Notes under the pieces: generated by a model
Seen by the model: only the letters and a program-made list of their open reading frames with translations
Told to the model about the DNA's origin: nothing
Databases searched by the model: none
Part shown: piece after piece, positions 1 through 51,192 of the stretch
How the letters are laid out: the number at the start of each line of letters is the position of its first letter
How positions within the stretch are numbered: position 1 is the stretch's first letter
Made by a program: the position numbers and the translations under genes
Source of the DNA: a virus
Taxonomy: Duplodnaviria > Caudoviricetes
DNA length: 51,192 nt
IMG/VR virus record: IMGVR_UViG_3300025132_000054
Span: 1 to 51,192 of that record
Direction: 5' to 3' (one strand)

Positions 1-51
1 GTAGTCAACCTCGTAGCTATTTCTAGACGGCCTGATTCGTGTGACGCCCAT
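1..51 (-). CDS. 5' part of a CDS running off the left edge (MGVTRIRPSRNSYEVDY...)
   Basis: ATG at 51-49, preceded by a G-rich SD-like run (AGGGGG) just after the previous stop; open to position 1. Confidence 0.5.
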   Translation of the reverse strand, partial: MGVTRIRPSRNSYEVDY

Positions 52-61
52 CTAGGCCCCC

Positions 62-520
62 TTATGGCTCTTTCGACCAGACGCCTTCACCAGAGAAAAG
101 AATCGCCCCGTCAGTAGAGGTCGCGCCTGACCCGGTTGTAGCAACAGTTCCGACGACTCGCTTGTTGCCAGCCGTGGTTGTCCAGCCTCCTGCCGCACCA
201 AGGTATATAATACTGCCGTTCAAGCCGTTCGCGCCATTGATTGCTGCGTCGTTTAGGCCCGTTACAAGCTTCCAAGGAAGAACCACACCGTAGCCATTCG
301 CAGGGATCTCGTGCTTTGTCATGTGCAGGCGACCTTTGAGGCTTGCGGCTGTGCCGTTGTCAGCAAGCGTAACCTTAATAAAGAGACCATCGTGTCCCGA
401 GGCGTACACAATCTTGTTGGCTGCAATAGCCGTGCCTGTGTCGTTGAGGACTTTGATGCCTTCTGCGTAGTTGAAGTCGCGGCCTGCTTTGATGAGGCGC
501 TGCTTGAGATTGCCAGCCAT
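62..520 (-). CDS. virion structural protein, capsid decoration/cement-like
   Basis: 152 aa, G/A/T-rich beta-type sequence ('IYLGAAGGWTTTAG..RVVGTV'); GGAG RBS; late-strand context. Confidence 0.55.
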   Translation of the reverse strand: MAGNLKQRLIKAGRDFNYAEGIKVLNDTGTAIAANKIVYASGHDGLFIKVTLADNGTAASLKGRLHMTKHEIPANGYGVVLPWKLVTGLNDAAINGANGLNGSIIYLGAAGGWTTTAGNKRVVGTVATTGSGATSTDGAILFSGEGVWSKEP

Positions 521-570
521 TTAGTGTCTCCTATAGACTATCCAAAGCGGATGTTACTTTTATAAAGTGC

Positions 571-876
571 CTACGGCACTGTGTCAATAGTTTGCGCGGC
601 AAGAGCGGGATTAAGAGACGCGCTTGCCAGCATCATAGTGTCGTGCCCCAGCAAACCTCCGAGGAGGATAAGTCCGAGCACAATCGTCTGGGGATTCTTC
701 ACAGCGGTGCCCCAGTCGAACTGATTGCGTTTCGCCATCTCAGTAATCTGGGCCTCGATCCTGTCTAATGTGCGAACGGAGTGCTTCTGCTCGTTCTGCA
801 CAATGGCCAACGTCTCACGGATTCCTCCGACCTGGTCTTCAAGAATCGTTACGCGCTGGTCCAAGTTCGACATCAT
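571..876 (-). CDS. small coiled-coil plus membrane protein (holin/lysis-associated candidate)
   Basis: N-terminal heptad coiled coil, then a hydrophobic segment (IVLGLILLGGLLG); ATGA overlap with the upstream gene. Confidence 0.45.
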   Translation of the reverse strand: MMSNLDQRVTILEDQVGGIRETLAIVQNEQKHSVRTLDRIEAQITEMAKRNQFDWGTAVKNPQTIVLGLILLGGLLGHDTMMLASASLNPALAAQTIDTVP

Positions 877-3800
877 TCTTCCTCAGCTCTTTTTTCTTGC
901 TCTAAAGTTTCCAGCCGGTCGCTTTTGCCTCTCAAGAGCCGCATTCGTTTGTCATGAAATCTTTTAACCGACTGAACAGTTGCTGAAATGTTTTTCGTTG
1001 AGTTAAACATGTGGATCTTCATCTCGCGAGTAAACATTTCCGCCGCTGCTAGGCGTATTCCGAGAGGACCGAGGTCTTCATATTTGTTGAACTCAAACTT
1101 TTTAATCTTACCGCCGCTCAACTCATCAATAAGAGGGTCTAAGTCTGGTATTCGCAGGGGAAACTGCGGCAAGTATACCTTCATCTGGACCCTGACTTCA
1201 TCTGGCACGGCCTCTCCGATGTCGCCCATGACTGTGGTCGCGAGCAGCCGAATGAAGTTTGGTTCGTCTCCGAGGTAAGTCATGGGGTCGAAGATCCCCG
1301 AGACTGCTAGCGGGTTTCGAGTAACATACTGTCCGTTGATAACCTCGATGTCTAGGTTGTCTTCAAGACCAAAATACTCAATGTTTTCGTAGGCGCGTTG
1401 GCTTATCTTCTTGTAGTCGGCACTGTACCCAGGGCCTATGTCTACAAGTTTGCGGACAAAGTCATTAAGAATAGCTTCCTGCGCGGGGTACAGTTGCTGC
1501 AAAAATGCCTCTGTACTGGCCTTCATTGACTTCAAGCCATCAAAGCCTAGGTCGCTGAAGAACAGAGACGCGACTCCTGCGATAGACATCTTCTGTATCT
1601 CTGCAAACGTATTCAATGTCTGAAGCACACCAAGGGGAGCGCCTGATGTGAGGACGTAACTGGTCGCCAAACTGCCTGTGTCCCGGAGATCTTCTTGAAC
1701 CTCTAAGGGCAACGCTCCTTTTTGAACAATCATCGAATCTAATAGGTAGTCGTATGGGCGAAAAATGTTTTCCCTGGTTTCGAGCTTTTTGTCCAGCACG
1801 CCCTCAATGTCTGAAAAGTCATCGCTTCCAACGCCTTGGTCTATATCACTGATGTCAACGTCAGAGCGCCTGTTCTGTATCTGGGTCATTCTGTACAAAG
1901 CACGCGCCCGCTTATAGCGTCTTCCAATCACCAGTTTGTTCATAAACCAGCGCCGCGTCTTGCTGCTGACGCTCATTACATCGGCAGCGGTGGTCAACGT
2001 CTGATTCTTTGAGTAAGTGTAGAACGTGGCATACTTGGCAATAGTCGCTGCTTCAAGCGGGCTGACGCTAAGAGTATAGTCAAAAATAGTTCGGTTCATA
2101 GCCTTAGTGGCTTCGCTTACTGACATGCCTTGGTTGACGATTAAGTCAGAGAACACCAACATCTTTGTTCGATGCGTGCCTACAGCATTGGCGTCTCTGA
2201 AGATTGCAAGCCATCTAGCATAAGGAGAAACAAACGCCTCGCCTGCTTGCTTTGTTTCTTTCACAATCGATCGTGTGCCAGCAGGATTCTCTCTGAACTC
2301 TCGATCAGCGGCAACCCGCAAAGAGTCCGACCCTTCTGTTCTTAGAATATCCTCGAAGACGCCTGCGCGAGTTGCGTCACGCTTAAAGTCTCGAGGGTTC
2401 AACTCAATCGGGTCTCCGTTGGCTTTGTAATAAGTTCGGGTTTCGTTTACGCCCTCAAGGACATCGTCCAAAAACTCGCTCATGTTTCCGCTTAGGATGC
2501 TCGGGCCTGGTACACCCAGACCGCCAAGCGCCTCGGTCCCTGCCGCGATCATACGCCGCGTGCCGTCTTGAAATGCAGGTCCAACTATAGGTACATAGCC
2601 AAGCAGTCCGATGCTTTTAATCTGCAGCGCCTTAGAGTATCCGAGCTCAATGGCAATCTTTTCAAAATCTCCATCAGCATTTCCGAAGAAAAATCTAAAC
2701 GCCTTTACTCCCGTTATTCCAAACAGCGTTTTGTTTTTCCACCAGTTGACCAGCCTACTGGGAACTCGGGTAGACTGCTCTACAAGGTGATTTCCAGCTT
2801 TGGCGCTACTTAGTGTGACATTCAAATCCTTCATTAGATTCTTTGTCTCGTAAGAGAAAGCGCCCCAGTCGATTTTAGGAATAATGTTTGGATTGCCGTT
2901 CTCATCGTATGAGTGCAGAATAAAACGAACGTAGTTGTCTCTCAAACCGTTCCATCTTTGGATAAAATCTGTATCCTTCACGACGCCCACATTCCGAGCG
3001 AGGTCCAAACCGTAAGCCATGTAGCCATCAACTAGGTCATAGCTTGCAAACTCCCCGCCCATGCGTGTCAGATTTTTAAGGGGCACTGTAGTGGTATCGC
3101 CCGCGTTGTCTATCAGCGTGACAATGCCGGTTTCAGATACTTTGCCCACTTCGTAAGTTTTCGGGGCCGCAATGTCGGATTCTAGTACAGAAGTAAACGG
3201 CTCCGGGCCTCTGCGTTTTGCGTCTAAGTCATCAAACTTTACGCGCTTGCCCTTACCTTTTGTGTCCGAAGGCTTGCGGGTTAAGATTTTTCGCAGGGGA
3301 TCGATGTCAGAGCGCAATGCGACTCGGTCACCTACCTCGATTGTTTCCCGTAGAGGTAGCGTAGTTTTGTACAGACTTGATTCGTCTGCACCACTAATCA
3401 TAAGTTCCAAAGCCCTAAGATTTCGGATGCCTAAGTTTCCAGAGGTCAAGTTGGAAACGTCTTTGACAAAGCCCCGCTCCATCGCCCCAGTGATCACGTT
3501 CTTAAATACAAGCCGGAAGCTACGTCCTGGCATTAGGAACGGGTCGGTATCTTTCCCCACGACTTTTGGAATCCTCGCTTCCTTGATCGAGTTCAGATTG
3601 ATTCTATCAATCTCCGACATCACACCCTTGCTGAGTTCAGACATGCGTTTTGACGGGTCGGGGATCAACTTTATACGCTCGGCGTTCGACAGAGTCTGCC
3701 CTTCAGGTGTTCTGTTTAACCATCTACCAAACGCTACGATTGCATCTTTGGCTTTCTTTTGGCCCCGCTGCCCGATGTTATCCCCAACGTGAGCAAGGAC

Positions 3801-6800
3801 AAAACCTTGGAGGCTGTTCGATTTTTCAAGGAAATGCTCAGTTAAGTCATCGCCTTTGGTCCTAACAAATGTTCGGCCTATTGAAGCCCAGTTATCAATC
3901 GCAAGGTTCAAAATATTGTCTGTGGCGCTGCCCCCAATCTGATTGCCCGAGACTTCGATGTTGGAACGAGTGCCCCCGAGCTCGATTCGATTCTGCGTCC
4001 CGATGTACTCAACAGCACGGGCTTTTGCAACAGAGGTTGCCTTGCCTGCGTCCTCGACTACTTGGCCCGAAAAATGCGCCAAGATGGCATCCGTATCGCT
4101 GAACCACTTTTTAATCTCTCTAGAGTTCGCGTTGGCCGCTTCTTGATACGCCTCAGCAAACTTGCTGCCCAGGACTCCCACCCGCGTGGTTGCAATGCCA
4201 GATCGATCGATCGCGTCCGCCGCTGCTATTAGTTGCGCTTGGCCAATGTACAGAGCGTCAGAGTAAAACTTTGGGCTGGCGAATCTAGTCCAGAGGACGC
4301 CGTGCTTGTTTCTCAGCCTAGTAATCGTGTTGCCTATATTCTCGTAGCCTCTAAGGGTTTCTTGGCCGATGGCTGCATACCCCAAGAACGATAACACCAA
4401 CCGCTTAGAGCCTTCCCCTCCGGTCTGCGCAATCACCTTCATCTTTGATTCGCCCGCAGCCAAGCGGTTTTGTACTTCAAAGTATTTATCGGTAATCGAT
4501 GCTACTTCTTCCGGCGCGTCCTCCATAACCTTGAGGGTTGTGGTGCCCTCGGGGGTATAGAAGCGGCTGTTGATAAAGGCTTGGCCCTCTTTTGATGCGG
4601 CGACTTCTGCCGCAGAGCGGAACATTCTGCTGACTCTCTTTACTTCCTCTAAAGAGTTCTGTTGATTGTTCCACAGGCCTGGTATTTTTTCGGTGCTCGG
4701 TGTATTGGCTAGCTTTTCGTGCGCCCGTTCGGTCAGCTCAAGCTGCTTTTCAATCTCGGCCACCTTGTCAGTCGCTTCGCCGTAGGCTTTTTCAGCTTTC
4801 GCTACCTGCTCTACCGCAAGTTCTACCAAATCATCGTAGCCCTTACCGCCATCTGCGGCGGCAGATACGATTCGCCCGAGGGCCGCGCTATCCGCCTTCC
4901 ACCCTGCCTCGCCTACGGTTTTACGCAGCTTCTCTACCGTCTCGGCCTGGTCTGCAAGCATCTGCTGGATTCTTGGTGAGGTCGCCCTAGCATCCGCCTC
5001 CTCGCTGGTCTTGACGAGGATGGTCTTGATTCTCTCACGCACGTCGGCTGACGCCTGCCGCTTCTGCGCAGGGCTGAGGTCTCCGGCCTCGATGTCGTCG
5101 AGAGACTTTTGCAGAGAAACGAGCTCGCGGTTGCGTGCCTCTAGGTCTTCAAATCGGTCAGCTTTTTCTTTCTTTGTTCGGGGAGTACCGTCAGCAGGTT
5201 TCTTTTTAACTTTTGGTTTTTCAGAAATCAGACGCGCTTCGGCGGATAGTCTATTTTGGGGGTAAGCTTGGGCCTCAAACTCTAAGCGCAACTGACGCGC
5301 CGCGCTTGTTTCATCTAACTGGCCCAGTATCTTGGACTGCTCTTGGTAAGGAAGCGCGTTGTACTCATCAGCGGTCAGGCCTAAATCTTTCAAAGTTTTT
5401 GGTTGCTCAAGATCTAAGCCAAGTTTTTTTGCTGTAGCAGCCTTTTCTAAAGGAGACAGTGCCTCAAACTCATCAACAGTCATGCCTAGATCTGCCAAAG
5501 TTGTAGGAGTCTGCGTCTTTGCTTTTGGTTTTGCTTTTGGTTTTTTGGGGGCAGCGGTCGTAGGTGTGGATAGCTGCTCCATCTGCTTGTTGACCGCAGC
5601 CTCGCGAACAGCCAAATCAATCTGGGTTTTGCGTACATCAAGTTCTGCAGATAGCTTGTCAACCTCAGCGGCTCTCTTCTCCAGCGAGGCTTTGACCACC
5701 TTAGTAGATTTTATCTTTTGTTCGGCAGCGGTCTGAGCGCCCTTGGCGGCGTCTATCTCCTCATCTAAAACTTTTGACGCATATTCAAATGCGTTCTCGG
5801 CTTGCCGCAACGCTTCCTGTTCCCCCGCAACTACCTTTGCGACCTCTTTCGCCCCTTTTGCGTTTGCGTTAAATGCGGCTTGCCTTGCGATTATCTGTTG
5901 AGCAATGCCAGCCGCACCGCTCACATCACTCTTGACTGCCGCCTCTACCGCCGCTTCAAGTTCGTCTGCAGTTTTTGCTGCTTGAATCGCATCGTCAACA
6001 AGTGCCGCGCCTCTGCGAATAGTCTTGTATGTTTTGGCCCCTTTGCCTATTAAGGACGCGGTCTTTCCAGCAGCAAACCCTGCGACACCGCCGGTAGCAG
6101 CAGCGGTCGCCTGTAGCGCATCAGGCTCGATAAGCATCCAGAACAGCCGAGGAGCGCCTGCAAGCGTGTTGGCTAAGACGGGGAAGTTTTCGTGAAGGTC
6201 TGGGTATGTAAGCCTGCCCGCCTTCATGAGCATGTTGCCTGCTGGGTCGTAACTAGACGCAATCGCCATAGTCATTCTGTCAGGGTCGTGGGAGATTTCA
6301 AAAATCTTTTGAAGAATAAACTCTCGCCTTCCCTCTTTTGGGTCCAAGATAAGTTTACCGTCCTTGTCTTTGCGGCCTCTGGCTTGATTGAGTGCAAGCC
6401 ATTCTTTATAAGCCTGCCATTCGGCAGCGGCCATAACGGTGCTTGGGGCGATTCGGATCATGTCATCTAGAGCACGGGTCGCGCCATACTCTGAAATCTC
6501 GACTCCGCCTAGTCCTTCCGCTAAGAACTCAAGACCGCCCTCCTCCGCGAGGTTTTTTTTGAACTCCTCTGGCCCCTCGATTGTACCTGCAATCGCTCTG
6601 GTTGGGAGTGTTAAAGCGCCGATTTCCCTAGCAACGGGCACTCGACCAATGCCGCCGTAAATGTCTCCCTCGAGGTAGTCCTCGATAGAGTCGCTTGTCT
6701 TGCTGTAAAGGTATGTCCCTTCGAGCTGCGCTCGTAGATGATTAATCTCTTCTTGGCCACTACGCCTTTGCTCAGTTCGGACGTATTTTTGGACCGCATC

Positions 6801-7775
6801 TCCGTAGGCCTCTGCGTCAGTATAGCCTTCTAATGGGACACCTAGTTCACGATTTCCGTCGTTAAAAGCCTGTATTGCGTCACGGCGAACCTGCAGTATA
6901 TCGCGGCCTCCGGTTATCTGCATAAGGGAGTTGGTCTCCGCGACCTCACGAACGTCCTTTAGACTGATGCTGTTCTTTGCGCGATAGCCACGCCCCTGTG
7001 TTGGGTCTTCAAAAAGAGGTACGATAACAAAAGGTAGTCCCGTCTTTTCAACATCTGGGCCTGGCGTGTATAAGCTCCGAATGTCTTGATCTGTGGGAGC
7101 GAGCTCTAATCGGTTTCGATTCTGTTCTGTATCTAGCAGCCCTGAAGTTATGCCCTGCCAATCATCGGGATTTAAGTTCGCCAGCAAGAGGGTCTTTTCC
7201 GGCCCTTCAGGCAATCGATCCGCCAACCGTTTATCAAAGTCTGTGCCAGTGACGGGCACAGAAACAGCCTTGCCCGTTTGTGTATTAAAACCAACGGCAA
7301 TAAAAAGAGGTTTTACCGTTTTAGCGTCTTCACTCACGGCGTTAAATGCGTCAATATCTAGGGTCGAGTCGGCCTTGTAGTTGTCGAGAACGTCTCGCTG
7401 AGTTTTATACACACCTTTGTTGACTCGGGTGTACGCTGTATTCCAAGCCTGTGTGAATGCTGACTCAGGAATATCAGGGTACTGGCTCATCGCGGTCTTT
7501 TTGGCCCGGTCGATGTAGTTTAAGGTCTTTATCTTCTGCTTACGCTCAAGGCGAGGCCCCATGTTTTCCGGGAGGTCTTCCTCGGTTAAGACGCCACCGC
7601 CGGTAGGCATGAACACCGCGTCTCCCAGATTCTTTTTATCTTCTTCTTCTAATGCCTCATACAGGGCATTCGCGGCAAGTATTTCAGCAGGAACTTCGGG
7701 CAGTGTTGCAATAAACTCATCCTCTAGAGGAAGGTCTTTTTCCGGCACCGTTTGTGGGTCAGGCGGAGTAGCCAT
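873..7775 (-). CDS. very large internal virion/ejection protein
   Basis: 2300 aa, Ala/Glu/Lys-rich helical; follows the tail genes; C-terminal 'AMNRTIFDYT..SPLE..FYTY' resembles large phage ejected proteins. Confidence 0.6.
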   Translation of the reverse strand: MATPPDPQTVPEKDLPLEDEFIATLPEVPAEILAANALYEALEEEDKKNLGDAVFMPTGGGVLTEEDLPENMGPRLERKQKIKTLNYIDRAKKTAMSQYPDIPESAFTQAWNTAYTRVNKGVYKTQRDVLDNYKADSTLDIDAFNAVSEDAKTVKPLFIAVGFNTQTGKAVSVPVTGTDFDKRLADRLPEGPEKTLLLANLNPDDWQGITSGLLDTEQNRNRLELAPTDQDIRSLYTPGPDVEKTGLPFVIVPLFEDPTQGRGYRAKNSISLKDVREVAETNSLMQITGGRDILQVRRDAIQAFNDGNRELGVPLEGYTDAEAYGDAVQKYVRTEQRRSGQEEINHLRAQLEGTYLYSKTSDSIEDYLEGDIYGGIGRVPVAREIGALTLPTRAIAGTIEGPEEFKKNLAEEGGLEFLAEGLGGVEISEYGATRALDDMIRIAPSTVMAAAEWQAYKEWLALNQARGRKDKDGKLILDPKEGRREFILQKIFEISHDPDRMTMAIASSYDPAGNMLMKAGRLTYPDLHENFPVLANTLAGAPRLFWMLIEPDALQATAAATGGVAGFAAGKTASLIGKGAKTYKTIRRGAALVDDAIQAAKTADELEAAVEAAVKSDVSGAAGIAQQIIARQAAFNANAKGAKEVAKVVAGEQEALRQAENAFEYASKVLDEEIDAAKGAQTAAEQKIKSTKVVKASLEKRAAEVDKLSAELDVRKTQIDLAVREAAVNKQMEQLSTPTTAAPKKPKAKPKAKTQTPTTLADLGMTVDEFEALSPLEKAATAKKLGLDLEQPKTLKDLGLTADEYNALPYQEQSKILGQLDETSAARQLRLEFEAQAYPQNRLSAEARLISEKPKVKKKPADGTPRTKKEKADRFEDLEARNRELVSLQKSLDDIEAGDLSPAQKRQASADVRERIKTILVKTSEEADARATSPRIQQMLADQAETVEKLRKTVGEAGWKADSAALGRIVSAAADGGKGYDDLVELAVEQVAKAEKAYGEATDKVAEIEKQLELTERAHEKLANTPSTEKIPGLWNNQQNSLEEVKRVSRMFRSAAEVAASKEGQAFINSRFYTPEGTTTLKVMEDAPEEVASITDKYFEVQNRLAAGESKMKVIAQTGGEGSKRLVLSFLGYAAIGQETLRGYENIGNTITRLRNKHGVLWTRFASPKFYSDALYIGQAQLIAAADAIDRSGIATTRVGVLGSKFAEAYQEAANANSREIKKWFSDTDAILAHFSGQVVEDAGKATSVAKARAVEYIGTQNRIELGGTRSNIEVSGNQIGGSATDNILNLAIDNWASIGRTFVRTKGDDLTEHFLEKSNSLQGFVLAHVGDNIGQRGQKKAKDAIVAFGRWLNRTPEGQTLSNAERIKLIPDPSKRMSELSKGVMSEIDRINLNSIKEARIPKVVGKDTDPFLMPGRSFRLVFKNVITGAMERGFVKDVSNLTSGNLGIRNLRALELMISGADESSLYKTTLPLRETIEVGDRVALRSDIDPLRKILTRKPSDTKGKGKRVKFDDLDAKRRGPEPFTSVLESDIAAPKTYEVGKVSETGIVTLIDNAGDTTTVPLKNLTRMGGEFASYDLVDGYMAYGLDLARNVGVVKDTDFIQRWNGLRDNYVRFILHSYDENGNPNIIPKIDWGAFSYETKNLMKDLNVTLSSAKAGNHLVEQSTRVPSRLVNWWKNKTLFGITGVKAFRFFFGNADGDFEKIAIELGYSKALQIKSIGLLGYVPIVGPAFQDGTRRMIAAGTEALGGLGVPGPSILSGNMSEFLDDVLEGVNETRTYYKANGDPIELNPRDFKRDATRAGVFEDILRTEGSDSLRVAADREFRENPAGTRSIVKETKQAGEAFVSPYARWLAIFRDANAVGTHRTKMLVFSDLIVNQGMSVSEATKAMNRTIFDYTLSVSPLEAATIAKYATFYTYSKNQTLTTAADVMSVSSKTRRWFMNKLVIGRRYKRARALYRMTQIQNRRSDVDISDIDQGVGSDDFSDIEGVLDKKLETRENIFRPYDYLLDSMIVQKGALPLEVQEDLRDTGSLATSYVLTSGAPLGVLQTLNTFAEIQKMSIAGVASLFFSDLGFDGLKSMKASTEAFLQQLYPAQEAILNDFVRKLVDIGPGYSADYKKISQRAYENIEYFGLEDNLDIEVINGQYVTRNPLAVSGIFDPMTYLGDEPNFIRLLATTVMGDIGEAVPDEVRVQMKVYLPQFPLRIPDLDPLIDELSGGKIKKFEFNKYEDLGPLGIRLAAAEMFTREMKIHMFNSTKNISATVQSVKRFHDKRMRLLRGKSDRLETLEQEKRAEEE

Positions 7776-7783
7776 AAGAGCAC

Positions 7784-8632
7784 CTAGCTTACTTTAGTGT
7801 GGATTGGAATCGCGGTAAGGTTTGCCTTAGAGTAGTACAGTTTTTGTATAGCAACAACAGGCCCGCCGCCTATCCCGTAGTAATCGGCTGGCTGGTTAAA
7901 TCTAAACTGAATCTCAGCTATTTTGCGGCCAGCAGGCAAGTCTGACGGGAGAATAACGCATCGGATAGATACATCTTGAAATGTCTGAACATCACCTCTG
8001 TGTGGTCGGTGTATGCTTCCACTGTCAGGATGCTTTGTGTTGAGGCCTGTGTAACGTGGTTCTTCTTTTTTGGAGATCGTTACTCGGGGAGACAAAGACC
8101 TAGAAGATCTATCAATATCGTGCGGCTCACCAGCGTCGTCCACAATCGTCAGCTTGAAGTTAACAAAGACAACATCCTCGTTTGGCGCGTACTTGCTAGC
8201 GTTATCTCCACCGCTTGGCTCCTCGCCACCCCACTGACAAAAAATACGCTCAACAAAAACATTTGCCAAAACAAGTACGGCCCCAATGTTTTGTTTGCCC
8301 ACCTGCATATCTAGTTCATATCGGCCTGACTCCGGGTAAACTATTGATTCGATAAGCTGATTTGACTCACCGGCTGTAGGTTGGAGGGCGTCTAGGTTGC
8401 GAAAAGCAACGTCTAGTTCACTCGTAAAACGATTTTTAGGGAGTATCCCCGTTAAGTTTGAGCTGTGAATCATGCGGGGAACCAAGTTGCTTCTAAAGCA
8501 GCCAAGAGAAAGCGAGCTTAAATCAATGGCGTTTAGCCCCCTGTTTGCCCCCGCCACATCTTCCAGCCGGAGGGACAGTTCGCCCGACGAATAAGCCGTA
8601 TTGGTTTCCAAATAAGTGTACTTGTCAGACAT
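7784..8632 (-). CDS. putative virion (tail) protein
   Basis: 282 aa; coupled to the upstream gene; structural operon. Confidence 0.5.
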   Translation of the reverse strand: MSDKYTYLETNTAYSSGELSLRLEDVAGANRGLNAIDLSSLSLGCFRSNLVPRMIHSSNLTGILPKNRFTSELDVAFRNLDALQPTAGESNQLIESIVYPESGRYELDMQVGKQNIGAVLVLANVFVERIFCQWGGEEPSGGDNASKYAPNEDVVFVNFKLTIVDDAGEPHDIDRSSRSLSPRVTISKKEEPRYTGLNTKHPDSGSIHRPHRGDVQTFQDVSIRCVILPSDLPAGRKIAEIQFRFNQPADYYGIGGGPVVAIQKLYYSKANLTAIPIHTKVS

Positions 8633-9399
8633 CAGCGCCTCATCTCCAACACAAACAGTTCGCGACTTGCGATGAAGCAGTCGTTCTCTGAATCCGCATC
8701 TCCAGAAGCGCCCGTGCCCCTAGACCAGTTGTGGCCTTGGATGCTCTTGACGCATATCTCAACGACATGCTCACCTGGCGGCAAATCAACCACCGCGTCC
8801 ACAGTTACCGGGAGACGGGCACCGCAAATACCGCCGCCGCCGTAAGCAGTACACTGGGTTGCCTTGTCCACGCCAGTCTTCCGCATGCCCGCTCTGTTTT
8901 CAAAGCCGCGATAAAACTCGCCCTGTGGGTCGCCAGAGCCTAGAAGCGCATCATGAATAACGACACCATCTAACTTCAGAGCGACTAAAAACCCGAAGCC
9001 TTTTTGCGTTTTCTCGAGGGGCGTCAGCCTCCCAATAGCTGTTGCGATAATCTGAAAAGAGGCGCACAACCACGCGGTGGAGCCTCGCGACACAAAGGAA
9101 AGCCGAGCGCCATTCTCCTCATACGATTGCCAAGTATCCACGGGCTTGATTTTAAGCCAATCGGATTGAGCAGGGAGTTCATTGCTCGTTGCTTTCGATG
9201 TTGTAAGAACCCGGAATACTGCACCAGTCTTCATGTTGTCGCGAGTTAGGAGGCCACCAGGGTCTTCCTCTGCGTTAAAGTTGTGCTCGTTAAGACCGCC
9301 GCAAACCTCGTTCGCAACGCCAAGAAGATTGTCATTGATTGGATCGATGTCAACAACGTAGCCGCTCTTGATGTCAAACTGCGGGTATTTCCATGCCAT
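8632..9399 (-). CDS. putative virion (tail) protein
   Basis: 255 aa directly after the tail tubular-like gene; beta-rich C-terminus. Confidence 0.5.
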   Translation of the reverse strand: MAWKYPQFDIKSGYVVDIDPINDNLLGVANEVCGGLNEHNFNAEEDPGGLLTRDNMKTGAVFRVLTTSKATSNELPAQSDWLKIKPVDTWQSYEENGARLSFVSRGSTAWLCASFQIIATAIGRLTPLEKTQKGFGFLVALKLDGVVIHDALLGSGDPQGEFYRGFENRAGMRKTGVDKATQCTAYGGGGICGARLPVTVDAVVDLPPGEHVVEICVKSIQGHNWSRGTGASGDADSENDCFIASRELFVLEMRR

Positions 9400-9401
9400 G
9401 T

Positions 9402-11759
9402 TTACCCCGGAAGTTGTGCATTCCCGTATGTCCGGGGCGATGCGTCAAACGATAAACCAACAAACTCCCAGAATCCGGTGCCTGTTATGCGGAACTTAAC
9501 AACTTCAGCCGAAGGCAGGTATATTTGAGCTCTTGTCCAGTACGGGCGACGACGGCGAAACTTTGCCCCTGGCTCCCCTAAGCGCGTCTTGCCCCACACT
9601 GAAGGCTCGTCTACGTTGGTGAAGCGGTCAATCGTAACTTCCTCTACAACATCTTCGCGCCAATCCCGCATGACCTCAATCTTCACGGAATCTATCTCCG
9701 TCTCCCTGAACCAAAGGTAGATGGTGGGGATGGTCTCCTTGCGTTTAGACTGGAAGCCCTGCATCCATACTGTCTCGATCTTGGACTCGCGTGTGTCAGA
9801 TAGAGTTCTAAGGCCCCTGTGAGTTCTTGAGGCGGCATGGTCGAGCAAGAACACTCCGTCACCCCCTTCTTGGCCTGAGACGCTTCCTGCGGCCAATAAG
9901 TACGCCCTGTGGTCGTCGGTGACGCACACATCTCGAGGCTGAAAATCTGTGCGCGTTCTCCACAAATCCCCGGAATATGTAAGGCACAGATTGTTTTCGA
10001 CCGAACCGTCAGTCGAAACCCAGCATCGATACTCATTCGACATGCCGTCAAAAACAGAGCATGCTTGACTGAAGCGGGCGAGAGTAAATCTCTTCAACAG
10101 GCGGTTAAGAGGGGCAGACTCGAAAGAAATGGTGTTGCCGTCAAACGAATAGAACCCGCCGTAACTTAGCCAAATCACCCTACCATCGGGTAACGTCTGA
10201 AGCGAGTTCGGGGCCGCGCATCCTACTTCTCTGGAGATTGGCACTGCACTAAAGTCGCTGCCTTGGTTGAGTGCTGTAATCAAGAATGTGCTCGACGAGG
10301 TAAACGCCAGTAGGCCTCGGTCGCAGCGCCACAGGCCCGTGATCTCCCCACCCGACGCATCGGGATAGATGGAGTCGCCTTTTTGAAAAGTTCCCCACGC
10401 ACCAGGCTGTGAGAACCTAATCAGGCCCTCGTTGTCTCTGGTGTTAGCAATGAACAACCGGCCAAACGCAGCGCGACACAGCTTGAAGCGCGGCACCGGA
10501 ACAACGTCCATCAGCTTCGCGCCGAGGTACGAATCGGACATGTTGTCCGGGTAGATGGTGGTGATGTTGTCCTGCAGCGTGGCAAACGTCGTAAACGTGG
10601 CCGACGTGTTCTGAGGCAAGGCGTAGTACCCAGCATCACCAGAGTTAATCAGGTCTTTGGTTCTGTAGAGGTTGCGTCCGACGCAGTGGTCAGGACCGGT
10701 GGATATTCCAGTCCACGCAAGTTGAAACTTCAAGTTTTCAGGAGCGACATTTTCTTTGGTTTCTGCCGATATAAAATCAAACTTGTCGCGCACACGGGTT
10801 TCTGTACCTTGCCGGTCACAACCAACGGGCGCACTCGCCTCTGAAGGCGCGGACAGATTGCCAAAGACATCAATGTACTGCACCTTGCAACGCCACTCGC
10901 CCGCGTCAAGCAGGCCTGCGGCATACGGCGTATCGCTGCTCCCACCATCCATGAGGTAAGGGTTCACAGTTCCAATGCGGCCCTTCTTAAAGCCATACTG
11001 CATGCCGGAAGGGTTGTTTTTATTCCTAGCAATCCACAGGCCTGTGTGCGCGTAGCCTGTGTCATTTATGCCGTCAGTAAGGTCTTCGCCGCCACGGAAA
11101 AAGTCAGTGGTGCTTTCCGGTCCCGACGACATCGGGGTTGACGGGGTCTCGCTGAACCCGAGAGGTGCGATGATGTGGCCGTCGTAGAAGTAGGCTCGAC
11201 CATTTTGCGGAACGATAACAACCCCGTTACCTACCGTCTCAAACTGCGTAGGAAAGCTGGGCGACTCATCGTCAGGCAGTTCGCCTTTCAGCCCGTGTGC
11301 TGACGCGGGGTTGCTAATAAGCCGACGCCAGTCCCTTTTCCAACCGCGAAACTCCCACAACTCATTAGACGTGTGGAGCAGAAGTACATCACGCTCGCCG
11401 CCTTGAAGTACCGCATGGTGGATGCCGTGCTGCAGCTTACCGTACAGAGGTAGCGACGAATCACAAACATCAAACGGGGCGGTTGCTTTCGGCTCATCGT
11501 AAGCAAAGCTCTTGATAGATCGAGGCTGACCTCCGGGAGCAACAAGAGCAGTACCGTCCTGCGCAAGCAAAGGCGTCTTCTGAGGGACGTAAACCGCAGG
11601 CCCCCACGCAGACCGAAGAGTTCCTTCCTCAAGGCTGTACATGTTGACGATTTCGTGAGCGAGCTCATTCGGTAGAATCAGCCCGTCATCTTGGCCTCGG
11701 ATAAAGTACGCGCTCTCAGAGCCGGAAGGTCGTTCGCGGCGGTTCTTTAAGTAGGCCAT
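9402..11759 (-). CDS. tail tubular/nozzle protein (P22 gp10 / T7 gp12-like DNA stabilization protein)
   Basis: 785 aa; propeller-like motifs 'GRLFIA..IRFSQPG', 'GEITGL', 'VGCAAPNS', 'WLSYGGFYSFDG'; position after the adaptor. Confidence 0.65.
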   Translation of the reverse strand: MAYLKNRRERPSGSESAYFIRGQDDGLILPNELAHEIVNMYSLEEGTLRSAWGPAVYVPQKTPLLAQDGTALVAPGGQPRSIKSFAYDEPKATAPFDVCDSSLPLYGKLQHGIHHAVLQGGERDVLLLHTSNELWEFRGWKRDWRRLISNPASAHGLKGELPDDESPSFPTQFETVGNGVVIVPQNGRAYFYDGHIIAPLGFSETPSTPMSSGPESTTDFFRGGEDLTDGINDTGYAHTGLWIARNKNNPSGMQYGFKKGRIGTVNPYLMDGGSSDTPYAAGLLDAGEWRCKVQYIDVFGNLSAPSEASAPVGCDRQGTETRVRDKFDFISAETKENVAPENLKFQLAWTGISTGPDHCVGRNLYRTKDLINSGDAGYYALPQNTSATFTTFATLQDNITTIYPDNMSDSYLGAKLMDVVPVPRFKLCRAAFGRLFIANTRDNEGLIRFSQPGAWGTFQKGDSIYPDASGGEITGLWRCDRGLLAFTSSSTFLITALNQGSDFSAVPISREVGCAAPNSLQTLPDGRVIWLSYGGFYSFDGNTISFESAPLNRLLKRFTLARFSQACSVFDGMSNEYRCWVSTDGSVENNLCLTYSGDLWRTRTDFQPRDVCVTDDHRAYLLAAGSVSGQEGGDGVFLLDHAASRTHRGLRTLSDTRESKIETVWMQGFQSKRKETIPTIYLWFRETEIDSVKIEVMRDWREDVVEEVTIDRFTNVDEPSVWGKTRLGEPGAKFRRRRPYWTRAQIYLPSAEVVKFRITGTGFWEFVGLSFDASPRTYGNAQLPG

Positions 11760-11762
11760 GAT

Positions 11763-12080
11763 TTAACTCTTTTTTCTGGGTCGCCCCACGCTTGTCTTTG
11801 TCCGCCGCACAGGAGGCTTCGGCTCTGGCTTCGGCTCTGGCTTCGGCTCTGGTTTCTCAATAACCAAAGGCGCTGGCTTTGCAATCAGCTCAAGCTTTGC
11901 CAAGCGGTCTTTGTTGTGATTCGTAACCAGCTCAGGCTTGAAGCCGGTCCAGTAAATCAGACCGGACTGCTCGTTACCGTTGATAGTCAAAGCCACCATT
12001 AGGCCGTGCCTTTCAACGTCATTTGAATCCAACTGCTTGTATACCGCACCACAGATAAGCGGTGTATCTTCTTTACCCAT
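11763..12080 (-). CDS. hypothetical protein with PEPK repeats and a basic tail
   Basis: 105 aa overlapping the upstream stop. Confidence 0.65.
   Translation of the reverse strand: MGKEDTPLICGAVYKQLDSNDVERHGLMVALTINGNEQSGLIYWTGFKPELVTNHNKDRLAKLELIAKPAPLVIEKPEPKPEPKPEPKPPVRRTKTSVGRPRKKS
11815..11850. repeat. coding tandem repeat GGCTTCGGCTCT x3 (PEPK)
   Basis: three exact 12-bp units. Confidence 0.85.
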
Positions 12081-13968
12081 CGACTACTCCCCCCAGGTCA
12101 TCGCTTGAAAGTCTACGGTTCCATCGGCGGTTCGTTCTGATGCCGGTGGCCCGTGTCATTGTGCGTAACACAGGTGCGGAGGGTGGGCGAAGATCGCCGT
12201 ATCTTTTTGTGAGAGTAAAGAGAAGTTCTTGATAACGAGCAGTGCTGTAGTCAGACCGGGCCGTCTGCCCCATGTTTTCATACAAGTACACCATCGCCTT
12301 TTCGATCAAGACGTTGGTCGCTTCTGCATGCACTAGAGGAACGTCTTGGTCCGCCGTCAACTCTTCAGGACGGATGACGCCTCGGATGTCAACGACATAC
12401 CGCTGGTCAGGCTTAGGGTAAAACTGGATTGTTTGATACCCGTGAATGTCCCGCAGCCTGCGGCTGTAATCAGGTAGAAACTCACCATTGTCGTACCACA
12501 CGCCCGAGTTGTTGCTATCTGCACGGAACTCTGACAATAAATAAAAAGCGTTGTCCGAATCTAGCTGAGACTGCTGGAGGCCGTCAGCGGCGTTCTCAAG
12601 CAACCCGTAGTCGTTCATGTTCGCGTCAATGCGACGACGATAGATGCGGATGTAAACACCGCTTTGATCAAGGCTCTGCCTGCTGTGAGACCCAAACTTA
12701 GTCAGGAAGCCCAGTGCATATGTGATGTTTGGAAGCGACAGCTTGATTGCCGCAAACTCATCCCCGACTCGAGCAACGGTCATTGCGTTTGATACCGGAG
12801 ACGGTGGAGATTCAAATCGTGGTGTTCTAAACCTATTTCGCGACGGATTGCCGCCAGATGCCGACGTGCTCGCGCTTGGAAACTGGGTGGTGCTATCAAT
12901 CGTTAACGGCTGGGCAAAGCCCTCCCAACTGCCGAGGCCTGGGAGTTGGAACTCTACATCCCGCTTGCCCCAAGAGTAGGTCACGCGGTACTCAAACGTG
13001 CCCGCAGGTTCAGGACCAAGCCACTTGTTATCAATCGCGGTTGCGCCAGCATCGCTGGCAAGGTCAGGCCCGGTGTGAGAGCCTGCGCTTGGGTCAATGT
13101 TGACCTCGCCCCGTCTTTTTGCCTGCTCCCTCGTAATGTCAGACGAGCCGGGTTTTTTTAAGTCGGGAATATTTTTAGAGTCAAAAACATTTGGATTGGT
13201 CAGGGCTGGAGACGCTACTGGAGCAGAGCTCGGGCCGCGCATGTGGACATGACTGCGGCGAAAAATGACGCGGGGGATGCCCGAAGCAACCTGTGACGGG
13301 GGTCCGTCAAGTTGCAGGTCTTCGGATTCTCGTTGACCAAAAACATCCAAAGGATAGTTGTTGGTATTGTCGCGAAGGCGGGCAGTGCTCAACTGAATCA
13401 AATCGTCGGGCAGCGCGTAGGCTTCAGTAAAAATACGGTACTTGAATCCGACAAACCCGTCAATGGTTGCGGTGCCCGAACCATTTTGGATGTCCCAAGG
13501 TGTGGCCAACGTAAAATAGTAATGACTGTCTGTGGCACTAAGCCATACAGAACGGATTTGATTACGGATTTTTGTTCCGTCCGCAAGCGTAATCTCAATC
13601 ATTCGACCGTCCCAAGAACGATCGTACTTCCACGCGGTCAGCTCGTCAGCATTAGCCGCTTGCTGAGTCTGTGTGTAAGTAGTCCGCCAAGTCCACGGGT
13701 CTTTCGTAGCCGGAGCGCCTGGTAGAGTGTTTGCGCCAGCAAGTTGGACGCGGTCGCCAGCCACGCCCTCTTTGCCTGCTTTAGACTCGACATCCGGCTC
13801 TGTGGCCAAATGCACCTTGGACTCAAAGAAGAGAAACGGAGCTTCTAAGGCTAACTGATTGTAGGCCCTATTGATGAAGCTATTAGCGCGAGAGATCGCC
13901 TCAGACGACTGGGTCGGTGCCCAGTCCGCCTGGGCGAACATCGCGTTCCGAATCTCTTTGAGATTCAT
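12073..13968 (-). CDS. head-tail adaptor-like protein with a large insertion
   Basis: N-terminal 'MNLKEIRN...FINRAYNQL', 'YALPDD' and C-terminal 'IQFYPKPD...DVPLVH...LIEKA' are adaptor-type motifs; lies after capsid/decoration genes. Confidence 0.55.
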   Translation of the reverse strand: MNLKEIRNAMFAQADWAPTQSSEAISRANSFINRAYNQLALEAPFLFFESKVHLATEPDVESKAGKEGVAGDRVQLAGANTLPGAPATKDPWTWRTTYTQTQQAANADELTAWKYDRSWDGRMIEITLADGTKIRNQIRSVWLSATDSHYYFTLATPWDIQNGSGTATIDGFVGFKYRIFTEAYALPDDLIQLSTARLRDNTNNYPLDVFGQRESEDLQLDGPPSQVASGIPRVIFRRSHVHMRGPSSAPVASPALTNPNVFDSKNIPDLKKPGSSDITREQAKRRGEVNIDPSAGSHTGPDLASDAGATAIDNKWLGPEPAGTFEYRVTYSWGKRDVEFQLPGLGSWEGFAQPLTIDSTTQFPSASTSASGGNPSRNRFRTPRFESPPSPVSNAMTVARVGDEFAAIKLSLPNITYALGFLTKFGSHSRQSLDQSGVYIRIYRRRIDANMNDYGLLENAADGLQQSQLDSDNAFYLLSEFRADSNNSGVWYDNGEFLPDYSRRLRDIHGYQTIQFYPKPDQRYVVDIRGVIRPEELTADQDVPLVHAEATNVLIEKAMVYLYENMGQTARSDYSTARYQELLFTLTKRYGDLRPPSAPVLRTMTRATGIRTNRRWNRRLSSDDLGGVVDG

Positions 13969-13971
13969 CTA

Positions 13972-14481
13972 CTAGCCTCGGCAGTCGATGTAACACGATG
14001 CTGTGGCGTCTGCGGCTGCGTCGGCCAAGGCAAAGCCCCAAGGGCCTGAGATGCCGTGCTCGGTCGAAGTCGCATCCTGCGCTTCCGCAATGCTTTTAAA
14101 CTCCATGGCCTTGCCATTGTCGGTGGTGTCAACGCAGACGCCTTCGTTTACGTCGAGTGTGCCTGTGCCAGCGAGAACGCTGCCGATTCCACGACGTAGA
14201 ATGAAGCCAAACTCTCCGGCAGCAATCGCGTGCTGGGCTACACCAACAACCCGTGATGCGGGAGACTCTTTGACGGCGACCTTAACGAGATAGGTCGCTG
14301 TGGCGTCCTTCCGCATTGCAACTGTGCCGACAGCGAGAGTGTCTTCTGCGTTGACGTAGATCCACTCTTGCAATCCGTTGTCACCGTCAGGGACGGTAAG
14401 AATGAATCCAAGGGGTGCTTGAGCACCCTCTACGGCAGTAGTGACTGTAGTCGGGCTAATGCCCGCTGCTGTGAAACCCAT
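13972..14481 (-). CDS. capsid decoration/cement protein
   Basis: 169 aa directly after the major capsid gene; 'VVGVAQHAIAAGEFGFI..G' motif. Confidence 0.6.
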   Translation of the reverse strand: MGFTAAGISPTTVTTAVEGAQAPLGFILTVPDGDNGLQEWIYVNAEDTLAVGTVAMRKDATATYLVKVAVKESPASRVVGVAQHAIAAGEFGFILRRGIGSVLAGTGTLDVNEGVCVDTTDNGKAMEFKSIAEAQDATSTEHGISGPWGFALADAAADATASCYIDCRG

Positions 14482-14491
14482 GAGATCCTCC

Positions 14492-15586
14492 TTATGGGGT
14501 GCCTGCGCCGGTGACGACGAAGTTGGAACGAAGCTGCGTAGTGTGGAGGCCCATCATGAGCACCAACTCGTAGCGGAAGATGTCTTGGTCAGGGATTCGG
14601 AACGGTCCACGGAGAGCAAAGTCGCCCTTCGTTTCGCGAGCCGCGTCGTGGCCAAGAGTGAACATGTGCCAAACCGAAGTCTTGAGGCCGTAGATGATAC
14701 CATCGCTCGCCGCAGTCGGGTTACCTGCGCCATCCTTGAAGGCTGCTGCAGATACGTCGATCGAGTCGTCGAGGAAGAAGTCAGCGTCGAGGAACTTAAC
14801 GCCCTGACGTACCAGAGGTGGAGCCTTGTCGCCCTCAACCTTGACCACGCGGACTTGATCGTCCAAGTCGTCGATGTAGTTGAGGTAGGAAGCCTCGTCA
14901 CCAATCATCAAATCAACAGGGCCAGCAGTCTTGCCTTGGCGCGATGCGGCGAAGTAAGCCTTACGCATTTGGCTGCGACCGTTGACAGCGAACGAGCTGA
15001 TGTCTTCGTACTGGTTGTTCCAGCCGCTGATAGCGCCTGCACCTGCACCTGCGCACTTCAGTCCGTGGACTGTCTTGGCAGAAGAAGCGGAGATCTGCAG
15101 AATACCATCGCGAGCAGTGCCGTCTGGGTTGAACGTCGTGTTGCCGTTCAGGGTGGCGAAGCCGCCAACTTGGTTGCCGTTTCCTGTTCCAAGCTGATCG
15201 GAGATCCGCTCATGGAAGTCAGACAGAGCCAACTCTGGGTAGTGCTGAAGGATTCGTGCGAGGTCCATCTCGCCGTTGGCTTCAGCCAAGTCCTTGCCGG
15301 GAACGTCGAACGCATAGATGAGACGTGGTGCAAGCACGTTGCCTCGGTGCGCATTCTGCGAACGTCCACCTGCGATAACTTCAGAACCGGTGTTGACTTG
15401 CGTCACAGTACCTGGACCATCGGTTACAACAGCAAACTCGCGGCGTGGGCCTTTGAGTGTGTCACGGGTCATATTCCCGTTCAACATGATTTTTTCCATC
15501 AAGGGGTGAAACTTGACGAACATTTCACTGTACGAAGGCATAAGCTCATTGAGCGCCGTCGCCAGTACGTCGGGTGAGATGGCCAT
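14492..15586 (-). CDS. major capsid protein
   Basis: 364 aa after the scaffold; strong AGGAGG RBS; strong codon bias; HK97-fold-like size and layout. Confidence 0.75.
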   Translation of the reverse strand: MAISPDVLATALNELMPSYSEMFVKFHPLMEKIMLNGNMTRDTLKGPRREFAVVTDGPGTVTQVNTGSEVIAGGRSQNAHRGNVLAPRLIYAFDVPGKDLAEANGEMDLARILQHYPELALSDFHERISDQLGTGNGNQVGGFATLNGNTTFNPDGTARDGILQISASSAKTVHGLKCAGAGAGAISGWNNQYEDISSFAVNGRSQMRKAYFAASRQGKTAGPVDLMIGDEASYLNYIDDLDDQVRVVKVEGDKAPPLVRQGVKFLDADFFLDDSIDVSAAAFKDGAGNPTAASDGIIYGLKTSVWHMFTLGHDAARETKGDFALRGPFRIPDQDIFRYELVLMMGLHTTQLRSNFVVTGAGTP

Positions 15587-16467
15587 TAGGCCCTCCTTTT
15601 ACTAGAGTTCAGAGCATTACGCGCAACATGTTTTCGCCAGTCCGCCAAGGACATCGCCCCAGTATTCGTCGTTTCCACCTGCTCGGGGGAGCGGCTGGGG
15701 GTTGTGGCCCCTGACGTTAACTTGGCACCAGGCCGAGGTTGAGGTGAGCGCATCTTCGTACCACGCGCAAGCTTGAGCGCATACGAATCTGGGACACCAT
15801 CTGCCTTTGCCTGTTTTGCAACCTCAAGAACATTCTGTGGAAGGCGCGAGGCTTCCGCAGCGGTCTCGAGATCCCAGCCCTCTTCGAGCAGGTCTGCAAA
15901 AGTATTCGCTAGAGCCTCGTCATTAAACAGGTCCGTGTTCGATTCTTGAAAGGCTTGAGCAAAACGCTCGGCCTCTGCCTCGATGGACTTGTTGACGCTC
16001 TCTACGAAAAGTTTGTTGTCAGATTCTAGTGCGGCAAACTTTGCCTCTAGAACACTGTGTTTTTGCTCCCAATCTTTCAACTGCCCAGAATACTGCTCAA
16101 CTCGCGGGTCTTCTTTGCCGCTAATCAAGGCCTCATATAAACTGTGCTGCTGTTCAATCTGTTGCCGCTGTTGGTCTAGCGCCGCTTGGTGGCGAGACCC
16201 ATAGTAGCCGTTAAACTTGTCGCCCCAACCACGGAGTTGCTCGGGCAGTTTATCAAACTCGCCGTCCCAAGAGTCCCAGCCAAAGTCGTCTGCAGAAGGA
16301 AAAGAGACGGGGGCAGGCTCCTCAGAATCTGTGTCGGCGGAGAGGGAGAGCTCCGAAGTGGCAGGCGCTTCATCGGAAGCGGTATCAACCGGGGCCGCAT
16401 CAACAGAAGCGTCAACTGCCTCGGATACGGGGGCCTCTGCCCCCGCCTCAAAACCTTCTTCTTGCAT
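15586..16467 (-). CDS. capsid scaffolding protein
   Basis: acidic N-terminus, coiled coil and basic C-terminal helix; immediately upstream of the major capsid gene. Confidence 0.65.
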   Translation of the reverse strand: MQEEGFEAGAEAPVSEAVDASVDAAPVDTASDEAPATSELSLSADTDSEEPAPVSFPSADDFGWDSWDGEFDKLPEQLRGWGDKFNGYYGSRHQAALDQQRQQIEQQHSLYEALISGKEDPRVEQYSGQLKDWEQKHSVLEAKFAALESDNKLFVESVNKSIEAEAERFAQAFQESNTDLFNDEALANTFADLLEEGWDLETAAEASRLPQNVLEVAKQAKADGVPDSYALKLARGTKMRSPQPRPGAKLTSGATTPSRSPEQVETTNTGAMSLADWRKHVARNALNSSKRRA

Positions 16468-16799
16468 TAGTCCTCCCCTTCCTCATCTTTTGGGAGAGCT
16501 TTTTTAGCCGCAATAACAGTCATGCGGCGGACCTTCATGCGAGGACTTTCATTTGGACTTGGAGCTCCCATCCCTGGGGGCATCATGTCCATCAAGTCGT
16601 CCATAGGTTCTTCTTCTCCCTCATCTTCTGGACCCATGTCTTCCGGCATTTCCTCGGAATACATCTCGTCATCCATCCCCGCGCCAGGGTCTGTGACGGT
16701 CACGCCGTAGCCGCACTCTTGCATCAGCTCTTCCAACTCCGCAAAGTTGCTGGGAGGATTCTCGTTGAGCATTCGGATTAGTTTGTCTTGAGCTGGCAT
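16467..16799 (-). CDS. acidic Met/Pro-rich hypothetical protein
   Basis: 110 aa; GAGG RBS; TAATG coupling to the scaffold gene. Confidence 0.65.
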   Translation of the reverse strand: MPAQDKLIRMLNENPPSNFAELEELMQECGYGVTVTDPGAGMDDEMYSEEMPEDMGPEDEGEEEPMDDLMDMMPPGMGAPSPNESPRMKVRRMTVIAAKKALPKDEEGED

Positions 16800-16817
16800 G
16801 GATACCTCATGATGTCT

Positions 16818-17234
16818 TTAGTGGACATATATTTGCTTGTCAACCTTGCCAGCGCGTTTAGCTTTTTCTTTTTTGCGCTTGGCTTTTCTGTCAGCATGGT
16901 CTCGGTAGCCCATCTTGCGCGCCCGTTTTTCAGCTTTTTCCGCGACGGCGTCTCGGTGCTTTCTCCATTCCGAAGAGTCTGCCGAAACAATCTGGCAATC
17001 AGGGTTCTTACGCTGATAGTCTCGCCACTCGGCGCTTGACTCAAACGTGCGGCCCACTTGCTTTACAACAAGGGGCTTAGACGGAAGTGGTCCGATGAGG
17101 GCAACATCGCCGATGACTGTGGTCATTAAAGCACCACACTCAGGACAGGTTGTTTTGCCGTGGTCTGCAAGCGGTACAAAGATGTCGTTAAAATAACCAC
17201 ACCCGTCAGGACACTTGAAATCATACATCGGCAT
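16818..17234 (-). CDS. FmdB-family zinc-ribbon protein
   Basis: MPMYDFKCPDGCG...CPECG; the portal-FmdB-scaffold order is common in phages. Confidence 0.75.
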   Translation of the reverse strand: MPMYDFKCPDGCGYFNDIFVPLADHGKTTCPECGALMTTVIGDVALIGPLPSKPLVVKQVGRTFESSAEWRDYQRKNPDCQIVSADSSEWRKHRDAVAEKAEKRARKMGYRDHADRKAKRKKEKAKRAGKVDKQIYVH

Positions 17235-17392
17235 TAGCTGGCTCCCTTCTTTTTGTAGCCGCCTTTCGGGCCTAGTCGCCCGGATTTTGCCATAGAGTGC
17301 GCAATAGCGGAAGACTGCTGGATGCCTTTGCCTTCCGACCGAAGTTTCTTAAACTTGGCGCGAACAGCTTTTTTACGGGCGTCTGTAACCAA
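17234..17392 (-). CDS. small basic protein, 52 aa (MVTDARKKAVRAKFKKLRSEGKGIQQSSAIAHSMAKSG...)
   Basis: TTG start after AAGGA; stop overlaps the next ATG (TAATG); below the ORF-track length cutoff. Confidence 0.6.
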   Translation of the reverse strand: MVTDARKKAVRAKFKKLRSEGKGIQQSSAIAHSMAKSGRLGPKGGYKKKGAS

Positions 17393-17394
17393 GG

Positions 17395-17481
17395 CTAGTC
17401 CTTCTTCTTGCGGACCAGCGGGACCACAAGACGAAGAACAGAGCCTACAATATCAAGGATTTTCTTGACGGGTACACGCAT
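17395..17481 (-). CDS. 28-aa amphipathic peptide (MRVPVKKILDIVGSVLRLVVPLVRKKKD)
   Basis: TAATG coupling with the upstream stop; fills the gap exactly. Confidence 0.55.
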   Translation of the reverse strand: MRVPVKKILDIVGSVLRLVVPLVRKKKD

Positions 17482-17792
17482 TACTTCTTCAAGGGAATCT
17501 TGGGCTTGCCACCACCGCCGGAGGGCTTGCCACCACCGCCGGGGGGCAGCTTCGGCTTTGTCTTCTGCTTTGCCGCGTGTGCTGTTGTTCTGGCCTTTTC
17601 GGTCGAGGCGCGCTTCTGGTCACCAGCAGCCTTGCGTTCATCACGGGCTGTCTGTCCCTTCTTGCGAACACTTTGGACTGGCCCCTTGAGTGTGCCCAAC
17701 GCAATCTTCGATGCGCGCATACGCCCAGCACGGCTAAATGGCTTGGCCTTGGTGTATTCTTTTTTTGCTTCTTGTTCTTTCTTGGTAGCCAT
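17481..17792 (-). CDS. highly basic small protein
   Basis: 103 aa, K/R-rich; AGGAG RBS. Confidence 0.65.
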   Translation of the reverse strand: MATKKEQEAKKEYTKAKPFSRAGRMRASKIALGTLKGPVQSVRKKGQTARDERKAAGDQKRASTEKARTTAHAAKQKTKPKLPPGGGGKPSGGGGKPKIPLKK

Positions 17793-17801
17793 AAGATTCT
17801 C

Positions 17802-19598
17802 CTAAGAAATAGGTAGGCCGGGACCACCGGCTGGAAGTGGGATTTGCGGTGGTGCCTCTGTACCTGGAGGTAACCCTCCGGTGACTACACTGTCAACACC
17901 CGGAGGCTGCATTGCATTGGGTGGAACTCCCGGCATCATTGGGGGAGCTTGACCTGGCATAGGAGTGGGCGTTGGTGGAGGCGCGGCAGGGGCGTCTTCA
18001 GCTAAGTCTTGCATGCCTAGCAGGTCGAGGAGTTTGAGGACCAGTTTTTCTTTGTTTACGTTTGGCGCTTCCAGCAGAAGAGGAAGGTACTGCTGAAACT
18101 TTTGGAGCTGAATAATCTTGTGGTTCTCCGTAGGCGAGTACGGCAACGCATCGTAATCAAAATCGAGAGGGTTTTCACCGGGGTCACGGTCAGGCCGGAG
18201 CATTAGGCTTTGGCGGGTGGCCTTCAAGACTTCCCTGCTTCCAGTAAGTCGGACGGGCAGCTTGGTGTTCGGGTCGAGGAACTCTTCGTACAGCCCGATG
18301 ACTCGTTCTGCGGCGGCGTTTACCACGTCTTCAATCTGCTTTATTCTTCGTCCATTTCTTGTTCGGGTTGCAGTGTCGGCAAGCGCGACCTCCGTAGCAA
18401 CGTCCGCCACGCCCACAACCCCCCGACTATACTGAGGGATGCCAAGGATAAACTCAATGACTTGATTGCAGCGATTCCGCATGTCCGTAAAGGAGGGGGA
18501 GAAGGACGGGACGGGCGTTTGGCCAATAATATCTCCTAGCGGCGCGTTTGCTTTGCCTTGGATGGAGATCATCGTGCCAGGCTGATTCGCATCTTGTAGT
18601 GCAGTCATGATGGCTTCGGGGTTGTCAGCCAAGGCTGTGTTGACTAGCATCACAGGGGTCGAGGTATGGGCGTGCCAGAGCTCCAACGTGTCAATCTCGT
18701 TTAGCCTCTGCTGGAGAGATTGGACGAGTTTGACATCGGACAAGCCTGCGAGGTCGGTCATGTTCTCGTTGAACGTAAGCCCGATGAAGGGGTTGCGGAT
18801 GTACCGATAAGGAAGCTCGCCCTCGAACAGTGGCTCTTCGACATCTTCAAGGAAGTGATAGTACCTGCCTTCGCCTTCAAAATCGTACACTTCGTAGACG
18901 GTCACCCAACTATATACGTCAGTCGATGCCTCGTTGACGTAACTCTTGTTTCGAGAGTGGTCTTTAAGGAAAGTAGGGTAGCCGCCGAACACGGCTTTTT
19001 CGGACACTTTGTTGTTGTACAAAGCGCCTTTGCGTCCGTTCTTTTTTGTGCGCCGCTTGTACTCAGATTTTGTGAGCACGGTCACTTCAATAAGGTATCG
19101 AATGTCATCAAACTTTGCGGCGGACATGTCGAAAAACACAAACCGAGGGTCCACAGAGTACATCTCTGGCGTGCCCTTGCGAAAGTTCCACACAACTTTG
19201 AGGAACGCTCGTCCGCAGATGGATGTGTTTGTCGAGGTCTTCCACAACAAAGTATGCAAGTTGCTTCGACGGAACGTATCGTTGATGATTGCTTCCCGAA
19301 ACTTGGCGGCTCCGCGCAACTTGTCCCGTCGGGCGGTCACGGTAACCTGCGGGTTCTGGGGACAAATGTTCGCAATCATAGTGTCGATAAAAGCGTAGGG
19401 ATAGTTCGTCTCGAAGTTGACGCCCTCATCGCCATTGGAGTTGCCCACTGGAGCAGAACCTGTCGGCCCATCGCTTGATTGGTTCCAATACTCCGACATG
19501 TACCACGACCGCCATCGGTCCCAGTCTTGCCGTTCGGTTCTTGATTTCGATTTGTGGGTTCGGATGATGCCCTGAACCTGCTTGCCCGTTAATGCCAT
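17802..19598 (-). CDS. portal protein
   Basis: 598 aa; 'VDPRFVFFD', 'TEVAL' clip-region motif and Pro/Met-rich tail; between terminase and capsid genes. Confidence 0.8.
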   Translation of the reverse strand: MALTGKQVQGIIRTHKSKSRTERQDWDRWRSWYMSEYWNQSSDGPTGSAPVGNSNGDEGVNFETNYPYAFIDTMIANICPQNPQVTVTARRDKLRGAAKFREAIINDTFRRSNLHTLLWKTSTNTSICGRAFLKVVWNFRKGTPEMYSVDPRFVFFDMSAAKFDDIRYLIEVTVLTKSEYKRRTKKNGRKGALYNNKVSEKAVFGGYPTFLKDHSRNKSYVNEASTDVYSWVTVYEVYDFEGEGRYYHFLEDVEEPLFEGELPYRYIRNPFIGLTFNENMTDLAGLSDVKLVQSLQQRLNEIDTLELWHAHTSTPVMLVNTALADNPEAIMTALQDANQPGTMISIQGKANAPLGDIIGQTPVPSFSPSFTDMRNRCNQVIEFILGIPQYSRGVVGVADVATEVALADTATRTRNGRRIKQIEDVVNAAAERVIGLYEEFLDPNTKLPVRLTGSREVLKATRQSLMLRPDRDPGENPLDFDYDALPYSPTENHKIIQLQKFQQYLPLLLEAPNVNKEKLVLKLLDLLGMQDLAEDAPAAPPPTPTPMPGQAPPMMPGVPPNAMQPPGVDSVVTGGLPPGTEAPPQIPLPAGGPGLPIS

Positions 19599-19607
19599 GT
19601 GTTCTCC

Positions 19608-21173
19608 CTAACCTATAAAAATACCGCCGCCGCCTTCTTGTCCAGCACCCTCTCCCTTTATGCCAGGAAGTCTGTCTATGACAGCATTTCTAAAGACTCT
19701 TTTCGGGTCGCCGGGTTTGCCGGGATTTATCGCAGCGGCGGAAGGTGTCGGAGGCTTGCTTGGAACGGAGGTCATTTTAGTGGCGTCGTTAACGGCTTTG
19801 TCGTCTGCTGCGTCCACTTTAACAGCGGCTTCGACTGCTTTAGGGTCAACGGGCTGGAGAGCAGGGGCTTTGCCTTGGTATTTTTTCTTTAAGTAAAACG
19901 CATACTCTTTGGGGTTAAGGCCAAGGTTTTGCATGTCGTTGAGCATCCGCTTGTCGCCGGTCAGTGGGCTGTAGTCGCCCGTTCCCATAAGAATATCCAT
20001 CGCCTGTGAGACTTGACTCTGTGTACGAGCATCTGTCGCAAACGCTTCTGCTTGAGTCAGGCCGCTGATTTTATCAAACACGTCACCAGCGGTATAGTCC
20101 TCGCCGAGCTCTGCAAGTTGCTGGCGGTTAAGGTTTTGGCCCGCAACTTTTTTAATCTGCTCCTCAATCCCTGGTAGGGCTGACAGCTTTGTCAAGGCCG
20201 ACTTGGACCGCTGCATGGCTTCGTCAACGTCACCGCGATCTAGCACCATCATCTGAGCGTCTGAAAACCCTTGAGGGTTTGCTCGTAACGTACCCCCGTT
20301 GATCATGTCTTTGCGGTGCTCACGGTAAACCGATGTAGGACCATACGCGGCGTCTATGTCTATCCCAGCGTGCTCGTCTTGGGTGTAAAAACCACGCTTG
20401 TCTGAAATGCCGAGCTGTCTTCGCACAAGGTCTTTATCGGTTGCCGTCATGCCCGCGCTTTCCAAAGCGGCTTCATTGTCGGTCATGCCCTTAGACTTTT
20501 CGTCTTCGATGGTTTTACGGGCAGCTTTCTGTGTCGCCGCGTCTGTGGTAGGCGTCTGTCCCTCGTCCGAAACAATAACATTAACCCAGTACGCAAATCT
20601 ATTTAGGGCGTAAGGTGTTTTGAGCCTGCTCATTTGCGCCTTCATATTCTCAGGCTTCGATCGACCTTGTGATACCGCATTAATGTACCGCTGCGCAGCC
20701 ATACGAGCAGCCTCGTCTTCCTCCGAGACCTCCTCTTTATTGGCACCCTGTACCATTTCAAGGAGCTTTCCTTCGCGCTGCGATTCAAGCTCTGCCCGCT
20801 TTATCTCTGCCTCGTTCTCAGGGGTGACTGAAGCCTGGGCGTCGTCTACAATGCCTTGAACAAAGTTCTGCTTGAGTTCAAAATATTTTGTTCTGGCCGA
20901 AGTTGCGTCTTGGTCCGCCGTATCTCTGGCCAGAGCGCGTCGTTGTTGATCTTCAGCCAATCGTCGATTCCGTAACGATTGTTGAAATGGAAGGCCTGTA
21001 GCGGCGCGGATTCCTTGAGACAGTGCGTTGAAGATAAACTCTCTCGCTTGCGCGCCTTTCGCTCGCTTTATTTGAGAATCTACCATAGCAGGGTACAGTG
21101 CAGCCATTTCCTCATCGGAAAGCTGCTCACCTGCTTGAAAGCGTTGTAGCTGGGCTATTTGTTCTGGCGTCAT
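19608..21173 (-). CDS. putative internal virion/ejection protein
   Basis: 521 aa, A/Q/E-rich helical; GGAG RBS. Confidence 0.5.
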   Translation of the reverse strand: MTPEQIAQLQRFQAGEQLSDEEMAALYPAMVDSQIKRAKGAQAREFIFNALSQGIRAATGLPFQQSLRNRRLAEDQQRRALARDTADQDATSARTKYFELKQNFVQGIVDDAQASVTPENEAEIKRAELESQREGKLLEMVQGANKEEVSEEDEAARMAAQRYINAVSQGRSKPENMKAQMSRLKTPYALNRFAYWVNVIVSDEGQTPTTDAATQKAARKTIEDEKSKGMTDNEAALESAGMTATDKDLVRRQLGISDKRGFYTQDEHAGIDIDAAYGPTSVYREHRKDMINGGTLRANPQGFSDAQMMVLDRGDVDEAMQRSKSALTKLSALPGIEEQIKKVAGQNLNRQQLAELGEDYTAGDVFDKISGLTQAEAFATDARTQSQVSQAMDILMGTGDYSPLTGDKRMLNDMQNLGLNPKEYAFYLKKKYQGKAPALQPVDPKAVEAAVKVDAADDKAVNDATKMTSVPSKPPTPSAAAINPGKPGDPKRVFRNAVIDRLPGIKGEGAGQEGGGGIFIG

Positions 21174-21181
21174 GATAGCTC

Positions 21182-22060
21182 CTATACAGTTCCGGCTTGG
21201 TCAGACAAGTCCGAGCCTACTTGACCGAGGGCGCGGGTAACTACCGGATTAGGTGCAGAGGGTTGTGTTGGATAGCCCATGAATGCAGCGAAACGATTCT
21301 GGCTTTCTTGCTGGACTCGGTCCCGCACCATCTGCGCAATCTGAGCTCGTTCGGCTGCTTGCGCGCTGTCGGCTTGCTCCTGCGCGGCGGCAAAGGCTTC
21401 TGTCGTGTCGGCAACTTGGCCACGCATCTGCGCTAGGCCGAGTGCTTGCCGCAGTTGGTCCGAGGTTGTCTGCCGAGTCGCTTGTGCGGCACGCATCATG
21501 GCGTCCGTCTTACGGTCACCTACGCCAGCGGCTTTGAATGGGTTTTGCTCAAACTCACGCATGCGCTCTGAAGCAATCGCCGCTCCGATTTTTTTGCGGT
21601 CTGCGGTTCCATACTCTGCTTTGAGGCGGAGTTCTTCAGCCTTCGCCTTCTTGCCACGTTCTTCAAGTCGGTCGGCCCGTGCCATCTTGTCGGCAGCGCC
21701 CGCCTTGTAGCCTTGGTCTCTGTACGCCTTCTCGCGCTTGCCTGGAATAAGTTTGGTGAGGCCGTAGCCAAGAGCAGCCGCTGCTGCAATAGGTGCTGCA
21801 ATAGGCGCTGCAGCGGCTAACGCTGTCCCAAGTCCTGACGCGGCGGCTCCTCCGCCAGCAGCGGCTCCTCCGGCAGCGGCTCCTCCTCCTCCAATCAATC
21901 CGGTCGCCTTTCCGAGGGTAGCAAGGCTTGCCGCAGTAGATGCGCCAGTGGCAAGGTTTTGCCCGGTTGTTGATTGGCCTCCGCCGCCGGTGCCTAAGCC
22001 GGACTGTTGATCTTCTGGAAAAGGAGAGTACATGTTGGGTTCTGTGTTGTACTGAGCCAT
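21182..22060 (-). CDS. putative DNA-ejection (pilot-like) protein
   Basis: Gly/Ala-rich hydrophobic N-terminal stretch followed by an A/Q coiled coil; ATG chosen from the GGAG RBS. Confidence 0.5.
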   Translation of the reverse strand: MAQYNTEPNMYSPFPEDQQSGLGTGGGGQSTTGQNLATGASTAASLATLGKATGLIGGGGAAAGGAAAGGGAAASGLGTALAAAAPIAAPIAAAAALGYGLTKLIPGKREKAYRDQGYKAGAADKMARADRLEERGKKAKAEELRLKAEYGTADRKKIGAAIASERMREFEQNPFKAAGVGDRKTDAMMRAAQATRQTTSDQLRQALGLAQMRGQVADTTEAFAAAQEQADSAQAAERAQIAQMVRDRVQQESQNRFAAFMGYPTQPSAPNPVVTRALGQVGSDLSDQAGTV

Positions 22061-22072
22061 TCTAATCTCCAA

Positions 22073-22846
22073 TCATGTGGGCGACTGTGCCTTGAAGTAA
22101 ATATACTTCATTGAGCGAGCTCGGACACGAACTTGAGGTGTATCGGGAGTCTGCACCACACGCAAAGAGGCGGAGTGAAAGCCCTTACCCATTGGTGCGC
22201 CTACCCATTTGTGGCCTGACCAATATCGACCTTTGTATCTATCGCGTAAATAAACATTTGCTTCTTGTCCTGAACCAGAATCGTCGGCTACCTGAAACAT
22301 GGTTTCTCGGACGCGGCGAACATTGCAGTCTAGGTTGCCGCCTTTTTCATTGTCGATAAAGAGTCGGACATGACAACCGTCTCTGCGGGATGTTCGGCCA
22401 TTGACGTTACCGCTACCATCTGTAGTGAACTCCATTTCCGCGTCACAGGTCCAAGTGATTTGCCACGTCAAGAGGACGTAGGCCCTAAATGGCAGGTAGA
22501 ACTGAATCGAAGCGCCTGGTATTGCGATAAAGTCATTTGCGTCCGCTTCGCCCATATTGTCCGCGCCTCGATAAACACCGCTAGTCGATGTTTGAGACGA
22601 GGTATGGGTAAAAACTTGGTGGGCAAAATAGTCAAGGTTAGCCGTTCCTGCGGTCATGCCTCCGCCGGATGACGACTTCTTCTGTAAAAAGGTGTGGCCC
22701 ACCGTTCTGTCGCCAAGATCACTAAGATTGACAGTCTCGATTTTACCGTTGAGCGCATCGGTTGACAGTGTGTAGATGGAGTCGAAGACATCTTCCCCTG
22801 CTACTGTAGTCCCGTCGATGAATGTGGGGAGCGTAACTTTGGCCAA
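22073..22846 (-). CDS. putative virion protein, possible paralog of 8632-9399
   Basis: 257 aa, TTG start; beta-rich C-terminal domain. Confidence 0.5.
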   Translation of the reverse strand: MAKVTLPTFIDGTTVAGEDVFDSIYTLSTDALNGKIETVNLSDLGDRTVGHTFLQKKSSSGGGMTAGTANLDYFAHQVFTHTSSQTSTSGVYRGADNMGEADANDFIAIPGASIQFYLPFRAYVLLTWQITWTCDAEMEFTTDGSGNVNGRTSRRDGCHVRLFIDNEKGGNLDCNVRRVRETMFQVADDSGSGQEANVYLRDRYKGRYWSGHKWVGAPMGKGFHSASLRVVQTPDTPQVRVRARSMKYIYFKAQSPT

Positions 22847-22848
22847 CC

Positions 22849-23037
22849 TTAACCTCGCATAGACCGTTTGTATTCCAAGACATCTGGGTTGGCAATCTCT
22901 TCGCCTTCTTCTTCATCGTTGATGTCGCGTAGCGTAGAGTCCGCTTTGCCCATACGCCTTTCGGACAACTTCTTAACGAGCTTGCGCGCTCTCGAAGCTG
23001 GAGCAGTGCTATTGCTTTGCGCGGCTGTTTCGGGCAT
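22849..23037 (-). CDS. hypothetical protein
   Basis: 62 aa; TAATG coupling to the terL stop. Confidence 0.6.
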   Translation of the reverse strand: MPETAAQSNSTAPASRARKLVKKLSERRMGKADSTLRDINDEEEGEEIANPDVLEYKRSMRG

Positions 23038-24740
23038 TATTTTCTCCGGTAAGGATATTTACTTTTTCGCCAACGATTCTTCTGCTCAGAACCTGTGCCC
23101 TTTTTTCTGTAGGCTTGGATTTGATCGTAACTCAAATCTTTGAACGGGATGACGTTTTCCATACCCTCTGGCGCGTCTTTCTTGTATCTGCGGGGGCAGA
23201 ACCTAGCGGCAACGCAGGCTATTTGTAGTGCAGAGATTTTATCCCAGTGGTGCCTGTCTCTGCGTTTGCCGGTCTTGCCAGAATGCAGCATCTCTGAGAG
23301 TGCGCTGCGCTCGGTTCGCTTGTCTTCCCGGTACGAGCCGAGCTGACCAACCGTGTCTTCGTCCTTCAGGATTAACTCATCACGGAGCGCGTCCTGCAGA
23401 TACGACAACATCATCGTCACAGACTTGGCGGTAGCAGCGATTCCAGGCTTGTAGGGCTTTTCGTAGTAGAGATTTGGATAAGCCAGCTCCTCAAGTAGAG
23501 CCAGAGTAGCAACACCAACCCCGTTACTCTCCACAGCCACAAGCGCATTGTTGTATTTCTTGCCAACCTCATTGATTTTCTTTGCGAATACCACTGGGTC
23601 AGTGATGCCTCCGTAGGCTGCGACTTGGGTCCATTCTCCATCGTACACCTTTAGCACTTGGAATGCGGCATGGTCGCGAGCAGCATAACCCGCTGGGTCA
23701 ACTCCGATGGCGTAAACGGCTCCCGGCTCTGGCTTCTCGTATTCCATGTACGGGCCTGTCCACGGAACCAATAAAGCGTCTTGGTGCCGTTTAAGCAGAG
23801 TGGAATGAAAGACCGAGCCGACAGATGCAATCCAGCAACTGATGTCGTCGAACGGATAGTATACCTTGAACAGGTCGGGGTTGCGGCGAATCTCTGCGTC
23901 GGTGTCAATCATCAGCCGACGAAACTGTAAGTTCTCTTCCCTCAGCCCGAGCTGCCCGTACTTGTCGAGTAGGCTCATTTCTTCAAGGGTGAGCTTCTGC
24001 CCCTTTGGCCACGGGCGTCGGTTGAGCACGCCGTCCCAGAACGGGAAGAACGCATATGCCCACCGGCCACGACCTTGCTTTGCGTCACGACAGTGGTCGC
24101 GCCACCATTCTGCTGAAGGCTCGCTCATTGGCGCGGGTGTTGACTCGAGTAAAACCTGTGAGTGGTCTCGGTTAATCATCGACGGGTAAATCATCGAGAA
24201 CTGATGGCCTGCATTGCGCCAGTACGGTAGCTCCGACCCGTGGAAGCTGTCAGGTGACTGACCGATACCAACCGCGCCCGACTCTCCAGACAGCACGCGC
24301 ATCTTCCCGCCGTGCTGAAAAGTCAACTGCCGGACCTCGCGGTTGGGTACAGTGTCGGAGCGGACCAGTTCCGGCCATCGACTATGAGTCAAGTGGATGC
24401 GTCGGTGTAGGTACTCGGCCCTGTCTTTGTTATCCGCGATGCAGACGTGATCGTGACCTGGCGTGTAGGCCGATCGTATATAGCCGCAGAGCTCTGCTGT
24501 GAGGCTTTTGCCTGCCTGCCGATACCCAAGGAGGGTCAACCACTTGGTCTGCCCTAGAACGGTCTTTGGTGGCTCGGAGTAGTACGAGACGACCGTCTCC
24601 TGCAATCGTTCGGTAATCGCAAACGGATCGAAGGTATGTTCTTGACCGGTCTTCTGGTCAATGATCTTGGCGTAAGCGCGGAGGCTGATGGCGGGATCGG
24701 CCAAGGCTTCGAGAGCCTCGCCTTCGAGAGGAAGGCCCAT
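23037..24740 (-). CDS. terL: terminase large subunit
   Basis: 'YRQAGKS' Walker A, 'HGSE' Walker B-like, 'ESTP' coupling motif, nuclease motifs 'IGVDPAG', 'VESNGVG' and 'HWD'. Confidence 0.9.
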   Translation of the reverse strand: MGLPLEGEALEALADPAISLRAYAKIIDQKTGQEHTFDPFAITERLQETVVSYYSEPPKTVLGQTKWLTLLGYRQAGKSLTAELCGYIRSAYTPGHDHVCIADNKDRAEYLHRRIHLTHSRWPELVRSDTVPNREVRQLTFQHGGKMRVLSGESGAVGIGQSPDSFHGSELPYWRNAGHQFSMIYPSMINRDHSQVLLESTPAPMSEPSAEWWRDHCRDAKQGRGRWAYAFFPFWDGVLNRRPWPKGQKLTLEEMSLLDKYGQLGLREENLQFRRLMIDTDAEIRRNPDLFKVYYPFDDISCWIASVGSVFHSTLLKRHQDALLVPWTGPYMEYEKPEPGAVYAIGVDPAGYAARDHAAFQVLKVYDGEWTQVAAYGGITDPVVFAKKINEVGKKYNNALVAVESNGVGVATLALLEELAYPNLYYEKPYKPGIAATAKSVTMMLSYLQDALRDELILKDEDTVGQLGSYREDKRTERSALSEMLHSGKTGKRRDRHHWDKISALQIACVAARFCPRRYKKDAPEGMENVIPFKDLSYDQIQAYRKKGTGSEQKNRWRKSKYPYRRK

Positions 24741-25306
24741 TAGTACCCTAAAAAGGGTAAGAGGTCCCTAAAGGTAAATCCGTCCTTCAGAGTTTTTTTA
24801 CTATACTTTTGTTTCCCGGATGCGCTTGGTCCGCCCACTTGCGTAAATATAGAAATCGAGCCGTCGGCATTATCCTTGAAGTAGTTGCCGATGCCAGATC
24901 TAGGAATAGCTGAGGTTTGATCATGGTACTGAAAACCAGCATCCTCTAACATCTGATACAGGTCATCGTAGTCGTCGTGGTCTAAAGGAACATTACGCGG
25001 ACCTAGTTTTTTTATTCCCTTTATTCCCTTCGCAATCTCCTTAGCAGGGAAGCCTGTCAGACCTAAGCCTGCCATAGCAGCGGTTCCCAATCCGGGAGAC
25101 TCAATAAACTCTCGTGCCTCAGCGGTGTTGTCTACAAGGTCAGCAGCCATACGCGCTTCTTCAGGGCGAAGACCTATAGTACCACCGTAGCCTGTATAGG
25201 GCTTGTTCGCTTCGTCGCGAATATACTGCATAACCTTACCGGCAACACGGCGAGCACGATCCATAGGCGATAGCTCTGTTAGTTCTTCGTTTTCTTCGTC
25301 AGCCAT
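24740..25306 (-). CDS. hypothetical protein (possible packaged effector)
   Basis: 188 aa; internal 'AAMAGLGLTGFPAKEIAKGIKG' segment; coupled to terL. Confidence 0.6.
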   Translation of the reverse strand: MADEENEELTELSPMDRARRVAGKVMQYIRDEANKPYTGYGGTIGLRPEEARMAADLVDNTAEAREFIESPGLGTAAMAGLGLTGFPAKEIAKGIKGIKKLGPRNVPLDHDDYDDLYQMLEDAGFQYHDQTSAIPRSGIGNYFKDNADGSISIFTQVGGPSASGKQKYSKKTLKDGFTFRDLLPFLGY

Positions 25307-25307
25307 T

Positions 25308-25385
25308 TTACCACTTGCTCCTGTTGGCCCAAAAAGCGGCGCTCATCTTGCCCGCTTCGTTTACACGGCTCTTGGGTTTTGACAT
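25308..25385 (-). CDS. 25-aa ORF MSKPKSRVNEAGKMSAAFWANRSKW (possible deletion-fusion remnant)
   Basis: GAGGAG SD upstream; fills the gap between neighbours with 1-nt spacing on each side. Confidence 0.6.
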   Translation of the reverse strand: MSKPKSRVNEAGKMSAAFWANRSKW

Positions 25386-25386
25386 G

Positions 25387-28300
25387 CTACTGCTCCTCAT
25401 CTTTTTGCGCTGCGAACGCTCGACGAGCTGCTTCAGCGGCGGGCAATAGGCCTGCGGCTCCGTAAGCAAAGCGGGGGTCGTCTGGGCTGTAGGCCCCCGT
25501 GTTTCCTGATGACGACTTTACTTGATTTGGCTCAAAAAACATGTAGTGATATGCGCCACCTGTATGAGTCATTCCTCTGCCTCGACGGCCAAAGTAATGA
25601 TCGGCGTCAACAATGATACCATCGTGACCCATCGCTTCCATTACATCTCGGAAAAACTCGTTGTTGGCCGTTAGGCTTCCAGAGTCATAATCTTCGATGT
25701 GGTGTCCGCCCTCAGTTATCTTTTTATAAAGTTCATCTGCGGTGATTTTTCCGTCAGCCAATGCGTCTTGTACATCTCCCAGCAATGCTTGACGGGTCGA
25801 TTGGCCCACATCATAATCGTACAGCTTATCATTTAGAGTTTCGAGAAGATCGATTCCTGAGCCTGATTCATCTATGATGTCACCATCTGCGTCGTACTTA
25901 TAGTCAACCTCAAACGACGTTTGCCCCTTAGCCCCTGTGGGGTCGAGGTACGCAGGGTTTTCCATTTTGCCGTAGACGGGAATGGTGCGAAACCTTCCTT
26001 CTCCTAGCACGTCTTTTTCAGCCAGATGACGAATAATGTCGTCTTCAAAGTCATCTACAATAGCGTCTACGTCTTGGTCTAAGATGTAAGTTTCGAGATC
26101 GGGGTCAGGAGTGCGTGCGTTAAGAGACTTAGCCGCCTCTAAAATCCTATCGTCTTCGATCTCAGAGGCAATATCTCGCCCGTAATAGCGTTCTTCAGCA
26201 CCAGTTATGCGCTGTTTAATATCAGGGCCTCCGATCCTAGAGTAGTTGTGAGCCACATCTCTAGGGCTATCACTAAAGTAAATAGCAGAACCGAACGCTC
26301 CTTCGACTGACCCTCTCTCGAAAGCATCAAAATCGTGCGGCGTTCCGTGGTACAAAACCAAAGGCTCGCCCGCTTCATCGACTACCTTGGAGTCGCCGAA
26401 AAACTTTTTGAACTCAGGAGTATCGGTCGGAATATCGGGCCTTTGATCAATGAGTTTGGCGGTCACATCAGGAGGCGTGTCTACTCTACGAGAAATAAAA
26501 GCATCTCTGCCGTCAACCTCGCCGCCAGGGCGGTGCCATACTCCCAATGGCGCAAGAGGTTCTTGGCTGGCAGCACGTTTGTCAGGAAGAAGGTCAAAGT
26601 TGTTTCCACGGGTTGTAAGATCTTCCGCTAAAGAGTCGGAAAAATGCCGCGATCTGTTGATGGGGCCTTTGCCAAATACATGTACGGGCACGGGTAGATC
26701 GGGGTACAGTTCATCGAGAGCCTCCATGCGGTGCCTCCCTTCATGACCGTAAACACGAAGACCACTTGGATGTTCTTTAACTTCTACAAACGGCGAGCCA
26801 AATGACTTGCCCTCTTTAATGTGGTTTTTTAAGTATTCTATTGCCTTTTCATCATATGCATCTTGACCGCGAGGAGGGTTTAGACGTAAAAACTCTTTCG
26901 GCGTCATCCATGCAACAAAGCCCCTATAGCCTACATTTCTATTGTCTGGGACCGCATCTAAACCTTCGTTTTGATCGAAACGAACAGGGCCAACATCCAT
27001 CGTCTTTGAATATGCGCTTTGATCTGTTGGGAAAGATTCTTTTAGAAAATCGTCAACCCCGGACCGTGGCGGAAGCCGCATGTTAATAGAATCCCCATCG
27101 CCCACAAACTCCTTCGCTATGTCTTCAAAACTGGCATCCTCCATTCCTTTCGGGCGAAATCCTTTATTATACAAGGCTTTCAAAGAGGCTCGGCTAGATG
27201 CTTGGGCGGATATTTCTTTGGTTGGATACGTCGAAACCACTTCTTCCAACAAACGGCTTCCTATTCCTTTGCCTCGCGCCGACTCATCGACGACGAAGTT
27301 TATAATAGAGTGCGCCCCGCCCGCGAACTCTGAATCTTCTTTTACGACGATGTTGCCCTCTGGGACCGAAAACGTGGCCACGTCGCCCTTCTTTGTTAAA
27401 GTGGGTGATGTTCGAGCGTCAATAACCTTTGCTGGAAAAGATTTTGCCCCTAGCTGGTAGAGGGCGTCTGCTCTCGTAGCTCCCTCTAAAATATACGGGC
27501 CTTGATTATCGACGACGACGATTAGAGGACTGATCGTATTGCTTTCCTCAATCTCTCCCGCAAGTTCTTTTATGCGCTTAGTCCCGTCTGCCGAGTAATG
27601 CTTGCCGTCTAAACCGGGGAAATCTGAAAGTGGAACCTCTACGATGCCAGGGACTTCCCGGTAATCATTCAGCGAAGCTGCGATTGAGTCTGTGTTAGGA
27701 ATGGCATCAGCCAAAATAACTTTTCTGCCGTCTACAACATCGCCCGCAGGCTTGAATGATAGAGGATCAACAGAAGATTTTAAAGACTGCTTGCCGCTGC
27801 GAGCTGCTTTCTCTATGAGTTCTTTACCGACAGTCTCTGCGGCCTCCTTCACCGTCTTCGCGCCCTTGGCTCCTGGTATGAAGGCGGTGGAGGCGAGCGC
27901 CGTCATCCCCAATCGTTGCGCTTGGGTCAACTCTTCGTCCGAGCCTACCGCTTGCGCGCCCAAATCATACAGGCCACCCGCCACGCTCGCTGGATAGGAC
28001 ACTGCCTCGAGAGGAAGAGTGGGCCTCTCGGCAACTGCTCTCCCAGCGATGTCAAGCGCTGCTGCCCGTAGAGGTCCGAGGGGGCTTCCTCCATACTTAA
28101 GAATCAAGCCCTTGCCCAAGGCTCCCGCTGTTTCGCCTGTTCTGCCGAGGGCGTTCAGCAGTGCTTGTTTGCGAGCGGCAATGGTGGCAGCTTTATCTGC
28201 CTCAGTCATATATGGGCTGGGAACCAGTACCCCACCGGGAAGCTCTACCTCTGAGCGGTAGCCGGGAACACCCTCAATGGCTAACGATTCTTCGTATTCA

Positions 28301-28428
28301 CGTTGCGCTTTCCCCTCTGGGCTGGAAGCAAACCTAGCAGCCTCCTCTTCAGCCTCCTCTTCAGCCGGAGAAGGGGCAAAGCCAAGGTTTGCGGCAAGCC
28401 GCTGAAAAGAAAAATCACCTGTGGCCAT
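25387..28428 (-). CDS. polyvalent protein: ParB-like + GNAT + ParB-like + ADP-ribosyltransferase-like (ART-PolyVal type)
   Basis: 'PLIVVVD..YILEGATRADAL'; 'VDESARGKGIGSRLL'; 'GHEGRHRMEAL'; 'FKKFFGDSKVVDEAGEPLVLYHGT...IYFS...GHDGII...FEPNQVKS..GN.G'. Confidence 0.75.
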   Translation of the reverse strand: MATGDFSFQRLAANLGFAPSPAEEEAEEEAARFASSPEGKAQREYEESLAIEGVPGYRSEVELPGGVLVPSPYMTEADKAATIAARKQALLNALGRTGETAGALGKGLILKYGGSPLGPLRAAALDIAGRAVAERPTLPLEAVSYPASVAGGLYDLGAQAVGSDEELTQAQRLGMTALASTAFIPGAKGAKTVKEAAETVGKELIEKAARSGKQSLKSSVDPLSFKPAGDVVDGRKVILADAIPNTDSIAASLNDYREVPGIVEVPLSDFPGLDGKHYSADGTKRIKELAGEIEESNTISPLIVVVDNQGPYILEGATRADALYQLGAKSFPAKVIDARTSPTLTKKGDVATFSVPEGNIVVKEDSEFAGGAHSIINFVVDESARGKGIGSRLLEEVVSTYPTKEISAQASSRASLKALYNKGFRPKGMEDASFEDIAKEFVGDGDSINMRLPPRSGVDDFLKESFPTDQSAYSKTMDVGPVRFDQNEGLDAVPDNRNVGYRGFVAWMTPKEFLRLNPPRGQDAYDEKAIEYLKNHIKEGKSFGSPFVEVKEHPSGLRVYGHEGRHRMEALDELYPDLPVPVHVFGKGPINRSRHFSDSLAEDLTTRGNNFDLLPDKRAASQEPLAPLGVWHRPGGEVDGRDAFISRRVDTPPDVTAKLIDQRPDIPTDTPEFKKFFGDSKVVDEAGEPLVLYHGTPHDFDAFERGSVEGAFGSAIYFSDSPRDVAHNYSRIGGPDIKQRITGAEERYYGRDIASEIEDDRILEAAKSLNARTPDPDLETYILDQDVDAIVDDFEDDIIRHLAEKDVLGEGRFRTIPVYGKMENPAYLDPTGAKGQTSFEVDYKYDADGDIIDESGSGIDLLETLNDKLYDYDVGQSTRQALLGDVQDALADGKITADELYKKITEGGHHIEDYDSGSLTANNEFFRDVMEAMGHDGIIVDADHYFGRRGRGMTHTGGAYHYMFFEPNQVKSSSGNTGAYSPDDPRFAYGAAGLLPAAEAARRAFAAQKDEEQ

Positions 28429-28429
28429 C

Positions 28430-28870
28430 CTAGAGCTCCTCTTCCGGCTCCTCGGTAGCCATCAGGTTCCTCAGTACGTCTTCTCGGATTGAGTTGGGCT
28501 TCGGTCCTGCACCCATTCCGTCCATTCGCATTGGTTCCCGCTCGATCTCTGCGGGCGCAAAATCGTCCATAGGAGGCGCTCCGATGTGCTTACGCCAAGA
28601 CTCTTCGGTCCAAGGGTCATCTAGGAATCGCTCGCCCGATGCTTTACGGCGTTCGTACTCAGCCTCTTTATCGGCCATATATTCGTCGTACCGATCTTTG
28701 ACATCTCCCACTTTTTCGGCGACAAACATCGCATCACCTACAGGATCAGGAAGCATCTGTCCTGCTACCTGTTTGACAAGAGGAGCGTATTTAGCGCGGA
28801 TGCCCTCCGTGGCCTCGGCAATCTCCGCACGCATACGTTTCATCAACTCTATGGTTTCGTTCTCAGCCAT
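28430..28870 (-). CDS. hypothetical protein
   Basis: start revised to MAENETIEL (GGAGG RBS; overlaps the upstream stop). Confidence 0.6.
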   Translation of the reverse strand: MAENETIELMKRMRAEIAEATEGIRAKYAPLVKQVAGQMLPDPVGDAMFVAEKVGDVKDRYDEYMADKEAEYERRKASGERFLDDPWTEESWRKHIGAPPMDDFAPAEIEREPMRMDGMGAGPKPNSIREDVLRNLMATEEPEEEL

Positions 28871-29291
28871 TCTTGGCCTCCACAATAATAGGTGTCTGTT
28901 CTTCGATAACGTCGCTAGAACTAAAGTAATCACCCCGTAGCTTTTTCGTCTCTCGTTTCACCTGCACCAAGGCAGTTACGATGTCAGAGTAAGTGCTGTC
29001 AGGGGCTTCCTCTTTGGTGTTCTTTGCAGCAATAACCGTGAAGTTCATCTCATGCCACGCACGAAGTTCTTTTGCAATGGCGGGGGTGATTCGCCCCTCC
29101 ATGAGTGCAGCCATAATCTTGCAACCAAAGACAACTAAGTCGTCGTAAGTTTCAACTTTATGCTCTGCAATAAACTCTGCGACTTCTTTACGTTTGTCCT
29201 TGGGAACCAGCAAGAGCCACTGCGCGTAATCACTGCCTCCACCTTCGGATGGTCGGCCTCGGCCTTGATTGCTTTTTGTGCGTGGTGGCAT
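28863..29291 (-). CDS. hypothetical protein, possible terminase small subunit
   Basis: 142 aa; AGGAG RBS; 'GRGRP' N-terminus, helical; first gene of the late cluster. Function is inferred from position only. Confidence 0.4.
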   Translation of the reverse strand: MPPRTKSNQGRGRPSEGGGSDYAQWLLLVPKDKRKEVAEFIAEHKVETYDDLVVFGCKIMAALMEGRITPAIAKELRAWHEMNFTVIAAKNTKEEAPDSTYSDIVTALVQVKRETKKLRGDYFSSSDVIEEQTPIIVEAKNG

Positions 29292-29331
29292 TCGAGCTCC
29301 TGTGTGTAACTAAGATGTGGAACTAACCGAG

Positions 29332-31824
29332 TCAAGCCTCCGGTTCAGTCCATCCCATCGACGACGCCATCTTCTTCATAGGCGACTGTGACGCTCGGTC
29401 TATGTGCTTGAGGGTTATTCCCCGCCACACTCGGACAGACTTTCGGTCGCCGTTGAAGTTTATCTTGGTGACGGTAGAGCGGAAGTCCCGCTCTGAAAGC
29501 TGTCGGCTGAACAACGAGTAGCTCTGCGGGCGCTGCTTCATGTCCTCGCACCACTCGACGTAATCGAGGTAGATTTGCTTCTTGGGCACAGACTTTCCTT
29601 TGCCGAGAACGCACCTATCCTCCATGTATTCGGCAAGAACGTCCATCTCCTCACGGTACTCGTTGGTGGCCAGCCTGACCTTGTCGGGAGGTCGCAACCC
29701 GTTTTTCTGCCAGTCAAGACAGCCCTCGACGAGGCGGTTCAGAATGCCTGGGGCTTCTTTCTTCAGCTTGTCGAAGAGGAACGGGTCTTTCTTGTCCGGT
29801 GTGATTTTCACCCGCCACGGAATCCTGATGACGCGCCGCCAGATGCCTTCGTCGTTGCCCTTGATGATGGGGCGATGGTTCGCTGCGATGCACAGCTTGT
29901 GACTGGGCATGAACTGGTAAAAGTCTTTGCGCATCTTTCGGGCTTTGACAGGGTCGCTTCCGGTCAACTGCTTGATCAATGCTTCAGCAAACGGCTTACC
30001 CTTCTCGACCTCCGCGTTAGCTACAAAGCGTGCGCCCTCAAGGTCTGCGATTTCTGTAGGGTGAGCCTCATTGTGCTTCGCCATCAGGAGACCGGGTGCT
30101 CCTTGAATGGCGTACTCACCAAGAACGTGCATCAGCGCGAGCAGCGCGGTCGTCTTTCCGTTGCCGCCAGTGCCCTCCATGAAGAGAAGAACTTGCTCCG
30201 TAACCAAGCCTGTAAGGCAATAACCGAAGAACCTGTGCATGAAGTCTACCAAAGAGGTATCTCCTTGCATAGCGTGCAAAATGAAATCGTCCCACATGGG
30301 ACACTTGGCGTCCGCGTCCCATTCTACCGGACTGATTTTCGTGATAAGGTCGGTTCTATCGTGTCCACTTAGTTTCCCTGTTCGCAGGTCAAGAGTTCCG
30401 TTAGCGACGTTGAACTGCCAAGGGTCTGCATCGAGAGCCGCTGCAGCAATGCATGCCTCGGTCTCGGTTGACGCCACCGACACCATCGCGCTAAGAGACC
30501 TCGCGCTTTCACTGCGAAGGGCGTGCTTCTCTAACAAGCGCCGCCGCTGGCGATCGGACTCGGAGTTGGCCTCCGCAAAAATAAGTCCCGTCGTCAGTTT
30601 CGCACAACGATGGACGGCCCCATCCGTATCAAGTTTCCAACGAGTGTCGTCGAAGAAATACCATGCGTCGTGAGTCGCGCAGTAACGTATACCGATGCCA
30701 AAGGCGTGAATCATACGCTTCGCGTTCCCCAGGTCCGTAAGGTTGTAGTTTCCCGTACCCGATGGAGCGAGGTCTGTTGGCGATCGCATTACAAAATGCT
30801 CGCCCGCAAGGTCTTGCAAGTTCTCCCAACCAAGGCTGCGGCCCTGACCGTCCTTCTCATGGCCCTTGCAGTTCTTGTGCAGGCAACCAGCAGCGATGCC
30901 GCCACCGTTGAACTGCACGACGTAGGCACTGCGGTCGGTATGCGTCTGGTCCCACGGGCAGACATCGAAGACCCAACGATTGCCCTTGCCTGCCCAAGGC
31001 TCTGGACCAGTCAGCTCTGGAAAATGCTTCCGTAACCAGATGCCGAGACGAGCTTGCTCGCCGCTGGAAAGTTTATCCCGCTCATTCTCCTCTGGAGAAT
31101 CAGCCAAAAGTTCATGCAGTTGCTGCTGCTGAACAAACTTTTCCGGCGGATTTTTTGAGATAACGTGCGCGAGCGGCCACGGCCTTTCATCCGAGTCAAC
31201 ACCCTTTCTCGAATATGTACCATATACCTTCCATATCCTAGAGGGGTTGTAGACGGCTTGGTCAACCACCGCGATTGCGTCACGGCTGAAGCGGAACGAG
31301 AGGAAGTCTAGGATGCGTTTGTGAATCTCGGGTGTAAGCCCTTTGCATTTGTACATGAGGTGGTAGCCGTTGCCGGAATCTGCGAAGAGGGGGTCAGGCC
31401 ATCCCTTCGATTCTAGAAACGAGCGCACCCTGCCCACGATTGAAAGGGCTGCTTCCTTCTCTTGCTTGTTGCTAGAGGTGTTCACCGGGCGAGAGGGGTC
31501 GATGTCAATCAGGAGCCAGTTGATCTCCGTGACATCGCGGTCGTTCGCGCTGCTGCCACGTTTCGCGACCCCAATCATGTTCCTCTCGGCTTTTGAGATC
31601 GTCTTACGGAGCGGGTTGGGCGTGAAGTAGACCCCCTTAGCCCCTTGTGTGCAGAGAAATGCTGCTGCCTCGGCCAACGCTTCATGGTCATCGAAGAATC
31701 CATTGTACGTTCGGAAGCCATCCATCGTGTGGACGCCCAATGCACGGAGTTCAACCACCTGGTCAGGGACGAGCACCATCTTTAGACCCGCAAGAATGCG
31801 GTCCTTTGCAGTCATATTCGCCAT
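29332..31824 (-). CDS. primase-helicase (AEP-like primase plus D5/P4-family SF3 helicase)
   Basis: 'LIDID' and 'DSGNGYH' primase motifs; 'LTDLGNAKR' D5_N; Walker A 'GTGGNGKTT'; 'IKQLTGSD', 'GIWRR'. Confidence 0.9.
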   Translation of the reverse strand: MANMTAKDRILAGLKMVLVPDQVVELRALGVHTMDGFRTYNGFFDDHEALAEAAAFLCTQGAKGVYFTPNPLRKTISKAERNMIGVAKRGSSANDRDVTEINWLLIDIDPSRPVNTSSNKQEKEAALSIVGRVRSFLESKGWPDPLFADSGNGYHLMYKCKGLTPEIHKRILDFLSFRFSRDAIAVVDQAVYNPSRIWKVYGTYSRKGVDSDERPWPLAHVISKNPPEKFVQQQQLHELLADSPEENERDKLSSGEQARLGIWLRKHFPELTGPEPWAGKGNRWVFDVCPWDQTHTDRSAYVVQFNGGGIAAGCLHKNCKGHEKDGQGRSLGWENLQDLAGEHFVMRSPTDLAPSGTGNYNLTDLGNAKRMIHAFGIGIRYCATHDAWYFFDDTRWKLDTDGAVHRCAKLTTGLIFAEANSESDRQRRRLLEKHALRSESARSLSAMVSVASTETEACIAAAALDADPWQFNVANGTLDLRTGKLSGHDRTDLITKISPVEWDADAKCPMWDDFILHAMQGDTSLVDFMHRFFGYCLTGLVTEQVLLFMEGTGGNGKTTALLALMHVLGEYAIQGAPGLLMAKHNEAHPTEIADLEGARFVANAEVEKGKPFAEALIKQLTGSDPVKARKMRKDFYQFMPSHKLCIAANHRPIIKGNDEGIWRRVIRIPWRVKITPDKKDPFLFDKLKKEAPGILNRLVEGCLDWQKNGLRPPDKVRLATNEYREEMDVLAEYMEDRCVLGKGKSVPKKQIYLDYVEWCEDMKQRPQSYSLFSRQLSERDFRSTVTKINFNGDRKSVRVWRGITLKHIDRASQSPMKKMASSMGWTEPEA

Positions 31825-31833
31825 GTCAGCTCC

Positions 31834-32064
31834 CTAGAACAGCGGTTCACGCACTGGTGTCGAATCAATGGTCTCACCCAACCGACCAGAATCCAACATC
31901 TCCTTCAGAGCTAACTCCGGGATGCGAACTTGGCGACCCACACGAAACGCTTTCAGTTCGCCGCGCTGAATCAGACGCTGAACCGTCCTGGCACTCACCT
32001 GTAGACGCTCGGAAACCTCCGCAGGCGTCAAAAATCTGCTCTCGAGAGCTGACTCTAACTTCAT
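31834..32064 (-). CDS. excisionase-like HTH DNA-binding protein
   Basis: 'FLTPAEVSERLQVSARTVQRLIQRGELKAFRVGRQVRI'; AGGAGG RBS supports a start at 32064. Confidence 0.85.
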   Translation of the reverse strand: MKLESALESRFLTPAEVSERLQVSARTVQRLIQRGELKAFRVGRQVRIPELALKEMLDSGRLGETIDSTPVREPLF

Positions 32065-32135
32065 CACTGTCCTCCTGTTTGTGACATACGGGTATCCTAC
32101 CTTACAGAAGGTGGCAAGGGCTGACATAAAAGACA

Positions 32136-32423
32136 GTCTACGCTCTGGCGACGTGTCTACACTTTGACGTAGACGCCCGTATCTGCGGGGGAACCTAGAC
32201 AATCTCTGGGTGACTACGGTGTCTACACTTTTCTCCTTATTGTGAGCCTTACACGTTTTTGAAAATGCCATGATATATTGAGGTGAGGTGTATGTGTCTG
32301 GAATAGGTAGCGTAGACAGCGTAGACAACTGTAGAAAACAAACCGTATTCACGGAACAACCCTAAATATCGTGTCTACACTTTGCAGCTCACGGGCGTAG
32401 ACAAGCGTAGCCAGGCGTAGACA
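32136..32423. repeat. iteron-like GTCTAC/GTAGAC repeats (putative replication origin)
   Basis: GTGTCTACACTTT at 32153, 32219 and 32371; CGTAGACA at 32311, 32320, 32396 and 32416; further variants; adjacent to the primase-helicase. Confidence 0.65.
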
Positions 32424-32548
32424 GGTCAGAAAATAGTAAAAAATGATGTCGTGTTGAGTCAGTAACCCAGTAATAGAAAAAAAATCCAAAAAAGGGGGGA
32501 TGCACCATAGCGCGGCAGGCTTCAGCGGAAGCAGGCGCGGGGCGTGTC

Positions 32549-32649
32549 GAAAAACTTTCAGCGGACCGCAAAATATTTTTCATGCCCGAAAAAAAACTTT
32601 CATCACGCAGGTAGAAAAACTTTCAGCGGGACGACGAAAAACTTTCAGC
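32549..32649 (+). repeat. phased AAAAACTTTCA(GC) repeats
   Basis: copies at 32549, ~32591, 32614 and 32636, plus a degenerate copy at 32570; ~21-22 bp spacing. Confidence 0.8.
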
Positions 32650-33068
32650 ACATCAGCGGGCGAGACGCGCCGGACCTGTGACCCCAAGATGTCGAGAGGG
32701 TAGCGACGGCACCGGCTGCAGCGATTCGGGCAACATAGGGGGGACGCCCTCACATGTAGAGAGGCAACGACGCCCCCTTATGCGGTGGTCTCGGTCTCGT
32801 TGCGTCGATTCGGGTCCGATTCATTGCCCATAGGTACGGTTCCGCACGATTGGAAATCCCCCCACATGTCACGGTCACAAGCTCCACAAAAATGCGTACG
32901 ACGTACCTGGTACGTCTAATATTTTTTTCAGCCGAAAACGAAGGTTTAACCACAGCTTTGGCTCCTGGAGCATCAACCGTTGCCCCTTTATATGGTGGCG
33001 CGTTTGGCGTTCAGTCCGTTATCTGTCTCGCGTGGGACACATCAACCAACCCACGGAGGACACATCAC

Positions 33069-33566
33069 ATGCTTGAATCAACCGTAACCGCCGCCGCTTT
33101 CATCGCCGCCGCTAACAAGATTTCCCACGACCTTGCGGCCCTGCACGGGTGCCCCGACTTCAAGGCCATCAAGCGATACATGCGTCAGTATGCGTCACGG
33201 GATTTCGCCACGGGTCACAGCGGCACGATGGCGTTCGAGGTGTTGAGCGCGTTTCACTCCATGTCATTGGAGGACAAAAAGACCGCATCGATTGAAGCCC
33301 TTACGGTGTACCGTGACGCAGCCAAGCAGGCGGCGGAAGACCTCGACGCTTACCAAGTGAAGGCGGCGGAGTTGTTGGTTCGTGCTCTGAATACCCCCGA
33401 GCACCGCAGCCCGAGTATGATTGACCGCTTGTGTCACGAAGTGCAGCATCACGAAGCACTGCGCCCCCGTTTCGCTGAGGTGGTTCTTCAGTTTGATGAA
33501 CTCCTATTCGCGATGAACAGTCCCGAGGAGGTGGCCAAGATGTACGCGGAACAGGCCGAAGGCTAG
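33069..33566 (+). CDS. early hypothetical protein
   Basis: start revised to MLESTV after the GGAGG RBS; 165 aa. Confidence 0.7.
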   Translation: MLESTVTAAAFIAAANKISHDLAALHGCPDFKAIKRYMRQYASRDFATGHSGTMAFEVLSAFHSMSLEDKKTASIEALTVYRDAAKQAAEDLDAYQVKAAELLVRALNTPEHRSPSMIDRLCHEVQHHEALRPRFAEVVLQFDELLFAMNSPEEVAKMYAEQAEG

Positions 33567-33578
33567 CGCGGCCCCTTC

Positions 33579-33637
33579 ATGGGGTCGGGTGCTATTGCGG
33601 CACCCCTGACGATGGCCATCGCAGGCCGAAACCCCGT
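33579..33637 (+). ncRNA. hammerhead ribozyme, type III (extra U after CUGACGA)
   Basis: AUGGGGU-C^ GGGUGC[UAUUGCG]GCACCC CUGACGA U GGCC[AUCGCA]GGCC GAAA CCCCGU; predicted cut after GUC at 33586. Confidence 0.85.
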
Positions 33638-33665
33638 TAGCACATCAACCGAGAGGACACACCAC

Positions 33666-34661
33666 ATGCACACATCAACGCACACCCTTCTAGACCTTGC
33701 CGCCGACATCAAGACCGACGCCCTTGAATCGATCGAGGCGTTGACGCGCCGCCCTATCTCTTGCCCCGCCATCGCTGGGAGCATTGACTTTCTTCGGGGA
33801 TGGCTGGAAGCTGACAGCGCCACCCGCGCCGCCGCTACGCTGGGCGAGGTTCAAGACCTAGTCAACGCGGCGTCATGGTTCGCGGATTCCGAAGCGTGCG
33901 CGATTGGGGAATACGTCAAGTGGAGAGGCGTTGACAACCGCCACCAGTTGCAGGGGATGATGGAAGAACTGGAAGCGATGAGAGGAGCCGTCAAGATGTG
34001 GGACCGGTTGGAGACGCACGCGGCTAGCGTGCTAGAGGAACGTGCAGACGAACCCCCGACCGCTCCCCTATCGACTCCGCCCACCGTGCCAGAGGTCGCC
34101 GCCGCTTTTTGGTCTGATGTTCAGTTCGTTAGCACTCACGACGCCCTGACACGGGTGGACACCTTGAACGAGGCCGAAGAGAACCCGTGCATCGATCATC
34201 TCGCCGACCTTATCGATGCGAATGAGTACATGTTGGACGCCTTGAGCCGTAGCTATCTAGACCGTGGAATCGTACTAGAGTGGGACGCCGAGAACCAAGA
34301 ACAAGCCGACTTGTGGAACGCCGCGTGGACCCTAGCCAAGAACACCGGCTACGCCAAGGACATCGGAGAACTCCACGACATGTGCAGCGCGCTCGGCCTG
34401 TGTCCTGACTATGAGGTAGCATACGACGCCAAGATGCGCGGTGACGCGCTGTTCTTCTTCGCTCTTCTGCACGGTGCGTCTACCTCTTACACCGTCCGCA
34501 ACATCGCCCAAACGTGGAGCGATGCCGAAGACCTTGGGTGGTCGAACCCTCTCGGAGATGTCACCGACGATACAGACCCTGCAGCGATTGACGCAGCCGA
34601 GCGCAGCGCGCTGGACTTCATCGCCGCCACGGGTCGCCGCCTTGTAATCGACGGAGAGTAA
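33666..34661 (+). CDS. early hypothetical protein (acidic)
   Basis: start revised to MHTSTH after the GAGG RBS, since the longer N-terminus would overlap the ribozyme; 331 aa. Confidence 0.7.
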   Translation: MHTSTHTLLDLAADIKTDALESIEALTRRPISCPAIAGSIDFLRGWLEADSATRAAATLGEVQDLVNAASWFADSEACAIGEYVKWRGVDNRHQLQGMMEELEAMRGAVKMWDRLETHAASVLEERADEPPTAPLSTPPTVPEVAAAFWSDVQFVSTHDALTRVDTLNEAEENPCIDHLADLIDANEYMLDALSRSYLDRGIVLEWDAENQEQADLWNAAWTLAKNTGYAKDIGELHDMCSALGLCPDYEVAYDAKMRGDALFFFALLHGASTSYTVRNIAQTWSDAEDLGWSNPLGDVTDDTDPAAIDAAERSALDFIAATGRRLVIDGE

Positions 34662-34745
34662 CCGCGAAGGGGGGCGCTTCCCCCCGCACCGCATCACGCG
34701 GCGTCACTCCCTGCAAGGATGGGGGTCAAGGTCCACGGACGGACA
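34662..34745 (+). ncRNA. unassigned structured intergenic RNA (multi-hairpin)
   Basis: GGGGGG/CCCCCC, CCGC/GCGG, CUCCC/GGGGG and GUCC/GGAC stems; occupies the same slot as the hammerheads. Confidence 0.35.
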
Positions 34746-34767
34746 TCAACCAGAAGGAGCAAGAGCA

Positions 34768-35151
34768 ATGACAACAGCAACAACAACAACAGCAACAGAG
34801 CGAGCCGAAGCACTTGAGACCCTGCGAGGGATGTTCAAGGGAAAGCGCACTCGCAGCGCACTTACGGTCTACTGCATTCTGCGGCACGTTAACCGCATGG
34901 GTACGTCTCGGGTTATCGATCTGCTTGTGATTCGTGACGGGGTTCCTTTCCGCATCTCTTGGAACGTCTGCAAAGCACTAGGCTACACTTACGACAGGAC
35001 GCACAGCGGGGTGCGTATCAGGGGCGGCGGAATGGACATGGGTTTGGCTATCGTTTACAACCTGTCACGGGCAATGTTCCAAGGTTCCCACCTGCGTCAA
35101 TCGTTCCACCGCAAAGATAAGGGCTACGTCCTCCGGTGTGAATGGCTCTAG
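34768..35151 (+). CDS. conserved-type phage early hypothetical protein
   Basis: AAGGAG RBS; 'TVYCILRHV...GGGMDMG..IVYNL' motif recalled from phage hypothetical proteins. Confidence 0.75.
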   Translation: MTTATTTTATERAEALETLRGMFKGKRTRSALTVYCILRHVNRMGTSRVIDLLVIRDGVPFRISWNVCKALGYTYDRTHSGVRIRGGGMDMGLAIVYNLSRAMFQGSHLRQSFHRKDKGYVLRCEWL

Positions 35152-35216
35152 GCTGGTACACTGAAGAGGCCACAGCAGGCCGAAACGGGGGCGCGTGCCC
35201 CCGTCTGTACCTAACC
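35151..35216 (+). ncRNA. hammerhead ribozyme, type I
   Basis: GGUACA CUGAAGA GGCC[ACAGCA]GGCC GAAA CGGGGGC[GCGU]GCCCCCG UC^ UGUACC; predicted cut after 35205. Confidence 0.95.
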
Positions 35217-35230
35217 AAAGGAGACGCCCC

Positions 35231-35728
35231 ATGTCCGAAGCACTTTACCCCCACGATACACGGTGGAAAGCATTCAACCCGAGGACCAACACGGTAATCG
35301 TTGGGCGTGTTCGCGACGTTACCGACTTCACCGTTCACCTGCACACCGGCAAAGATGTACAGGTACACGAGGACATGGACCGCGACGTGCTGTTATCGCT
35401 CAAGCGCTGGCACCTCGCACCGCACCTGTCCACCGCCCGCCCTGTCTATGCGCCGCCCGCCGCTATCGAATGGCTCACCCCCGAAGAGGTGGTCGCGTCC
35501 TGTTACACAGGTGCCACCGGTTGCCCCAAAGGCGAGGCGCTAGACGCTGACCTTGAAGACCTCCAAGCCCGTATCGATGCGGGCGACCTTTGCACGCTGA
35601 CCGGCTCCGGCTCGTGCCCTATGTCCGGTGGGTCGGTGGTCCTTATGCGTGATGTCTGGTTGCGCCTCTCGGACACATCGCGTGCGATGCTGCTGCGCTT
35701 CGACGCTGGATACCTTGACGGCGTCTAG
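35231..35728 (+). CDS. early hypothetical protein
   Basis: start revised to MSEALY after the AAGGAG RBS; 165 aa. Confidence 0.7.
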   Translation: MSEALYPHDTRWKAFNPRTNTVIVGRVRDVTDFTVHLHTGKDVQVHEDMDRDVLLSLKRWHLAPHLSTARPVYAPPAAIEWLTPEEVVASCYTGATGCPKGEALDADLEDLQARIDAGDLCTLTGSGSCPMSGGSVVLMRDVWLRLSDTSRAMLLRFDAGYLDGV

Positions 35729-35790
35729 CCTGATGCACTGACGAGACCGGAAGGTCGAAACGGGGGACGCTCCCCCGTCTGCATCTAAGC
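35728..35790 (+). ncRNA. hammerhead ribozyme, type I
   Basis: GAUGCA CUGACGA GACC[GGAA]GGUC GAAA CGGGGGA[CGC]UCCCCCG UC^ UGCAUC; predicted cut after 35779. Confidence 0.95.
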
Positions 35791-35802
35791 ACTGGAGGAC
35801 AC

Positions 35803-36042
35803 ATGAAGGGAACCACGTTTGAGGTGGTCACGTTTACGCTTCCCATGTATTGGGCGTGTTATCTTATCAACGGTGACGCGACAGGACTGGAGGACGGAGA
35901 ACAAGAACAGATAGACGCATGGCTCGCGTCGGAGGGCAATCCGTACTTCGTTGACGTAGGCGAGCACTACTTCTCTTGGCGCAATGACGCGACCCGACTG
36001 GGCGGCAACGTGGCGGAGTACACCGCGCACCTATACACCTAG
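35803..36042 (+). CDS. small acidic phage protein
   Basis: GGAGG RBS; 'LPMYWACYLINGDATGLEDGEQEQID' motif. Confidence 0.75.
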   Translation: MKGTTFEVVTFTLPMYWACYLINGDATGLEDGEQEQIDAWLASEGNPYFVDVGEHYFSWRNDATRLGGNVAEYTAHLYT

Positions 36043-36068
36043 ACGCCGCGCACACAGCAGCGTCACCG

Positions 36069-36097
36069 CGTCGAGGCTTCGGTCTCGGCGTTTTTTT
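36069..36097 (+). terminator. intrinsic terminator
   Basis: CGTCGAGGC-TTCG-GTCTCGGCG hairpin followed by T7. Confidence 0.9.
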
Positions 36098-36222
36098 GTG
36101 CCTCCTATGGAGCGCCTGACGTTCACACCCTGCACCTCTAGCCCCGCCCCGCCCTCGCCCTCGCTGTGGAATCGTGCCCGCACTGAGCTCGAGCTGCCGT
36201 CAAAGCAAAACCGGGCGAGCTC

Positions 36223-36326
36223 AACGTCACGCCGAACTGCTCCGCCGCAAACGTCACGCCGAACTGCTCCGCCTGGCCGAGCGACGTGGAGTGAACTGCT
36301 CCCGAAGAAGAGTGAACTGCTCCCGA
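36223..36326 (+). repeat. GAACTGCTCC repeat cluster
   Basis: AACGTCACGCCGAACTGCTCCGCC x2 (36223, 36250); GAGTGAACTGCTCCCGA x2 (36289, 36310). Confidence 0.85.
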
Positions 36327-36347
36327 CCTACAGGTTTAACCTTATGA

Positions 36348-36399
36348 ATCAAAGAACTTTTGTTTTATTGTTGCCCCCATATATCGAGTTGATTAGTTT
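36348..36399 (+). promoter_or_regulatory. sigma70-like promoter with AT-rich UP element
   Basis: TTGCCC (36371)-17 bp-TAGTTT (36394), AT-rich upstream; follows a terminator and precedes an AAGGAG RBS. Confidence 0.55.
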
Positions 36400-36424
36400 A
36401 CGAACACAACCAAAGGAGAACAGC

Positions 36425-36781
36425 ATGAGTCTATGTGACGCACACACCGCGAACTGTTGGGCGCGAGAAGAAGAAGCCATCGCTCGGCAAGAGGACGAGG
36501 CAGAGCACAATCACTGGGAACAGGTGATGACCGAGGTGGAGACGTGGGCCTCGGACTGGGAGTGCTTCGCTGACCTCGACCTGGTTAGCCCGAACGAGAA
36601 GGCGCAGATTCTGTCGTACACAAAGCGGCTGCGCGAGTGGCTCGATGAACACAGTGAGTTCTGGAAGTGGCAGACCAGCGCACGGAACCTGCCCGTCGAG
36701 CCGTTCCTGCCTTCGCAGAAGAACACGCCCGTCTACCCTGAGATGAAGCCCACGAAAAACGATGCGGACATCCCGCTTTGA
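36425..36781 (+). CDS. hypothetical protein
   Basis: start revised to MSLCDA after AAGGAG; 118 aa. Confidence 0.7.
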   Translation: MSLCDAHTANCWAREEEAIARQEDEAEHNHWEQVMTEVETWASDWECFADLDLVSPNEKAQILSYTKRLREWLDEHSEFWKWQTSARNLPVEPFLPSQKNTPVYPEMKPTKNDADIPL

Positions 36782-36888
36782 TTGACTGGGAAACCGCTAT
36801 CCTCTGGTGCGCTGTGTGCTGGAGGATGTTCGCCAAAGCTGACACCTGCCCCCACTGTGGGGCGACACCAAAAGAGAGGGACCAATGA
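36778..36888 (+). CDS. 36-aa zinc-ribbon peptide (CAVC...CPHC)
   Basis: TTGA and ATGA overlaps with both neighbours; two CxxC motifs. Confidence 0.55.
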   Translation: MIDWETAILWCAVCWRMFAKADTCPHCGATPKERDQ

Positions 36889-37166
36889 GCCTCAAGGACA
36901 AGTACATAGCCATGTCCGAACCTCCACCTGGGCGCTTACCTAAAGGGCCGAGGCGTCCGAGACGGTGGGCCAATGCGTTTATCATTAGTGCGGAGGGAAC
37001 GAATGAGAGACTGCACTTCCCCGGACCAGCGCACGAAGCGGTCGCCCTTATCCGCGAGTATTGTTTAGCGACGGGCGCGGGCCTCGCGGTCTACTTTCGC
37101 CGCCATCCGCATGATGGCAGAATGTTCTCGCAGCACACTGTTTATAGAAAGGAAGGTGAGGAATGA
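36885..37166 (+). CDS. hypothetical protein
   Basis: 93 aa; GAGG RBS. Confidence 0.6.
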   Translation: MSLKDKYIAMSEPPPGRLPKGPRRPRRWANAFIISAEGTNERLHFPGPAHEAVALIREYCLATGAGLAVYFRRHPHDGRMFSQHTVYRKEGEE

Positions 37167-37279
37167 TGTATGAACCCGTGTTTAGTTTAGTAGACCTAGC
37201 CCTCTTTACCGTGGCTGCGTTGGTCGGTTTCTGGTGGAGCACGCTGGATGTTTCTGGCAATGGGAGGAACGGTGAATGA
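37163..37279 (+). CDS. 38-aa membrane peptide (MMYEPVFSLVDLALFTVAALVGFWW...)
   Basis: ATGA overlaps at both ends; one hydrophobic helix. Confidence 0.55.
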   Translation: MMYEPVFSLVDLALFTVAALVGFWWSTLDVSGNGRNGE

Positions 37280-38219
37280 GCTGGCACTATTCGCAGGCGC
37301 AGGCGGCGGACTTCTCGGTGGACGACTACTTGGCTGGACTCCGGTCTGCGCAGTCGAGATTGAAGAGTACCCCCGGAACATCTTGCTCGCCCGACAAAGG
37401 GACGGGTGCCTTCCAGCCTTCCCTGTTTGGGACGATGTCCGTACCTTTAACGGGCATCCATGGCACGGGGTCACCGATGTCATCACCGGAGGATTTCCAT
37501 GCACGGACATTAGCTCGGCGGGTCGCGGTCAAGGACTTGCCGGAGAGCGTTCGGGACTATGGTTTGAAATGCTCCGTATTATTGGAGAGGTGCGGCCTCC
37601 TTTTGTCTTCGCGGAAAACAGTCCGTACCTTCGTACCCGTGGCCTTGGCGTCGTCATCGAAGGACTTACCGGCTTGGGGTATGACGTTCGGTGGTGTGTG
37701 CTGGGGGCTTGGCACACGGGTAATCCGTCCGCCCCGCACCGAAGGAACCGCATGTGGATATATGCTTCCGACCCCAACAGCGAACGAGTACGGAACGAAC
37801 ACCGCGATTGGCGGGAAGCCTCGCCCGTCGTTGAGCACGATGGCCAGGCAGGACTTGTGGCCGACGCCGATGGCATCCGACTGGAAGAACATGGACACTG
37901 CAAAGCAGGTAAGTCTGTCAGCTATAGTTCGCGACCCGGACCTGTGGCCGACGCCAACAGCTCGCGACTGGAAAGACACACCGGGGTTCAAGAAGCAACG
38001 GAAGGACGGCAAACGTCGGGACGACTTGCTCCCCCGGAAGATGTATATTGTGGAGCAGACGCCGTCGCGTGGTGGGCATCTGAACCCGACGTGGGTCGAG
38101 TGGTTAATGGGGTGGCCGCTAGGCTGGACCGAAAGGCGAGGCTTCAGTCAATCGGCAATGGACAGGTTCCAGCAGTGGCTGCGCTTGCATGGAGTATCCT
38201 CCACGGAGCAGACCGATGA
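37272..38219 (+). CDS. DNA (cytosine-5) methyltransferase, alpha chain lacking motif IX
   Basis: motif I FAGAGG, IV GGFPC, VI ENS, VIII HRRNR, X RLQSIGNG; GTG start after GGGAGG. Confidence 0.9.
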   Translation: MNELALFAGAGGGLLGGRLLGWTPVCAVEIEEYPRNILLARQRDGCLPAFPVWDDVRTFNGHPWHGVTDVITGGFPCTDISSAGRGQGLAGERSGLWFEMLRIIGEVRPPFVFAENSPYLRTRGLGVVIEGLTGLGYDVRWCVLGAWHTGNPSAPHRRNRMWIYASDPNSERVRNEHRDWREASPVVEHDGQAGLVADADGIRLEEHGHCKAGKSVSYSSRPGPVADANSSRLERHTGVQEATEGRQTSGRLAPPEDVYCGADAVAWWASEPDVGRVVNGVAARLDRKARLQSIGNGQVPAVAALAWSILHGADR

Positions 38220-38226
38220 GCGGTAA
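37276..38226 (+). CDS. overlapping-frame methyltransferase beta chain (WPTP repeats plus motif IX-like)
   Basis: 316-aa open frame; three 'PTP.A' repeats; 'LNPTWVEWLMGWPLGWT' resembles motif IX; ATG coupled to the upstream stop. Confidence 0.7.
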   Translation: MSWHYSQAQAADFSVDDYLAGLRSAQSRLKSTPGTSCSPDKGTGAFQPSLFGTMSVPLTGIHGTGSPMSSPEDFHARTLARRVAVKDLPESVRDYGLKCSVLLERCGLLLSSRKTVRTFVPVALASSSKDLPAWGMTFGGVCWGLGTRVIRPPRTEGTACGYMLPTPTANEYGTNTAIGGKPRPSLSTMARQDLWPTPMASDWKNMDTAKQVSLSAIVRDPDLWPTPTARDWKDTPGFKKQRKDGKRRDDLLPRKMYIVEQTPSRGGHLNPTWVEWLMGWPLGWTERRGFSQSAMDRFQQWLRLHGVSSTEQTDER

Positions 38227-38312
38227 GAAAGAGGTGTATCAAAAAACTTTACCTTATCGGTTGCGCTATCAGTGACCCCGACATAAGGGGGTTCATAACC
38301 AGAGAGGACAGC

Positions 38313-38540
38313 ATGGCCGCAGATGTTATCAACTTCCAACTCTTCCGCGTCATCCGACGCTTCAAGGTGACGCACCCCCGCGCTTGGGACAGCATCACCT
38401 ATGCCCAGTTTGTTGACATGGCCCAAGGTGGTGACGGTGACGAGCACTATGGCTCTACCATCCGTGACCGCTTCTATGCGGGCTGGACCAATGCTGATTT
38501 CCAAACCCTTATTGACCAAGTTGGAGGACCAAATGAGTAG
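38313..38540 (+). CDS. hypothetical protein
   Basis: 75 aa; GAGG RBS. Confidence 0.65.
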   Translation: MAADVINFQLFRVIRRFKVTHPRAWDSITYAQFVDMAQGGDGDEHYGSTIRDRFYAGWTNADFQTLIDQVGGPNE

Positions 38541-38883
38541 ACTAGCAGACCACCACATCGAAGACCTGCAGCGTGCAGCGCAGGAAGGCTACACCACGCA
38601 CAACGAAGACGAGGGGATTATCGAGGAGACCGTTGGCACATGGCGTGTCGGCCTGGTCGGCGCTACCTACGATGACCTCGTCACAGCATTCGGTGAACCT
38701 GTGGAGTCGGGCGACATCGCCACCAACTTCGAGTGGTACATCAAGTTCGACGACGGCACCGTCGCCACAGTGTATGACTACAACATGACCAAGCCCTGCT
38801 ATGATGCCATCGACTGGCACGTCGGGGGCAAGGTCGGGCACGCTGCCACGCTGGTCGCGGTCGCAGTTCATCGAGCGGCTTGA
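38533..38883 (+). CDS. conserved-type phage hypothetical protein
   Basis: start revised to MSRLAD (GGAGG RBS); 'ATYDDLVTAFGEP...EW...ATVYDY...WHVGG'. Confidence 0.7.
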   Translation: MSRLADHHIEDLQRAAQEGYTTHNEDEGIIEETVGTWRVGLVGATYDDLVTAFGEPVESGDIATNFEWYIKFDDGTVATVYDYNMTKPCYDAIDWHVGGKVGHAATLVAVAVHRAA

Positions 38884-39074
38884 TGCCCATCTATGAGTTC
38901 AAGTGCGAGGGGTGCAGTCATCGCTTTGAGGCGCTCACTCGCTCGCACAAAACGCAGAAGGCTTGCCCGAACTGTGGGCACGAACGATGCACAAAACTTA
39001 TCAGCACCTCCTCCTTCATTCTGAAGGGTGGAGGCTGGTATTCAGACGGCTATCAAAAGCCAAGGGGAGAATGA
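38883..39074 (+). CDS. FmdB-family zinc-ribbon protein
   Basis: MPIYEFKCEGC...CPNCG...FILKGGGWYSDGY. Confidence 0.85.
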   Translation: MPIYEFKCEGCSHRFEALTRSHKTQKACPNCGHERCTKLISTSSFILKGGGWYSDGYQKPRGE

Positions 39075-39075
39075 C

Positions 39076-39690
39076 ATGCGAGTATATGGTTTGCAGTGGG
39101 AAGTACCAGAGGCGGAGCGCATCAGAAAAGAGATGGGCAACAACCTCGGGGTCCAGTTCTTTAATACAAAGAGAGGCGCAGTCGAGAGGGCCAAGTCTCT
39201 GGAGCACAGCTTGAAGCCAGCGGAGCACGAAACCGTGACCATCAAGCTATACCGCATCAGCGGCAAGATACTGAAGGACGACCTTCGGTGCCTCCTATCA
39301 TTCGCCGCAGACCAGGCCTTCCCCCTTCATCTTTGGGAGGAGGTCAAGTCAGAGCGCCGGACAGTTGGGGGCACATACAAGTGGCAGCGAGGCGTGACCC
39401 CCATCCACTCGTACCTCAAGACTACACCTCGGTACAAGTACAACATGGGGGCGAGGTCCGTTCAATACTTCGGGCAGGTAGGCAAGTACGATTTGTACTG
39501 GTGTCCGAAAGACATGTCCATCGAGGTCATCCATGAACGGCTCGACGACATCGTCGGGTGGTATGGACTGGATGAGCTGCCCATCAAGTGGTCCGGCATG
39601 ACACTGGAAGAGATGAAGGGCGAAAGAATCGGCGCGGTCAATGAGGCTTACATGCTGCTACGAAAGCTAGCGAAGGAACTACAAGCATGA
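39076..39690 (+). CDS. hypothetical protein
   Basis: start revised to MRVYGL after GGGGAG; 204 aa. Confidence 0.65.
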   Translation: MRVYGLQWEVPEAERIRKEMGNNLGVQFFNTKRGAVERAKSLEHSLKPAEHETVTIKLYRISGKILKDDLRCLLSFAADQAFPLHLWEEVKSERRTVGGTYKWQRGVTPIHSYLKTTPRYKYNMGARSVQYFGQVGKYDLYWCPKDMSIEVIHERLDDIVGWYGLDELPIKWSGMTLEEMKGERIGAVNEAYMLLRKLAKELQA

Positions 39691-39926
39691 AGTGCCCTGT
39701 CTGTGGTTCAAGCAAGAACAAAGTCGTGGACACGGTGAAGACCTACGTCAGGGACGCCAAGAAGAAAGGCTACATCCTGACCAGGTTGGTCCGTGCTCTG
39801 CGTATGAAGGACACTGGCGAGCTCGCCCGTGCAGGTGGAGTCGGCAGACATCGGCACTGCCAGCACTGCAACACCCACTTCATTACGCACGAAACGATGG
39901 CGCAAATCATGAGGGCGAAACAATGA
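39687..39926 (+). CDS. NrdR N-terminal-like zinc-ribbon protein
   Basis: MKCPVCG...KVVDT...RHRHCQHCNTHFITHE; no ATP-cone. Confidence 0.7.
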   Translation: MKCPVCGSSKNKVVDTVKTYVRDAKKKGYILTRLVRALRMKDTGELARAGGVGRHRHCQHCNTHFITHETMAQIMRAKQ

Positions 39927-40162
39927 TGGTCGAAGGGTACGGTTGGGTGTCGCTGGATGAGATACAAGGTCTCATGGCTTCGATGTCTCTTGAGCTTGAA
40001 GAAACCCCTGACAAAACGGACGAGGTTTTGTACGCCATCATGGGCGACATGTTCAATCTCGACATGTTTGTTGAGGGCGACATGCTCACCATCACGGGGA
40101 ACAAGTACGACATTTGGTCGTGGCTCACCTTCTCCATGTGGTATTCGGTTGACGCATCATGA
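39923..40162 (+). CDS. small acidic hypothetical protein
   Basis: 79 aa; ATGA overlaps on both sides. Confidence 0.6.
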   Translation: MMVEGYGWVSLDEIQGLMASMSLELEETPDKTDEVLYAIMGDMFNLDMFVEGDMLTITGNKYDIWSWLTFSMWYSVDAS

Positions 40163-41595
40163 TGCTACATCCTTGGGTGCTCGATGGATTCCTCACCGAG
40201 TACCAACGCGAAGGCTGGGACTTCATGCTACAGCGGGACACTATCCTCTGGTGGGCGTGTGGTTCTGGCAAGACCCTCGCCGCTCTGCTGTGGGCCGCAT
40301 CGCAGGATGAGCCTGGCCGCACACTGGTCATCACCCGCGCTCCCGCTCGACGACAGTGGCAGCGCGAGGTGTCACACTACACGACAGGCCAAGCGGTGGT
40401 GGGCGAAGGGCGGACGCCGTTGCCCTTCAAGGAACTACGACATGCCGACATCCTCATCCTGTCATGGGAAACGATGCCCTACTGGATTGACGCCATCGAC
40501 GAATGGCGCAGAGTGTACGGGCATCTGTACGTTATCTTCGACGAACTACATAAGGGCAAGTCGTGGAAGCGAAAGAAGAAGTACCTCGCGCCAGATGGCC
40601 AAGCCCGGTATATGTCCGCCGACAACCGAGCCTCCGCTGCCTGTGAGATTTCACGCATGGCTCGACGACGACTCGGGCTGACCGCAACTCTCATCCGCGA
40701 CAGAGTGTCAGACCTTTGGGCGCAGGTAGACCTGGTGTCGCCTGACTTCTTCGGCTCGAACTGGGACTTCATCCATCGCTACTGTGACGCGAAGCGCAGT
40801 CCGTTCGGTGGCCTTGATACCAGCGGCAGGTCCAACGTGCCCGAACTTAAAGAGAAGCTACGCAAGATTGTTCATGTGGTATCCCGTGAAGAGATGGCCC
40901 GAACTCTTCCGCCCAAGCGACGACAGCTCGTCTATCTGTCAAAGGCGGACCAGACGAGACCAGCAGGGTTCGCCGAGGACATGAGGCGGGCAGCACGACA
41001 GGGAAGGCAGGCACTGTTCGAGATGAAGCTACTCGAAGCCGCTAGCCGCAAGCGCAACTGGATAGCCGAGACCGCAGCGGATGCAGTCGAGGCAGGGCAG
41101 AAGGTGTGCGTCTTGACGGGCCGCAGGAAAGACTGTGAGGCGCTCGCCAAGCTGGTGGGTAAGAAGACCAAGGGTCTGCCAGTATGGAGCGGGCACGGGG
41201 GCGACAGCACCTCGTATCGGGACGGCATCGTCAAAGAGTACGCGGCTCACGATGGTGGCGCGGCGTTCGTCGGGACCACCGATGCGTTCGGTGAAGCCAT
41301 CGACGGTTTGCAGAACACGGACCTTGTTATCTTCGGACTGCTCCCGTGGACACCGGGACAGATTACCCAAGCTGAAGGACGGTTCAGTAGGCACGGGTCA
41401 ACCAGGCCTGTGCTCTTGATGTACACCGTGGCGAGCGGGACCGCAGACGAAGCGGTCGCTGATGTACTGCTCAACAAGCTGCAGTCTGTCGAGGCTGTGC
41501 TCGACGACAAGGAGTCTGGAGAGGTGGCGAGCACTCTTGCTGGTGACCAGAACGAGGACGAGATCATAGCTTCAATCTTGAATCTCTGCTCTTGA
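40159..41595 (+). CDS. SNF2-like SF2 helicase
   Basis: 'GSGKT', 'DELH', 'GLTAT', 'DLWAQ', 'WTPG..QAEGRFSRHG'. Confidence 0.9.
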   Translation: MMLHPWVLDGFLTEYQREGWDFMLQRDTILWWACGSGKTLAALLWAASQDEPGRTLVITRAPARRQWQREVSHYTTGQAVVGEGRTPLPFKELRHADILILSWETMPYWIDAIDEWRRVYGHLYVIFDELHKGKSWKRKKKYLAPDGQARYMSADNRASAACEISRMARRRLGLTATLIRDRVSDLWAQVDLVSPDFFGSNWDFIHRYCDAKRSPFGGLDTSGRSNVPELKEKLRKIVHVVSREEMARTLPPKRRQLVYLSKADQTRPAGFAEDMRRAARQGRQALFEMKLLEAASRKRNWIAETAADAVEAGQKVCVLTGRRKDCEALAKLVGKKTKGLPVWSGHGGDSTSYRDGIVKEYAAHDGGAAFVGTTDAFGEAIDGLQNTDLVIFGLLPWTPGQITQAEGRFSRHGSTRPVLLMYTVASGTADEAVADVLLNKLQSVEAVLDDKESGEVASTLAGDQNEDEIIASILNLCS

Positions 41596-41687
41596 CATTC
41601 CCTTGACATCTTTGGCCCTCATATGTGGGGGCGACAAGGTATACTGCTTTCGTTGGCAATGACGCCGACCACAACCATGAGGGGCAA

Positions 41688-41984
41688 ATGATTATCAATA
41701 TGGCAATGTCAAAAGGCATCGCGGTGAACCTCGTCCGCTTCTGCTTGAGGGACGCACCGGAAACATCAAAGTTCACAAACACCGTATCCCTCGTCCTTGG
41801 GGGCGACTGGGACTTGGCGGAGCAGCTTATTGGCGCGGCGCTAATCGCGGATGTACTCACCCGCACCGAGGTTGAGCGAGGCGATGAGGTCAAGTGGGTC
41901 TATGGTGTTGGCGAAAAGTGTGAAGCATTCTGTGAGAAGGCAGCCGCTGAGTACATCCTCCGCAACGTGGAGTACGCATCATGA
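41688..41984 (+). CDS. hypothetical protein
   Basis: start chosen at the ATG after GAGGGG; start position uncertain. Confidence 0.55.
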   Translation: MIINMAMSKGIAVNLVRFCLRDAPETSKFTNTVSLVLGGDWDLAEQLIGAALIADVLTRTEVERGDEVKWVYGVGEKCEAFCEKAAAEYILRNVEYAS

Positions 41985-42316
41985 GTTACGATGCACACGT
42001 CAAGGCAGTAGACGAGTGGGCTGAGAAGGTATGCGAGTCTTGTCTTGAGGACCGCGACGAGTATGGTGGCCTCTCGGCCCTTGACTGCTGGCACCGTGAT
42101 CTTCCGCCAATAGTCTATGATACCGCCCAAGACCTCATCTCAGAGGCGGAGTCGGAGGAATGGGCGGAGATGCTGTCCGCTTATCTTTATGAGGTCTCCT
42201 CGGAGATTGATCACTTCCGCTGTCCCGAGAATCGTGCCCGTAGTTTGGAGAAAGACCGGGACCACTTTTATCAGACTGGAACCTTGAGAGGAGGCGAGCA
42301 TGACCCCAGCCTCTAA
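41981..42316 (+). CDS. acidic hypothetical protein
   Basis: 111 aa; ATGA overlap; GGAG RBS. Confidence 0.65.
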   Translation: MSYDAHVKAVDEWAEKVCESCLEDRDEYGGLSALDCWHRDLPPIVYDTAQDLISEAESEEWAEMLSAYLYEVSSEIDHFRCPENRARSLEKDRDHFYQTGTLRGGEHDPSL

Positions 42317-42536
42317 TCCAGTCTACATGAACTACGACTGCACGACGTGCGGGACAGAGTTTCAGCATGAGCTTCAAGTCTGCGGCAATGGTGGCGTGTG
42401 CGACCTCTGCGAAGGCGAGCTCGAACCTGACTCTTCTTTCACCATTCTCTACTTGGTAGACCTAGATTGTTTTGTTGCGTTCCCTCGAACATCAGTTAAT
42501 CCCCTCATGACCAGAGAAGGAGGACACCATGAGTAA
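42300..42536 (+). CDS. small zinc-binding protein
   Basis: CTTC...CDLC; GGAGG RBS. Confidence 0.6.
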   Translation: MTPASNPVYMNYDCTTCGTEFQHELQVCGNGGVCDLCEGELEPDSSFTILYLVDLDCFVAFPRTSVNPLMTREGGHHE

Positions 42537-43452
42537 GTTACCGTTTGTCTTCGGCATCATCTATGCCGCACCAAAGAAGGGCAAGACCCTTGGGATGATT
42601 AAGTCGTTCCCTAACGACGCGCTGTACATCGGGCCAGTCGGCGGGACATCGTGTGCTGAGTACATCGGTTACGAGCCAGAGACCTGGGTGGTTGGCCCTG
42701 AGACTCGGGTGCTGAAACTGACTGAGGTAATCAATCGGGCGTCTGCTTCGGGCAAGTTCAAGGCCATCATTGTCGATGACTTCAGCCTTATTGCGGACTC
42801 TGAACTGCACCACATTCAGAGTGTGCCGAAGAATGCTGGCTTCAAAGCGTTCGATGTTTTGAACAAGACCATGTATAAACTGCGTGACGCGGCCCGCAAC
42901 GCAAAGTGCCACGTCTTCCTGTTGATGCATGAGACTCCACCCCGTGAGGTGAGCCGTGACAACCACATGGTATTCATCCCCGGACACCCATCCATCACGG
43001 GCTGGAAGTTGCCCGAGAAGATTCCTGCGATGGCTGACTTCGTGGTCCGTGTGAAGCACGACCCCAAAGCTCTGAGTGAGTGGCCTTATGTGTACCAAGC
43101 TGCTACGACCCCAGAGTTTATTACAGGCAGTCGCTTCGCGATGATGCCTGACTATTCACCTACCAACATCCGTGAGGTGATGCTGGCTACGGGCTATGAC
43201 CTGCCTCGGCCTAAAGGCATGGAGTGGATGGATGAACTTGCCGACACTGTGTCCGACAGCCTCATTGAATACGGGGCTGAAGACAAGCGCGCCGTAAAGA
43301 AGTGGCTCGAAAAGAACGGACCTGAGTTGGCCCTTACTGTTGAGGGCAAAGACCCTCGCCACGTTCGCTGGGCTATCAGCGATGGAATCGATCGGGCGGT
43401 GATTCGCCGCCATAAAACCAACCTGTTGGATGATTTCTTCACCAACTTTTAG
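42529..43452 (+). CDS. Sak4-like/AAA_24 P-loop ATPase (recombination)
   Basis: 'IIYAAPKKGKT', 'IIVDDFS', 'LLMHE', 'MADFV'; followed by an SSB-like gene. Confidence 0.75.
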   Translation: MSKLPFVFGIIYAAPKKGKTLGMIKSFPNDALYIGPVGGTSCAEYIGYEPETWVVGPETRVLKLTEVINRASASGKFKAIIVDDFSLIADSELHHIQSVPKNAGFKAFDVLNKTMYKLRDAARNAKCHVFLLMHETPPREVSRDNHMVFIPGHPSITGWKLPEKIPAMADFVVRVKHDPKALSEWPYVYQAATTPEFITGSRFAMMPDYSPTNIREVMLATGYDLPRPKGMEWMDELADTVSDSLIEYGAEDKRAVKKWLEKNGPELALTVEGKDPRHVRWAISDGIDRAVIRRHKTNLLDDFFTNF

Positions 43453-43469
43453 ACGAGAGGGAGAGTGAG

Positions 43470-43946
43470 ATGGCTGTTATTTTCAGAGCCAAGACAGACG
43501 ACATGACCGGCAGCAAGCTGGAGGAGCGTGGCGTGTACCCGGTTGAGGTCAAAAGCCTTCGGCCCGAGATTAGCAAGAGCGGCAACAACATGATGTCGTG
43601 GATGGCCGAGGTCACCGAGGGCGCTCAGAAAGGCAAGGTGTGCTACGGGCGTATCTTGATTCCGACTGCGGAACTCAAGTGGCCTCGCGCACGGTGGGTG
43701 CGAATGTTGGAGTCGTTCGGCTTTAGTGGAGAGGAAGCACGTCAGATCATGAACGAGGGCCTAGATGACGAGAAGCATGTCATTGGGCAGCAGGGATGGA
43801 TTGAGTTCACCCCTCCCGTTGGTGAAGGGTCGTTCGCGGAAACAGAGTGGGTCACCGAAGCGCAGGCTGTGTCTCGCATCCAGGTCGCAGCCGAGGCTCG
43901 CGTGGCTAGGGCGGAACTAACGCCTGACGACGACATGCCGTTCTAA
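43470..43946 (+). CDS. DUF669-like single-stranded DNA-binding protein
   Basis: 'GVYPVEV...SKSGNNM...EV.EG..KG'; acidic tail DDDMPF. Confidence 0.7.
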   Translation: MAVIFRAKTDDMTGSKLEERGVYPVEVKSLRPEISKSGNNMMSWMAEVTEGAQKGKVCYGRILIPTAELKWPRARWVRMLESFGFSGEEARQIMNEGLDDEKHVIGQQGWIEFTPPVGEGSFAETEWVTEAQAVSRIQVAAEARVARAELTPDDDMPF

Positions 43947-44150
43947 TCATCTTGGGGCGTCCCAATCTTGGCGATGGTGTGTCCTTCGCTGCGTCAAGTA
44001 GGGGGGCTGGTTACCTTCTCGCGGGGCGTCCCATTTATCTCAAGCGGGGGTCTTTGTAGGCTCTATCCTCGAACAGAGTTAGGTCAGGCTAGAGGTCTCA
44101 TATACACCCTTCCACCTGTCCGCGCAGAGGCCCTCGCTTTTGGAGACATC

Positions 44151-44339
44151 ATGAACTGCCTGCATTGTAAAGACACCGAGCTTATTGTAAACGGAAGCCA
44201 TGATGCAGAAGACAGTAGTCTCTTTAGCGTGGTCACTAATCTGTTATGTCCGAAGTGCAGCTCTCTAGTCCTAGTCTACTCTGGGGTAGAAGCTGAGGAG
44301 CCTCCCGCATTCATTACGTTTGACCCACCTGATGAGTGA
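44151..44339 (+). CDS. small zinc-binding protein
   Basis: MNCLHC...TNLLCPKC; GGAG RBS. Confidence 0.7.
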   Translation: MNCLHCKDTELIVNGSHDAEDSSLFSVVTNLLCPKCSSLVLVYSGVEAEEPPAFITFDPPDE

Positions 44340-44607
44340 GCCGACCATTCTTGAGTTTGCCGCCTTGGAGCGGCTCCTCTGCGAGTGGGAAGTTCCGGCG
44401 GCAGGCTGCACCCCAATGGAGAAGTTGGGGTTCGCGGCATTAAAAAATCAGGGCAAGGTAAAACTTACCAACGGAGTTTACACGGCCCCAAGCTTTGCGA
44501 CCGGCGAGGAGTTTGACCTATGGTTCCAATGGTTCGATAACTCATTAGGTCTTAACTCCGACGCCCCTCCAAAACTATTCAAGGCATATCGAAAGGTGCG
44601 GAAGTAA
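44332..44607 (+). CDS. hypothetical protein
   Basis: 91 aa; overlaps the upstream stop and abuts polA. Confidence 0.55.
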   Translation: MSEPTILEFAALERLLCEWEVPAAGCTPMEKLGFAALKNQGKVKLTNGVYTAPSFATGEEFDLWFQWFDNSLGLNSDAPPKLFKAYRKVRK

Positions 44608-47070
44608 ATGTCATTTAACAAAGCCAAATGCAGCAGTTGTCCGCTCCGAAAGTATTGGCAGTCCGAGGGGCGGTGGCGTCGGGTAGACTTTCTACACAAC
44701 GACTCCGACGTGCTTGTGCTTGGAGACGCCCCGTCTAAGCAGGCGTCTGCACTGAGCAGAGCCTGGGCAGATGAGCACGGCGTTGCCATGAAGGAGGCGC
44801 TCGAGTCGGCCCGTGTCAAAGCGCACAACGTAGACTACGGGTATGTAGTCGGGTGTCGTTGGCCCAAGGACAACCCGAAGATGTTTCTCCAGTTACTGAA
44901 GAAGCGCAACCGGAAGCTGAAGTCGGAGGGCAGGCCTCTGGAGATGTCGCCCATCGAGGCGTGCAGAGAGCATGTGGAGGAAGAGCTCGCTCGGTACAAG
45001 ACTGTCATCACCTGCGGCCCGTTAGCAGCCAAGGCTGTGCTACCTGGCAACCCGTCTCTGGAGGCCGTCAGAGGTGGCCCTACGGTCTCCGAAGGCCTCA
45101 AGGTTCTACCTACCTACCATCCGTACCAACTCAACTCACAGCCTCACTTACGGCCCGTCCTGCACAGGGACGTGCAGAAGGCCATCCGCCATCACCGAGA
45201 CCGGCTCAACTGGGAAGACCCCATCGTCCACTACAACCCCAACCCAAATGTAGTGCGGGCGTTTTTTCGCCGCGCCCAGAAAGAAGACTGGTTGCTGACG
45301 TATGACGTGGAGACTGATGCAATCGACGCCCTGACCGCAGACTTGAGGTGCATAGGCATAGGGACCGAAGATGAAGTTTTACTGCTGGGTTTCCTAAGTA
45401 TCGACGGGGTCACAAGATTGTACTCGCCGGAAGATGAGAGGGTGATAAAAGACCTGCTCCGCGAGGTGTTTGATGAGCAATCTAAAGTTCGGATTTGTGG
45501 TCACAATGCAGGTTACTTTGATCGGCTTGTTGTGGAGCAGCATCTGGGTGTTACCCCTGCACCAGTTGTAGATACTCTACTACTCCACAAGCTGGCAGCT
45601 TCTGAGTATCCGCACGGCCTCGGCTTTGTTGGCTCGGTGTACACCGACGTGCCCGCATGGAAGGCGGACCACGCGGGCGTGACTGCGAAGACGGACGAGG
45701 AGCTCCACCAATACTGTGCCACCGACGTGGCTGTGACCGCTCGGATTGTACAGCCCTTGCTTGATGGCATACGCGATAGAGGGCAGGCGGGCCTGATTGA
45801 CATAGACCATCGGATACAAGCCCTGTGTGTTGGTATGCGTCGGATGGGCATGCGTATCCACGAACCCACTAGACTCAAGCATCTCGAAGAACAGAACGAG
45901 ATTGCATATAAGTGGCGTAAAGAACTACAGGTAATCCAGCCTGGCATCAACCCCAACTCTCACTCTCAACTGCGCCGGTTGCTGTTCGACAAGTGGGCGC
46001 TGCCTCCGCACGACTACACTCTTGCGGGCGAACCCTCGACTGACGCCGCCTCTCTCCGTGTGCTGTCCGTCAACCCTTTGGCAGACGAGGAGCAGCTCGC
46101 CTTCATACGGGCGCTTCGATTCTACCGCCGAGCGGAGAAGCAACTCTCCACATACATACGAAACTTCAGCCCTGATGGAGGCCACGTCAAAGATGGATAC
46201 GTTTACCCTGACTATAAGTCACACGGAACAGTTACCGGAAGACTCTCTTCTGCTAACCCTAACTTCCAAAACATACCCTATAACCTACGCGATATGTACA
46301 TCCCTCCAGACGGTTGCGTCTTCGTCGGTGCAGACTATGATCAACTCGAACTACGCTTCGCATCCGCATTGGCTCAAGCCCAGCACTACCTCGACGCCTT
46401 CGAGAAAAAAGAGATTGACCCACACAACCTCACCGCAGACCTCATGTTCGGAGAAGTCTTCTGGAATGCGGAAGGTGCGCCGGATACCAAGATGGGCAAA
46501 GGCAAGGGCCAGTTTAAGCAACTGCGTAACTTGGCCAAGACAATCTGCTTTGCCTCGCTATACGGTGCGTCCGCGCCTAAAGTTCATGAGATAATCCAGC
46601 GGGCCGAGGACGACGACGGCAACATGCTGTACGCCCACTACGACCTGCGCCAGATTCGAGTGCTACATCGACGGTGGAAGTCAAAGGCCCCGGAGTTTGA
46701 GGCGTGGTGGAAGAACACCCTCGACCAGTTCAAGAACTTCGGGCACACTGCGGAGTGCGTGTGGATGCGCCGCCGCTACTTCGCGGAGGAGGACTACAAC
46801 GCCATCCTCAACTTCGGGGTCCAGGCTGGAGGCTTTGCCGTGGTTGCGATGTCCATGCTGGAGCTTGTCGAGAAGCACATCCCGTTTGACTTCGACAACA
46901 AGGTAGGCCTCGTCAACCAGCTACACGATGCTGTGCTTCTGTCGGTCCCAGAAGACAGGGCGCAGGAGGTCAAACAGATCGTTGACGAGACCTTGACACG
47001 CAAGGTGGATGGTCTCGACGTTACCTTCACTGCGGAAGCAGAGATAGGAATGACTTGGAAAGATGTCTAG
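44608..47070 (+). CDS. polA: family A DNA polymerase with N-terminal uracil-DNA-glycosylase-like domain and 3'-5' exonuclease
   Basis: UDG-like 'C..CPL...VLGDAP...C...C...PTYHP'; exonuclease 'YDVET', 'HNAGYFD', 'YCATD'; polymerase 'TGRLSS', 'DYDQLELR', 'RNLAKTICFASLYG', 'HDA'. Confidence 0.95.
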   Translation: MSFNKAKCSSCPLRKYWQSEGRWRRVDFLHNDSDVLVLGDAPSKQASALSRAWADEHGVAMKEALESARVKAHNVDYGYVVGCRWPKDNPKMFLQLLKKRNRKLKSEGRPLEMSPIEACREHVEEELARYKTVITCGPLAAKAVLPGNPSLEAVRGGPTVSEGLKVLPTYHPYQLNSQPHLRPVLHRDVQKAIRHHRDRLNWEDPIVHYNPNPNVVRAFFRRAQKEDWLLTYDVETDAIDALTADLRCIGIGTEDEVLLLGFLSIDGVTRLYSPEDERVIKDLLREVFDEQSKVRICGHNAGYFDRLVVEQHLGVTPAPVVDTLLLHKLAASEYPHGLGFVGSVYTDVPAWKADHAGVTAKTDEELHQYCATDVAVTARIVQPLLDGIRDRGQAGLIDIDHRIQALCVGMRRMGMRIHEPTRLKHLEEQNEIAYKWRKELQVIQPGINPNSHSQLRRLLFDKWALPPHDYTLAGEPSTDAASLRVLSVNPLADEEQLAFIRALRFYRRAEKQLSTYIRNFSPDGGHVKDGYVYPDYKSHGTVTGRLSSANPNFQNIPYNLRDMYIPPDGCVFVGADYDQLELRFASALAQAQHYLDAFEKKEIDPHNLTADLMFGEVFWNAEGAPDTKMGKGKGQFKQLRNLAKTICFASLYGASAPKVHEIIQRAEDDDGNMLYAHYDLRQIRVLHRRWKSKAPEFEAWWKNTLDQFKNFGHTAECVWMRRRYFAEEDYNAILNFGVQAGGFAVVAMSMLELVEKHIPFDFDNKVGLVNQLHDAVLLSVPEDRAQEVKQIVDETLTRKVDGLDVTFTAEAEIGMTWKDV

Positions 47071-47078
47071 GGGGAGAG

Positions 47079-48068
47079 ATGATTGAAGCAATCTATTCAA
47101 ACGTGAAGGGACGGATTGACCTGCAGTTCGCCTCACCGTACAACCTCATCTACGGGCGCAATGGGTCAGGCAAAAGCTCCATCATCCATTCGATTGAGCT
47201 TGGTGCGTTCGACACCGCTTTCGATGCGGCGGGCAAGGATGTCCGAAGCAAGGCCGACCTACGGTTCCTAGCCCCGAGAGGCGCGGAGCTGTACTGCCAC
47301 CTGATTGTGGACGGCGAGGAAGTTGACTGGGGTGACCGCAGCAACCGCTTCGACAATGTGGTTTCGATGGCGATGGACGCGCTCACTGGTGGGCACAGTC
47401 GTCTAGTCGAGTTTCTGCTTCAACACATGGACGACGACGACCACCCCATCGCGCTCAATGTCCCAGGCTGGGATGCGCAAGTGAGGCGTCACGGCTCGTA
47501 CCGAAAGGCCCTCGTCTCTGTGCAGAAGTGGGCCGCTTCAGAACTGCGCAGCGCCCAAAAGCGAGTGAGAGAACTTAACATAGCCATCGGGTACATGTGT
47601 TCCTACCACATCTACATACCGGACGAAGCCGAAAAGGCCCTTGCGGAGGCCGAGGCGGAGATTGTAAAGTTTCGAGACATCAAGCTACAGGTCGAAACGG
47701 AGGCCCTCATCTTTGTGAAGGGCGCGTTCGATTCTCTGGAGGACAGCATTAACCGCTACCTGCCCGAGCAGATTGGCAGGGCGGAGTTCTCGGAGACGGG
47801 CGGACGCATCCGCCTTGGCATCGGTGGCGGCGTCGTCGTGCCGTCAGGGGTAGAGACGGTGGCGCTCGCCGTCGCGCTCGCAGGCGCTCTCCTAGGAGGC
47901 CCTAGAGCTCTGTTCATTCTGCCCGACAGGGCGTATGACCCAATCACTTTGGGCAGGGTTATGCGTTGTTTGCGGAATGTGCCCTGCGCGGGTGTGTTTG
48001 TGCAGACTACCGTGTTACCCGAAGACTACGATTTTATGTCCCTTGGGTGGGACTTAGTGAGGGCATGA
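47079..48068 (+). CDS. compact SMC/Rad50-like ABC ATPase
   Basis: 'IYGRNGSGKSS', short coiled coil, 'PSGVE' signature-like motif, degenerate Walker B 'ILPDRAYD'. Confidence 0.7.
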   Translation: MIEAIYSNVKGRIDLQFASPYNLIYGRNGSGKSSIIHSIELGAFDTAFDAAGKDVRSKADLRFLAPRGAELYCHLIVDGEEVDWGDRSNRFDNVVSMAMDALTGGHSRLVEFLLQHMDDDDHPIALNVPGWDAQVRRHGSYRKALVSVQKWAASELRSAQKRVRELNIAIGYMCSYHIYIPDEAEKALAEAEAEIVKFRDIKLQVETEALIFVKGAFDSLEDSINRYLPEQIGRAEFSETGGRIRLGIGGGVVVPSGVETVALAVALAGALLGGPRALFILPDRAYDPITLGRVMRCLRNVPCAGVFVQTTVLPEDYDFMSLGWDLVRA

Positions 48069-48640
48069 TGGACCAGTGTCTTGTTGGCTTGTATCCTTCG
48101 GAGGTGGGCAACCCTCGTCTCCGCAACAGAATCCTAGCATGCCTTCCTGTCTGGGAGGGCTACACTTACGGGCATAAGGTGGACTACCCACCTGGCATCC
48201 CCGGAGCTCCGTCTACCTTGATTGACACCGGGACTCGAGAGATTGACTGCTCGTCTTTTACCTACGGCTTGCTCGCCCAAGTATATCCGAAGCTCGACTG
48301 GAACTTCACCCGCTACAAGCAGTGGCAGATGTGGAGTCGCGAAGACCTGTGGGGTCCGCTGACTACGGCGACAGATATGGGCATCACGACTAAGGGCACC
48401 GGCAACGGCTGGTATCTCTACCAAAAGTGGGACGAGCGGTGGAAGCGAGGCCACTCGTTCTTGGCTCTGAAGCGCGGGCAGAACCTGCTTGTGCTTGAGG
48501 CTACACTGCACCGGGATATGGACGGCGTGGTCTGGAGAAACATCGAGCCAGCAACTAGCACGCTGCCCTCGAAGTGGTCAGGTACGGAGGCCGACATCCT
48601 TGGGGATGCCGAATACTTCTCCGTCAGGCTGCGCGGCTAA
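48065..48640 (+). CDS. NlpC/P60-like cysteine hydrolase (possible cell-wall hydrolase)
   Basis: 'YTYG...IDCSSF...GHSFL...VLEA'. Confidence 0.6.
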   Translation: MMDQCLVGLYPSEVGNPRLRNRILACLPVWEGYTYGHKVDYPPGIPGAPSTLIDTGTREIDCSSFTYGLLAQVYPKLDWNFTRYKQWQMWSREDLWGPLTTATDMGITTKGTGNGWYLYQKWDERWKRGHSFLALKRGQNLLVLEATLHRDMDGVVWRNIEPATSTLPSKWSGTEADILGDAEYFSVRLRG

Positions 48641-49017
48641 GGGGCGTGCATCACGTTTAGCGTACAGGCATTGGAGGGCGCGGACGGGGTTGTGGAGCCA
48701 GAGCCGTTGTTAATCGCTGTGGTGGTGGCAATGTACGAGATGCCGGTGTCGTGGTCCAATCCTGTTGGCATTGAAAAGTATTCTTTCGTGGAGGCTGCCG
48801 CCTTCAAGATAAACGATGGCTGCGTGGTTCCCAGAGTGACCGAGGTAGCCTCGTAAATCTTCAAGTATGTCACAGACGAGTTTGCGGTGTTGTCAAACTC
48901 AATGGCGTAGATGGTCGTATCCCCGGTATACCCTGTAACAACACTGTTGGTTACTGCGGTATCCCTCAGAATCTTTGTCCCGAGCGGGTTAAATAGTGTA
49001 GTTGTTTCAGCGGCCAT
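48637..49017 (-). CDS. putative virion protein (paralog of the next gene)
   Basis: T/S-rich; 'IEFDN...YLKIYE...VTLGTTQP...PTGL'. Confidence 0.6.
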   Translation of the reverse strand: MAAETTTLFNPLGTKILRDTAVTNSVVTGYTGDTTIYAIEFDNTANSSVTYLKIYEATSVTLGTTQPSFILKAAASTKEYFSMPTGLDHDTGISYIATTTAINNGSGSTTPSAPSNACTLNVMHAP

Positions 49018-49029
49018 TTGCTATCTCGC

Positions 49030-49401
49030 TTACTTAAATGTGAACACGGTGGGGTTTGCTGCGGCAGAGATCGCAGACCCTGCCGTGGTTCCCTTGCCTG
49101 TGCTGATGGTATACCCAAGCCCGTTTGAAAAAGTGATGCCTTCTGGAAACTGAAGAAGGTGCCGCGAGTTAGGAACCTTAAAGCAAAAGTCAGGAACGGT
49201 GGTGCCTTCCGTAACCGCTAAGGCGGTATCGTACAGCTTCAAGTACCCCGGCGTTGCCCCGCCAGCAGAGTTATCTATAAAAATGCTGTACAGCTTGCCT
49301 CCGGACCCGAAGGCATTGTCACGCTCGACAGCGCCAGTCATGCCAGTATCTTTCAAGAACCTAAAGTCAATGTGGCTGACTTGATTATTAGCTGTGGACA
49401 T
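49030..49401 (-). CDS. putative virion protein
   Basis: 'IFIDN...YLKLYD...VTEGTTVPD...PEGI'. Confidence 0.6.
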   Translation of the reverse strand: MSTANNQVSHIDFRFLKDTGMTGAVERDNAFGSGGKLYSIFIDNSAGGATPGYLKLYDTALAVTEGTTVPDFCFKVPNSRHLLQFPEGITFSNGLGYTISTGKGTTAGSAISAAANPTVFTFK

Positions 49402-49404
49402 TCA

Positions 49405-49581
49405 TCACCCCATGATTTCGTCGAGGTACGAAGTAACCTCTGACAGCAAGAGTGCGATGATTTCGTCACGCTCGTCTGGGGTGATCTTCTGATCGTCCGA
49501 CAGAGCAAGTGTAATCTTCCGGCCAACGCGGAGGATACGAGCAACGAGCTTGAAGATGTTGAACTTCTTTTGCTTAGGCAT
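49405..49581 (-). CDS. small hypothetical protein (58 aa)
   Basis: start revised to MPKQKK after GGAG; overlaps the upstream stop. Confidence 0.6.
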   Translation of the reverse strand: MPKQKKFNIFKLVARILRVGRKITLALSDDQKITPDERDEIIALLLSEVTSYLDEIMG

Positions 49582-50734
49582 TTTTATCTCCGATAAACTG
49601 TTTCCATCCGGTTTCAAAAGCGATGCGCTCATAGGGGTCATGCCCCTCAAAGACGCGACCGTTCCAAACGATCCGGCCATTAGTGATTGGAAGTACCTGC
49701 ATATGAACGTCATTGGTGTTCTCGTCAAGTATAGCGACTCCAACGCCTTGTTGCCAGTCGGGAGTTAAGGAAACACCTGGCGTCGGACCTGGGATGCGCA
49801 CTAGGCATCCAGGACTACACGCAGTAATCTGCCGAGGCCCATCGGGTCCGTGGAAGGTCTTCTGTACAAACTCAACCTTGTGGATGTGCCCGTAAACCTC
49901 GGACCAGCGCGCCGTCTTAGAGATAGCTGTCGCCGTAGCACCGCTGCCTGCGCGCACCTTAGTGCCGTGCGTCACGCGGACAGGAGAGTTCGACTCGGGC
50001 CACAACCACCAGTCCGCACCATAGGGGCCGACGTAGTCGATGTCCAGTTTGTCCAAGTGAAGCAGTCGGTTGAGACTCAACACAGGGTCTGTCTCCAGCG
50101 CGGGGGCCACACCCGTCGCTTCGGGCAGAAGTTCAACCGCTGCTTTGGCGATGCGCTCCTCATGATTGCCAGCCAAGTACAGGATTTTCGACGAAGGGGA
50201 CGCCTTACGCAAGTCCGCCAACCACCAGTGCAGCTCGTCAATCGCGGGCTGAGTCGTCTGCCTGTACTCTGGCTTACGGGGGAAGCGCGTGGACCAAGGA
50301 GCGAGATCTAACATATCACCTAACAAAACCAGCACCTCGGGCTGCATCGAGCGCGCCATCGAGACCACAGCATCCATCGCGGTACGGTCGTGCATCGGGT
50401 CGAGGTAAGTGTAGCGATCGCGCCACGCAAAACCCAACTGCAAGTCAGGCACGAATAGACATTTCTTCAGACCATCGTGTCGAGGTGGACGTTCGATTCG
50501 AGGCATACACTTTGGAGGGTATGCGGGTTGGCGGTCAGGCTCAATCTTGCGCTCAAGGTACGCCTTCACTTGGTACAAAGTAATGGTGTCCTCGCCGCCC
50601 TTCGTGCTTTGCTCCCATGAGTTGCACTTCCAAGATGTAACGCGCCAAAGTTTTCGGTCTACATTGGCATGCTTGAGTAACTGCGCCAACGTCTTGACTC
50701 TATGGCCCTGCGCGCTGACGGTTATCTCTTCCAT
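49574..50734 (-). CDS. calcineurin-like metallophosphoesterase
   Basis: 'VPDLQ', 'LGDMLD', 'GNHE', 'THG', 'GHIH'. Confidence 0.85.
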   Translation of the reverse strand: MEEITVSAQGHRVKTLAQLLKHANVDRKLWRVTSWKCNSWEQSTKGGEDTITLYQVKAYLERKIEPDRQPAYPPKCMPRIERPPRHDGLKKCLFVPDLQLGFAWRDRYTYLDPMHDRTAMDAVVSMARSMQPEVLVLLGDMLDLAPWSTRFPRKPEYRQTTQPAIDELHWWLADLRKASPSSKILYLAGNHEERIAKAAVELLPEATGVAPALETDPVLSLNRLLHLDKLDIDYVGPYGADWWLWPESNSPVRVTHGTKVRAGSGATATAISKTARWSEVYGHIHKVEFVQKTFHGPDGPRQITACSPGCLVRIPGPTPGVSLTPDWQQGVGVAILDENTNDVHMQVLPITNGRIVWNGRVFEGHDPYERIAFETGWKQFIGDKNA

Positions 50735-51138
50735 CAAGAACTCTCCGCCGCAGCGTCAACCTCCGGGGCCTTATCCCCGCCTCTGCCGAGTGCGTCTAAA
50801 ATGGCATCAGAGATTTTTTGCTCAAGCTGTTGCCCAGTCTTTGTGCCCTGCATGCTCTTGAGCATAGCGAGCTTCTGCTGAGTAGACTTCGTGGCGACAC
50901 AGCGGCCCTGCTCTCGGTCAAAAATGTAGCCTTCGGGGCAGGGGTTTGCCTGCTCAGGAGCGAACATGCCTGTCAGGTTGTCCGCTTCGGCCCGCTCTTG
51001 CGCCGAGAGTCCGCCGCCTAAGGCTCCGAGTGCTGCCCCAATGAGCTCACCCTGGCCCCCAAACATCGAACCGACTTCCGCGCCCGTCGCGGCACCGCTG
51101 CCAGCGCCCATCAAAACGCCGCCTACGTTGTCCGCCAT
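50734..51138 (-). CDS. glycine-zipper protein (possible virion/ejection protein)
   Basis: GxxxG-rich N-terminus; 'CPEGY...C' motif; AGGAGG RBS. Confidence 0.6.
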   Translation of the reverse strand: MADNVGGVLMGAGSGAATGAEVGSMFGGQGELIGAALGALGGGLSAQERAEADNLTGMFAPEQANPCPEGYIFDREQGRCVATKSTQQKLAMLKSMQGTKTGQQLEQKISDAILDALGRGGDKAPEVDAAAESS

Positions 51139-51147
51139 AGGCTCCTC

Positions 51148-51192
51148 CTAGAAGCAGGGTTCGATTTCAAGCCTTAACTTAGCCGCATTAAC
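51148..51192 (-). CDS. 3' end of a CDS entering from the right edge (...VNAAKLRLEIEPCF*)
   Basis: open frame ending in a TAG that overlaps the next RBS. Confidence 0.4.
   Translation of the reverse strand, partial: VNAAKLRLEIEPCF

What the first reader, a model, noticed from the sequence alone, without database searches (positions are those of the whole stretch)
33069..36097. Early phage operon punctuated by self-cleaving ribozymes
Seen: five co-directional genes ending at a clean terminator. Three of the four spacers hold a complete hammerhead core (CUGANGA...GAAA...GUC) with all three stems, each starting 3-12 nt after a stop codon. The type I copies would cut about 23-25 nt before the next start codon, leaving the RBS on the new 5' end. 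The stems differ in sequence but keep pairing, and two topologies are used, which points to selection rather than recent duplication. Known: hammerheads occur near some phage genes and leave 5'-OH and 2',3'-cyclic phosphate ends. Inference: this is a protein-free system that cuts the earliest transcript into separate mRNAs, analogous to RNase III processing of T7 early RNA, and may tune stability or translation of host-takeover genes.
Basis: partly seen in the sequence, partly recalled or inferred. Interest (0 to 1): 0.93.

Follow-up and report, generated by a model that had tools for sequence, protein, structure and literature searches.

The report
Three hammerhead ribozymes in phage operon
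Three of the four gaps between five small genes of an uncultured phage hold well-formed hammerhead self-cleaving RNAs, a real example of an arrangement already described for phages in 2011 whose purpose is still not settled.

Summary
A descriptor scan of both strands of the 51,192-base window finds three complete hammerheads, all on the + strand between genes. They are HH1 (type III, 33579-33637, cut after 33586), HH2 (type I, 35155-35211, cut after 35205) and HH3 (type I, 35732-35785, cut after 35779). Dinucleotide shuffles give 7 hits in 300 windows. Models built from hammerheads of other viral contigs score them at 56-63 bits, against 12.5 or less for anything else. Rfam's own thresholds miss all three. 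HH1 has an extra U after A9, a tolerated natural variant.

Perreault et al. 2011 described clustered hammerheads flanking single phage genes, showed cleavage, and proposed processing into single-gene mRNAs. "Earliest transcript" and "host takeover" are unsupported, since no gene has a known function.

Three points are new:
- In related phages all hammerheads lie in this one variable operon, or are absent altogether.
- Cassettes are shuffled relative to the ribozymes.
- HH1 and five relatives carry a conserved competing hairpin, so the active fold is predicted only when the stretch just after the stop codon is masked. This may be a translation-gated switch.

New member of a known kind; interest 0.35.

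The parts
32900..32926 (+). terminator-like hairpin and T run upstream of the operon; it would insulate the unit from read-through
   Evidence: stem 32900-32916, then TAATATTTTT
32942..32993 (+). two-block element AGGTTTAACC ... GTTGCCCCNNNATAT, a candidate promoter or operator; a second copy lies at 36332-36384 after the terminator
   Evidence: two exact matches of the second block in the window; absent from the relatives' loci. Function is inferred.
33069..33566 (+). g1, 165 aa, no known family
33570..33586 (+). hairpin GGCCCC-UUCAU-GGGGUC. It uses the 5' strand of HH1 stem III and ends exactly at the cleavage-site C, so it competes with the active fold and would cap the 3' end of the upstream product.
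33579..33637 (+). HH1, a type III hammerhead with an extra U between A9 and stem II; cut after C33586
   Evidence: stems 7/4/7; 63.4 bits, E 7.7e-17, against a model built from 42 hammerheads of other contigs; not reported by Rfam
33642..33650 (+). leader motif ACAUCAACC ahead of the ribosome-binding site; exact copies also at 33039-33047 (g1) and 34743-34751 (g3)
   Evidence: 3 exact matches in the window, all here; similar CAUCAACC leaders follow relatives' type III hammerheads
33666..34661 (+). g2, 331 aa, strongly acidic (pI 4.27; 60 D+E against 23 K+R), function unknown
   Evidence: (phrog_21393, unknown function)
34662..34767 (+). spacer 2: G6/C6 hairpin 34669-34685 and the ACAUCAACC leader, but no ribozyme by any model
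34768..35151 (+). g3, 127 aa, basic (pI 10.5), phrog_12365 (unknown function)
35155..35211 (+). HH2, a type I hammerhead; cut after C35205. Stem I may extend by a CU/UAA internal loop and 2 bp (35151-35216).
   Evidence: 6/4/8; 56.3 bits, E 3.2e-15; the minimum-energy fold of the spacer is the hammerhead
35231..35728 (+). g4, 165 aa, no known family
35732..35785 (+). HH3, a type I hammerhead; cut after C35779
   Evidence: 6/4/8; 58.2 bits, E 7.5e-16; RF00163, 21.9 bits, below the gathering score of 34
35803..36042 (+). g5, 79 aa, acidic, DUF6926
   Evidence: (PF21977, E 3.9e-08)
36068..36098 (+). intrinsic-terminator-like hairpin (10 pairs) and T run that ends the operon

Best explanation
The three elements are genuine hammerhead self-cleaving ribozymes, transcribed as part of one roughly 3.1-kb polycistronic RNA that runs from a start near 32995 to the terminator at 36068-36098. 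Each cuts its own backbone after the C of GUC, at 33586, 35205 and 35779, and leaves a 2',3'-cyclic phosphate and a 5'-OH. The transcript is thereby split into g1, g2+g3, g4 and g5 RNAs.

Shown by computation: the motifs, their significance, their placement, and their recurrence in the same operon of related phages.

Inferred: the two type I copies leave their long G+C-rich stem III hairpin at the 3' end of the upstream RNA, and give the downstream gene a short 5'-OH leader with a free ribosome-binding site. The type III copy leaves the small GGCCCC/GGGGUC hairpin on the upstream RNA and most of the folded ribozyme on the 5' end of the g2 RNA. The likely consequence is that each cistron gets its own stability and translation context. 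This resembles RNase III processing of T7 early RNA, or synthetic ribozyme insulators; both comparisons are recalled, not checked here. Whether a 5'-OH stabilises or destabilises the RNA depends on the unknown host's RNases.
For: - Exactly 3 descriptor hits on both strands of 51,192 bases, all intergenic and all in the gene direction. That compares with 7 hits in 300 shuffled windows.
- A type I model built from 25 hammerheads of other IMG/VR contigs scores HH3 at 58.2 bits and HH2 at 56.3 bits; the next best hit scores 12.5 bits (filters off, whole window).
- A type III model built from 42 hammerheads of other contigs scores HH1 at 63.4 bits. The next hits are the HH2 and HH3 cores (21.8 and 19.1 bits), then 9.7 bits.
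- HH1's extra U is a tolerated natural variant. The CChMVd(+) hammerhead has an extra residue at this position, and changing that residue to U raised the rate 3-4-fold (passage in PMC3705267). PLE hammerheads conserve a nucleotide there (PMC4209133).
- The pattern CTGANGATGGC..GCCGAAAC hit at least 119 viral stretches. Of these 119 loci, 83 contain a complete hammerhead, although the pattern did not demand stems I and III. In all there are 99 complete hammerheads with the insertion.
- The minimum-energy fold of spacers 3 and 4 is the hammerhead.
- Relatives identified by a 70-90% identical primase carry 4 (L030), 4 (L034), 4 (G002) and at least 2 (L036/L010) hammerheads in the same operon, alternating with genes.
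- HH1's homologues in L034 and L030 keep stems I and II through changes on both sides: U-A to C-G in stem I and G-C to U-A in stem II (read).
- Published precedent with cleavage shown in vitro and in vivo (PMC3088659).
Against: - No RNA or cleavage data exist for this uncultured phage.
- No Rfam family reaches its gathering score. HH1 is not reported by RF00008 even in a 141-nt search.
- HH1's active fold is about 7 kcal/mol less stable than a competing fold, at every transcript length tested. It may therefore cut slowly or only conditionally.
- With longer flanks, the hammerhead stem I of HH2 and HH3 is the minimum-energy fold in only 1 of 3 contexts each.
- Tertiary contacts needed for fast cleavage at physiological Mg2+ could not be established.
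- Three relatives with the region in hand (L028, L033, L040) have no hammerhead there, and one record that is 91% complete has none anywhere. The ribozymes are therefore dispensable for this type of operon.
- The training sets for my models were retrieved with patterns taken from the window's own hammerheads and then filtered by my descriptor. The core and stem II similarity, and the pairing percentages, are partly built in.
Confidence: 0.78

Rival explanations
1. HH1 and its close relatives are gated switches rather than constitutive cutters. A hairpin that starts 3-6 nt after the upstream stop codon sequesters the 5' strand of stem III. A second helix (CUGACG with CGUUAG or CGUCAG) masks the core. 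A ribosome terminating on the upstream gene would open the hairpin and allow the active fold, so that cleavage is coupled to translation of the upstream gene. This rival concerns how HH1 works and is compatible with the best explanation for HH2 and HH3.
For: - For window HH1 the competing hairpin is in the minimum-energy fold at every transcript length tried. Masking bases up to 33575 or 33578 makes the exact hammerhead the minimum-energy fold.
- The same holds in 6 of 6 members of this subgroup (window HH1, L034_4419, L030_112, L036_2366, L030_965, L034_5280).
- The other 4 type III hammerheads of L030 and L034 fold as hammerheads without masking in 4 of 4 cases.
- The core-masking complement TCAG lies within 9 nt downstream in 4 of 7 relatives' type III copies, against 2 of 49 in unrelated contigs.
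Against: - The evidence is thermodynamic prediction only, without tertiary contacts or kinetics.
- The six sequences are related, so the shared features may be inherited rather than selected. The only variation in the masking helix is one G-C to G-U change.
- The same structures can be read as post-cleavage product caps.
- Across 57 type III hammerheads, the 3' end of the upstream product is base-paired no more often than with shuffled flanks (41 against a mean of 41.0).
Confidence: 0.15
2. The hammerheads are active but matter mainly as boundaries of exchangeable gene cassettes. The conserved ~55-nt modules between unrelated small genes act as shared sequence for recombination between phages, and RNA processing is secondary.
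For: - The operon's gene content is almost completely different between phages whose primase is 70-96% identical. Only g3 (L028, 57%), part of g4 (L033, 53%) and a 29-residue C-terminal stretch of g4 (L036, 48%, E 3.8e-04) have detectable homologues in the relatives' loci.
- The gene starting MNIAFT follows one hammerhead in L030 and a different one in L034.
- In other phages, hammerheads within one genome share stem I sequences (L004, L013, L014, L018).
- Perreault et al. note that the flanked genes are not constant.
Against: - HH2 and HH3 differ in every stem, so they offer little homology.
- The strict preservation of catalytic residues and of paired stems argues for selection on cleavage itself.
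- No recombination junctions were mapped.
Confidence: 0.1
3. Pairs of hammerheads excise an RNA whose ends re-associate into a hybrid hammerhead, which ligates them into a circular or spliced mRNA.
For: - The 5' end left by HH2 could pair with the stem I strand of HH3 in 5 of 6 positions (read).
- In L034 and L030, the two hammerheads flanking the ~255-aa gene have interchangeable stem III strands, GGGGU and ACCCC.
Against: - Cofolding gives the hybrid only a 4-bp stem I and -23.7 kcal/mol, against -30.1 kcal/mol for native nicked HH3.
- HH1 and HH2 are of different topology and cannot form a hybrid.
- Perreault et al. looked for such products and found none.
Confidence: 0.04
4. The motifs are inactive relics or chance look-alikes with no role.
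For: - There are no Rfam gathering-level hits.
- Some relatives do without hammerheads.
Against: - The cores are complete, with long uninterrupted stems.
- Scores are 56-63 bits against outside models.
- Only 0.023 hits are expected per shuffled window.
- All three lie in spacers and in the transcription direction.
Confidence: 0.03

Closest known systems
Clustered hammerhead ribozymes flanking single genes or short gene blocks in prophages and phages (Perreault et al. 2011, PLoS Comput Biol, PMC3088659; passages and section 8 read, figures and supplements not seen)
   Same: There are several co-directional hammerheads of mixed types in the spacers of a phage operon, and the flanked genes are small and not conserved. 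The same reading was proposed there: processing of a long transcript into single-gene mRNAs.
   Different: This is another phage lineage (uncultured, IMG/VR) with no experimental data. Here the ribozymes are confined to one hypervariable operon beside the primase/HTH region, and one subgroup shows a conserved competing fold. I could not check whether this lineage is already in their Dataset S1, because supplements were closed.
Rfam Hammerhead_1 (RF00163), Hammerhead_3 (RF00008) and RAGATH-1-hammerhead (RF03152)
   Same: The core, the three-way junction and the cleavage triplet GUC are the same. HH3 aligns end to end with RF00163.
   Different: All three score below the gathering thresholds. 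HH3 scores 21.9 against 34 (RF00163) and 22.1 against 56.3 (RF03152). HH2 and HH1 are not reported. Stem III is much longer than in the RF00163 model, and HH1 has the extra U.
CChMVd(+) viroid hammerhead with an extra residue between A9 and G10.1 (De la Pena and Flores 2001, as summarised in PMC3705267, passage read)
   Same: There is one inserted nucleotide at the same core position, and U at that position is the most active variant.
   Different: That is a viroid RNA with a replication role. Here the variant lies in DNA phage operons and is very common there.
RNase III processing of phage T7 early RNA, and synthetic ribozyme insulators such as RiboJ
   Same: The logic is the same: a polycistronic RNA is cut between cistrons, which leaves defined ends and terminal hairpins.
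   Different: The T7 case needs a host protein and leaves 5'-phosphate and 3'-OH ends. Here the RNA cuts itself and leaves a 5'-OH and a cyclic phosphate. This is an analogy of function only, not membership.

Membership tests
Hammerhead ribozyme | Conserved core C3 U4 G5 A6 N7 G8 A9 ... G12 A13 A14, and H17 at the cleavage site (consensus as listed in PMC3088659, section 13) | tested here: met
   HH2 has CUGAAGA...GAAA...GUC and HH3 has CUGACGA...GAAA...GUC. HH1 has CUGACGA-U-...GAAA...GUC, which is met apart from one inserted U after A9.
Hammerhead ribozyme | Three helices around the core, with paired junction positions (10.1-11.1, 15.1-16.1 as A-U, 1.1-2.1) | tested here: met
   Stems I/II/III are 7/4/7, 6/4/8 and 6/4/8 bp without mismatches. 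A15.1-U16.1 is present in all three, and 10.1-11.1 is G-C in all three.
Hammerhead ribozyme | Score at or above Rfam's gathering thresholds (RF00163, RF00008) | tested here: not met
   There were 0 hits at gathering. HH3 scores 21.9 bits against 34. HH1 and HH2 are not reported. My own models built from phage hammerheads give 56-63 bits, so the shortfall reflects the Rfam seed models and not the motif.
Hammerhead ribozyme | Stems kept by compensatory changes among homologues | tested here: met
   HH1 compared with L034_4419 and L030_112 shows U-A to C-G in stem I and G-C to U-A in stem II. HH2 and HH3 differ on both sides in stems I, II and III. The family-wide counts (95-97% of cells paired) are partly circular, because the rows were chosen by a descriptor that demands pairing.
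Hammerhead ribozyme | Tertiary contact between stem I and loop II that allows fast cleavage at low Mg2+ | tested here: inconclusive
   HH1's loops resemble the family consensus (alignment). HH2 and HH3 share a CU/UAA internal loop beyond stem I, but with only two sequences no contact can be assigned. Flanks of stem I are A-rich in 91 type I copies.
Hammerhead ribozyme | Site-specific self-cleavage giving a 2',3'-cyclic phosphate and a 5'-OH | not testable with these tools
   This needs in vitro transcription or end mapping.
Clustered phage hammerhead arrangement (Perreault 2011) | Two or more co-directional hammerheads flanking single genes or short blocks in a phage genome | tested here: met
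   There are three hammerheads in 2.2 kb, delimiting g1 | g2+g3 | g4 | g5. The record is a tailed phage with TerL, portal and primase. Relatives have 4 each.

The most novel reading that the evidence does not exclude
HH1 and its five close relatives may be translation-gated hammerheads. A conserved hairpin that starts a few bases after the upstream stop codon, together with a helix that masks the catalytic core, would keep the ribozyme off until a terminating ribosome unwinds the hairpin. An mRNA would then be severed from its downstream neighbour only once the upstream gene has been translated. That would be a natural ribozyme switch operated by the ribosome rather than by a ligand.
Probability: 0.15. 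Interest if true: 0.65.

Novelty: new member of a known kind. Interest (0 to 1): 0.35.

Why it matters
The biological purpose of the many hammerheads in phage genomes is still open, as the 2019 review read states. This locus does not answer that question, but it offers a compact case:
- one insulated operon with two ribozyme topologies;
- relatives with the same backbone that carry four, two or no ribozymes in the same place;
- a subgroup whose predicted on/off folds suggest a testable coupling to translation.

It also shows that Rfam's hammerhead thresholds miss ordinary phage copies, so routine annotation undercounts them.

Tried and rejected
**Other ribozymes.** I looked for another ribozyme class in spacer 2 or elsewhere. 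Rfam in E-value mode on 32500-36500 and on the whole window gave nothing relevant. My two hammerhead models gave no hit in 34662-34767. Reading spacer 2 as an eroded type III hammerhead is possible by eye but unsupported, so I dropped it.

**Gene function.** Pfam, PHROGs, NCBIfam and the ESM Atlas gave no function for g1-g5. Pfam gave 0 families for 10 ORFs of the corresponding operons of L034 and L036, about half of them flanked by hammerheads. The idea that acidic g2 is an ArdA-like DNA mimic rests only on its pI, and I rejected it as unsupported.

**Cultured relatives.** There is no DNA match among 50,697 phage records. Only distant protein matches exist for TerL, g3 and the primase, so no cultured test system was found.

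**RNA evidence.** No RNA holder was listed for 33000-36200.

**A general rule that failed.** I tested whether type III hammerheads leave a base-paired 3' end. The observed count was 41 of 57, and shuffled flanks gave a mean of 41.0. Only the folding energy of the flank was lower than shuffled (-15.8 against -12.4 kcal/mol).

**Promoter-like element.** The second block of the promoter-like element (pattern TTGCCCCNNNATAT) has no match in the relatives' loci.

**Single-protein scans.** The scan for g3 found nothing. The scan for g5 found two loci that share only the DUF6926 N-terminus and have no hammerheads.

**Literature.** The listing of one search for a translation-dependent natural hammerhead showed no such paper. 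That is one search of the held library, not proof of absence.

Full report
**What the window is.** It is a whole IMG/VR virus record of 51,192 bases, rated 96% complete and linear. It is a tailed phage. The - strand from about 62 to 31824 encodes a large terminase (23037-24740), a portal (17805-19598), a polyvalent protein with ART-PolyVal and GNAT domains (25390-28428) and a D5-type primase-helicase (29335-31824). An HTH_17 gene (31837-32352, -) and a repeat-rich divergent region follow. The + strand then carries the five small genes in question, a C5 DNA methylase, an SNF2 helicase, and a family A DNA polymerase fused to a UDG domain. No cultured phage is close: there is no DNA match in 50,697 records, and protein matches are only distant.

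**The observation.** The five genes are g1 33069-33566, g2 33666-34661, g3 34768-35151, g4 35231-35728 and g5 35803-36042, each with a Shine-Dalgarno sequence. The longer ORFs that would read through HH1 (ATG at 33579) and HH2 (GTG at 35195) lack one. A terminator-like hairpin with a T run lies at 36068-36098, and another lies upstream at 32900-32926. A two-block element (AGGTTTAACC, then 27-28 nt, then GTTGCCCCNNNATAT) sits at 32942-32993 and again at 36332-36384. The unit therefore looks like a self-contained transcription unit.

I wrote a hammerhead descriptor that demands CUGANGA, an optional single base, a stem II hairpin, GAA, the A15.1-U16.1 pair, a non-G residue at position 17, and stems I and III, in type I or type III order. 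It finds exactly three hits on both strands of the window:
- HH1, type III, 33579-37, cut after 33586, stems 7/4/7 bp.
- HH2, type I, 35155-35211, cut after 35205, stems 6/4/8 bp.
- HH3, type I, 35732-35785, cut after 35779, stems 6/4/8 bp.

Three hundred dinucleotide shuffles of the window gave 7 hits at the much weaker minimal thresholds, and 300 shuffles of the G+C-richer right part gave 2. HH2 and HH3 begin 3 nt after the stop codons and HH1 begins 12-13 nt after. The type I cuts leave leaders of 25 and 23 nt that contain the ribosome-binding sites.

**Independent scoring.** Rfam reports nothing at gathering thresholds. In E-value mode only HH3 appears (RF00163, 21.9 bits against a gathering score of 34; RF03152, 22.1 against 56.3). 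HH1 is not reported even when only 141 nt are searched.

I therefore built models from hammerheads of other viral contigs:
- R1 was built from 25 type I copies (alignment A1). It scores HH3 at 58.2 bits and HH2 at 56.3 bits, with the next hit at 12.5 bits (filters off).
- R3 was built from 42 type III copies that carry the extra U (A3). It scores HH1 at 63.4 bits. The next hits are the shared cores of HH2 and HH3 (21.8 and 19.1 bits), then 9.7 bits.

There is a caveat. The training sequences were fetched with patterns taken from the window's own core and stem II, and were then filtered by my descriptor. Similarity in those parts is therefore partly built in, as are the pairing percentages of 95-97%. 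What is not built in is this: the pattern specified only the core and stem II, yet 83 of the 119 stretches it fetched contain at least one complete hammerhead by the descriptor.

**The extra U of HH1.** One U lies between A9 and the G-C pair that opens stem II. A passage in PMC3705267 summarises De la Pena and Flores 2001. The CChMVd(+) hammerhead has an extra A at this position, and changing it to U raised the trans-cleavage rate 3-4-fold. PLE hammerheads conserve a nucleotide there (PMC4209133). In viral contigs the variant is common.

**Folding.** For spacers 3 and 4 taken alone, the minimum-energy fold is the hammerhead, extended by a CU/UAA internal loop and two further pairs that differ between HH2 (GG/CC) and HH3 (GC/GC). 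With longer flanks, the 6-bp stem I is the minimum-energy choice in only 1 of 3 contexts for each; stems II and III persist except for stem II of HH3 in the longest context.

HH1 is different. Its hammerhead fold has -28.3 to -29.4 kcal/mol. A fold with the hairpin GGCCCC-UUCAU-GGGGUC (33570-33586) and a helix CUGACG/CGUUAG that masks the core has -36.4 kcal/mol. The hairpin is predicted at every transcript length tried. If bases up to 33575 or 33578 are held single-stranded, as a ribosome stopped at the g1 stop codon (33564-33566) would do, the exact hammerhead becomes the minimum-energy fold.

**Relatives.** The primase found 15 loci (58-97% identity). Six of them hold at least 3 kb of the region upstream of the primase:
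- L030 has four type III hammerheads.
- L034 has four type III hammerheads.
- L036/L010 has one type III copy and one type I copy cut by the contig end.
- L028, L033 and L040 have none (filters off).

Whole-record searches give 4 in G002 and 4 in G005, all in that operon. They give 0 in G001 (91% complete), in G003 (75% complete) and in G004 (61% complete). In L034 the order is strictly gene-HH-gene-HH-gene-HH-gene-HH-gene.

Gene content is almost wholly different between these phages. Only g3 (L028, 57%), the N-terminal half of g4 (L033, 53%) and a 29-residue C-terminal stretch of g4 (L036, 48%, E 3.8e-04) have homologues. One gene (MNIAFT...) follows different hammerheads in L030 and L034. 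HH1's homologues in L034 and L030 keep stems I and II through compensatory changes.

Every type III copy of the relatives is preceded by a G+C-rich hairpin. In the six copies of the HH1 subgroup, the unmasked minimum-energy fold lacks stem III, and masking to 10 nt past the nearest stop codon restores the hammerhead in 6 of 6. The other four copies fold correctly unmasked, 4 of 4. These six are related, so this is not independent evidence. A broader test of the product-capping idea on 57 type III copies showed no excess over shuffled flanks (41 against 41.0).

**How typical the placement is.** In 146 distinct hammerheads from the fetched contigs, type I copies start a median of 3 nt after a stop codon. 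Type III copies end a median of 19 nt before a start codon. These come from rough heuristics. Several contigs have long runs: L004 and L080 each carry 7 co-directional type I copies.

**What is known.** Passages of Perreault et al. [quoted passage not shown] Three tandem arrangements cleaved in vitro as expected, and the Agrobacterium triple arrangement around ardA cleaved in vivo after cloning. They also considered circular or spliced products and detected none. The 2019 review repeats the processing idea and says the specific purpose still needs work.

**Mechanism and odds.**
- I put about 0.97 on the motifs being true hammerheads.
- I put about 0.8 on HH2 and HH3 cleaving in the cell.
- I put about 0.78 on the overall statement that the operon's RNA is cut at these sites.
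- What the cuts achieve is inference. The candidates are separate stabilities, insulated translation, 3' hairpin caps and structured 5'-OH ends.
- Whether a 5'-OH protects or exposes an mRNA depends on the host's RNases. This point is recalled from the glmS literature; the review passage mentions degradation by cellular RNases.
- HH1 may be slow or conditional. The translation-gating reading is my most novel one, at about 0.15.

**Verdict.** This is a real and well-formed example of a known kind. It adds some comparative detail and one testable idea, and it is not a new system.

Noticed in passing
window 32310-32443 and 32547-32654: The divergent region between the HTH gene and the operon holds two sets of direct repeats. 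GCGTAGACA-like units occur about four times, and GAAAAACTTTCAGC-like units occur four to five times at about 22-nt spacing. They could be operators or iterons.
   Followed up: no
window 32942-32993 and 36332-36384: The same two-block element (AGGTTTAACC, about 27 nt, GTTGCCCCNNNATAT) precedes both this operon and the next unit. It may be a phage-specific promoter. It is not found in the relatives' loci.
   Followed up: partly
window 36223-36273 and 36282-36323: Just after the terminator there are two exact 24-nt direct repeats (AACGTCACGCCGAACTGCTCCGCC) and two 21-nt repeats that contain GAGTGAACTGCTCC.
   Followed up: no
window 33039-33047, 33642-33650, 34743-34751: The exact 9-mer ACATCAACC occurs three times in the window, each 18-22 nt before the start codons of g1, g2 and g3. 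Related CAUCAACC leaders follow relatives' type III hammerheads. Its role is unknown.
   Followed up: partly
window 34662-34767: Spacer 2 has the same kind of G6/C6 hairpin (34669-34685) and leader as the ribozyme-bearing spacers, and room for a ribozyme, but none is detected by any model.
   Followed up: yes
window 25390-28428 (-): A 1013-aa polyvalent protein has an ART-PolyVal ADP-ribosyltransferase domain and a GNAT acetyltransferase domain.
   Followed up: no
window 873-7775 (-): A 2300-aa ORF has no PHROG match at E of 1e-5 or better.
   Followed up: no
window 44608-47067 (+): A family A DNA polymerase carries an N-terminal uracil-DNA-glycosylase superfamily domain and a 3'-5' exonuclease domain.
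   Followed up: no
L004 8690-13234 (-) and L080 6271-11133 (-): Unrelated viral contigs each carry seven co-directional type I hammerheads within about 5 kb. Within L004 (and in L013, L014, L018) the copies share nearly the same stem I sequence (L080 counted, its stems not inspected).
   Followed up: partly
L030 1046-1429 (-) and L034 4019-4390 (-): The same gene (MNIAFT...) sits behind different hammerheads and different leaders in two related phages. Cassettes have therefore been reshuffled between the ribozyme and the start codon.
   Followed up: partly

Follow-up and report, generated by a model that had tools for sequence, protein, structure and literature searches.

A U-insert hammerhead ribozyme with an overlapping hairpin, and two further hammerheads, in an early operon of an uncultured marine phage

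What is the role of a hairpin that begins 3 nt beyond a stop codon and whose 3′ arm is also a strand of a self-cleaving ribozyme? This question is raised by IMG/VR record IMGVR_UViG_3300025132_000054, a sequence of 51,192 bases from a marine metagenome (completeness estimate 96%), which we analyzed over its full length of 51,192 nucleotides and refer to as the window; a blastn search with positions 32000-36000 of the window found no match among isolated phages. On its plus strand a hammerhead ribozyme, HH1, and such a hairpin lie directly downstream of a small gene, and a terminating ribosome could in principle decide between the two folds. The hairpin could be a gate, a cap for the 3′ end that cleavage would leave, or a chance complementarity, and we weigh these readings against the ribozyme itself, its operon, and its relatives.

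HH1 and the U-insert subfamily

HH1 was located at positions 33579-33637 of the plus strand by a descriptor scan and by a covariance model, R1. Its junction joins three helices of 7, 4, and 7 pairs, of which stems I and II are closed by loops and stem III is open. In stem III, AUGGGGU (33579-85) pairs with ACCCCGU (33631-37) over 7 pairs that include the A15.1-U16.1 pair (A33631 with U33585), and the cleavage triplet GUC (33584-86) puts C17 at C33586 and the predicted cut between 33586 and 33587. The stem I hairpin follows at 33587-33605, with GGGUGC(U) at 33587-93 opposite (G)GCACCC at 33599-605 (6-7 pairs), and leads into core positions C3 to A9, CUGACGA (33606-12). Stem II spans 33614-27 and consists of two GGCC strands (33614-17 and 33624-27; 4 pairs) around the loop AUCGCA, after which GAA (33628-30) supplies G12, A13, and A14. 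A possible pseudoknot of 4 pairs connects loops 1 and 2 (UGCG at 33596-99 with CGCA at 33620-23); the published structure of a pseudoknot hammerhead is that of a different variant. HH1 departs from the standard core in that A9 does not directly precede the G10.1-C11.1 pair, given that U33613 intervenes. The first-pass annotation had assigned the element to type III and noted the additional U that separates A9 from stem II, and our analysis confirms both points. Two other alignments were rejected: a U10.1-G11.1 pair with U33613 at position 10.1 would remove G12, and in a type II permutation that takes the upstream hairpin as stem III, C17 would be paired and no GAAA precedes the hairpin.

The descriptor scan, which covered all three hammerhead topologies, gave three matches in the window, all on the plus strand; 300 dinucleotide shuffles of the whole window gave 16 loose matches, of which none had stems that reached 6/4/5 pairs. 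R1, which was built from 75 IMG/VR type III members with the window left out, assigns HH1 63.5 bits (E 7e-17) over 33581-33635. Judged by motif and by these statistics, HH1 is a genuine hammerhead far beyond chance. Rfam gives no match at HH1 at its gathering score, and RF00008 gives none on 33400-33800 even at E values up to 10; on the whole record the sole RF00008 match is a permuted alignment over a second ribozyme, HH3 (see below), to which RF00163 assigns 21.9 bits, under its gathering score of 34 bits. Both Rfam families have the same catalytic core, three-helix junction, and permuted topologies as the hammerheads of the window. At the gathering score, none of 18 U-insert type III members from 13 IMG/VR loci is recognized. 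The silence of Rfam at HH1 reflects a gap in its model and not a weakness of the site.

The subfamily pattern that we used consists of the core, U, GGCC, 4-8 nt, GGCC, and GAAAC, with stems I and III and the cleavage triplet not required, and it matches 106 stretches of IMG/VR as well as 48 in genomes of bacteria and archaea that span many phyla. Complete hammerheads account for 95 of 107 distinct IMG/VR matches to the pattern (76 type III, 18 type I, and 1 ambiguous). Because the insertion after A9 is found in 95 complete hammerheads, the sequence comparison identifies it as the mark that defines a subfamily and not as a defect, and places HH1 within this widespread subfamily of phage ribozymes. 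In the 75-member alignment 97.4% of the cells are paired and 12 of 15 pairs are changed on both sides, a count that is partly circular because the relatives were selected for pairing. The longest complementary run between loops 1 and 2 of the subfamily averages 3.21 in silico, versus 2.60 (sd 0.079) with permuted partners, and 0 of 200 permutations are as high as observed. Closer relatives were sought with three narrower patterns: the GGGGTC...core pattern matches 75 stretches with no new complete hammerhead, the 3′-flank pattern yields one new hammerhead-bearing contig (L197) among 65 contexts, and the lineage pattern has no match in genomes. A 345-nt low-depth contig of DNA contig set X1 carries a related hammerhead with 8 differences; its upstream sequence likewise finishes with a C-rich run and TTC, and an 18-letter motif taken from this contig has no match in IMG/VR.

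A core with one additional nucleotide is reportedly compatible with activity: De la Pena and Flores are said to have described (2001, J Biol Chem) a natural and active type III hammerhead with an extra core nucleotide in the plus strand of Chrysanthemum chlorotic mottle viroid. That nucleotide lies between A9 and G10.1, which we take to be the same position as that of U33613. In the viroid the insertion is reportedly an A in a replicating RNA, unlike the phage subfamily, in which a U is inserted in phage mRNA. Among bacterial and phage hammerheads, the accessible portion of the text of Perreault et al. 2011 (PMC3088659) discusses insertions after A6 and inside GAAA and contains no U after A9.

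Three hammerheads in one rightward operon

The minus strand of the window carries structural and replication genes as far as ~32.3 kb, followed by a repeat-rich control region and then by a rightward block of small genes, in which the order is gene A, HH1, gene B, gene C, HH2, gene D, HH3, gene E, and a terminator. Gene A (33069-33566, plus strand, from the list of open reading frames and its translation) encodes 165 residues and ends in the TAG at 33564-66; a protein search with this orphan returned only an identical 165-residue gene call and no other relative, and Pfam and PHROG returned nothing. Gene B (33666-34661, plus strand; 331 residues), downstream of HH1, is likewise an orphan, with a self match only in the protein search and no relative in IMG/VR. 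Because both flanking genes have self matches only, there is no orthologous locus for comparison, and tblastn of the window proteins against the retrieved loci gave only distant structural and replication matches. The leader of gene B (33643-33668, plus strand) comprises CATCAACC at 33643-50, the Shine-Dalgarno sequence GAGAGGA at 33651-57, and the ATG at 33666-68; CATCAACC has five copies on the plus strand, against 1.36 expected. Genes C (34768-35151), D (35231-35728), and E (35803-36042) follow on the same strand. A terminator scan places a terminator-like hairpin with a T run at 36068-36101 (plus strand), after gene E, and this hairpin is the probable end of the three-ribozyme operon.

HH2 and HH3, which are absent from the first-pass annotation, lie 1.6 and 2.1 kb downstream of HH1. 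Both were found on the plus strand by the descriptor scan as type I hammerheads with a canonical core: HH2 at 35155-35211, with a predicted cut after C35205, and HH3 at 35732-35785, with a predicted cut after C35779. Each begins 3 nt past a TAG (35149-51 and 35726-28, respectively). All three hammerheads are intergenic, on the plus strand, and within a span of 2.2 kb; a Shine-Dalgarno sequence and an ATG lie downstream of each, and together they share one rightward early operon of ~3 kb. By protein, Pfam, and PHROG searches the genes beside them are small and either orphan or of unknown function. The stop codon upstream is TAG for three of three hammerheads, which is weak evidence given that TAG ends 15 of 41 genes.

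Prophages are known to carry the same arrangement. Perreault et al. (2011, PLoS Comput Biol, PMC3088659) present clustered prophage hammerheads, including a triple arrangement in Agrobacterium tumefaciens, and propose that they process long phage transcripts into mRNAs of gene length. Their clusters resemble ours in that hammerheads of mixed type lie near one another between the genes of a phage operon and flank single small genes of varying identity. A 2017 review describes the same arrangement in prophages and states that such ribozymes flank small non-conserved ORFs; a 2019 review calls the purpose of genomic hammerheads undefined, with processing of polycistronic transcripts suggested and more work needed. 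Unlike the clusters of Perreault et al., the present one belongs to an uncultured marine phage and has orphan genes, an extra U after A9, and a hairpin that overlaps stem III. The U-insert subfamily to which HH1 belongs is not captured by Rfam. Based on this organization, we posit that the three hammerheads probably cut an early phage mRNA into single-gene pieces.

The competing hairpin and the terminating ribosome

The competing hairpin (33570-33586, plus strand) is formed by GGCCCC (33570-75), the loop UUCAU (33576-80), and GGGGUC (33581-86), with 6 pairs of which one is G-U. The TAG of gene A is followed by CGC and then by GGCCCC, and the arm consequently begins 3 nt past the stop, as the first-pass annotation had stated. 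The hairpin takes up GGGGU, which stem III needs for its 5′ strand, together with the cleavage nucleotide C33586, and the two folds are therefore mutually exclusive; this part of the earlier proposal is borne out by the sequence and by the predicted folds. The minimum-free-energy fold contains the hairpin and lacks stem III, the hairpin has a predicted pair probability of 0.99 and an energy of -11.8 kcal/mol on its own, and stem III has a predicted probability of 0.000-0.006 in the naked RNA. The same fold predicts an outer helix of 7 pairs between GCUAGCG (33562-68) and CGUUAGC (33635-41) on the plus strand, which includes the stop codon and overlaps the end of the 3′ strand of stem III and is therefore a second competitor of stem III. 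By eye, an equivalent pairing of the stop region with the 3′ flank can be drawn in two homologous modules, L053a and L053b. Depending on the flanks included, the energy model puts the hammerhead fold 3.0-6.8 kcal/mol above the optimum, with an estimated barrier of 13.8 kcal/mol from the alternative fold to the hammerhead and of 10.6 kcal/mol in reverse. Taken literally, these energies would make HH1 slow unless helped, which argues for a helper such as the ribosome. The hairpin was also considered as an intrinsic terminator and rejected, given that GGGUGC and no U run follows it and that it is absent from the terminator scan.

Such predictions, together with the absence of an Rfam match, could be read as evidence that HH1 is an inactive relic, in which a stable alternative fold wins and the RNA stays uncut in vivo. 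We regard this as highly improbable. All core positions are intact, the stems retain their 7, 4, and 7 pairs, the pseudoknot typical of the family is present, R1 scores the site independently at 63.5 bits, and two further intact hammerheads lie in the same operon. Moreover, stem III has a predicted probability below 0.1 in 42 of 84 non-identical type III members (window included), so that half of the family is predicted to be equally weak and the energy model evidently underrates these ribozymes.

In leader-peptide attenuation and in control of the erm type, the choice between mutually exclusive helices depends on where a ribosome stands within an upstream reading frame. Under the toeprint rule, a ribosome with the TAG of gene A in its A site should reach ~33576, and by this rule one arm of the exclusive helix pair falls within the footprint on the stop codon. 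When the ribosome is represented as a mask that forbids pairing of everything up to a set distance past the stop, the predicted probability of HH1 stem III rises from 0.006 to 0.73-0.84 for masks that end at stop+9 to stop+13 and is 0.64 at stop+15. As a prediction, the physical picture of a ribosome that removes the competitor is sound, and we hold it somewhat more likely than not that removal of the upstream hexamer would speed cleavage in vitro.

These values invite the reading that cleavage is gated by translation, with the GGCCCC arm and the helix between stop codon and 3′ flank holding HH1 off until a terminating ribosome frees stem III. If so, only transcripts with a translated gene A would be processed, and the first round of translation would license processing of the operon; HH1 would act as a sensor of translation termination, and the decoy hairpin would then cap the new 3′ end and expel the downstream mRNA. 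The arm begins 3 nt past the stop and lies within ~12 nt of it, and the refolding barrier (13.8 kcal/mol, with 10.6 back) fits an RNA that is held in the alternative fold. In attenuation and erm-type control, however, the output is termination or exposure of a ribosome-binding site and the stalling is programmed, whereas the output at HH1 would be self-cleavage and the ribosome would merely terminate. A literature search found no translation-gated hammerhead, which is not proof of absence.

A first difficulty is that a competing hairpin of this kind is easily obtained. When the upstream 30 nt are shuffled, 242 of 2000 sequences form a helix of 6 or more pairs that ends at C17, and 450 of 5000 random 30-mers of the window do so in the same place; the hairpin alone is thus no more than expected by chance, at ~10%. 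A second is that the relatives do not share the competition. Sequestration of the 5′ strand of stem III by upstream sequence above 0.7 is found in 10 of 84 real members, compared with 101 of 840 controls in which the upstream sequence was shuffled and 35 of 412 in which it was swapped between loci; in the isolated 5′ product, pairing of this strand is 0.504, versus 0.481 (sd 0.026) with swapped tails. Across the 84-96 related type III hammerheads there is accordingly no excess over the controls, and competition between the two folds is not a selected trait of the family. The energy deficit of HH1, 3.0 kcal/mol, is within the family interquartile range of 0.6-3.6, and a weak predicted stem III is shared by half of the members (42 of 84). 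A perfect helix that ends at H17 reaches 6 pairs or more in 3 of 85 relatives and 5 pairs or more in 12 of 85. In 9 of 98 relatives the core CUGACG pairs with the 3′ flank, versus 5.4% at random places, which we do not take to be characteristic of the family. Spacing also argues against a gate: the median type III member starts 26.5 nt from the upstream stop, beyond the reach of a terminating ribosome, and at HH2 and HH3 the ribosome would cover stem I and inhibit folding, so that the three ribozymes of the operon would have no common logic.

The closest homologous modules hint in the other direction. L053 and L197 modules share the 3′ flank and leader with the window, and a mask to stop+12 brings stem III above 0.5 in 6 of 44 type III members with a naked probability below 0.2; the window and two L053 modules make up three of these six, and the other three come from the 41 other members. 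In four L197 modules stem III rises to 0.69-0.90 with the same mask, L053a and L197-3 sequester the same stem III strand by different upstream arms, and L053a, L053b, L197-3, and L197-4 all have a hairpin between stop codon and ribozyme. This predicted rescue is sensitive to where the mask ends, however, and is lost 3 nt further on: with a mask to stop+15, the values are 0.05 for L053a, 0.015 for L053b, 0.07 for L197-3, and 0.02 for L197-4. The L053 and L197 modules also share ancestry and are not independent, and the G-rich strand of stem III pairs easily with any neighboring C-rich arm. Thus, of the suggestion that ribosome masking frees the ribozyme, the geometry and the predicted folding stand, but gating finds no support at the family level, and translation gating as a selected device is not upheld given that sequestration is no commoner than with shuffled or swapped upstream sequence. 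Taking both sides together, we consider gated cleavage unlikely.

Structured 3′ ends and the processing of phage mRNA

A trait that does distinguish the family is structure at the end of the upstream product. By nearest-neighbor fold prediction, the final 35 nt of the 5′ product average -10.5 kcal/mol in type III members, versus -7.0 at random places, and 34 of 84 reach -12 kcal/mol or lower, versus 196 of 1680 random places. Compared with the 35 nt after 1252 other long-ORF stops of the same loci, the 5′ product ends average -10.9 versus -7.1, with 42% versus 14% at or below -12 kcal/mol (p 1.5e-10); these controls are imperfect in that ORFs were defined by length only and the sample, collected with a single stem II sequence as seed, holds paralogous copies. 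Bacterial genomes show the same direction (9 of 22 versus 58 of 440, p 0.087). By these predictions, the upstream products of the family end in stable structure more often than the controls, and the window fits, with -14.5 kcal/mol at its own 5′ product end. The first-pass annotation had placed the end of the hairpin precisely at the 3′ terminus that cleavage would create, and the fold of the 5′ product and the family enrichment bear this out.

The two topologies differ in their distance from the upstream stop. Type I members start at a median of 1 nt from it, with 32 of 35 within -10 to +5, whereas in type III members a hairpin usually fills the gap, which has a median of 26.5 nt; in the window the gap between stop and HH1 is only 12 nt. 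A type I cut would leave the entire ribozyme on the upstream piece. After a type III cut the downstream piece would instead keep the ribozyme as its 5′ leader, and a separate hairpin would be needed on the upstream piece.

Against this background, the reading that we prefer, with a probability of about 0.5, is that HH1 processes mRNA and that the hairpin upstream of it serves mainly as a 3′-end cap, its overlap with stem III being incidental. HH1-HH3 most likely serve to divide the polycistronic transcript into mRNAs of one or two genes, with 2′,3′-cyclic phosphate and 5′-OH ends. After the cut at HH1, the mRNA of gene B would retain the ribozyme as its 5′ leader, and the hairpin at 33570-86 would be the 3′-terminal hairpin of the upstream product. 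With a gap as short as 12 nt, the cap would borrow the 5′ strand of stem III as its 3′ arm, with the side effect that it would compete with folding of the uncut ribozyme; once cleavage has occurred it would close, release both products, and oppose re-ligation. In vivo cleavage, the cap function, and product release are what we infer from these features. A terminating ribosome would briefly remove the competitor, which is likely as a physical by-product and is neither a demonstrated nor a conserved gate.

A simpler alternative keeps the hammerhead functional and denies the hairpin any role, as a chance complementarity that is neither cap nor gate. The ~10% occurrence in shuffles and random 30-mers is in keeping with it, as are the lack of enrichment of the competition among relatives, the scarcity of perfect helices ending at H17 (3 of 85 and 12 of 85 at the two thresholds), and an energy deficit that is ordinary for the family. 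It is at odds with the enrichment of 3′-end structure in the family, which the window fits, and with the hairpins between stop codon and ribozyme in all four of the L053 and L197 modules named above; we hold it to be possible but doubtful, if less so than a gate. At the ~10% rate at which hairpins ending at C17 arise, the one described here may have no function.

The overlap of hairpin and ribozyme at HH1 means that the cap, gate, and chance readings differ in their experimental outcome, and the operon offers a compact test bed, with three ribozymes of two topologies within 3 kb, each beside a stop codon and a ribosome-binding site. Annotation pipelines under-count phage ribozymes, given that a subfamily of no fewer than 95 IMG/VR members goes unrecognized by the Rfam type III model. 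For the family itself, the spacing and the hairpins suggest a design in which cleavage leaves both products with structure at the end.

Hammerhead topology and distance from stop codons

Two further hammerheads, both of type I with a canonical core, lie in the same rightward operon as the type III element, at 35155-35211 (+) and 35732-35785 (+). Each of the two starts 3 nt past a TAG stop codon and has a Shine-Dalgarno sequence and then an ATG downstream of it. Rfam matches only the element at 35732-35785, with a score under the gathering threshold, and does not detect that at 35155-35211; the first-pass annotation mentions neither. Stop distances were taken from loci L003-L118 of IMG/VR and from genome loci L273-L320. 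Type I hammerheads in phage contigs adjoin the upstream ORF's stop codon or overlap it, at a median distance of 1 nt, and 32 of 35 lie within -10 to +5 of that codon. The median for type III hammerheads in phage contigs is 26.5 nt, and the intervening gap is usually occupied by a stable hairpin. Median stop distances in bacterial genomes are -9 for type I and 36 for type III.

The U-insert subfamily and its core

At least 95 distinct complete members of the subfamily with an extra U between A9 and stem II are present in IMG/VR, and bacterial and archaeal genomes contain 48 matches to its pattern. At the gathering score, Rfam detects none of 18 such type III hammerheads from 13 IMG/VR loci (L003 to L081). 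The core bases CUGACG of the element in the window (33606-33611) are able to pair with a CGUYAG sequence directly past stem III (33635-33640), a pairing also possible in L053, L085, L112, L114, L118, and L022. Such complementarity is seen in 9 of 98 relatives versus 5.4% of random positions, in most cases with a single constant offset, and once the RNA is cut the pairing would lengthen the downstream product's stem II hairpin.

Other features of the window

The control region between divergent gene blocks contains direct repeats (32310-32651; about five GCGTAGACA-like units and four GAAAAACTTTCAGC) that may be operator or origin repeats. A strong hairpin of six G, CGCTT, and six C (34669-34685, +), 7 nt past the stop codon of gene B, has neither a T run nor a ribozyme and is a further candidate 3'-end stabilizer. 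Gene C begins with an ACA/GCA simple codon repeat encoding a Thr/Ala run (34768-34805, +), which we left out of the sequencing-data comparison as a repeat. The structural block includes a single 2300-aa ORF (873-7775, -).

A leader motif and repeated modules

The motif CATCAACC has five + strand copies in the window (32971, 33040, 33643, 34744, and 45945) versus 1.36 expected, a count reached in none of 100 shuffles. Genes A, B, and C have their start codons 16-22 nt downstream of three of these copies, and the motif also precedes genes downstream of the hammerheads of L053 and L197, the viral loci with the closest modules; it may act as a common translation leader. The reverse strand of L197 (10262-11922) contains four consecutive type III hammerhead modules, and L053 contains two. 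Every module of L197 is composed of a stop codon, a hairpin, the ribozyme, a conserved leader with GAGAGGA, and an ATG. The modules of both contigs look like repeated cassettes set between unrelated small genes.

Follow-up and report, generated by a model that had tools for sequence, protein, structure and literature searches.

Segment 34667-34745 of the phage genome analysed here, in the spacer that precedes a gene for a 127-aa protein, carries, with a probability that we put at roughly 0.9, a member of a genuine new family of structured RNAs that is uncatalogued with respect to Rfam 15. The family as collected has 24 members, from 21 IMG/VR phage contigs (one of them with two copies) and two MAG contigs; the members are 75-100 nt in size and share about 25 near-invariant bases in their junctions and loops. 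Its placement and conservation suggest that the RNA is most likely a cis-acting element of mRNA processing.

The window, by which we mean the whole stretch of DNA under analysis, is an entire IMG/VR virus record of 51,192 bp, estimated to be 96% complete. Its minus strand carries the structural genes, while a run of small genes follows on the plus strand after a D5-type primase (29332-31824), in an operon spanning 32850-36042 (Table 1). The spacer studied here runs from the TAA of the 360-aa gene to the ATG of the 127-aa gene (34662-34767, 106 nt). A preliminary description had called it the one spacer without a hammerhead, which is true of the operon's long spacers and not of the window as a whole, and had placed hammerheads in the neighbouring spacers, where a scan with three topologies does find a clean type I copy in each of the next two. 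Hammerhead 2 scores 21.9 bits (E 0.021) with RF00163 (gathering score 34) in a search of 1.25 kb, and hammerhead 1 goes unreported by Rfam even at E<=10 on the same 1.25 kb; both being below the gathering threshold, a standard Rfam annotation would list no ribozyme for this phage. A DNA search of a phage isolate collection with 33500-36100 gave no match, and protein and DNA searches for host inference returned remote or methyltransferase matches only.

Table 1. Features of the operon and of the spacer RNA in the window, and hammerhead loci of the 127-aa gene family
Feature	Position	Strand	Remarks
238-aa gene	32850-33566	+	
360-aa gene, phrog_21393	33579-34661	+	stop TAA 34659-34661; motif starts 6-8 nt further on
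AA flank 5' of P1	34667-34668	+	base adjoining P1 is A in 15/15 members scored; preceding base A in 12/15
P1 hairpin GGGGGG-CGCUU-CCCCCC	34669-34685	+	RNAfold; without U tract
J1/2, invariant GCA	34686-34688	+	23/23 aligned rows and L265
P2 hairpin CCGC-AUCAC-GCGG	34689-34701	+	stem sequence and loop length variable in family; loops/inserts 3-20 nt
J2/3, invariant CGU then C	34702-34705	+	fourth base A/C in 22/23 aligned rows and in L265
P3, 6 bp ACUCCC/GGGGGU, 9-nt loop L3 UGCAAGGAU	34706-34726	+	family L3 consensus UGCANNGAU; closing C-G invariant
J3/4 CAAG	34727-34730	+	variable across family, 1-8 nt, mostly 4
P4, 4 bp GUCC/GGAC, 6-nt loop L4 ACGGAC	34731-34744	+	family L4 consensus ACGNAC; closing CC/GG invariant
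RBS AAGGAG and ATG of 127-aa gene	34754-34770 (RBS 34754-34759, ATG 34768)	+	outside folded part
127-aa gene, phrog_12365	34768-35151	+	ATG 34768
Type I hammerhead 1	35155-35211	+	intact CUGAAGA, GAAA, GUC; stems I/II/III 6/4/7-8 bp; predicted cut after C35205
165-aa gene	35231-35728	+	
Type I hammerhead 2	35732-35785	+	own scan; intact CUGANGA, GAAA, GUC; stems 6/4/7-8 bp; predicted cut after C35779
79-aa gene, DUF6926	35803-36042	+	
Intrinsic-terminator-like hairpin (36068-36091) then T run	36068-36101	+	operon end; terminator scan
Type II hammerhead loci of the 127-aa family			L009, L026, L031, L036, L039, L040, L044, L045, L050, L055, L069, L104, L130, L133, L143

RNAfold gives exactly the four consecutive hairpins claimed for the spacer in the preliminary description, here named P1 to P4. 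Folding of the single sequence is at chance level (z of 0.01 and 0.04; 97 and 100 of 200 dinucleotide shuffles fold as well), so that the case for an RNA rests on the comparison of homologues. P1 is not terminator-like, because the U tract is missing and GCA and P2 come next, and the scan found no terminator-like site within 34662-34767 and no promoter-like one in the motif; ARAGORN gave no match to a tRNA-like fold. A small ORF through the spacer (34655-34771, its TGA overlapping the ATG at 34768 as ATGA) was rejected as a gene: it lacks a start codon, and the differences between the window and its relative G001, read by eye, are mostly non-synonymous substitutions, while the stem pairing is kept. 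We take the open frame to be fortuitous, a by-product of the conserved RNA sequence.

Homologues were collected by several routes. A single-protein viral search with the 127-aa protein found nothing; the protein has few close homologues, and an alignment-based scan led to 160 loci of its gene family, only one of which holds the motif. The first homologous spacer, L002 (nhmmer, E 4e-5), lies in G001, a syntenic relative with 63-81% nucleotide identity across most of the genome, in which the motif is placed between different genes than in the window. The pair differs by compensatory changes at one base pair of P2 and four of P3, with conserved loops. Just 5' of its motif, G001 has a strong RBS and then a two-codon mini-ORF, ATG GAC TAG (L002 481-499). 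With covariance model R1, neither the 160 loci nor 50 whole viral records yielded a further copy, and the exact pattern AGGTCCACGNACGGACA yielded one true match, in G001, and five chance matches. Further members came from exact-pattern scans built on conserved blocks and filtered with covariance models R1 and R2, namely L176, L177, L187, L182, L194, L195, L181, L191, L179, L197 and L189, and later L239, L241, L240/L249, L254, L259, L245 and L265; L203 and L204 are the members from the two MAGs. There is one copy per phage except in G054, the record of L177, which has two (13887-13960 and 35458-35530), the second of them (L226/L238) being more degenerate, with AGA for GGA in L3, one mismatch in P3 and a longer P2. 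The matches L168-L171 of one pattern were discarded as chance matches in coding sequence. A stretch of L170 (14554-14575) and L171 (1625-1646) reads GCGUC-AUUCCC-UGCAAGGAU-GGGAUU followed by CACGGACG and mimics P3, L3 and part of L4; since the two differ at third positions, we take it to be coding and hence probably a chance match.

The family consensus runs A, P1, GCA, P2, CGU-M, P3 (with loop UGCANNGAU), about 4 nt, and P4 (with loop ACGNAC), where M is A or C. Covariation was assessed on an alignment of 23 rows, 22 of them distinct sequences. Across the distinct sequences 98.6% of the 348 cells in P2-P4 form standard pairs, compared with 74.8% in column shuffles (none of 500 attains 98.6%) and 38-44% when the partners are slid along the alignment. 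Compensatory changes are seen in 11 of 16 pairs, the remaining five being invariant; they affect all four variable pairs of P2, five of six pairs in P3, and two of four in P4, where the other two are invariant. An alignment fitted to a model is biased toward structure, yet the slid controls fall far below the observed pairing, and no search pattern specified the stems. Covariation among homologues, which the preliminary description had named as a test, is therefore present in P2, P3 and P4, and with it the earlier claim of a distinct structured RNA in this spacer holds up.

P1 lies outside the covariance model. By script, it is a hairpin of 6-7 bp that abuts GCA with a spacer of 0 nt in 15 of 16 members, and in the sixteenth, L226, it is seen by eye. 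Helix lengths are nearly fixed in P1 (6-7 bp) and P3 (6 bp), each with one shorter or mismatched case, and range over 3-7 bp in P2 and 4-5 bp in P4. GCA and CGU never vary, though two of the search patterns did not require them and a third left GCA free as well. The letters of L3 and L4 were built into the patterns, so their invariance is partly imposed and to that extent circular; L4, whose letters three of the four patterns required, is the least independently tested part of the motif. One pattern left L3 positions 1-3 free, and the only variant that it turned up was UGU (L265), a change that recurs in a metagenomic contig, X3 (34714 C>T). Tabulated by eye from the alignment, positions N5/N6 of L3 and N4 of L4 show no Watson-Crick pattern of covariation.

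The first bases of L3 (UGC) complement the GCA of J1/2, and the first bases of L4 (ACG) complement the CGU of J2/3; a compact double-pseudoknot fold is predicted on these grounds. The complementarity suggests that both pseudoknots would be of the H-type, with the first three bases of each loop stacked on the loop's own stem. The UGU variant of L3 in L265 and X3 keeps a G.U pair with GCA. Because the pairing letters are invariant, the pseudoknots lie beyond what covariation can address.

The members are carried by many unrelated contigs of uncultured tailed phages; each lies in sense orientation between co-directional genes and starts 3' of a stop codon. An ORF ends 15-75 nt upstream of the core and the next ORF downstream is on the same strand in all 15 first-round members, with the downstream start codon no more than 15 nt from the end of the core match in eight of the 15, and the flanking proteins of these 15 are unrelated, two close pairs excepted. 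Later members show the same placement by eye, L245 being truncated where its contig stops. The fold does not sequester the RBS in the window. DNA contigs of three public runs offered two additional glimpses of the motif; a search for RNA runs containing the phage found none. The X3 contig, from a marine metagenome, lacks 34473-34654, the last 182 nt of the 360-aa gene, and has five other letters instead; from 34655 onward it retains the motif with three substitutions, one of which converts a U.G pair of P3 to C-G. Since this contig lost the upstream DNA and yet kept the motif, the element behaves as a module. The boundary of the recombination or deletion coincides with the 5' edge of that module. 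The X2 contig matches 34710-34745 only, and its different upstream sequence has GCA, a P2 of GGUGC/GCACC, and CGU.

No Rfam 15 family matches the motif down to E<=10 on 136 nt, all ribozyme models included, which is also the outcome of the model search proposed in the preliminary description, and none matches at the motif in 14 and a further five other member loci. The RAGATH motifs, reportedly described by Weinberg et al. in 2015 as structured RNA candidates that lie near twister and hammerhead ribozymes and showed no cleavage in tests, resemble the present family in discovery logic, in genomic setting and in having conserved structure beside ribozymes. PMC6765202 refers to motifs of this kind and does not use the name. 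The motif matches none of the RAGATH families in Rfam 15, a comparison beyond which the unnamed candidates of 2015 lie. Literature string searches with the loop sequences returned unrelated primers only, supplementary motif lists being outside their scope.

The function that we favour is suggested by the hammerheads of this operon and of related phages. The preliminary description held the position of the spacer to be equivalent to that of hammerheads, and this is borne out both within the operon and at the orthologous site elsewhere. Loci of the 127-aa family contain 16 type II hammerheads in 15 of the 160, all on the gene strand and several directly flanking the gene. The family, which shares the conserved ILRH...GGGMDMG...VYNLS, has the look of a ribozyme-associated gene. 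In L045, L069 and L104 the homologous gene is preceded by a type II hammerhead, placed after the upstream stop codon and before the RBS, exactly as the motif is in the window; L044 and L130 have theirs just 3' of the homologous gene, the place of hammerhead 1 in the window. The motif shares with hammerheads its sense-strand orientation, a place few nucleotides after a stop codon and few before an RBS, a size within 55-95 nt, GC-rich hairpins and the operon itself. It differs in having no CUGANGA/GAAA core and no three-way junction, and in consisting of four tandem hairpins with other invariant letters.

In L241 and L245, near-identical contigs that lack tblastx similarity to the window, the motif is followed on its own strand, 1.05 kb away, by a type I hammerhead (L241 2821-2880 and L245 10762-10821, both minus). 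Counting the window's lineage as well, 3 of 24 member loci (two lineages) have a hammerhead on the motif's strand no more than 1.1 kb away, as against 0 of 56 control loci taken from chance hits (449 kb), a contrast that is weak because L241 and L245 count as one lineage. Within the stretches of DNA covered, the hammerhead scan found none in 13 other first-round member loci, in the whole G001 record or in 15 of 17 further member loci, nor were Rfam ribozymes found in 14 member loci. The association of motif and hammerhead appears real but thin, resting on two lineages.

We hypothesize that the motif acts in cis on a polycistronic early transcript as a point of punctuation or processing, in the manner of the two downstream hammerheads. 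A processing role is the reading that best suits the fixed helix lengths, the near-invariant junctions and loops, the independence of the flanking genes, the intercistronic placement on the sense strand and the positional interchange with hammerheads. The processing would most likely be done by self-cleavage as an undescribed class of ribozyme; the upstream mRNA would be left ending in or near a stable hairpin, and the downstream mRNA would gain a defined 5' end beside a free RBS. Because the motif sits where related phages have hammerheads, it is a good candidate for a self-cutting RNA, and cleavage by a new ribozyme class is the single most likely mechanism, one that we propose tentatively and at clearly less than even odds. 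The fuller picture, that of a new ribozyme of about 80 nt with four hairpins and a double pseudoknot, interchangeable with hammerheads and cutting early mRNAs into single-gene pieces, may be correct, and we consider it rather unlikely to hold in all its parts. The motif shows what is generically expected of a ribozyme, namely conserved structure, covariation, and invariant junction and loop bases. Against self-cleavage stand the four side-by-side hairpins without a closing helix, unlike most small ribozymes, the dependence of the pseudoknots on invariant letters, the partly imposed invariance of L3 and L4, and a z near 0.

Few classes of natural self-cleaving ribozymes are known. The review PMC6765202 describes different classes of ribozyme in bacteria and phages as lying in clusters, a tendency exploited in discovering the latest ones, twister-sister, pistol and hatchet, beside hammerheads and twisters. 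The window offers a setting of the same kind. If the motif cleaves, one more ribozyme class would be added and the idea of interchangeable phage RNA 'punctuation' for operon transcripts would be strengthened; if it does not, it would still be a new and widely scattered phage RNA module. The same review records that other motifs from the vicinity of ribozymes failed to cleave when assayed (PMC6765202), which makes for a modest prior for cleavage here.

Those earlier motifs also speak for a serious, if doubtful, alternative to self-cleavage, in which the motif is a non-catalytic module of processing or stability whose fold is recognised by a nuclease of host or phage, or by another RNA-binding factor, that cuts or stalls there. 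On this view P1 would shield the upstream cistron at its 3' end, and the downstream cistron would be protected at its 5' end by P2-P4. Early mRNA of phage T7, with its intercistronic RNase III sites, provides an analogue for a module of the nuclease type. The positional evidence, the order of stop codon, motif and RBS between unrelated flanking genes, fits such a module equally, as do the strong GC hairpin P1 directly after the stop codon in all members examined for it and the tandem arrangement of hairpins without a closing helix. However, RNase III requires longer stems than the 4-7 bp seen here, and an RNA so rich in GC offers little single strand for RNase E. The module would moreover need a host factor common to contigs as diverse as these; about 25 near-invariant bases and fixed helix lengths suggest a tertiary fold over a simple nuclease site.

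A second alternative, to which we give little credence, makes the motif a binding site for a trans-acting protein that controls downstream translation, the version examined being of the CsrA/Rsm type. The SELEX consensus for CsrA, RUACARGGAUGU, has a 100% conserved GGA in a hairpin loop (PMC4347634), and the window's L3 with its closing bases, CUGCAAGGAUGG, matches 8 of the 12 consensus positions with GGA in the loop. L4 (ACGGAC) also has a GGA, about 20 nt away and followed by the RBS, and both MAGs with a member encode CsrA (2/2). About two thirds of the members resemble CsrA/RsmA sites in having GGA in a hairpin loop (L3, often L4) 5' of an RBS. The reading nevertheless fails, because GGA is absent from both loops in several members: in L239, L241, L245, L240, L249, L254 and L259 (7 of 23 aligned rows) L3 has UGA or CGA and L4 is ACGAAC or ACGCAC, the L3 of L226 reads AGA, and L4 is ACGAAC in five of the first 16 members. 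With seven to eight members lacking GGA in either loop, we reject a CsrA site as the conserved function. Further, an invariant G replaces the 100%-conserved first A of ACA, the invariant GCA and CGU and P1 (the rest of the core) are left unexplained, the RBS is not sequestered, and no CsrA gene occurs in the window or in 12 phage records with a member. A site for some other protein keeps the low probability given above.

It is likewise improbable that the motif is a cis-acting transcription element, such as an antitermination site like HK022 put, or a ligand-sensing riboswitch. The put RNA of HK022 modifies RNA polymerase so as to give processive antitermination, and put RNAs are tandem stem-loops, as is this compact, highly conserved sense-strand fold inside early operons. 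Against a transcription element, no terminator-like site is found in or just after the motif, which ends at the RBS; a riboswitch is disfavoured because the downstream genes are unrelated, and no Rfam match points to one.

That the motif is a divergent or permuted form of a known ribozyme, twister-sister or hammerhead, is very improbable and largely refuted. The twister-sister version arose in the preliminary description, which saw a likeness to twister-sister segments in the words GGCGUCA, UGCAAG and CAAGGUC. The resemblance does not survive comparison: RF02681 gives no match at E<=10, whether the query is the whole window, 1251 nt or 136 nt, and in the 23 aligned members GGCGUCA and CAAGGUC, two of the three words, vary freely, only CGU and UGCA being conserved. 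The order of the words in the spacer is, as we take it, the reverse cyclic order of the canonical one, which circular permutation of twister-sister cannot produce. What the motif has in common with twister-sister is a phage-like neighbourhood near ribozymes and conserved hairpin loops; it lacks a multi-stem junction closed by P1/P2. Toward the hammerhead point the CGU-A/C of J2/3, which resembles the NUH triplet, and a hairpin preceded by an A-rich flank (GAA in 8 of 15) in the manner of GAAA-stem III. Yet CUGANGA is missing from 33612 to 35161, as the preliminary description had stated for the spacer, where neither Rfam nor the three-topology scan scores a hammerhead; on 1251 nt Rfam reports hammerhead 2 alone, and no Rfam ribozyme lies at the motif in five other members. 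Nor do the Rfam covariance models for twister, pistol, hatchet, HDV-like, hairpin, glmS, VS and hovlinc match at the motif. Functionless chance hairpins in a GC-rich spacer, to which the equality of single-sequence folding energy with shuffles might point, are refuted by the compensatory changes seen among 24 homologues whose contexts are unrelated, and retain a negligible probability.

One further observation concerns the gene downstream of the motif, whose start (34771-34800) is an ACA/ACG-rich run that encodes TTATTTTAT; its homologues likewise begin MTTAT...

Follow-up and report, generated by a model that had tools for sequence, protein, structure and literature searches.

Two overlapping reading frames in about 950 bp of phage DNA apparently specify a single cytosine methyltransferase, one frame its catalytic half and the other its DNA-recognition half

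Introduction

M.EcoHK31I (YGGCCR) is a C5-methyltransferase composed of an alpha and a beta chain, in which beta is encoded inside the alpha gene in another frame and supplies motif IX; as the accessible parts of the two accounts describe it, alpha carries motifs I-VIII and X together with the recognition domain, and beta carries motif IX only (PMC2836561, PMC3404938). M.AquI, according to the accessible part of the latter, is a natural two-chain C5-methyltransferase divided after motif VIII (PMC3404938). Further comparison is offered by methylase gene pairs of actinophages (Mycobacterium phage Nyxis gp78/gp77 and Streptomyces phage RemusLoopin gp34/gp35), in which the second gene is read in the +1 frame relative to the first.

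The window, i.e. the whole stretch of 51,192 nucleotides of Caudoviricetes DNA analysed here, contains a C5-methyltransferase gene with two almost fully overlapping open frames (A and B), as the original prediction had claimed from the letters alone; both ORFs lie on the + strand. Like M.EcoHK31I, the locus has two conserved ORFs in different frames on the same DNA, a likeness of description and not of compared sequences. However, its beta frame is as long as alpha (316 versus 315 aa), starts 4 nt after the alpha start and carries the whole presumed recognition region, where the window's alpha has a disordered linker. In fact, between its motifs VIII and X frame A lacks any conserved or folded region, which departs from an M.EcoHK31I-type division. 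The predicted analogy with M.EcoHK31I, as far as the accessible part of its description goes, holds for a second chain from the other frame of the same DNA and fails for the way in which the parts are divided between the chains (PMC2836561).

A minority of relatives (loci L114, L102, L164 and L192/L205) are divided as M.AquI is, whereas the window has motif X in alpha and genes that overlap completely rather than end to end. The actinophage second gene has LLPTPxAxD repeats and an SEWMMGWEEGW-like block that resemble the repeats and block of frame B, and both are in phrog_1008; these pairs differ in that their CDSs overlap by 26 and 32 nt, with the second open frame extending ~170 to 270 nt into the first, in that the first gene ends after motif VIII while the second has motif X, and in having neither a common start nor passenger segments. 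The monomeric enzymes M.HhaI and M.HaeIII (PF00145) share the large-domain fold and motifs of frame A but, unlike them, frame A has no small domain, and PF00145 is unmatched beyond position 181 of 324. No description of whole-gene dual coding in phage methylases was found in the full-text literature, a coverage that leaves out most subscription journals and REBASE, and M.EcoHK31I and M.AquI were the only precedents; an earlier description may exist. In the accessible part of the PRFect paper, methyltransferases appear solely in a list of genes reported with frameshifts.

Results

The two reading frames

The main features of the locus are as follows.

37262..37267, + strand: Shine-Dalgarno-like GGGAGG serving both starts
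37272..38219, + strand: frame A (alpha chain), 315 aa from GTG 37272, with catalytic core, linker and motif X
37248 and 37260, + strand: upstream ATGs of frame A, in-frame alternative starts
37276..38226, + strand: frame B (beta chain), 316 aa in the +1 register, with leader, WPTPxA repeats and motif IX-like block

Counted from its first ATG, frame A is listed as an ORF of 323 aa (37248..38219, + strand). According to the same ORF list, frames A and B are open together across ~945 nt; the third frame over the same DNA contains 13 stops. The second ATG had also been said to overlap the upstream stop in an ATGA, and this point has to be corrected: the TGA at 37277-37279 belongs to the third frame and no ORF of at least 50 aa ends there. 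The relevant stop is the TGA at 37273-37275, which lies in frame B immediately 5' of B's ATG (GTGAATGAG). A megablast comparison of 15 kb of the window with GenBank phages gave no match.

Frame A, the catalytic chain

Frame A matches phrog_363 (1e-55) and Pfam PF00145 (2.7e-27), the latter only from position 5 to position 181 of the 324 in the profile and thus as far as motif VIII. Its best Foldseek match is M.HhaI (1fjx, E 1.4e-12, ~175 columns). The segments below were compared across 88 sequences, the linker excepted.

37287..37310, + strand: motif I, LFAGAGGG, AdoMet binding; L6, F7, A8, G9, A10, G11, G12 and G13 invariant or nearly so
37488..37514, + strand: motif IV, GGFPCTDIS, with catalytic Cys77; G73, G74, F75, P76 and C77 invariant
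37614..37625, + strand: motif VI, ENSP; N116 invariant, E115, S117 and P118 at least 90%
37737..37757, + strand: motif VIII, HRRNRMW; R160 and W162 invariant, H156 and R158 at least 90%
37851..38120, + strand: linker, residues 194-283, poorly conserved and predicted to be disordered
38154..38171, + strand: motif X, GNGQVP; G295, N296, G297, Q298 and V299 at least 90%

Motifs I, IV, VI and VIII and the large-domain fold, which mark a C5-methyltransferase, are therefore found in one chain, together with motif X. This is the set of motifs that had been predicted, and motif IX is absent, as also predicted, with a disordered linker in its place. Motif X was identified by pattern and conservation, the local Pfam and hhalign matches ending before it; the helix that follows (residues 300-312) is confident in the AF2 model. 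Modelled alone, frame A gives a C5-methyltransferase large domain in which residues 194-283 are disordered, with pLDDT below 50 throughout and low column information. The linker stays open merely so that motif X is reached.

Frame B and the predicted complex

The features of frame B are listed with residue numbers of the beta chain.

37276..37755, + strand: leader, residues 1-160, overlapping A motifs I-VIII; open, with weakly constrained amino acids
37669..37689, + strand: LPAWGMT strand; P132, W134 and G135 conserved
37765-37785, + strand: LPTPTAN, residues 164-170; T166/P167 conserved
37858-37887, + strand: WPTPMASDWK, residues 195-204
37945-37974, + strand: WPTPTARDWK, residues 224-233; T226/P227 conserved
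38080..38130, + strand: motif IX-like LNPTWVEWLMGWPLGWT, residues 269-285, the part of B with the strongest conservation, encoded by the same DNA as A's conserved EPDVGRVVNGVAARLDR

The three PTPxA repeats expected in the +1 frame of 316 aa are thus all present, and the region that they span (37765..37974) is proposed to be the target-recognition part. Across 95 loci the number of PTP per B ranges from 0 to 12 and climbs with B length. Frame B matches phrog_1008 (2.2e-20), and a search with it retrieved 11449 cluster representatives at E<=1e-3 (clusters at 50% identity); in the 90% clusters, 4031 relatives have no Pfam domain. The motif IX-like block, of the form LNPxWVEWLMGWPxGWT, is conserved in both frames, with values of 0.65 for A and 0.605 for B, the latter compared with 0.287 after shuffling. 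The leader shows a more modest excess (identity 0.40 versus 0.295 after shuffling), of which unsaturated synonymous sites could be a partial cause. Folded alone by AF2, B reaches a mean pLDDT of 56.5, with the leader mostly coil.

The block had been likened to motif IX, and at the level of pattern the likeness stands: L.P....LMG.P occurs at the place expected for motif IX, before motif X. Every statistical test of it was negative. Neither the whole of frame B nor ten C-terminal B fragments matched a Pfam family; the frame B sequence had no match in the PDB, and the B profile found there only 3nng, at chance level (E 0.51); with three canonical phage methylases the B profile aligned at an hhalign probability of 0.1%. 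Because of these null results the motif IX assignment stays at the pattern level. Indirect support for B as the motif IX and recognition part comes from sequence homology. The B profile matches gp77 of mycobacteriophage Nyxis with a probability of 98.9% (hhalign, E 2.6e-17); this is an annotated second 'DNA methyltransferase' gene with motif X at its end, and it aligns with positions 409-489 of the phrog_116 profile, of which frame A covers positions 212-375. A canonical relative with a B-type recognition region in frame with motifs I-VIII was looked for with B residues 160-300. Among the 120 matches listed, only 2 contained PF00145 (P0252 and P0294), and these were rejected, both being A-to-B chimeras on single contigs.

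The heterodimer structure prediction that had been proposed as a check was carried out, and the model passes its controls. The A-B complex scored an ipSAE of 0.89 in three runs versus 0.27 for the best control; of 80 solved complexes 58 reached that mark, and of 110 mismatched pairs 2 did. It is important to note that two parts of one known fold can succeed in such a test through their likeness to solved methyltransferases. At least 70% of the contacts were common to the three runs, and partner pLDDT was 59-64. In the model, A residues 286-301 lie against B residues 266-291, i.e. the conserved block of B is placed by the motif X region of A. The LPAWGMT strand of B is predicted to pair with A residues 138-141, the contact with the lowest expected error in the model.

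These results bear on the possibility that frame B is a real protein but no methyltransferase subunit, for instance a regulator or an anti-defence protein overprinted on a methylase gene that functions in another way. Such a role would agree with the missing Pfam family, with the nearest Atlas clusters of frame B being viral 'hypothetical protein', with the lack of statistical support for the motif IX likeness, and with the +1 ORF that is also open over the catalytic core of two single-chain Streptococcus phage methylases and hints at a role of its own. However, a methylase that works without B is hard to reconcile with a frame A that has a disordered, unconserved linker instead of a recognition domain, and B is homologous to the actinophages' annotated second methylase gene, the one with motif X at its end. 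Some relatives have motif X fused in frame to B, and the complex model sets the conserved block of B against motif X of A. We consider this explanation unlikely.

Start codons, open frames and distribution

Both starts lie behind a single GGGAGG, as had been noticed from the sequence; its spacing is 4 nt to the frame-A GTG (37272) and 8 nt to the frame-B ATG (37276). This arrangement recurs. Of 110 unique loci, 85 have an A start that precedes the B start by exactly 4 nt; across the 110, frame B begins with ATG in 100, GTG in 8 and TTG in 2. A Shine-Dalgarno-like word lies within 20 nt upstream in 69 of 83 relatives with starts 4 nt apart. The second codon of frame A is AAT in 24 of 27 A-selected loci, and it is this AAT that creates the ATG of B.

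Chance does not account for the two open frames. When the A protein and codon usage were kept, 200 synonymous shuffles had a mean of 5.6 stops in B and none of the 200 was open; in the converse 200 shuffles, with B kept, A had a mean of 6.0 stops and again none was open. Applied per gene across loci, shuffling gave 2-11 expected stops in B and 4-20 in A, with mostly 0-5% of 200 open. For the two non-conserved segments, the B leader and the A linker, no stop occurred in 95 loci versus 3.17 and 3.64 expected per locus, respectively. Among 34 loci picked by frame A alone, the +1 frame is without an internal stop in 33, the exception being L118, in which the frames are swapped in the middle of the gene; the +2 frame of these 34 has 5-23 stops. 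Frame A is open to its end with motifs I, IV and X in 80 of 84 loci found via frame B (exceptions L033, L051, L064 and L081, which with L137 and L199 make up the broken loci).

Hundreds of phages and prophages preserve the dual-frame layout, which was seen both in viral contigs and in prophages whose hosts span many bacterial phyla. Among 80 loci from bacterial genomes of many phyla, 67 show the layout in full under strict criteria, and in a further 8 both frames are open for at least 700 nt with one motif pattern missed. Three GenBank phages (of Acinetobacter, Salmonella and Vibrio) have both frames from end to end. The overlaps are 0.7 to 2 kb long, with a maximum of 662 and 653 codons in L096, and the loci are not near-identical, their frame-A identity to the window being 44-65%. 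Loss of conservation in the second frame had been named beforehand as one of the findings that would speak against dual coding; this frame proved to be conserved and open in distant phages and prophages. In the minority loci with motif X in frame B (L114, L102, L164 and L192/L205), frame A closes right after motif VIII, and these are a natural control for the dual-frame reading.

A single polypeptide could in principle arise by programmed frameshifting, the ribosome reading the A core, moving +1 into B for the recognition region and motif IX-like block, and returning to A for motif X. Along the DNA, the A core, the B centre and the A end do succeed one another as the conserved blocks of a monomeric enzyme would, and the minority layout (L164, L192, L114) needs just one +1 shift for a canonical single chain, but the layout of the window would require two shifts of opposite sign. 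Frameshifting requires neither an open B leader nor an open A linker, yet both are free of stops as described above, nor does it require a start codon for B, although the loci retain one 4 nt behind the A start. The rare database proteins P0252 and P0294, which are A-to-B chimeras, are single-contig clusters, as sequencing frameshifts would give. Altogether, we regard frameshifting as very improbable.

Selection along the gene

Substitution periodicity was measured as the fraction of mismatches at each A codon position in 14 disjoint close pairs. In the N-terminal half, mismatches at A positions 1/2/3 are 0.28/0.13/0.59, which is the wobble pattern of A. In the centre, which covers the A linker and the B repeats, they are 0.54/0.27/0.19, the wobble pattern of B, and in the motif X region 0.29/0.22/0.49. 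The wobble signal thus changes over from A to B in the centre and returns to A at motif X, purifying selection is detected in each frame, and B conservation peaks where A conservation is lowest. For the B leader and the A linker the evidence is stop avoidance only. The periodicity of the B leader resembles that of sequence selected in frame A alone, so about half of beta may be a passenger. An OLGenie-style dNN/dNS test of the leader was set aside in favour of identity after shuffling and periodicity, because it confounds constraint on B with the difference between A codon positions 1 and 2.

A locus with frame A as its sole gene, in which the +1 frame is open by chance or composition and the similarity among B sequences is a shadow of A conservation, can be dismissed for practical purposes: the window gene has 60% G+C, such DNA being richer in long off-frame ORFs, and much of the B leader is dictated by A motifs (DFHART, for example, is the +1 reading of A's GFPCTDIS), but phages with 48-52% G+C also have an open frame B, 5-28 stops interrupt the +2 frame of these genes, shuffles that keep the A protein and codon usage are almost never open, the centre is selected in B and not in A, and the loci are as diverse as stated above.

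Discussion

The analysis shows two open and conserved frames, each with selection of its own, and a conserved pair of starts. We infer that both frames are translated, that the two chains assemble and divide the labour between them, and the biological role given below. The two-chain enzyme from dual-coding DNA that had been predicted is supported computationally by conservation, stop avoidance, the selection switch, the start pair and the complex model. We put the probability at roughly 0.8 that the locus encodes an obligate two-chain C5-methyltransferase that is like M.EcoHK31I but has the whole recognition domain in the second frame.

For such a two-chain enzyme, ribosomes on one mRNA with one Shine-Dalgarno site would begin either at GTG 37272 or, 4 nt on, at ATG 37276. 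Alpha would comprise a complete large catalytic domain, with motifs I-VIII, a disordered linker of ~90 residues and motif X, the linker being the other-frame reading of beta's recognition region. Conversely, the beta leader (~160 residues) would be the other-frame reading of alpha's catalytic core, with selection acting mainly to keep it open. The WPTPxA modules and the LNPxWVEWLMGWPxGWT block of beta would replace the target-recognition domain and motif IX, i.e. the small domain, and alpha and beta together would form a heterodimer that corresponds to M.HhaI or another single-chain enzyme. Most likely, this heterodimer would methylate the DNA of the phage itself and so protect it from host restriction.

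If both chains are made, this is dual coding on a textbook scale, with two proteins of ~315 residues from 945 bases, conserved across many phyla, and with the selected frame cleanly partitioned along the gene. A broader reading, to which we give slightly better than even odds, is that obligate heterodimers from wholly overlapping genes make up a very large clade of C5-methyltransferases in phages and prophages, with a constant catalytic subunit, an exchangeable, repeat-built recognition subunit and translated passenger segments. Few conserved same-strand dual-coding regions in double-stranded DNA phages would then be longer or more widespread. In that reading, the exchangeable recognition subunit would have a role similar to that of the specificity subunit of Type I systems. 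The data suggest such modular catalytic and specificity subunits, with a recognition part built of repeats whose copy number varies as given above.

Such a dual gene is invisible to standard annotation, since annotation calls one frame only; in GenBank phage records and in RefSeq E. coli prophages, frame A alone is annotated. One of the two genes would thus be systematically missed, with thousands of frame-B proteins recorded in databases as 'hypothetical proteins' and assigned to no Pfam family. The two-chain layout may also account for short phage 'Dcm-like' ORFs that seem to have no recognition domain, and a construct or codon-optimised copy made from frame A alone would silently destroy beta. 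The variants with motif X in A and those with motif X in B provide a ready series on the origin and locking-in of overlapping genes. Finally, the two single-chain Streptococcus phage enzymes also keep the +1 frame open over the catalytic core, so this frame may predate the split.

Two overlapping open reading frames in the methyltransferase gene

The window, an IMG/VR virus record of 51,192 bases, is 96% complete by CheckV and encodes a portal, large terminase, primase, helicase and DNA polymerase; no close relative of it was found among GenBank phages. ORF listing confirmed that two open frames in different registers share the same plus-strand DNA, as the original prediction had it:

37248..38219, + strand, frame A ORF (alpha chain)
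37276..38226, + strand, frame B ORF in the +1 register, 316 aa (beta chain)
37262-37267, + strand, GGGAGG, 5' of both the frame-A GTG (37272) and the frame-B ATG (37276)

Frame A carries the C5-cytosine methyltransferase motifs I, IV, VI, VIII and X, and its match to Pfam PF00145 is restricted to profile positions 5-181 of 324. Frame B belongs to no Pfam family in a Pfam search, matches phrog_1008 ('DNA methyltransferase') at 2.2e-20, and contains the three PTPxA repeats and LNPTWVEWLMGWPLGWT described previously. The overlap of its ATG with an upstream stop (ATGA), also pointed out there, proved meaningless in the window; the relevant stop is the in-frame TGA immediately 5' of this ATG. GenBank and RefSeq annotate frame A only. 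B-like proteins, which have neither a name nor a Pfam assignment, amount to 4031 clusters at 90% identity and 11449 representatives at E ≤ 1e-3. The likeliest mechanism, to which we give a probability of roughly 0.8, is an obligate alpha-beta C5-methyltransferase, the two chains of which would be translated from starts 4 nt apart.

Among 110 unique loci, the A start lies exactly 4 nt 5' of the B start, as NTGAATGAG, in 85; in most others it is 6-63 nt further upstream, and in five no A-frame start was found upstream. The B start codon is ATG in 100 loci, GTG in 8 and TTG in 2, and an SD-like word precedes the start pair in 69 of the 83 loci with context. AAT is the second codon of A in 24 of 27 loci selected through frame A, creating the ATG of B.

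Elsewhere in the window, a 2300-aa ORF (873-7775, − strand) stands amid the structural genes with no PHROG match at 1e-5, and two mutually antisense ORFs of 378 and 364 aa occupy nearly the same DNA (14441-15577, + strand; 14492-15586, − strand).

Conservation of the second frame

A tblastn search of GenBank phages with frame B matched 17 records, and in all five that were opened the match fell in the +1 frame of the annotated methylase CDS. Three of these, Acinetobacter phage ABMM1, Salmonella phage S9-5 and Vibrio phage 1.003.O, have a common start region from which each frame stays open all the way to its end; in phage C72C1 and a Manatee Spring podovirus the start of the B-like ORF is internal to the A gene. 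The methylase genes L084:1195-1770 (phage C72C1) and L085:1159-1992 are more distant; their B-like +1 ORF, which begins within frame A and not at its 5' end, carries WPTP repeats and LNPxWVEWLMG.P, motif X still being part of frame A.

An IMG/VR scan that used frame B as query found 595 relatives. The 80 retained, together with the three phages ABMM1, S9-5 and 1.003.O and the window, make 84 loci. In 80 of the 84, frame A has motifs I, IV and X and no premature stop; one frame is truncated in the others (L033, L051, L064 and L081). Because this set had been selected via frame B, a second scan was run with frame A alone. In 33 of the resulting 34 loci the +1 frame has no stop from the start of B to the 3' end region, compared with 5-23 stops in the +2 frame of the same loci. 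When synonymous codons were shuffled with each protein and its codon usage preserved (200 shuffles per test), 2-11 stops per gene were expected in B and 4-20 in A. For the window gene these expectations were 5.6 and 6.0, and none of the 200 shuffles was open in either test.

The one exception among the 34 loci found with frame A, L118 (positions 1438-2454, an isolate-genome prophage in IMG/VR), exchanges frames mid-gene through two compensating shifts: a 338-aa ORF joins motifs I and IV of A, the centre of B (repeats and motif IX-like block) and motif X of A, and motifs VI-VIII of A are found on another ORF, of 148 aa. A pair of compensating frame changes would account for this arrangement, which could be real or due to faulty assembly. 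In the closest viral relative of the window (L004:1498-3153), frame B runs for 551 codons, beyond the point where frame A ends and into the region of the next gene.

When bacteria were scanned at one genome per species, 178 relatives were found, and the 80 kept span Pseudomonadota, Verrucomicrobiota, Planctomycetota, Bacteroidota, Acidobacteriota, Chloroflexota and other phyla. All strict criteria hold in 67 of these; eight have both frames open over at least 700 nt with one of the motif patterns we defined missing, and in five frame A is truncated after motif VIII. In two bacterial MAGs (L137 and L199), frame A has a stop soon after motif VIII, with motif X readable downstream in the same frame and B intact; assembly errors or prophage copies in decay may account for them.

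Selection on the two frames

An alignment of 95 intact A/B pairs shows frame A strongly conserved at 37272-37770 (motifs I-VIII) and 38082-38200 (EPxVGRV...GNGQVP). Conservation of frame B peaks at 38080-38130 and is moderate at the WPTP repeats, and the gene centre is variable and indel-rich in both frames. Mismatches were then scored by frame-A codon position in 14 disjoint pairs of close relatives.

Mismatch fractions at frame-A codon positions 1 / 2 / 3
N-half: 0.28 / 0.13 / 0.59
Centre: 0.54 / 0.27 / 0.19
Last 30 codons: 0.29 / 0.22 / 0.49

As position 1 of A is the wobble position of B, the switching signal indicates that selection acts first on A, next on B and finally once more on A. 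Segments of either frame that are not under amino-acid-level selection still stay stop-free: over the 95 loci no stop occurs in the B leader (3.17 expected per locus) or in the A linker (3.64). Identity in the B leader somewhat exceeds that predicted from the constraints on A (0.40 versus 0.295; higher in 45 of 47 pairs). The C-terminal block is truly constrained in both frames, B identity being 0.605 against a predicted 0.287. Stop avoidance and the switch in selection support the earlier interpretation of a two-chain enzyme made from dual-coding DNA.

Predicted structure of the complex

The AF2 model of A is confident at residues 1-190 and 300-312, falls below pLDDT 50 at 194-283, and finds M.HhaI and M.HaeIII as best Foldseek matches (~175 columns); B alone is modelled poorly (mean pLDDT 56.5). 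The heterodimer prediction proposed originally gave an ipSAE of 0.89 in three of three runs, versus 0.27 for the best of three controls, with at least 70% of contacts in common between runs and a partner pLDDT of 59-64. Among 80 solved complexes 58 attained this mark, compared with 2 among 110 mismatched pairs; as the prediction used our own alignments, this calibration is only approximate. In the model, A 286-301 (motif X) contacts B 266-291, A 138-141 pairs with B 133-138, and B leader residues 1-26 and 95-108 also lie against A. The model supports binding between A and B but does not demonstrate it; the score may reflect likeness to monomeric C5-methyltransferases, because those are solved.

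Relation to other methylases

Neither Pfam, nor a PDB profile search, nor hhalign against three canonical enzymes linked the B block to motif IX, and no canonical relative with a B-type region in frame was present among the 120 matches listed. The two PF00145 carriers among these matches, the predicted proteins P0252 and P0294, are frame chimeras. Each comes from a single contig, begins in frame A and runs on in frame B, most simply through a frameshift introduced by sequencing; with neither frame interrupted, any indel gives a plausible-looking chimeric ORF.

Profile matches link B with the C-terminal half of methylases. Actinophages have yet another layout, in which Nyxis gp78 (motifs I-VIII, PF00145 positions 3-161) precedes gp77, a +1-frame gene with LLPTP repeats, SEWMMGWEEGW and motif X; the two genes are already annotated 'DNA methyltransferase'. 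The B profile aligns with gp77 at an hhalign probability of 98.9% (E 2.6e-17), and phrog_116 matches gp77 at positions 409-489 and frame A at 212-375. A natural control is provided by viral contigs L114 and L102, and by L164 and L192/L205 (Sphaerochaetaceae MAG, Paraburkholderia caffeinilytica): there motif X (..IGNGQVP..) is read in the frame of B, 3' of the LNPxWVEWLMGWP block, and in exactly these loci frame A closes right behind motif VIII; the A linker is thus kept open only where needed for motif X. B here unites leader, repeats, motif IX-like block and motif X in a single chain, and the short alpha gene is therefore nested entirely within beta.

A passage in PMC3404938 treats M.EcoHK31I and M.AquI as exceptions, the vast majority of characterised C5-methyltransferases functioning as monomers. 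As a passage in PMC2836561 describes it, M.EcoHK31I beta is encoded inside alpha in another frame and provides motif IX, the recognition domain staying in alpha. The window gene would likewise have a second chain read from another frame of the same DNA; however, the frames overlap completely, beta matches alpha in length and would bear the presumed recognition region, and each chain includes a passenger segment. A full-text literature search, with REBASE and most subscription journals outside its scope, found no description of such an arrangement.

Giant versions of this gene also occur. In L096:1501-3489 and L098:1501-3489 the open stretches of A and B measure 662 and 653 codons, spanning ~2 kb, and B has 12 PTP modules; in L100 they measure 528 and 508 codons, and L038 is likewise listed as giant. 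Over 95 loci the PTP count increases with B length. Streptococcus phages SpGS-1 and Javan49 (L124:1200-1679 and L126:1176-1679) have canonical single-chain C5-methylases matching the full PF00145 profile; nonetheless their +1 frame is open for ~160 codons over motifs II-VIII, with no stops against 8.1 and 3.5 expected from shuffles (0% and 1.1% of 1000 shuffles open). The enzyme of a T4-like Klebsiella phage (L125) has +1 stops at expectation, 6 versus 6.0. The Streptococcus phage +1 product matches phrog_16143 ('DNA methyltransferase') at 9e-52 and the B leader at an hhalign probability of 88%. The +1 frame that overlies the catalytic core may therefore serve some function of its own.
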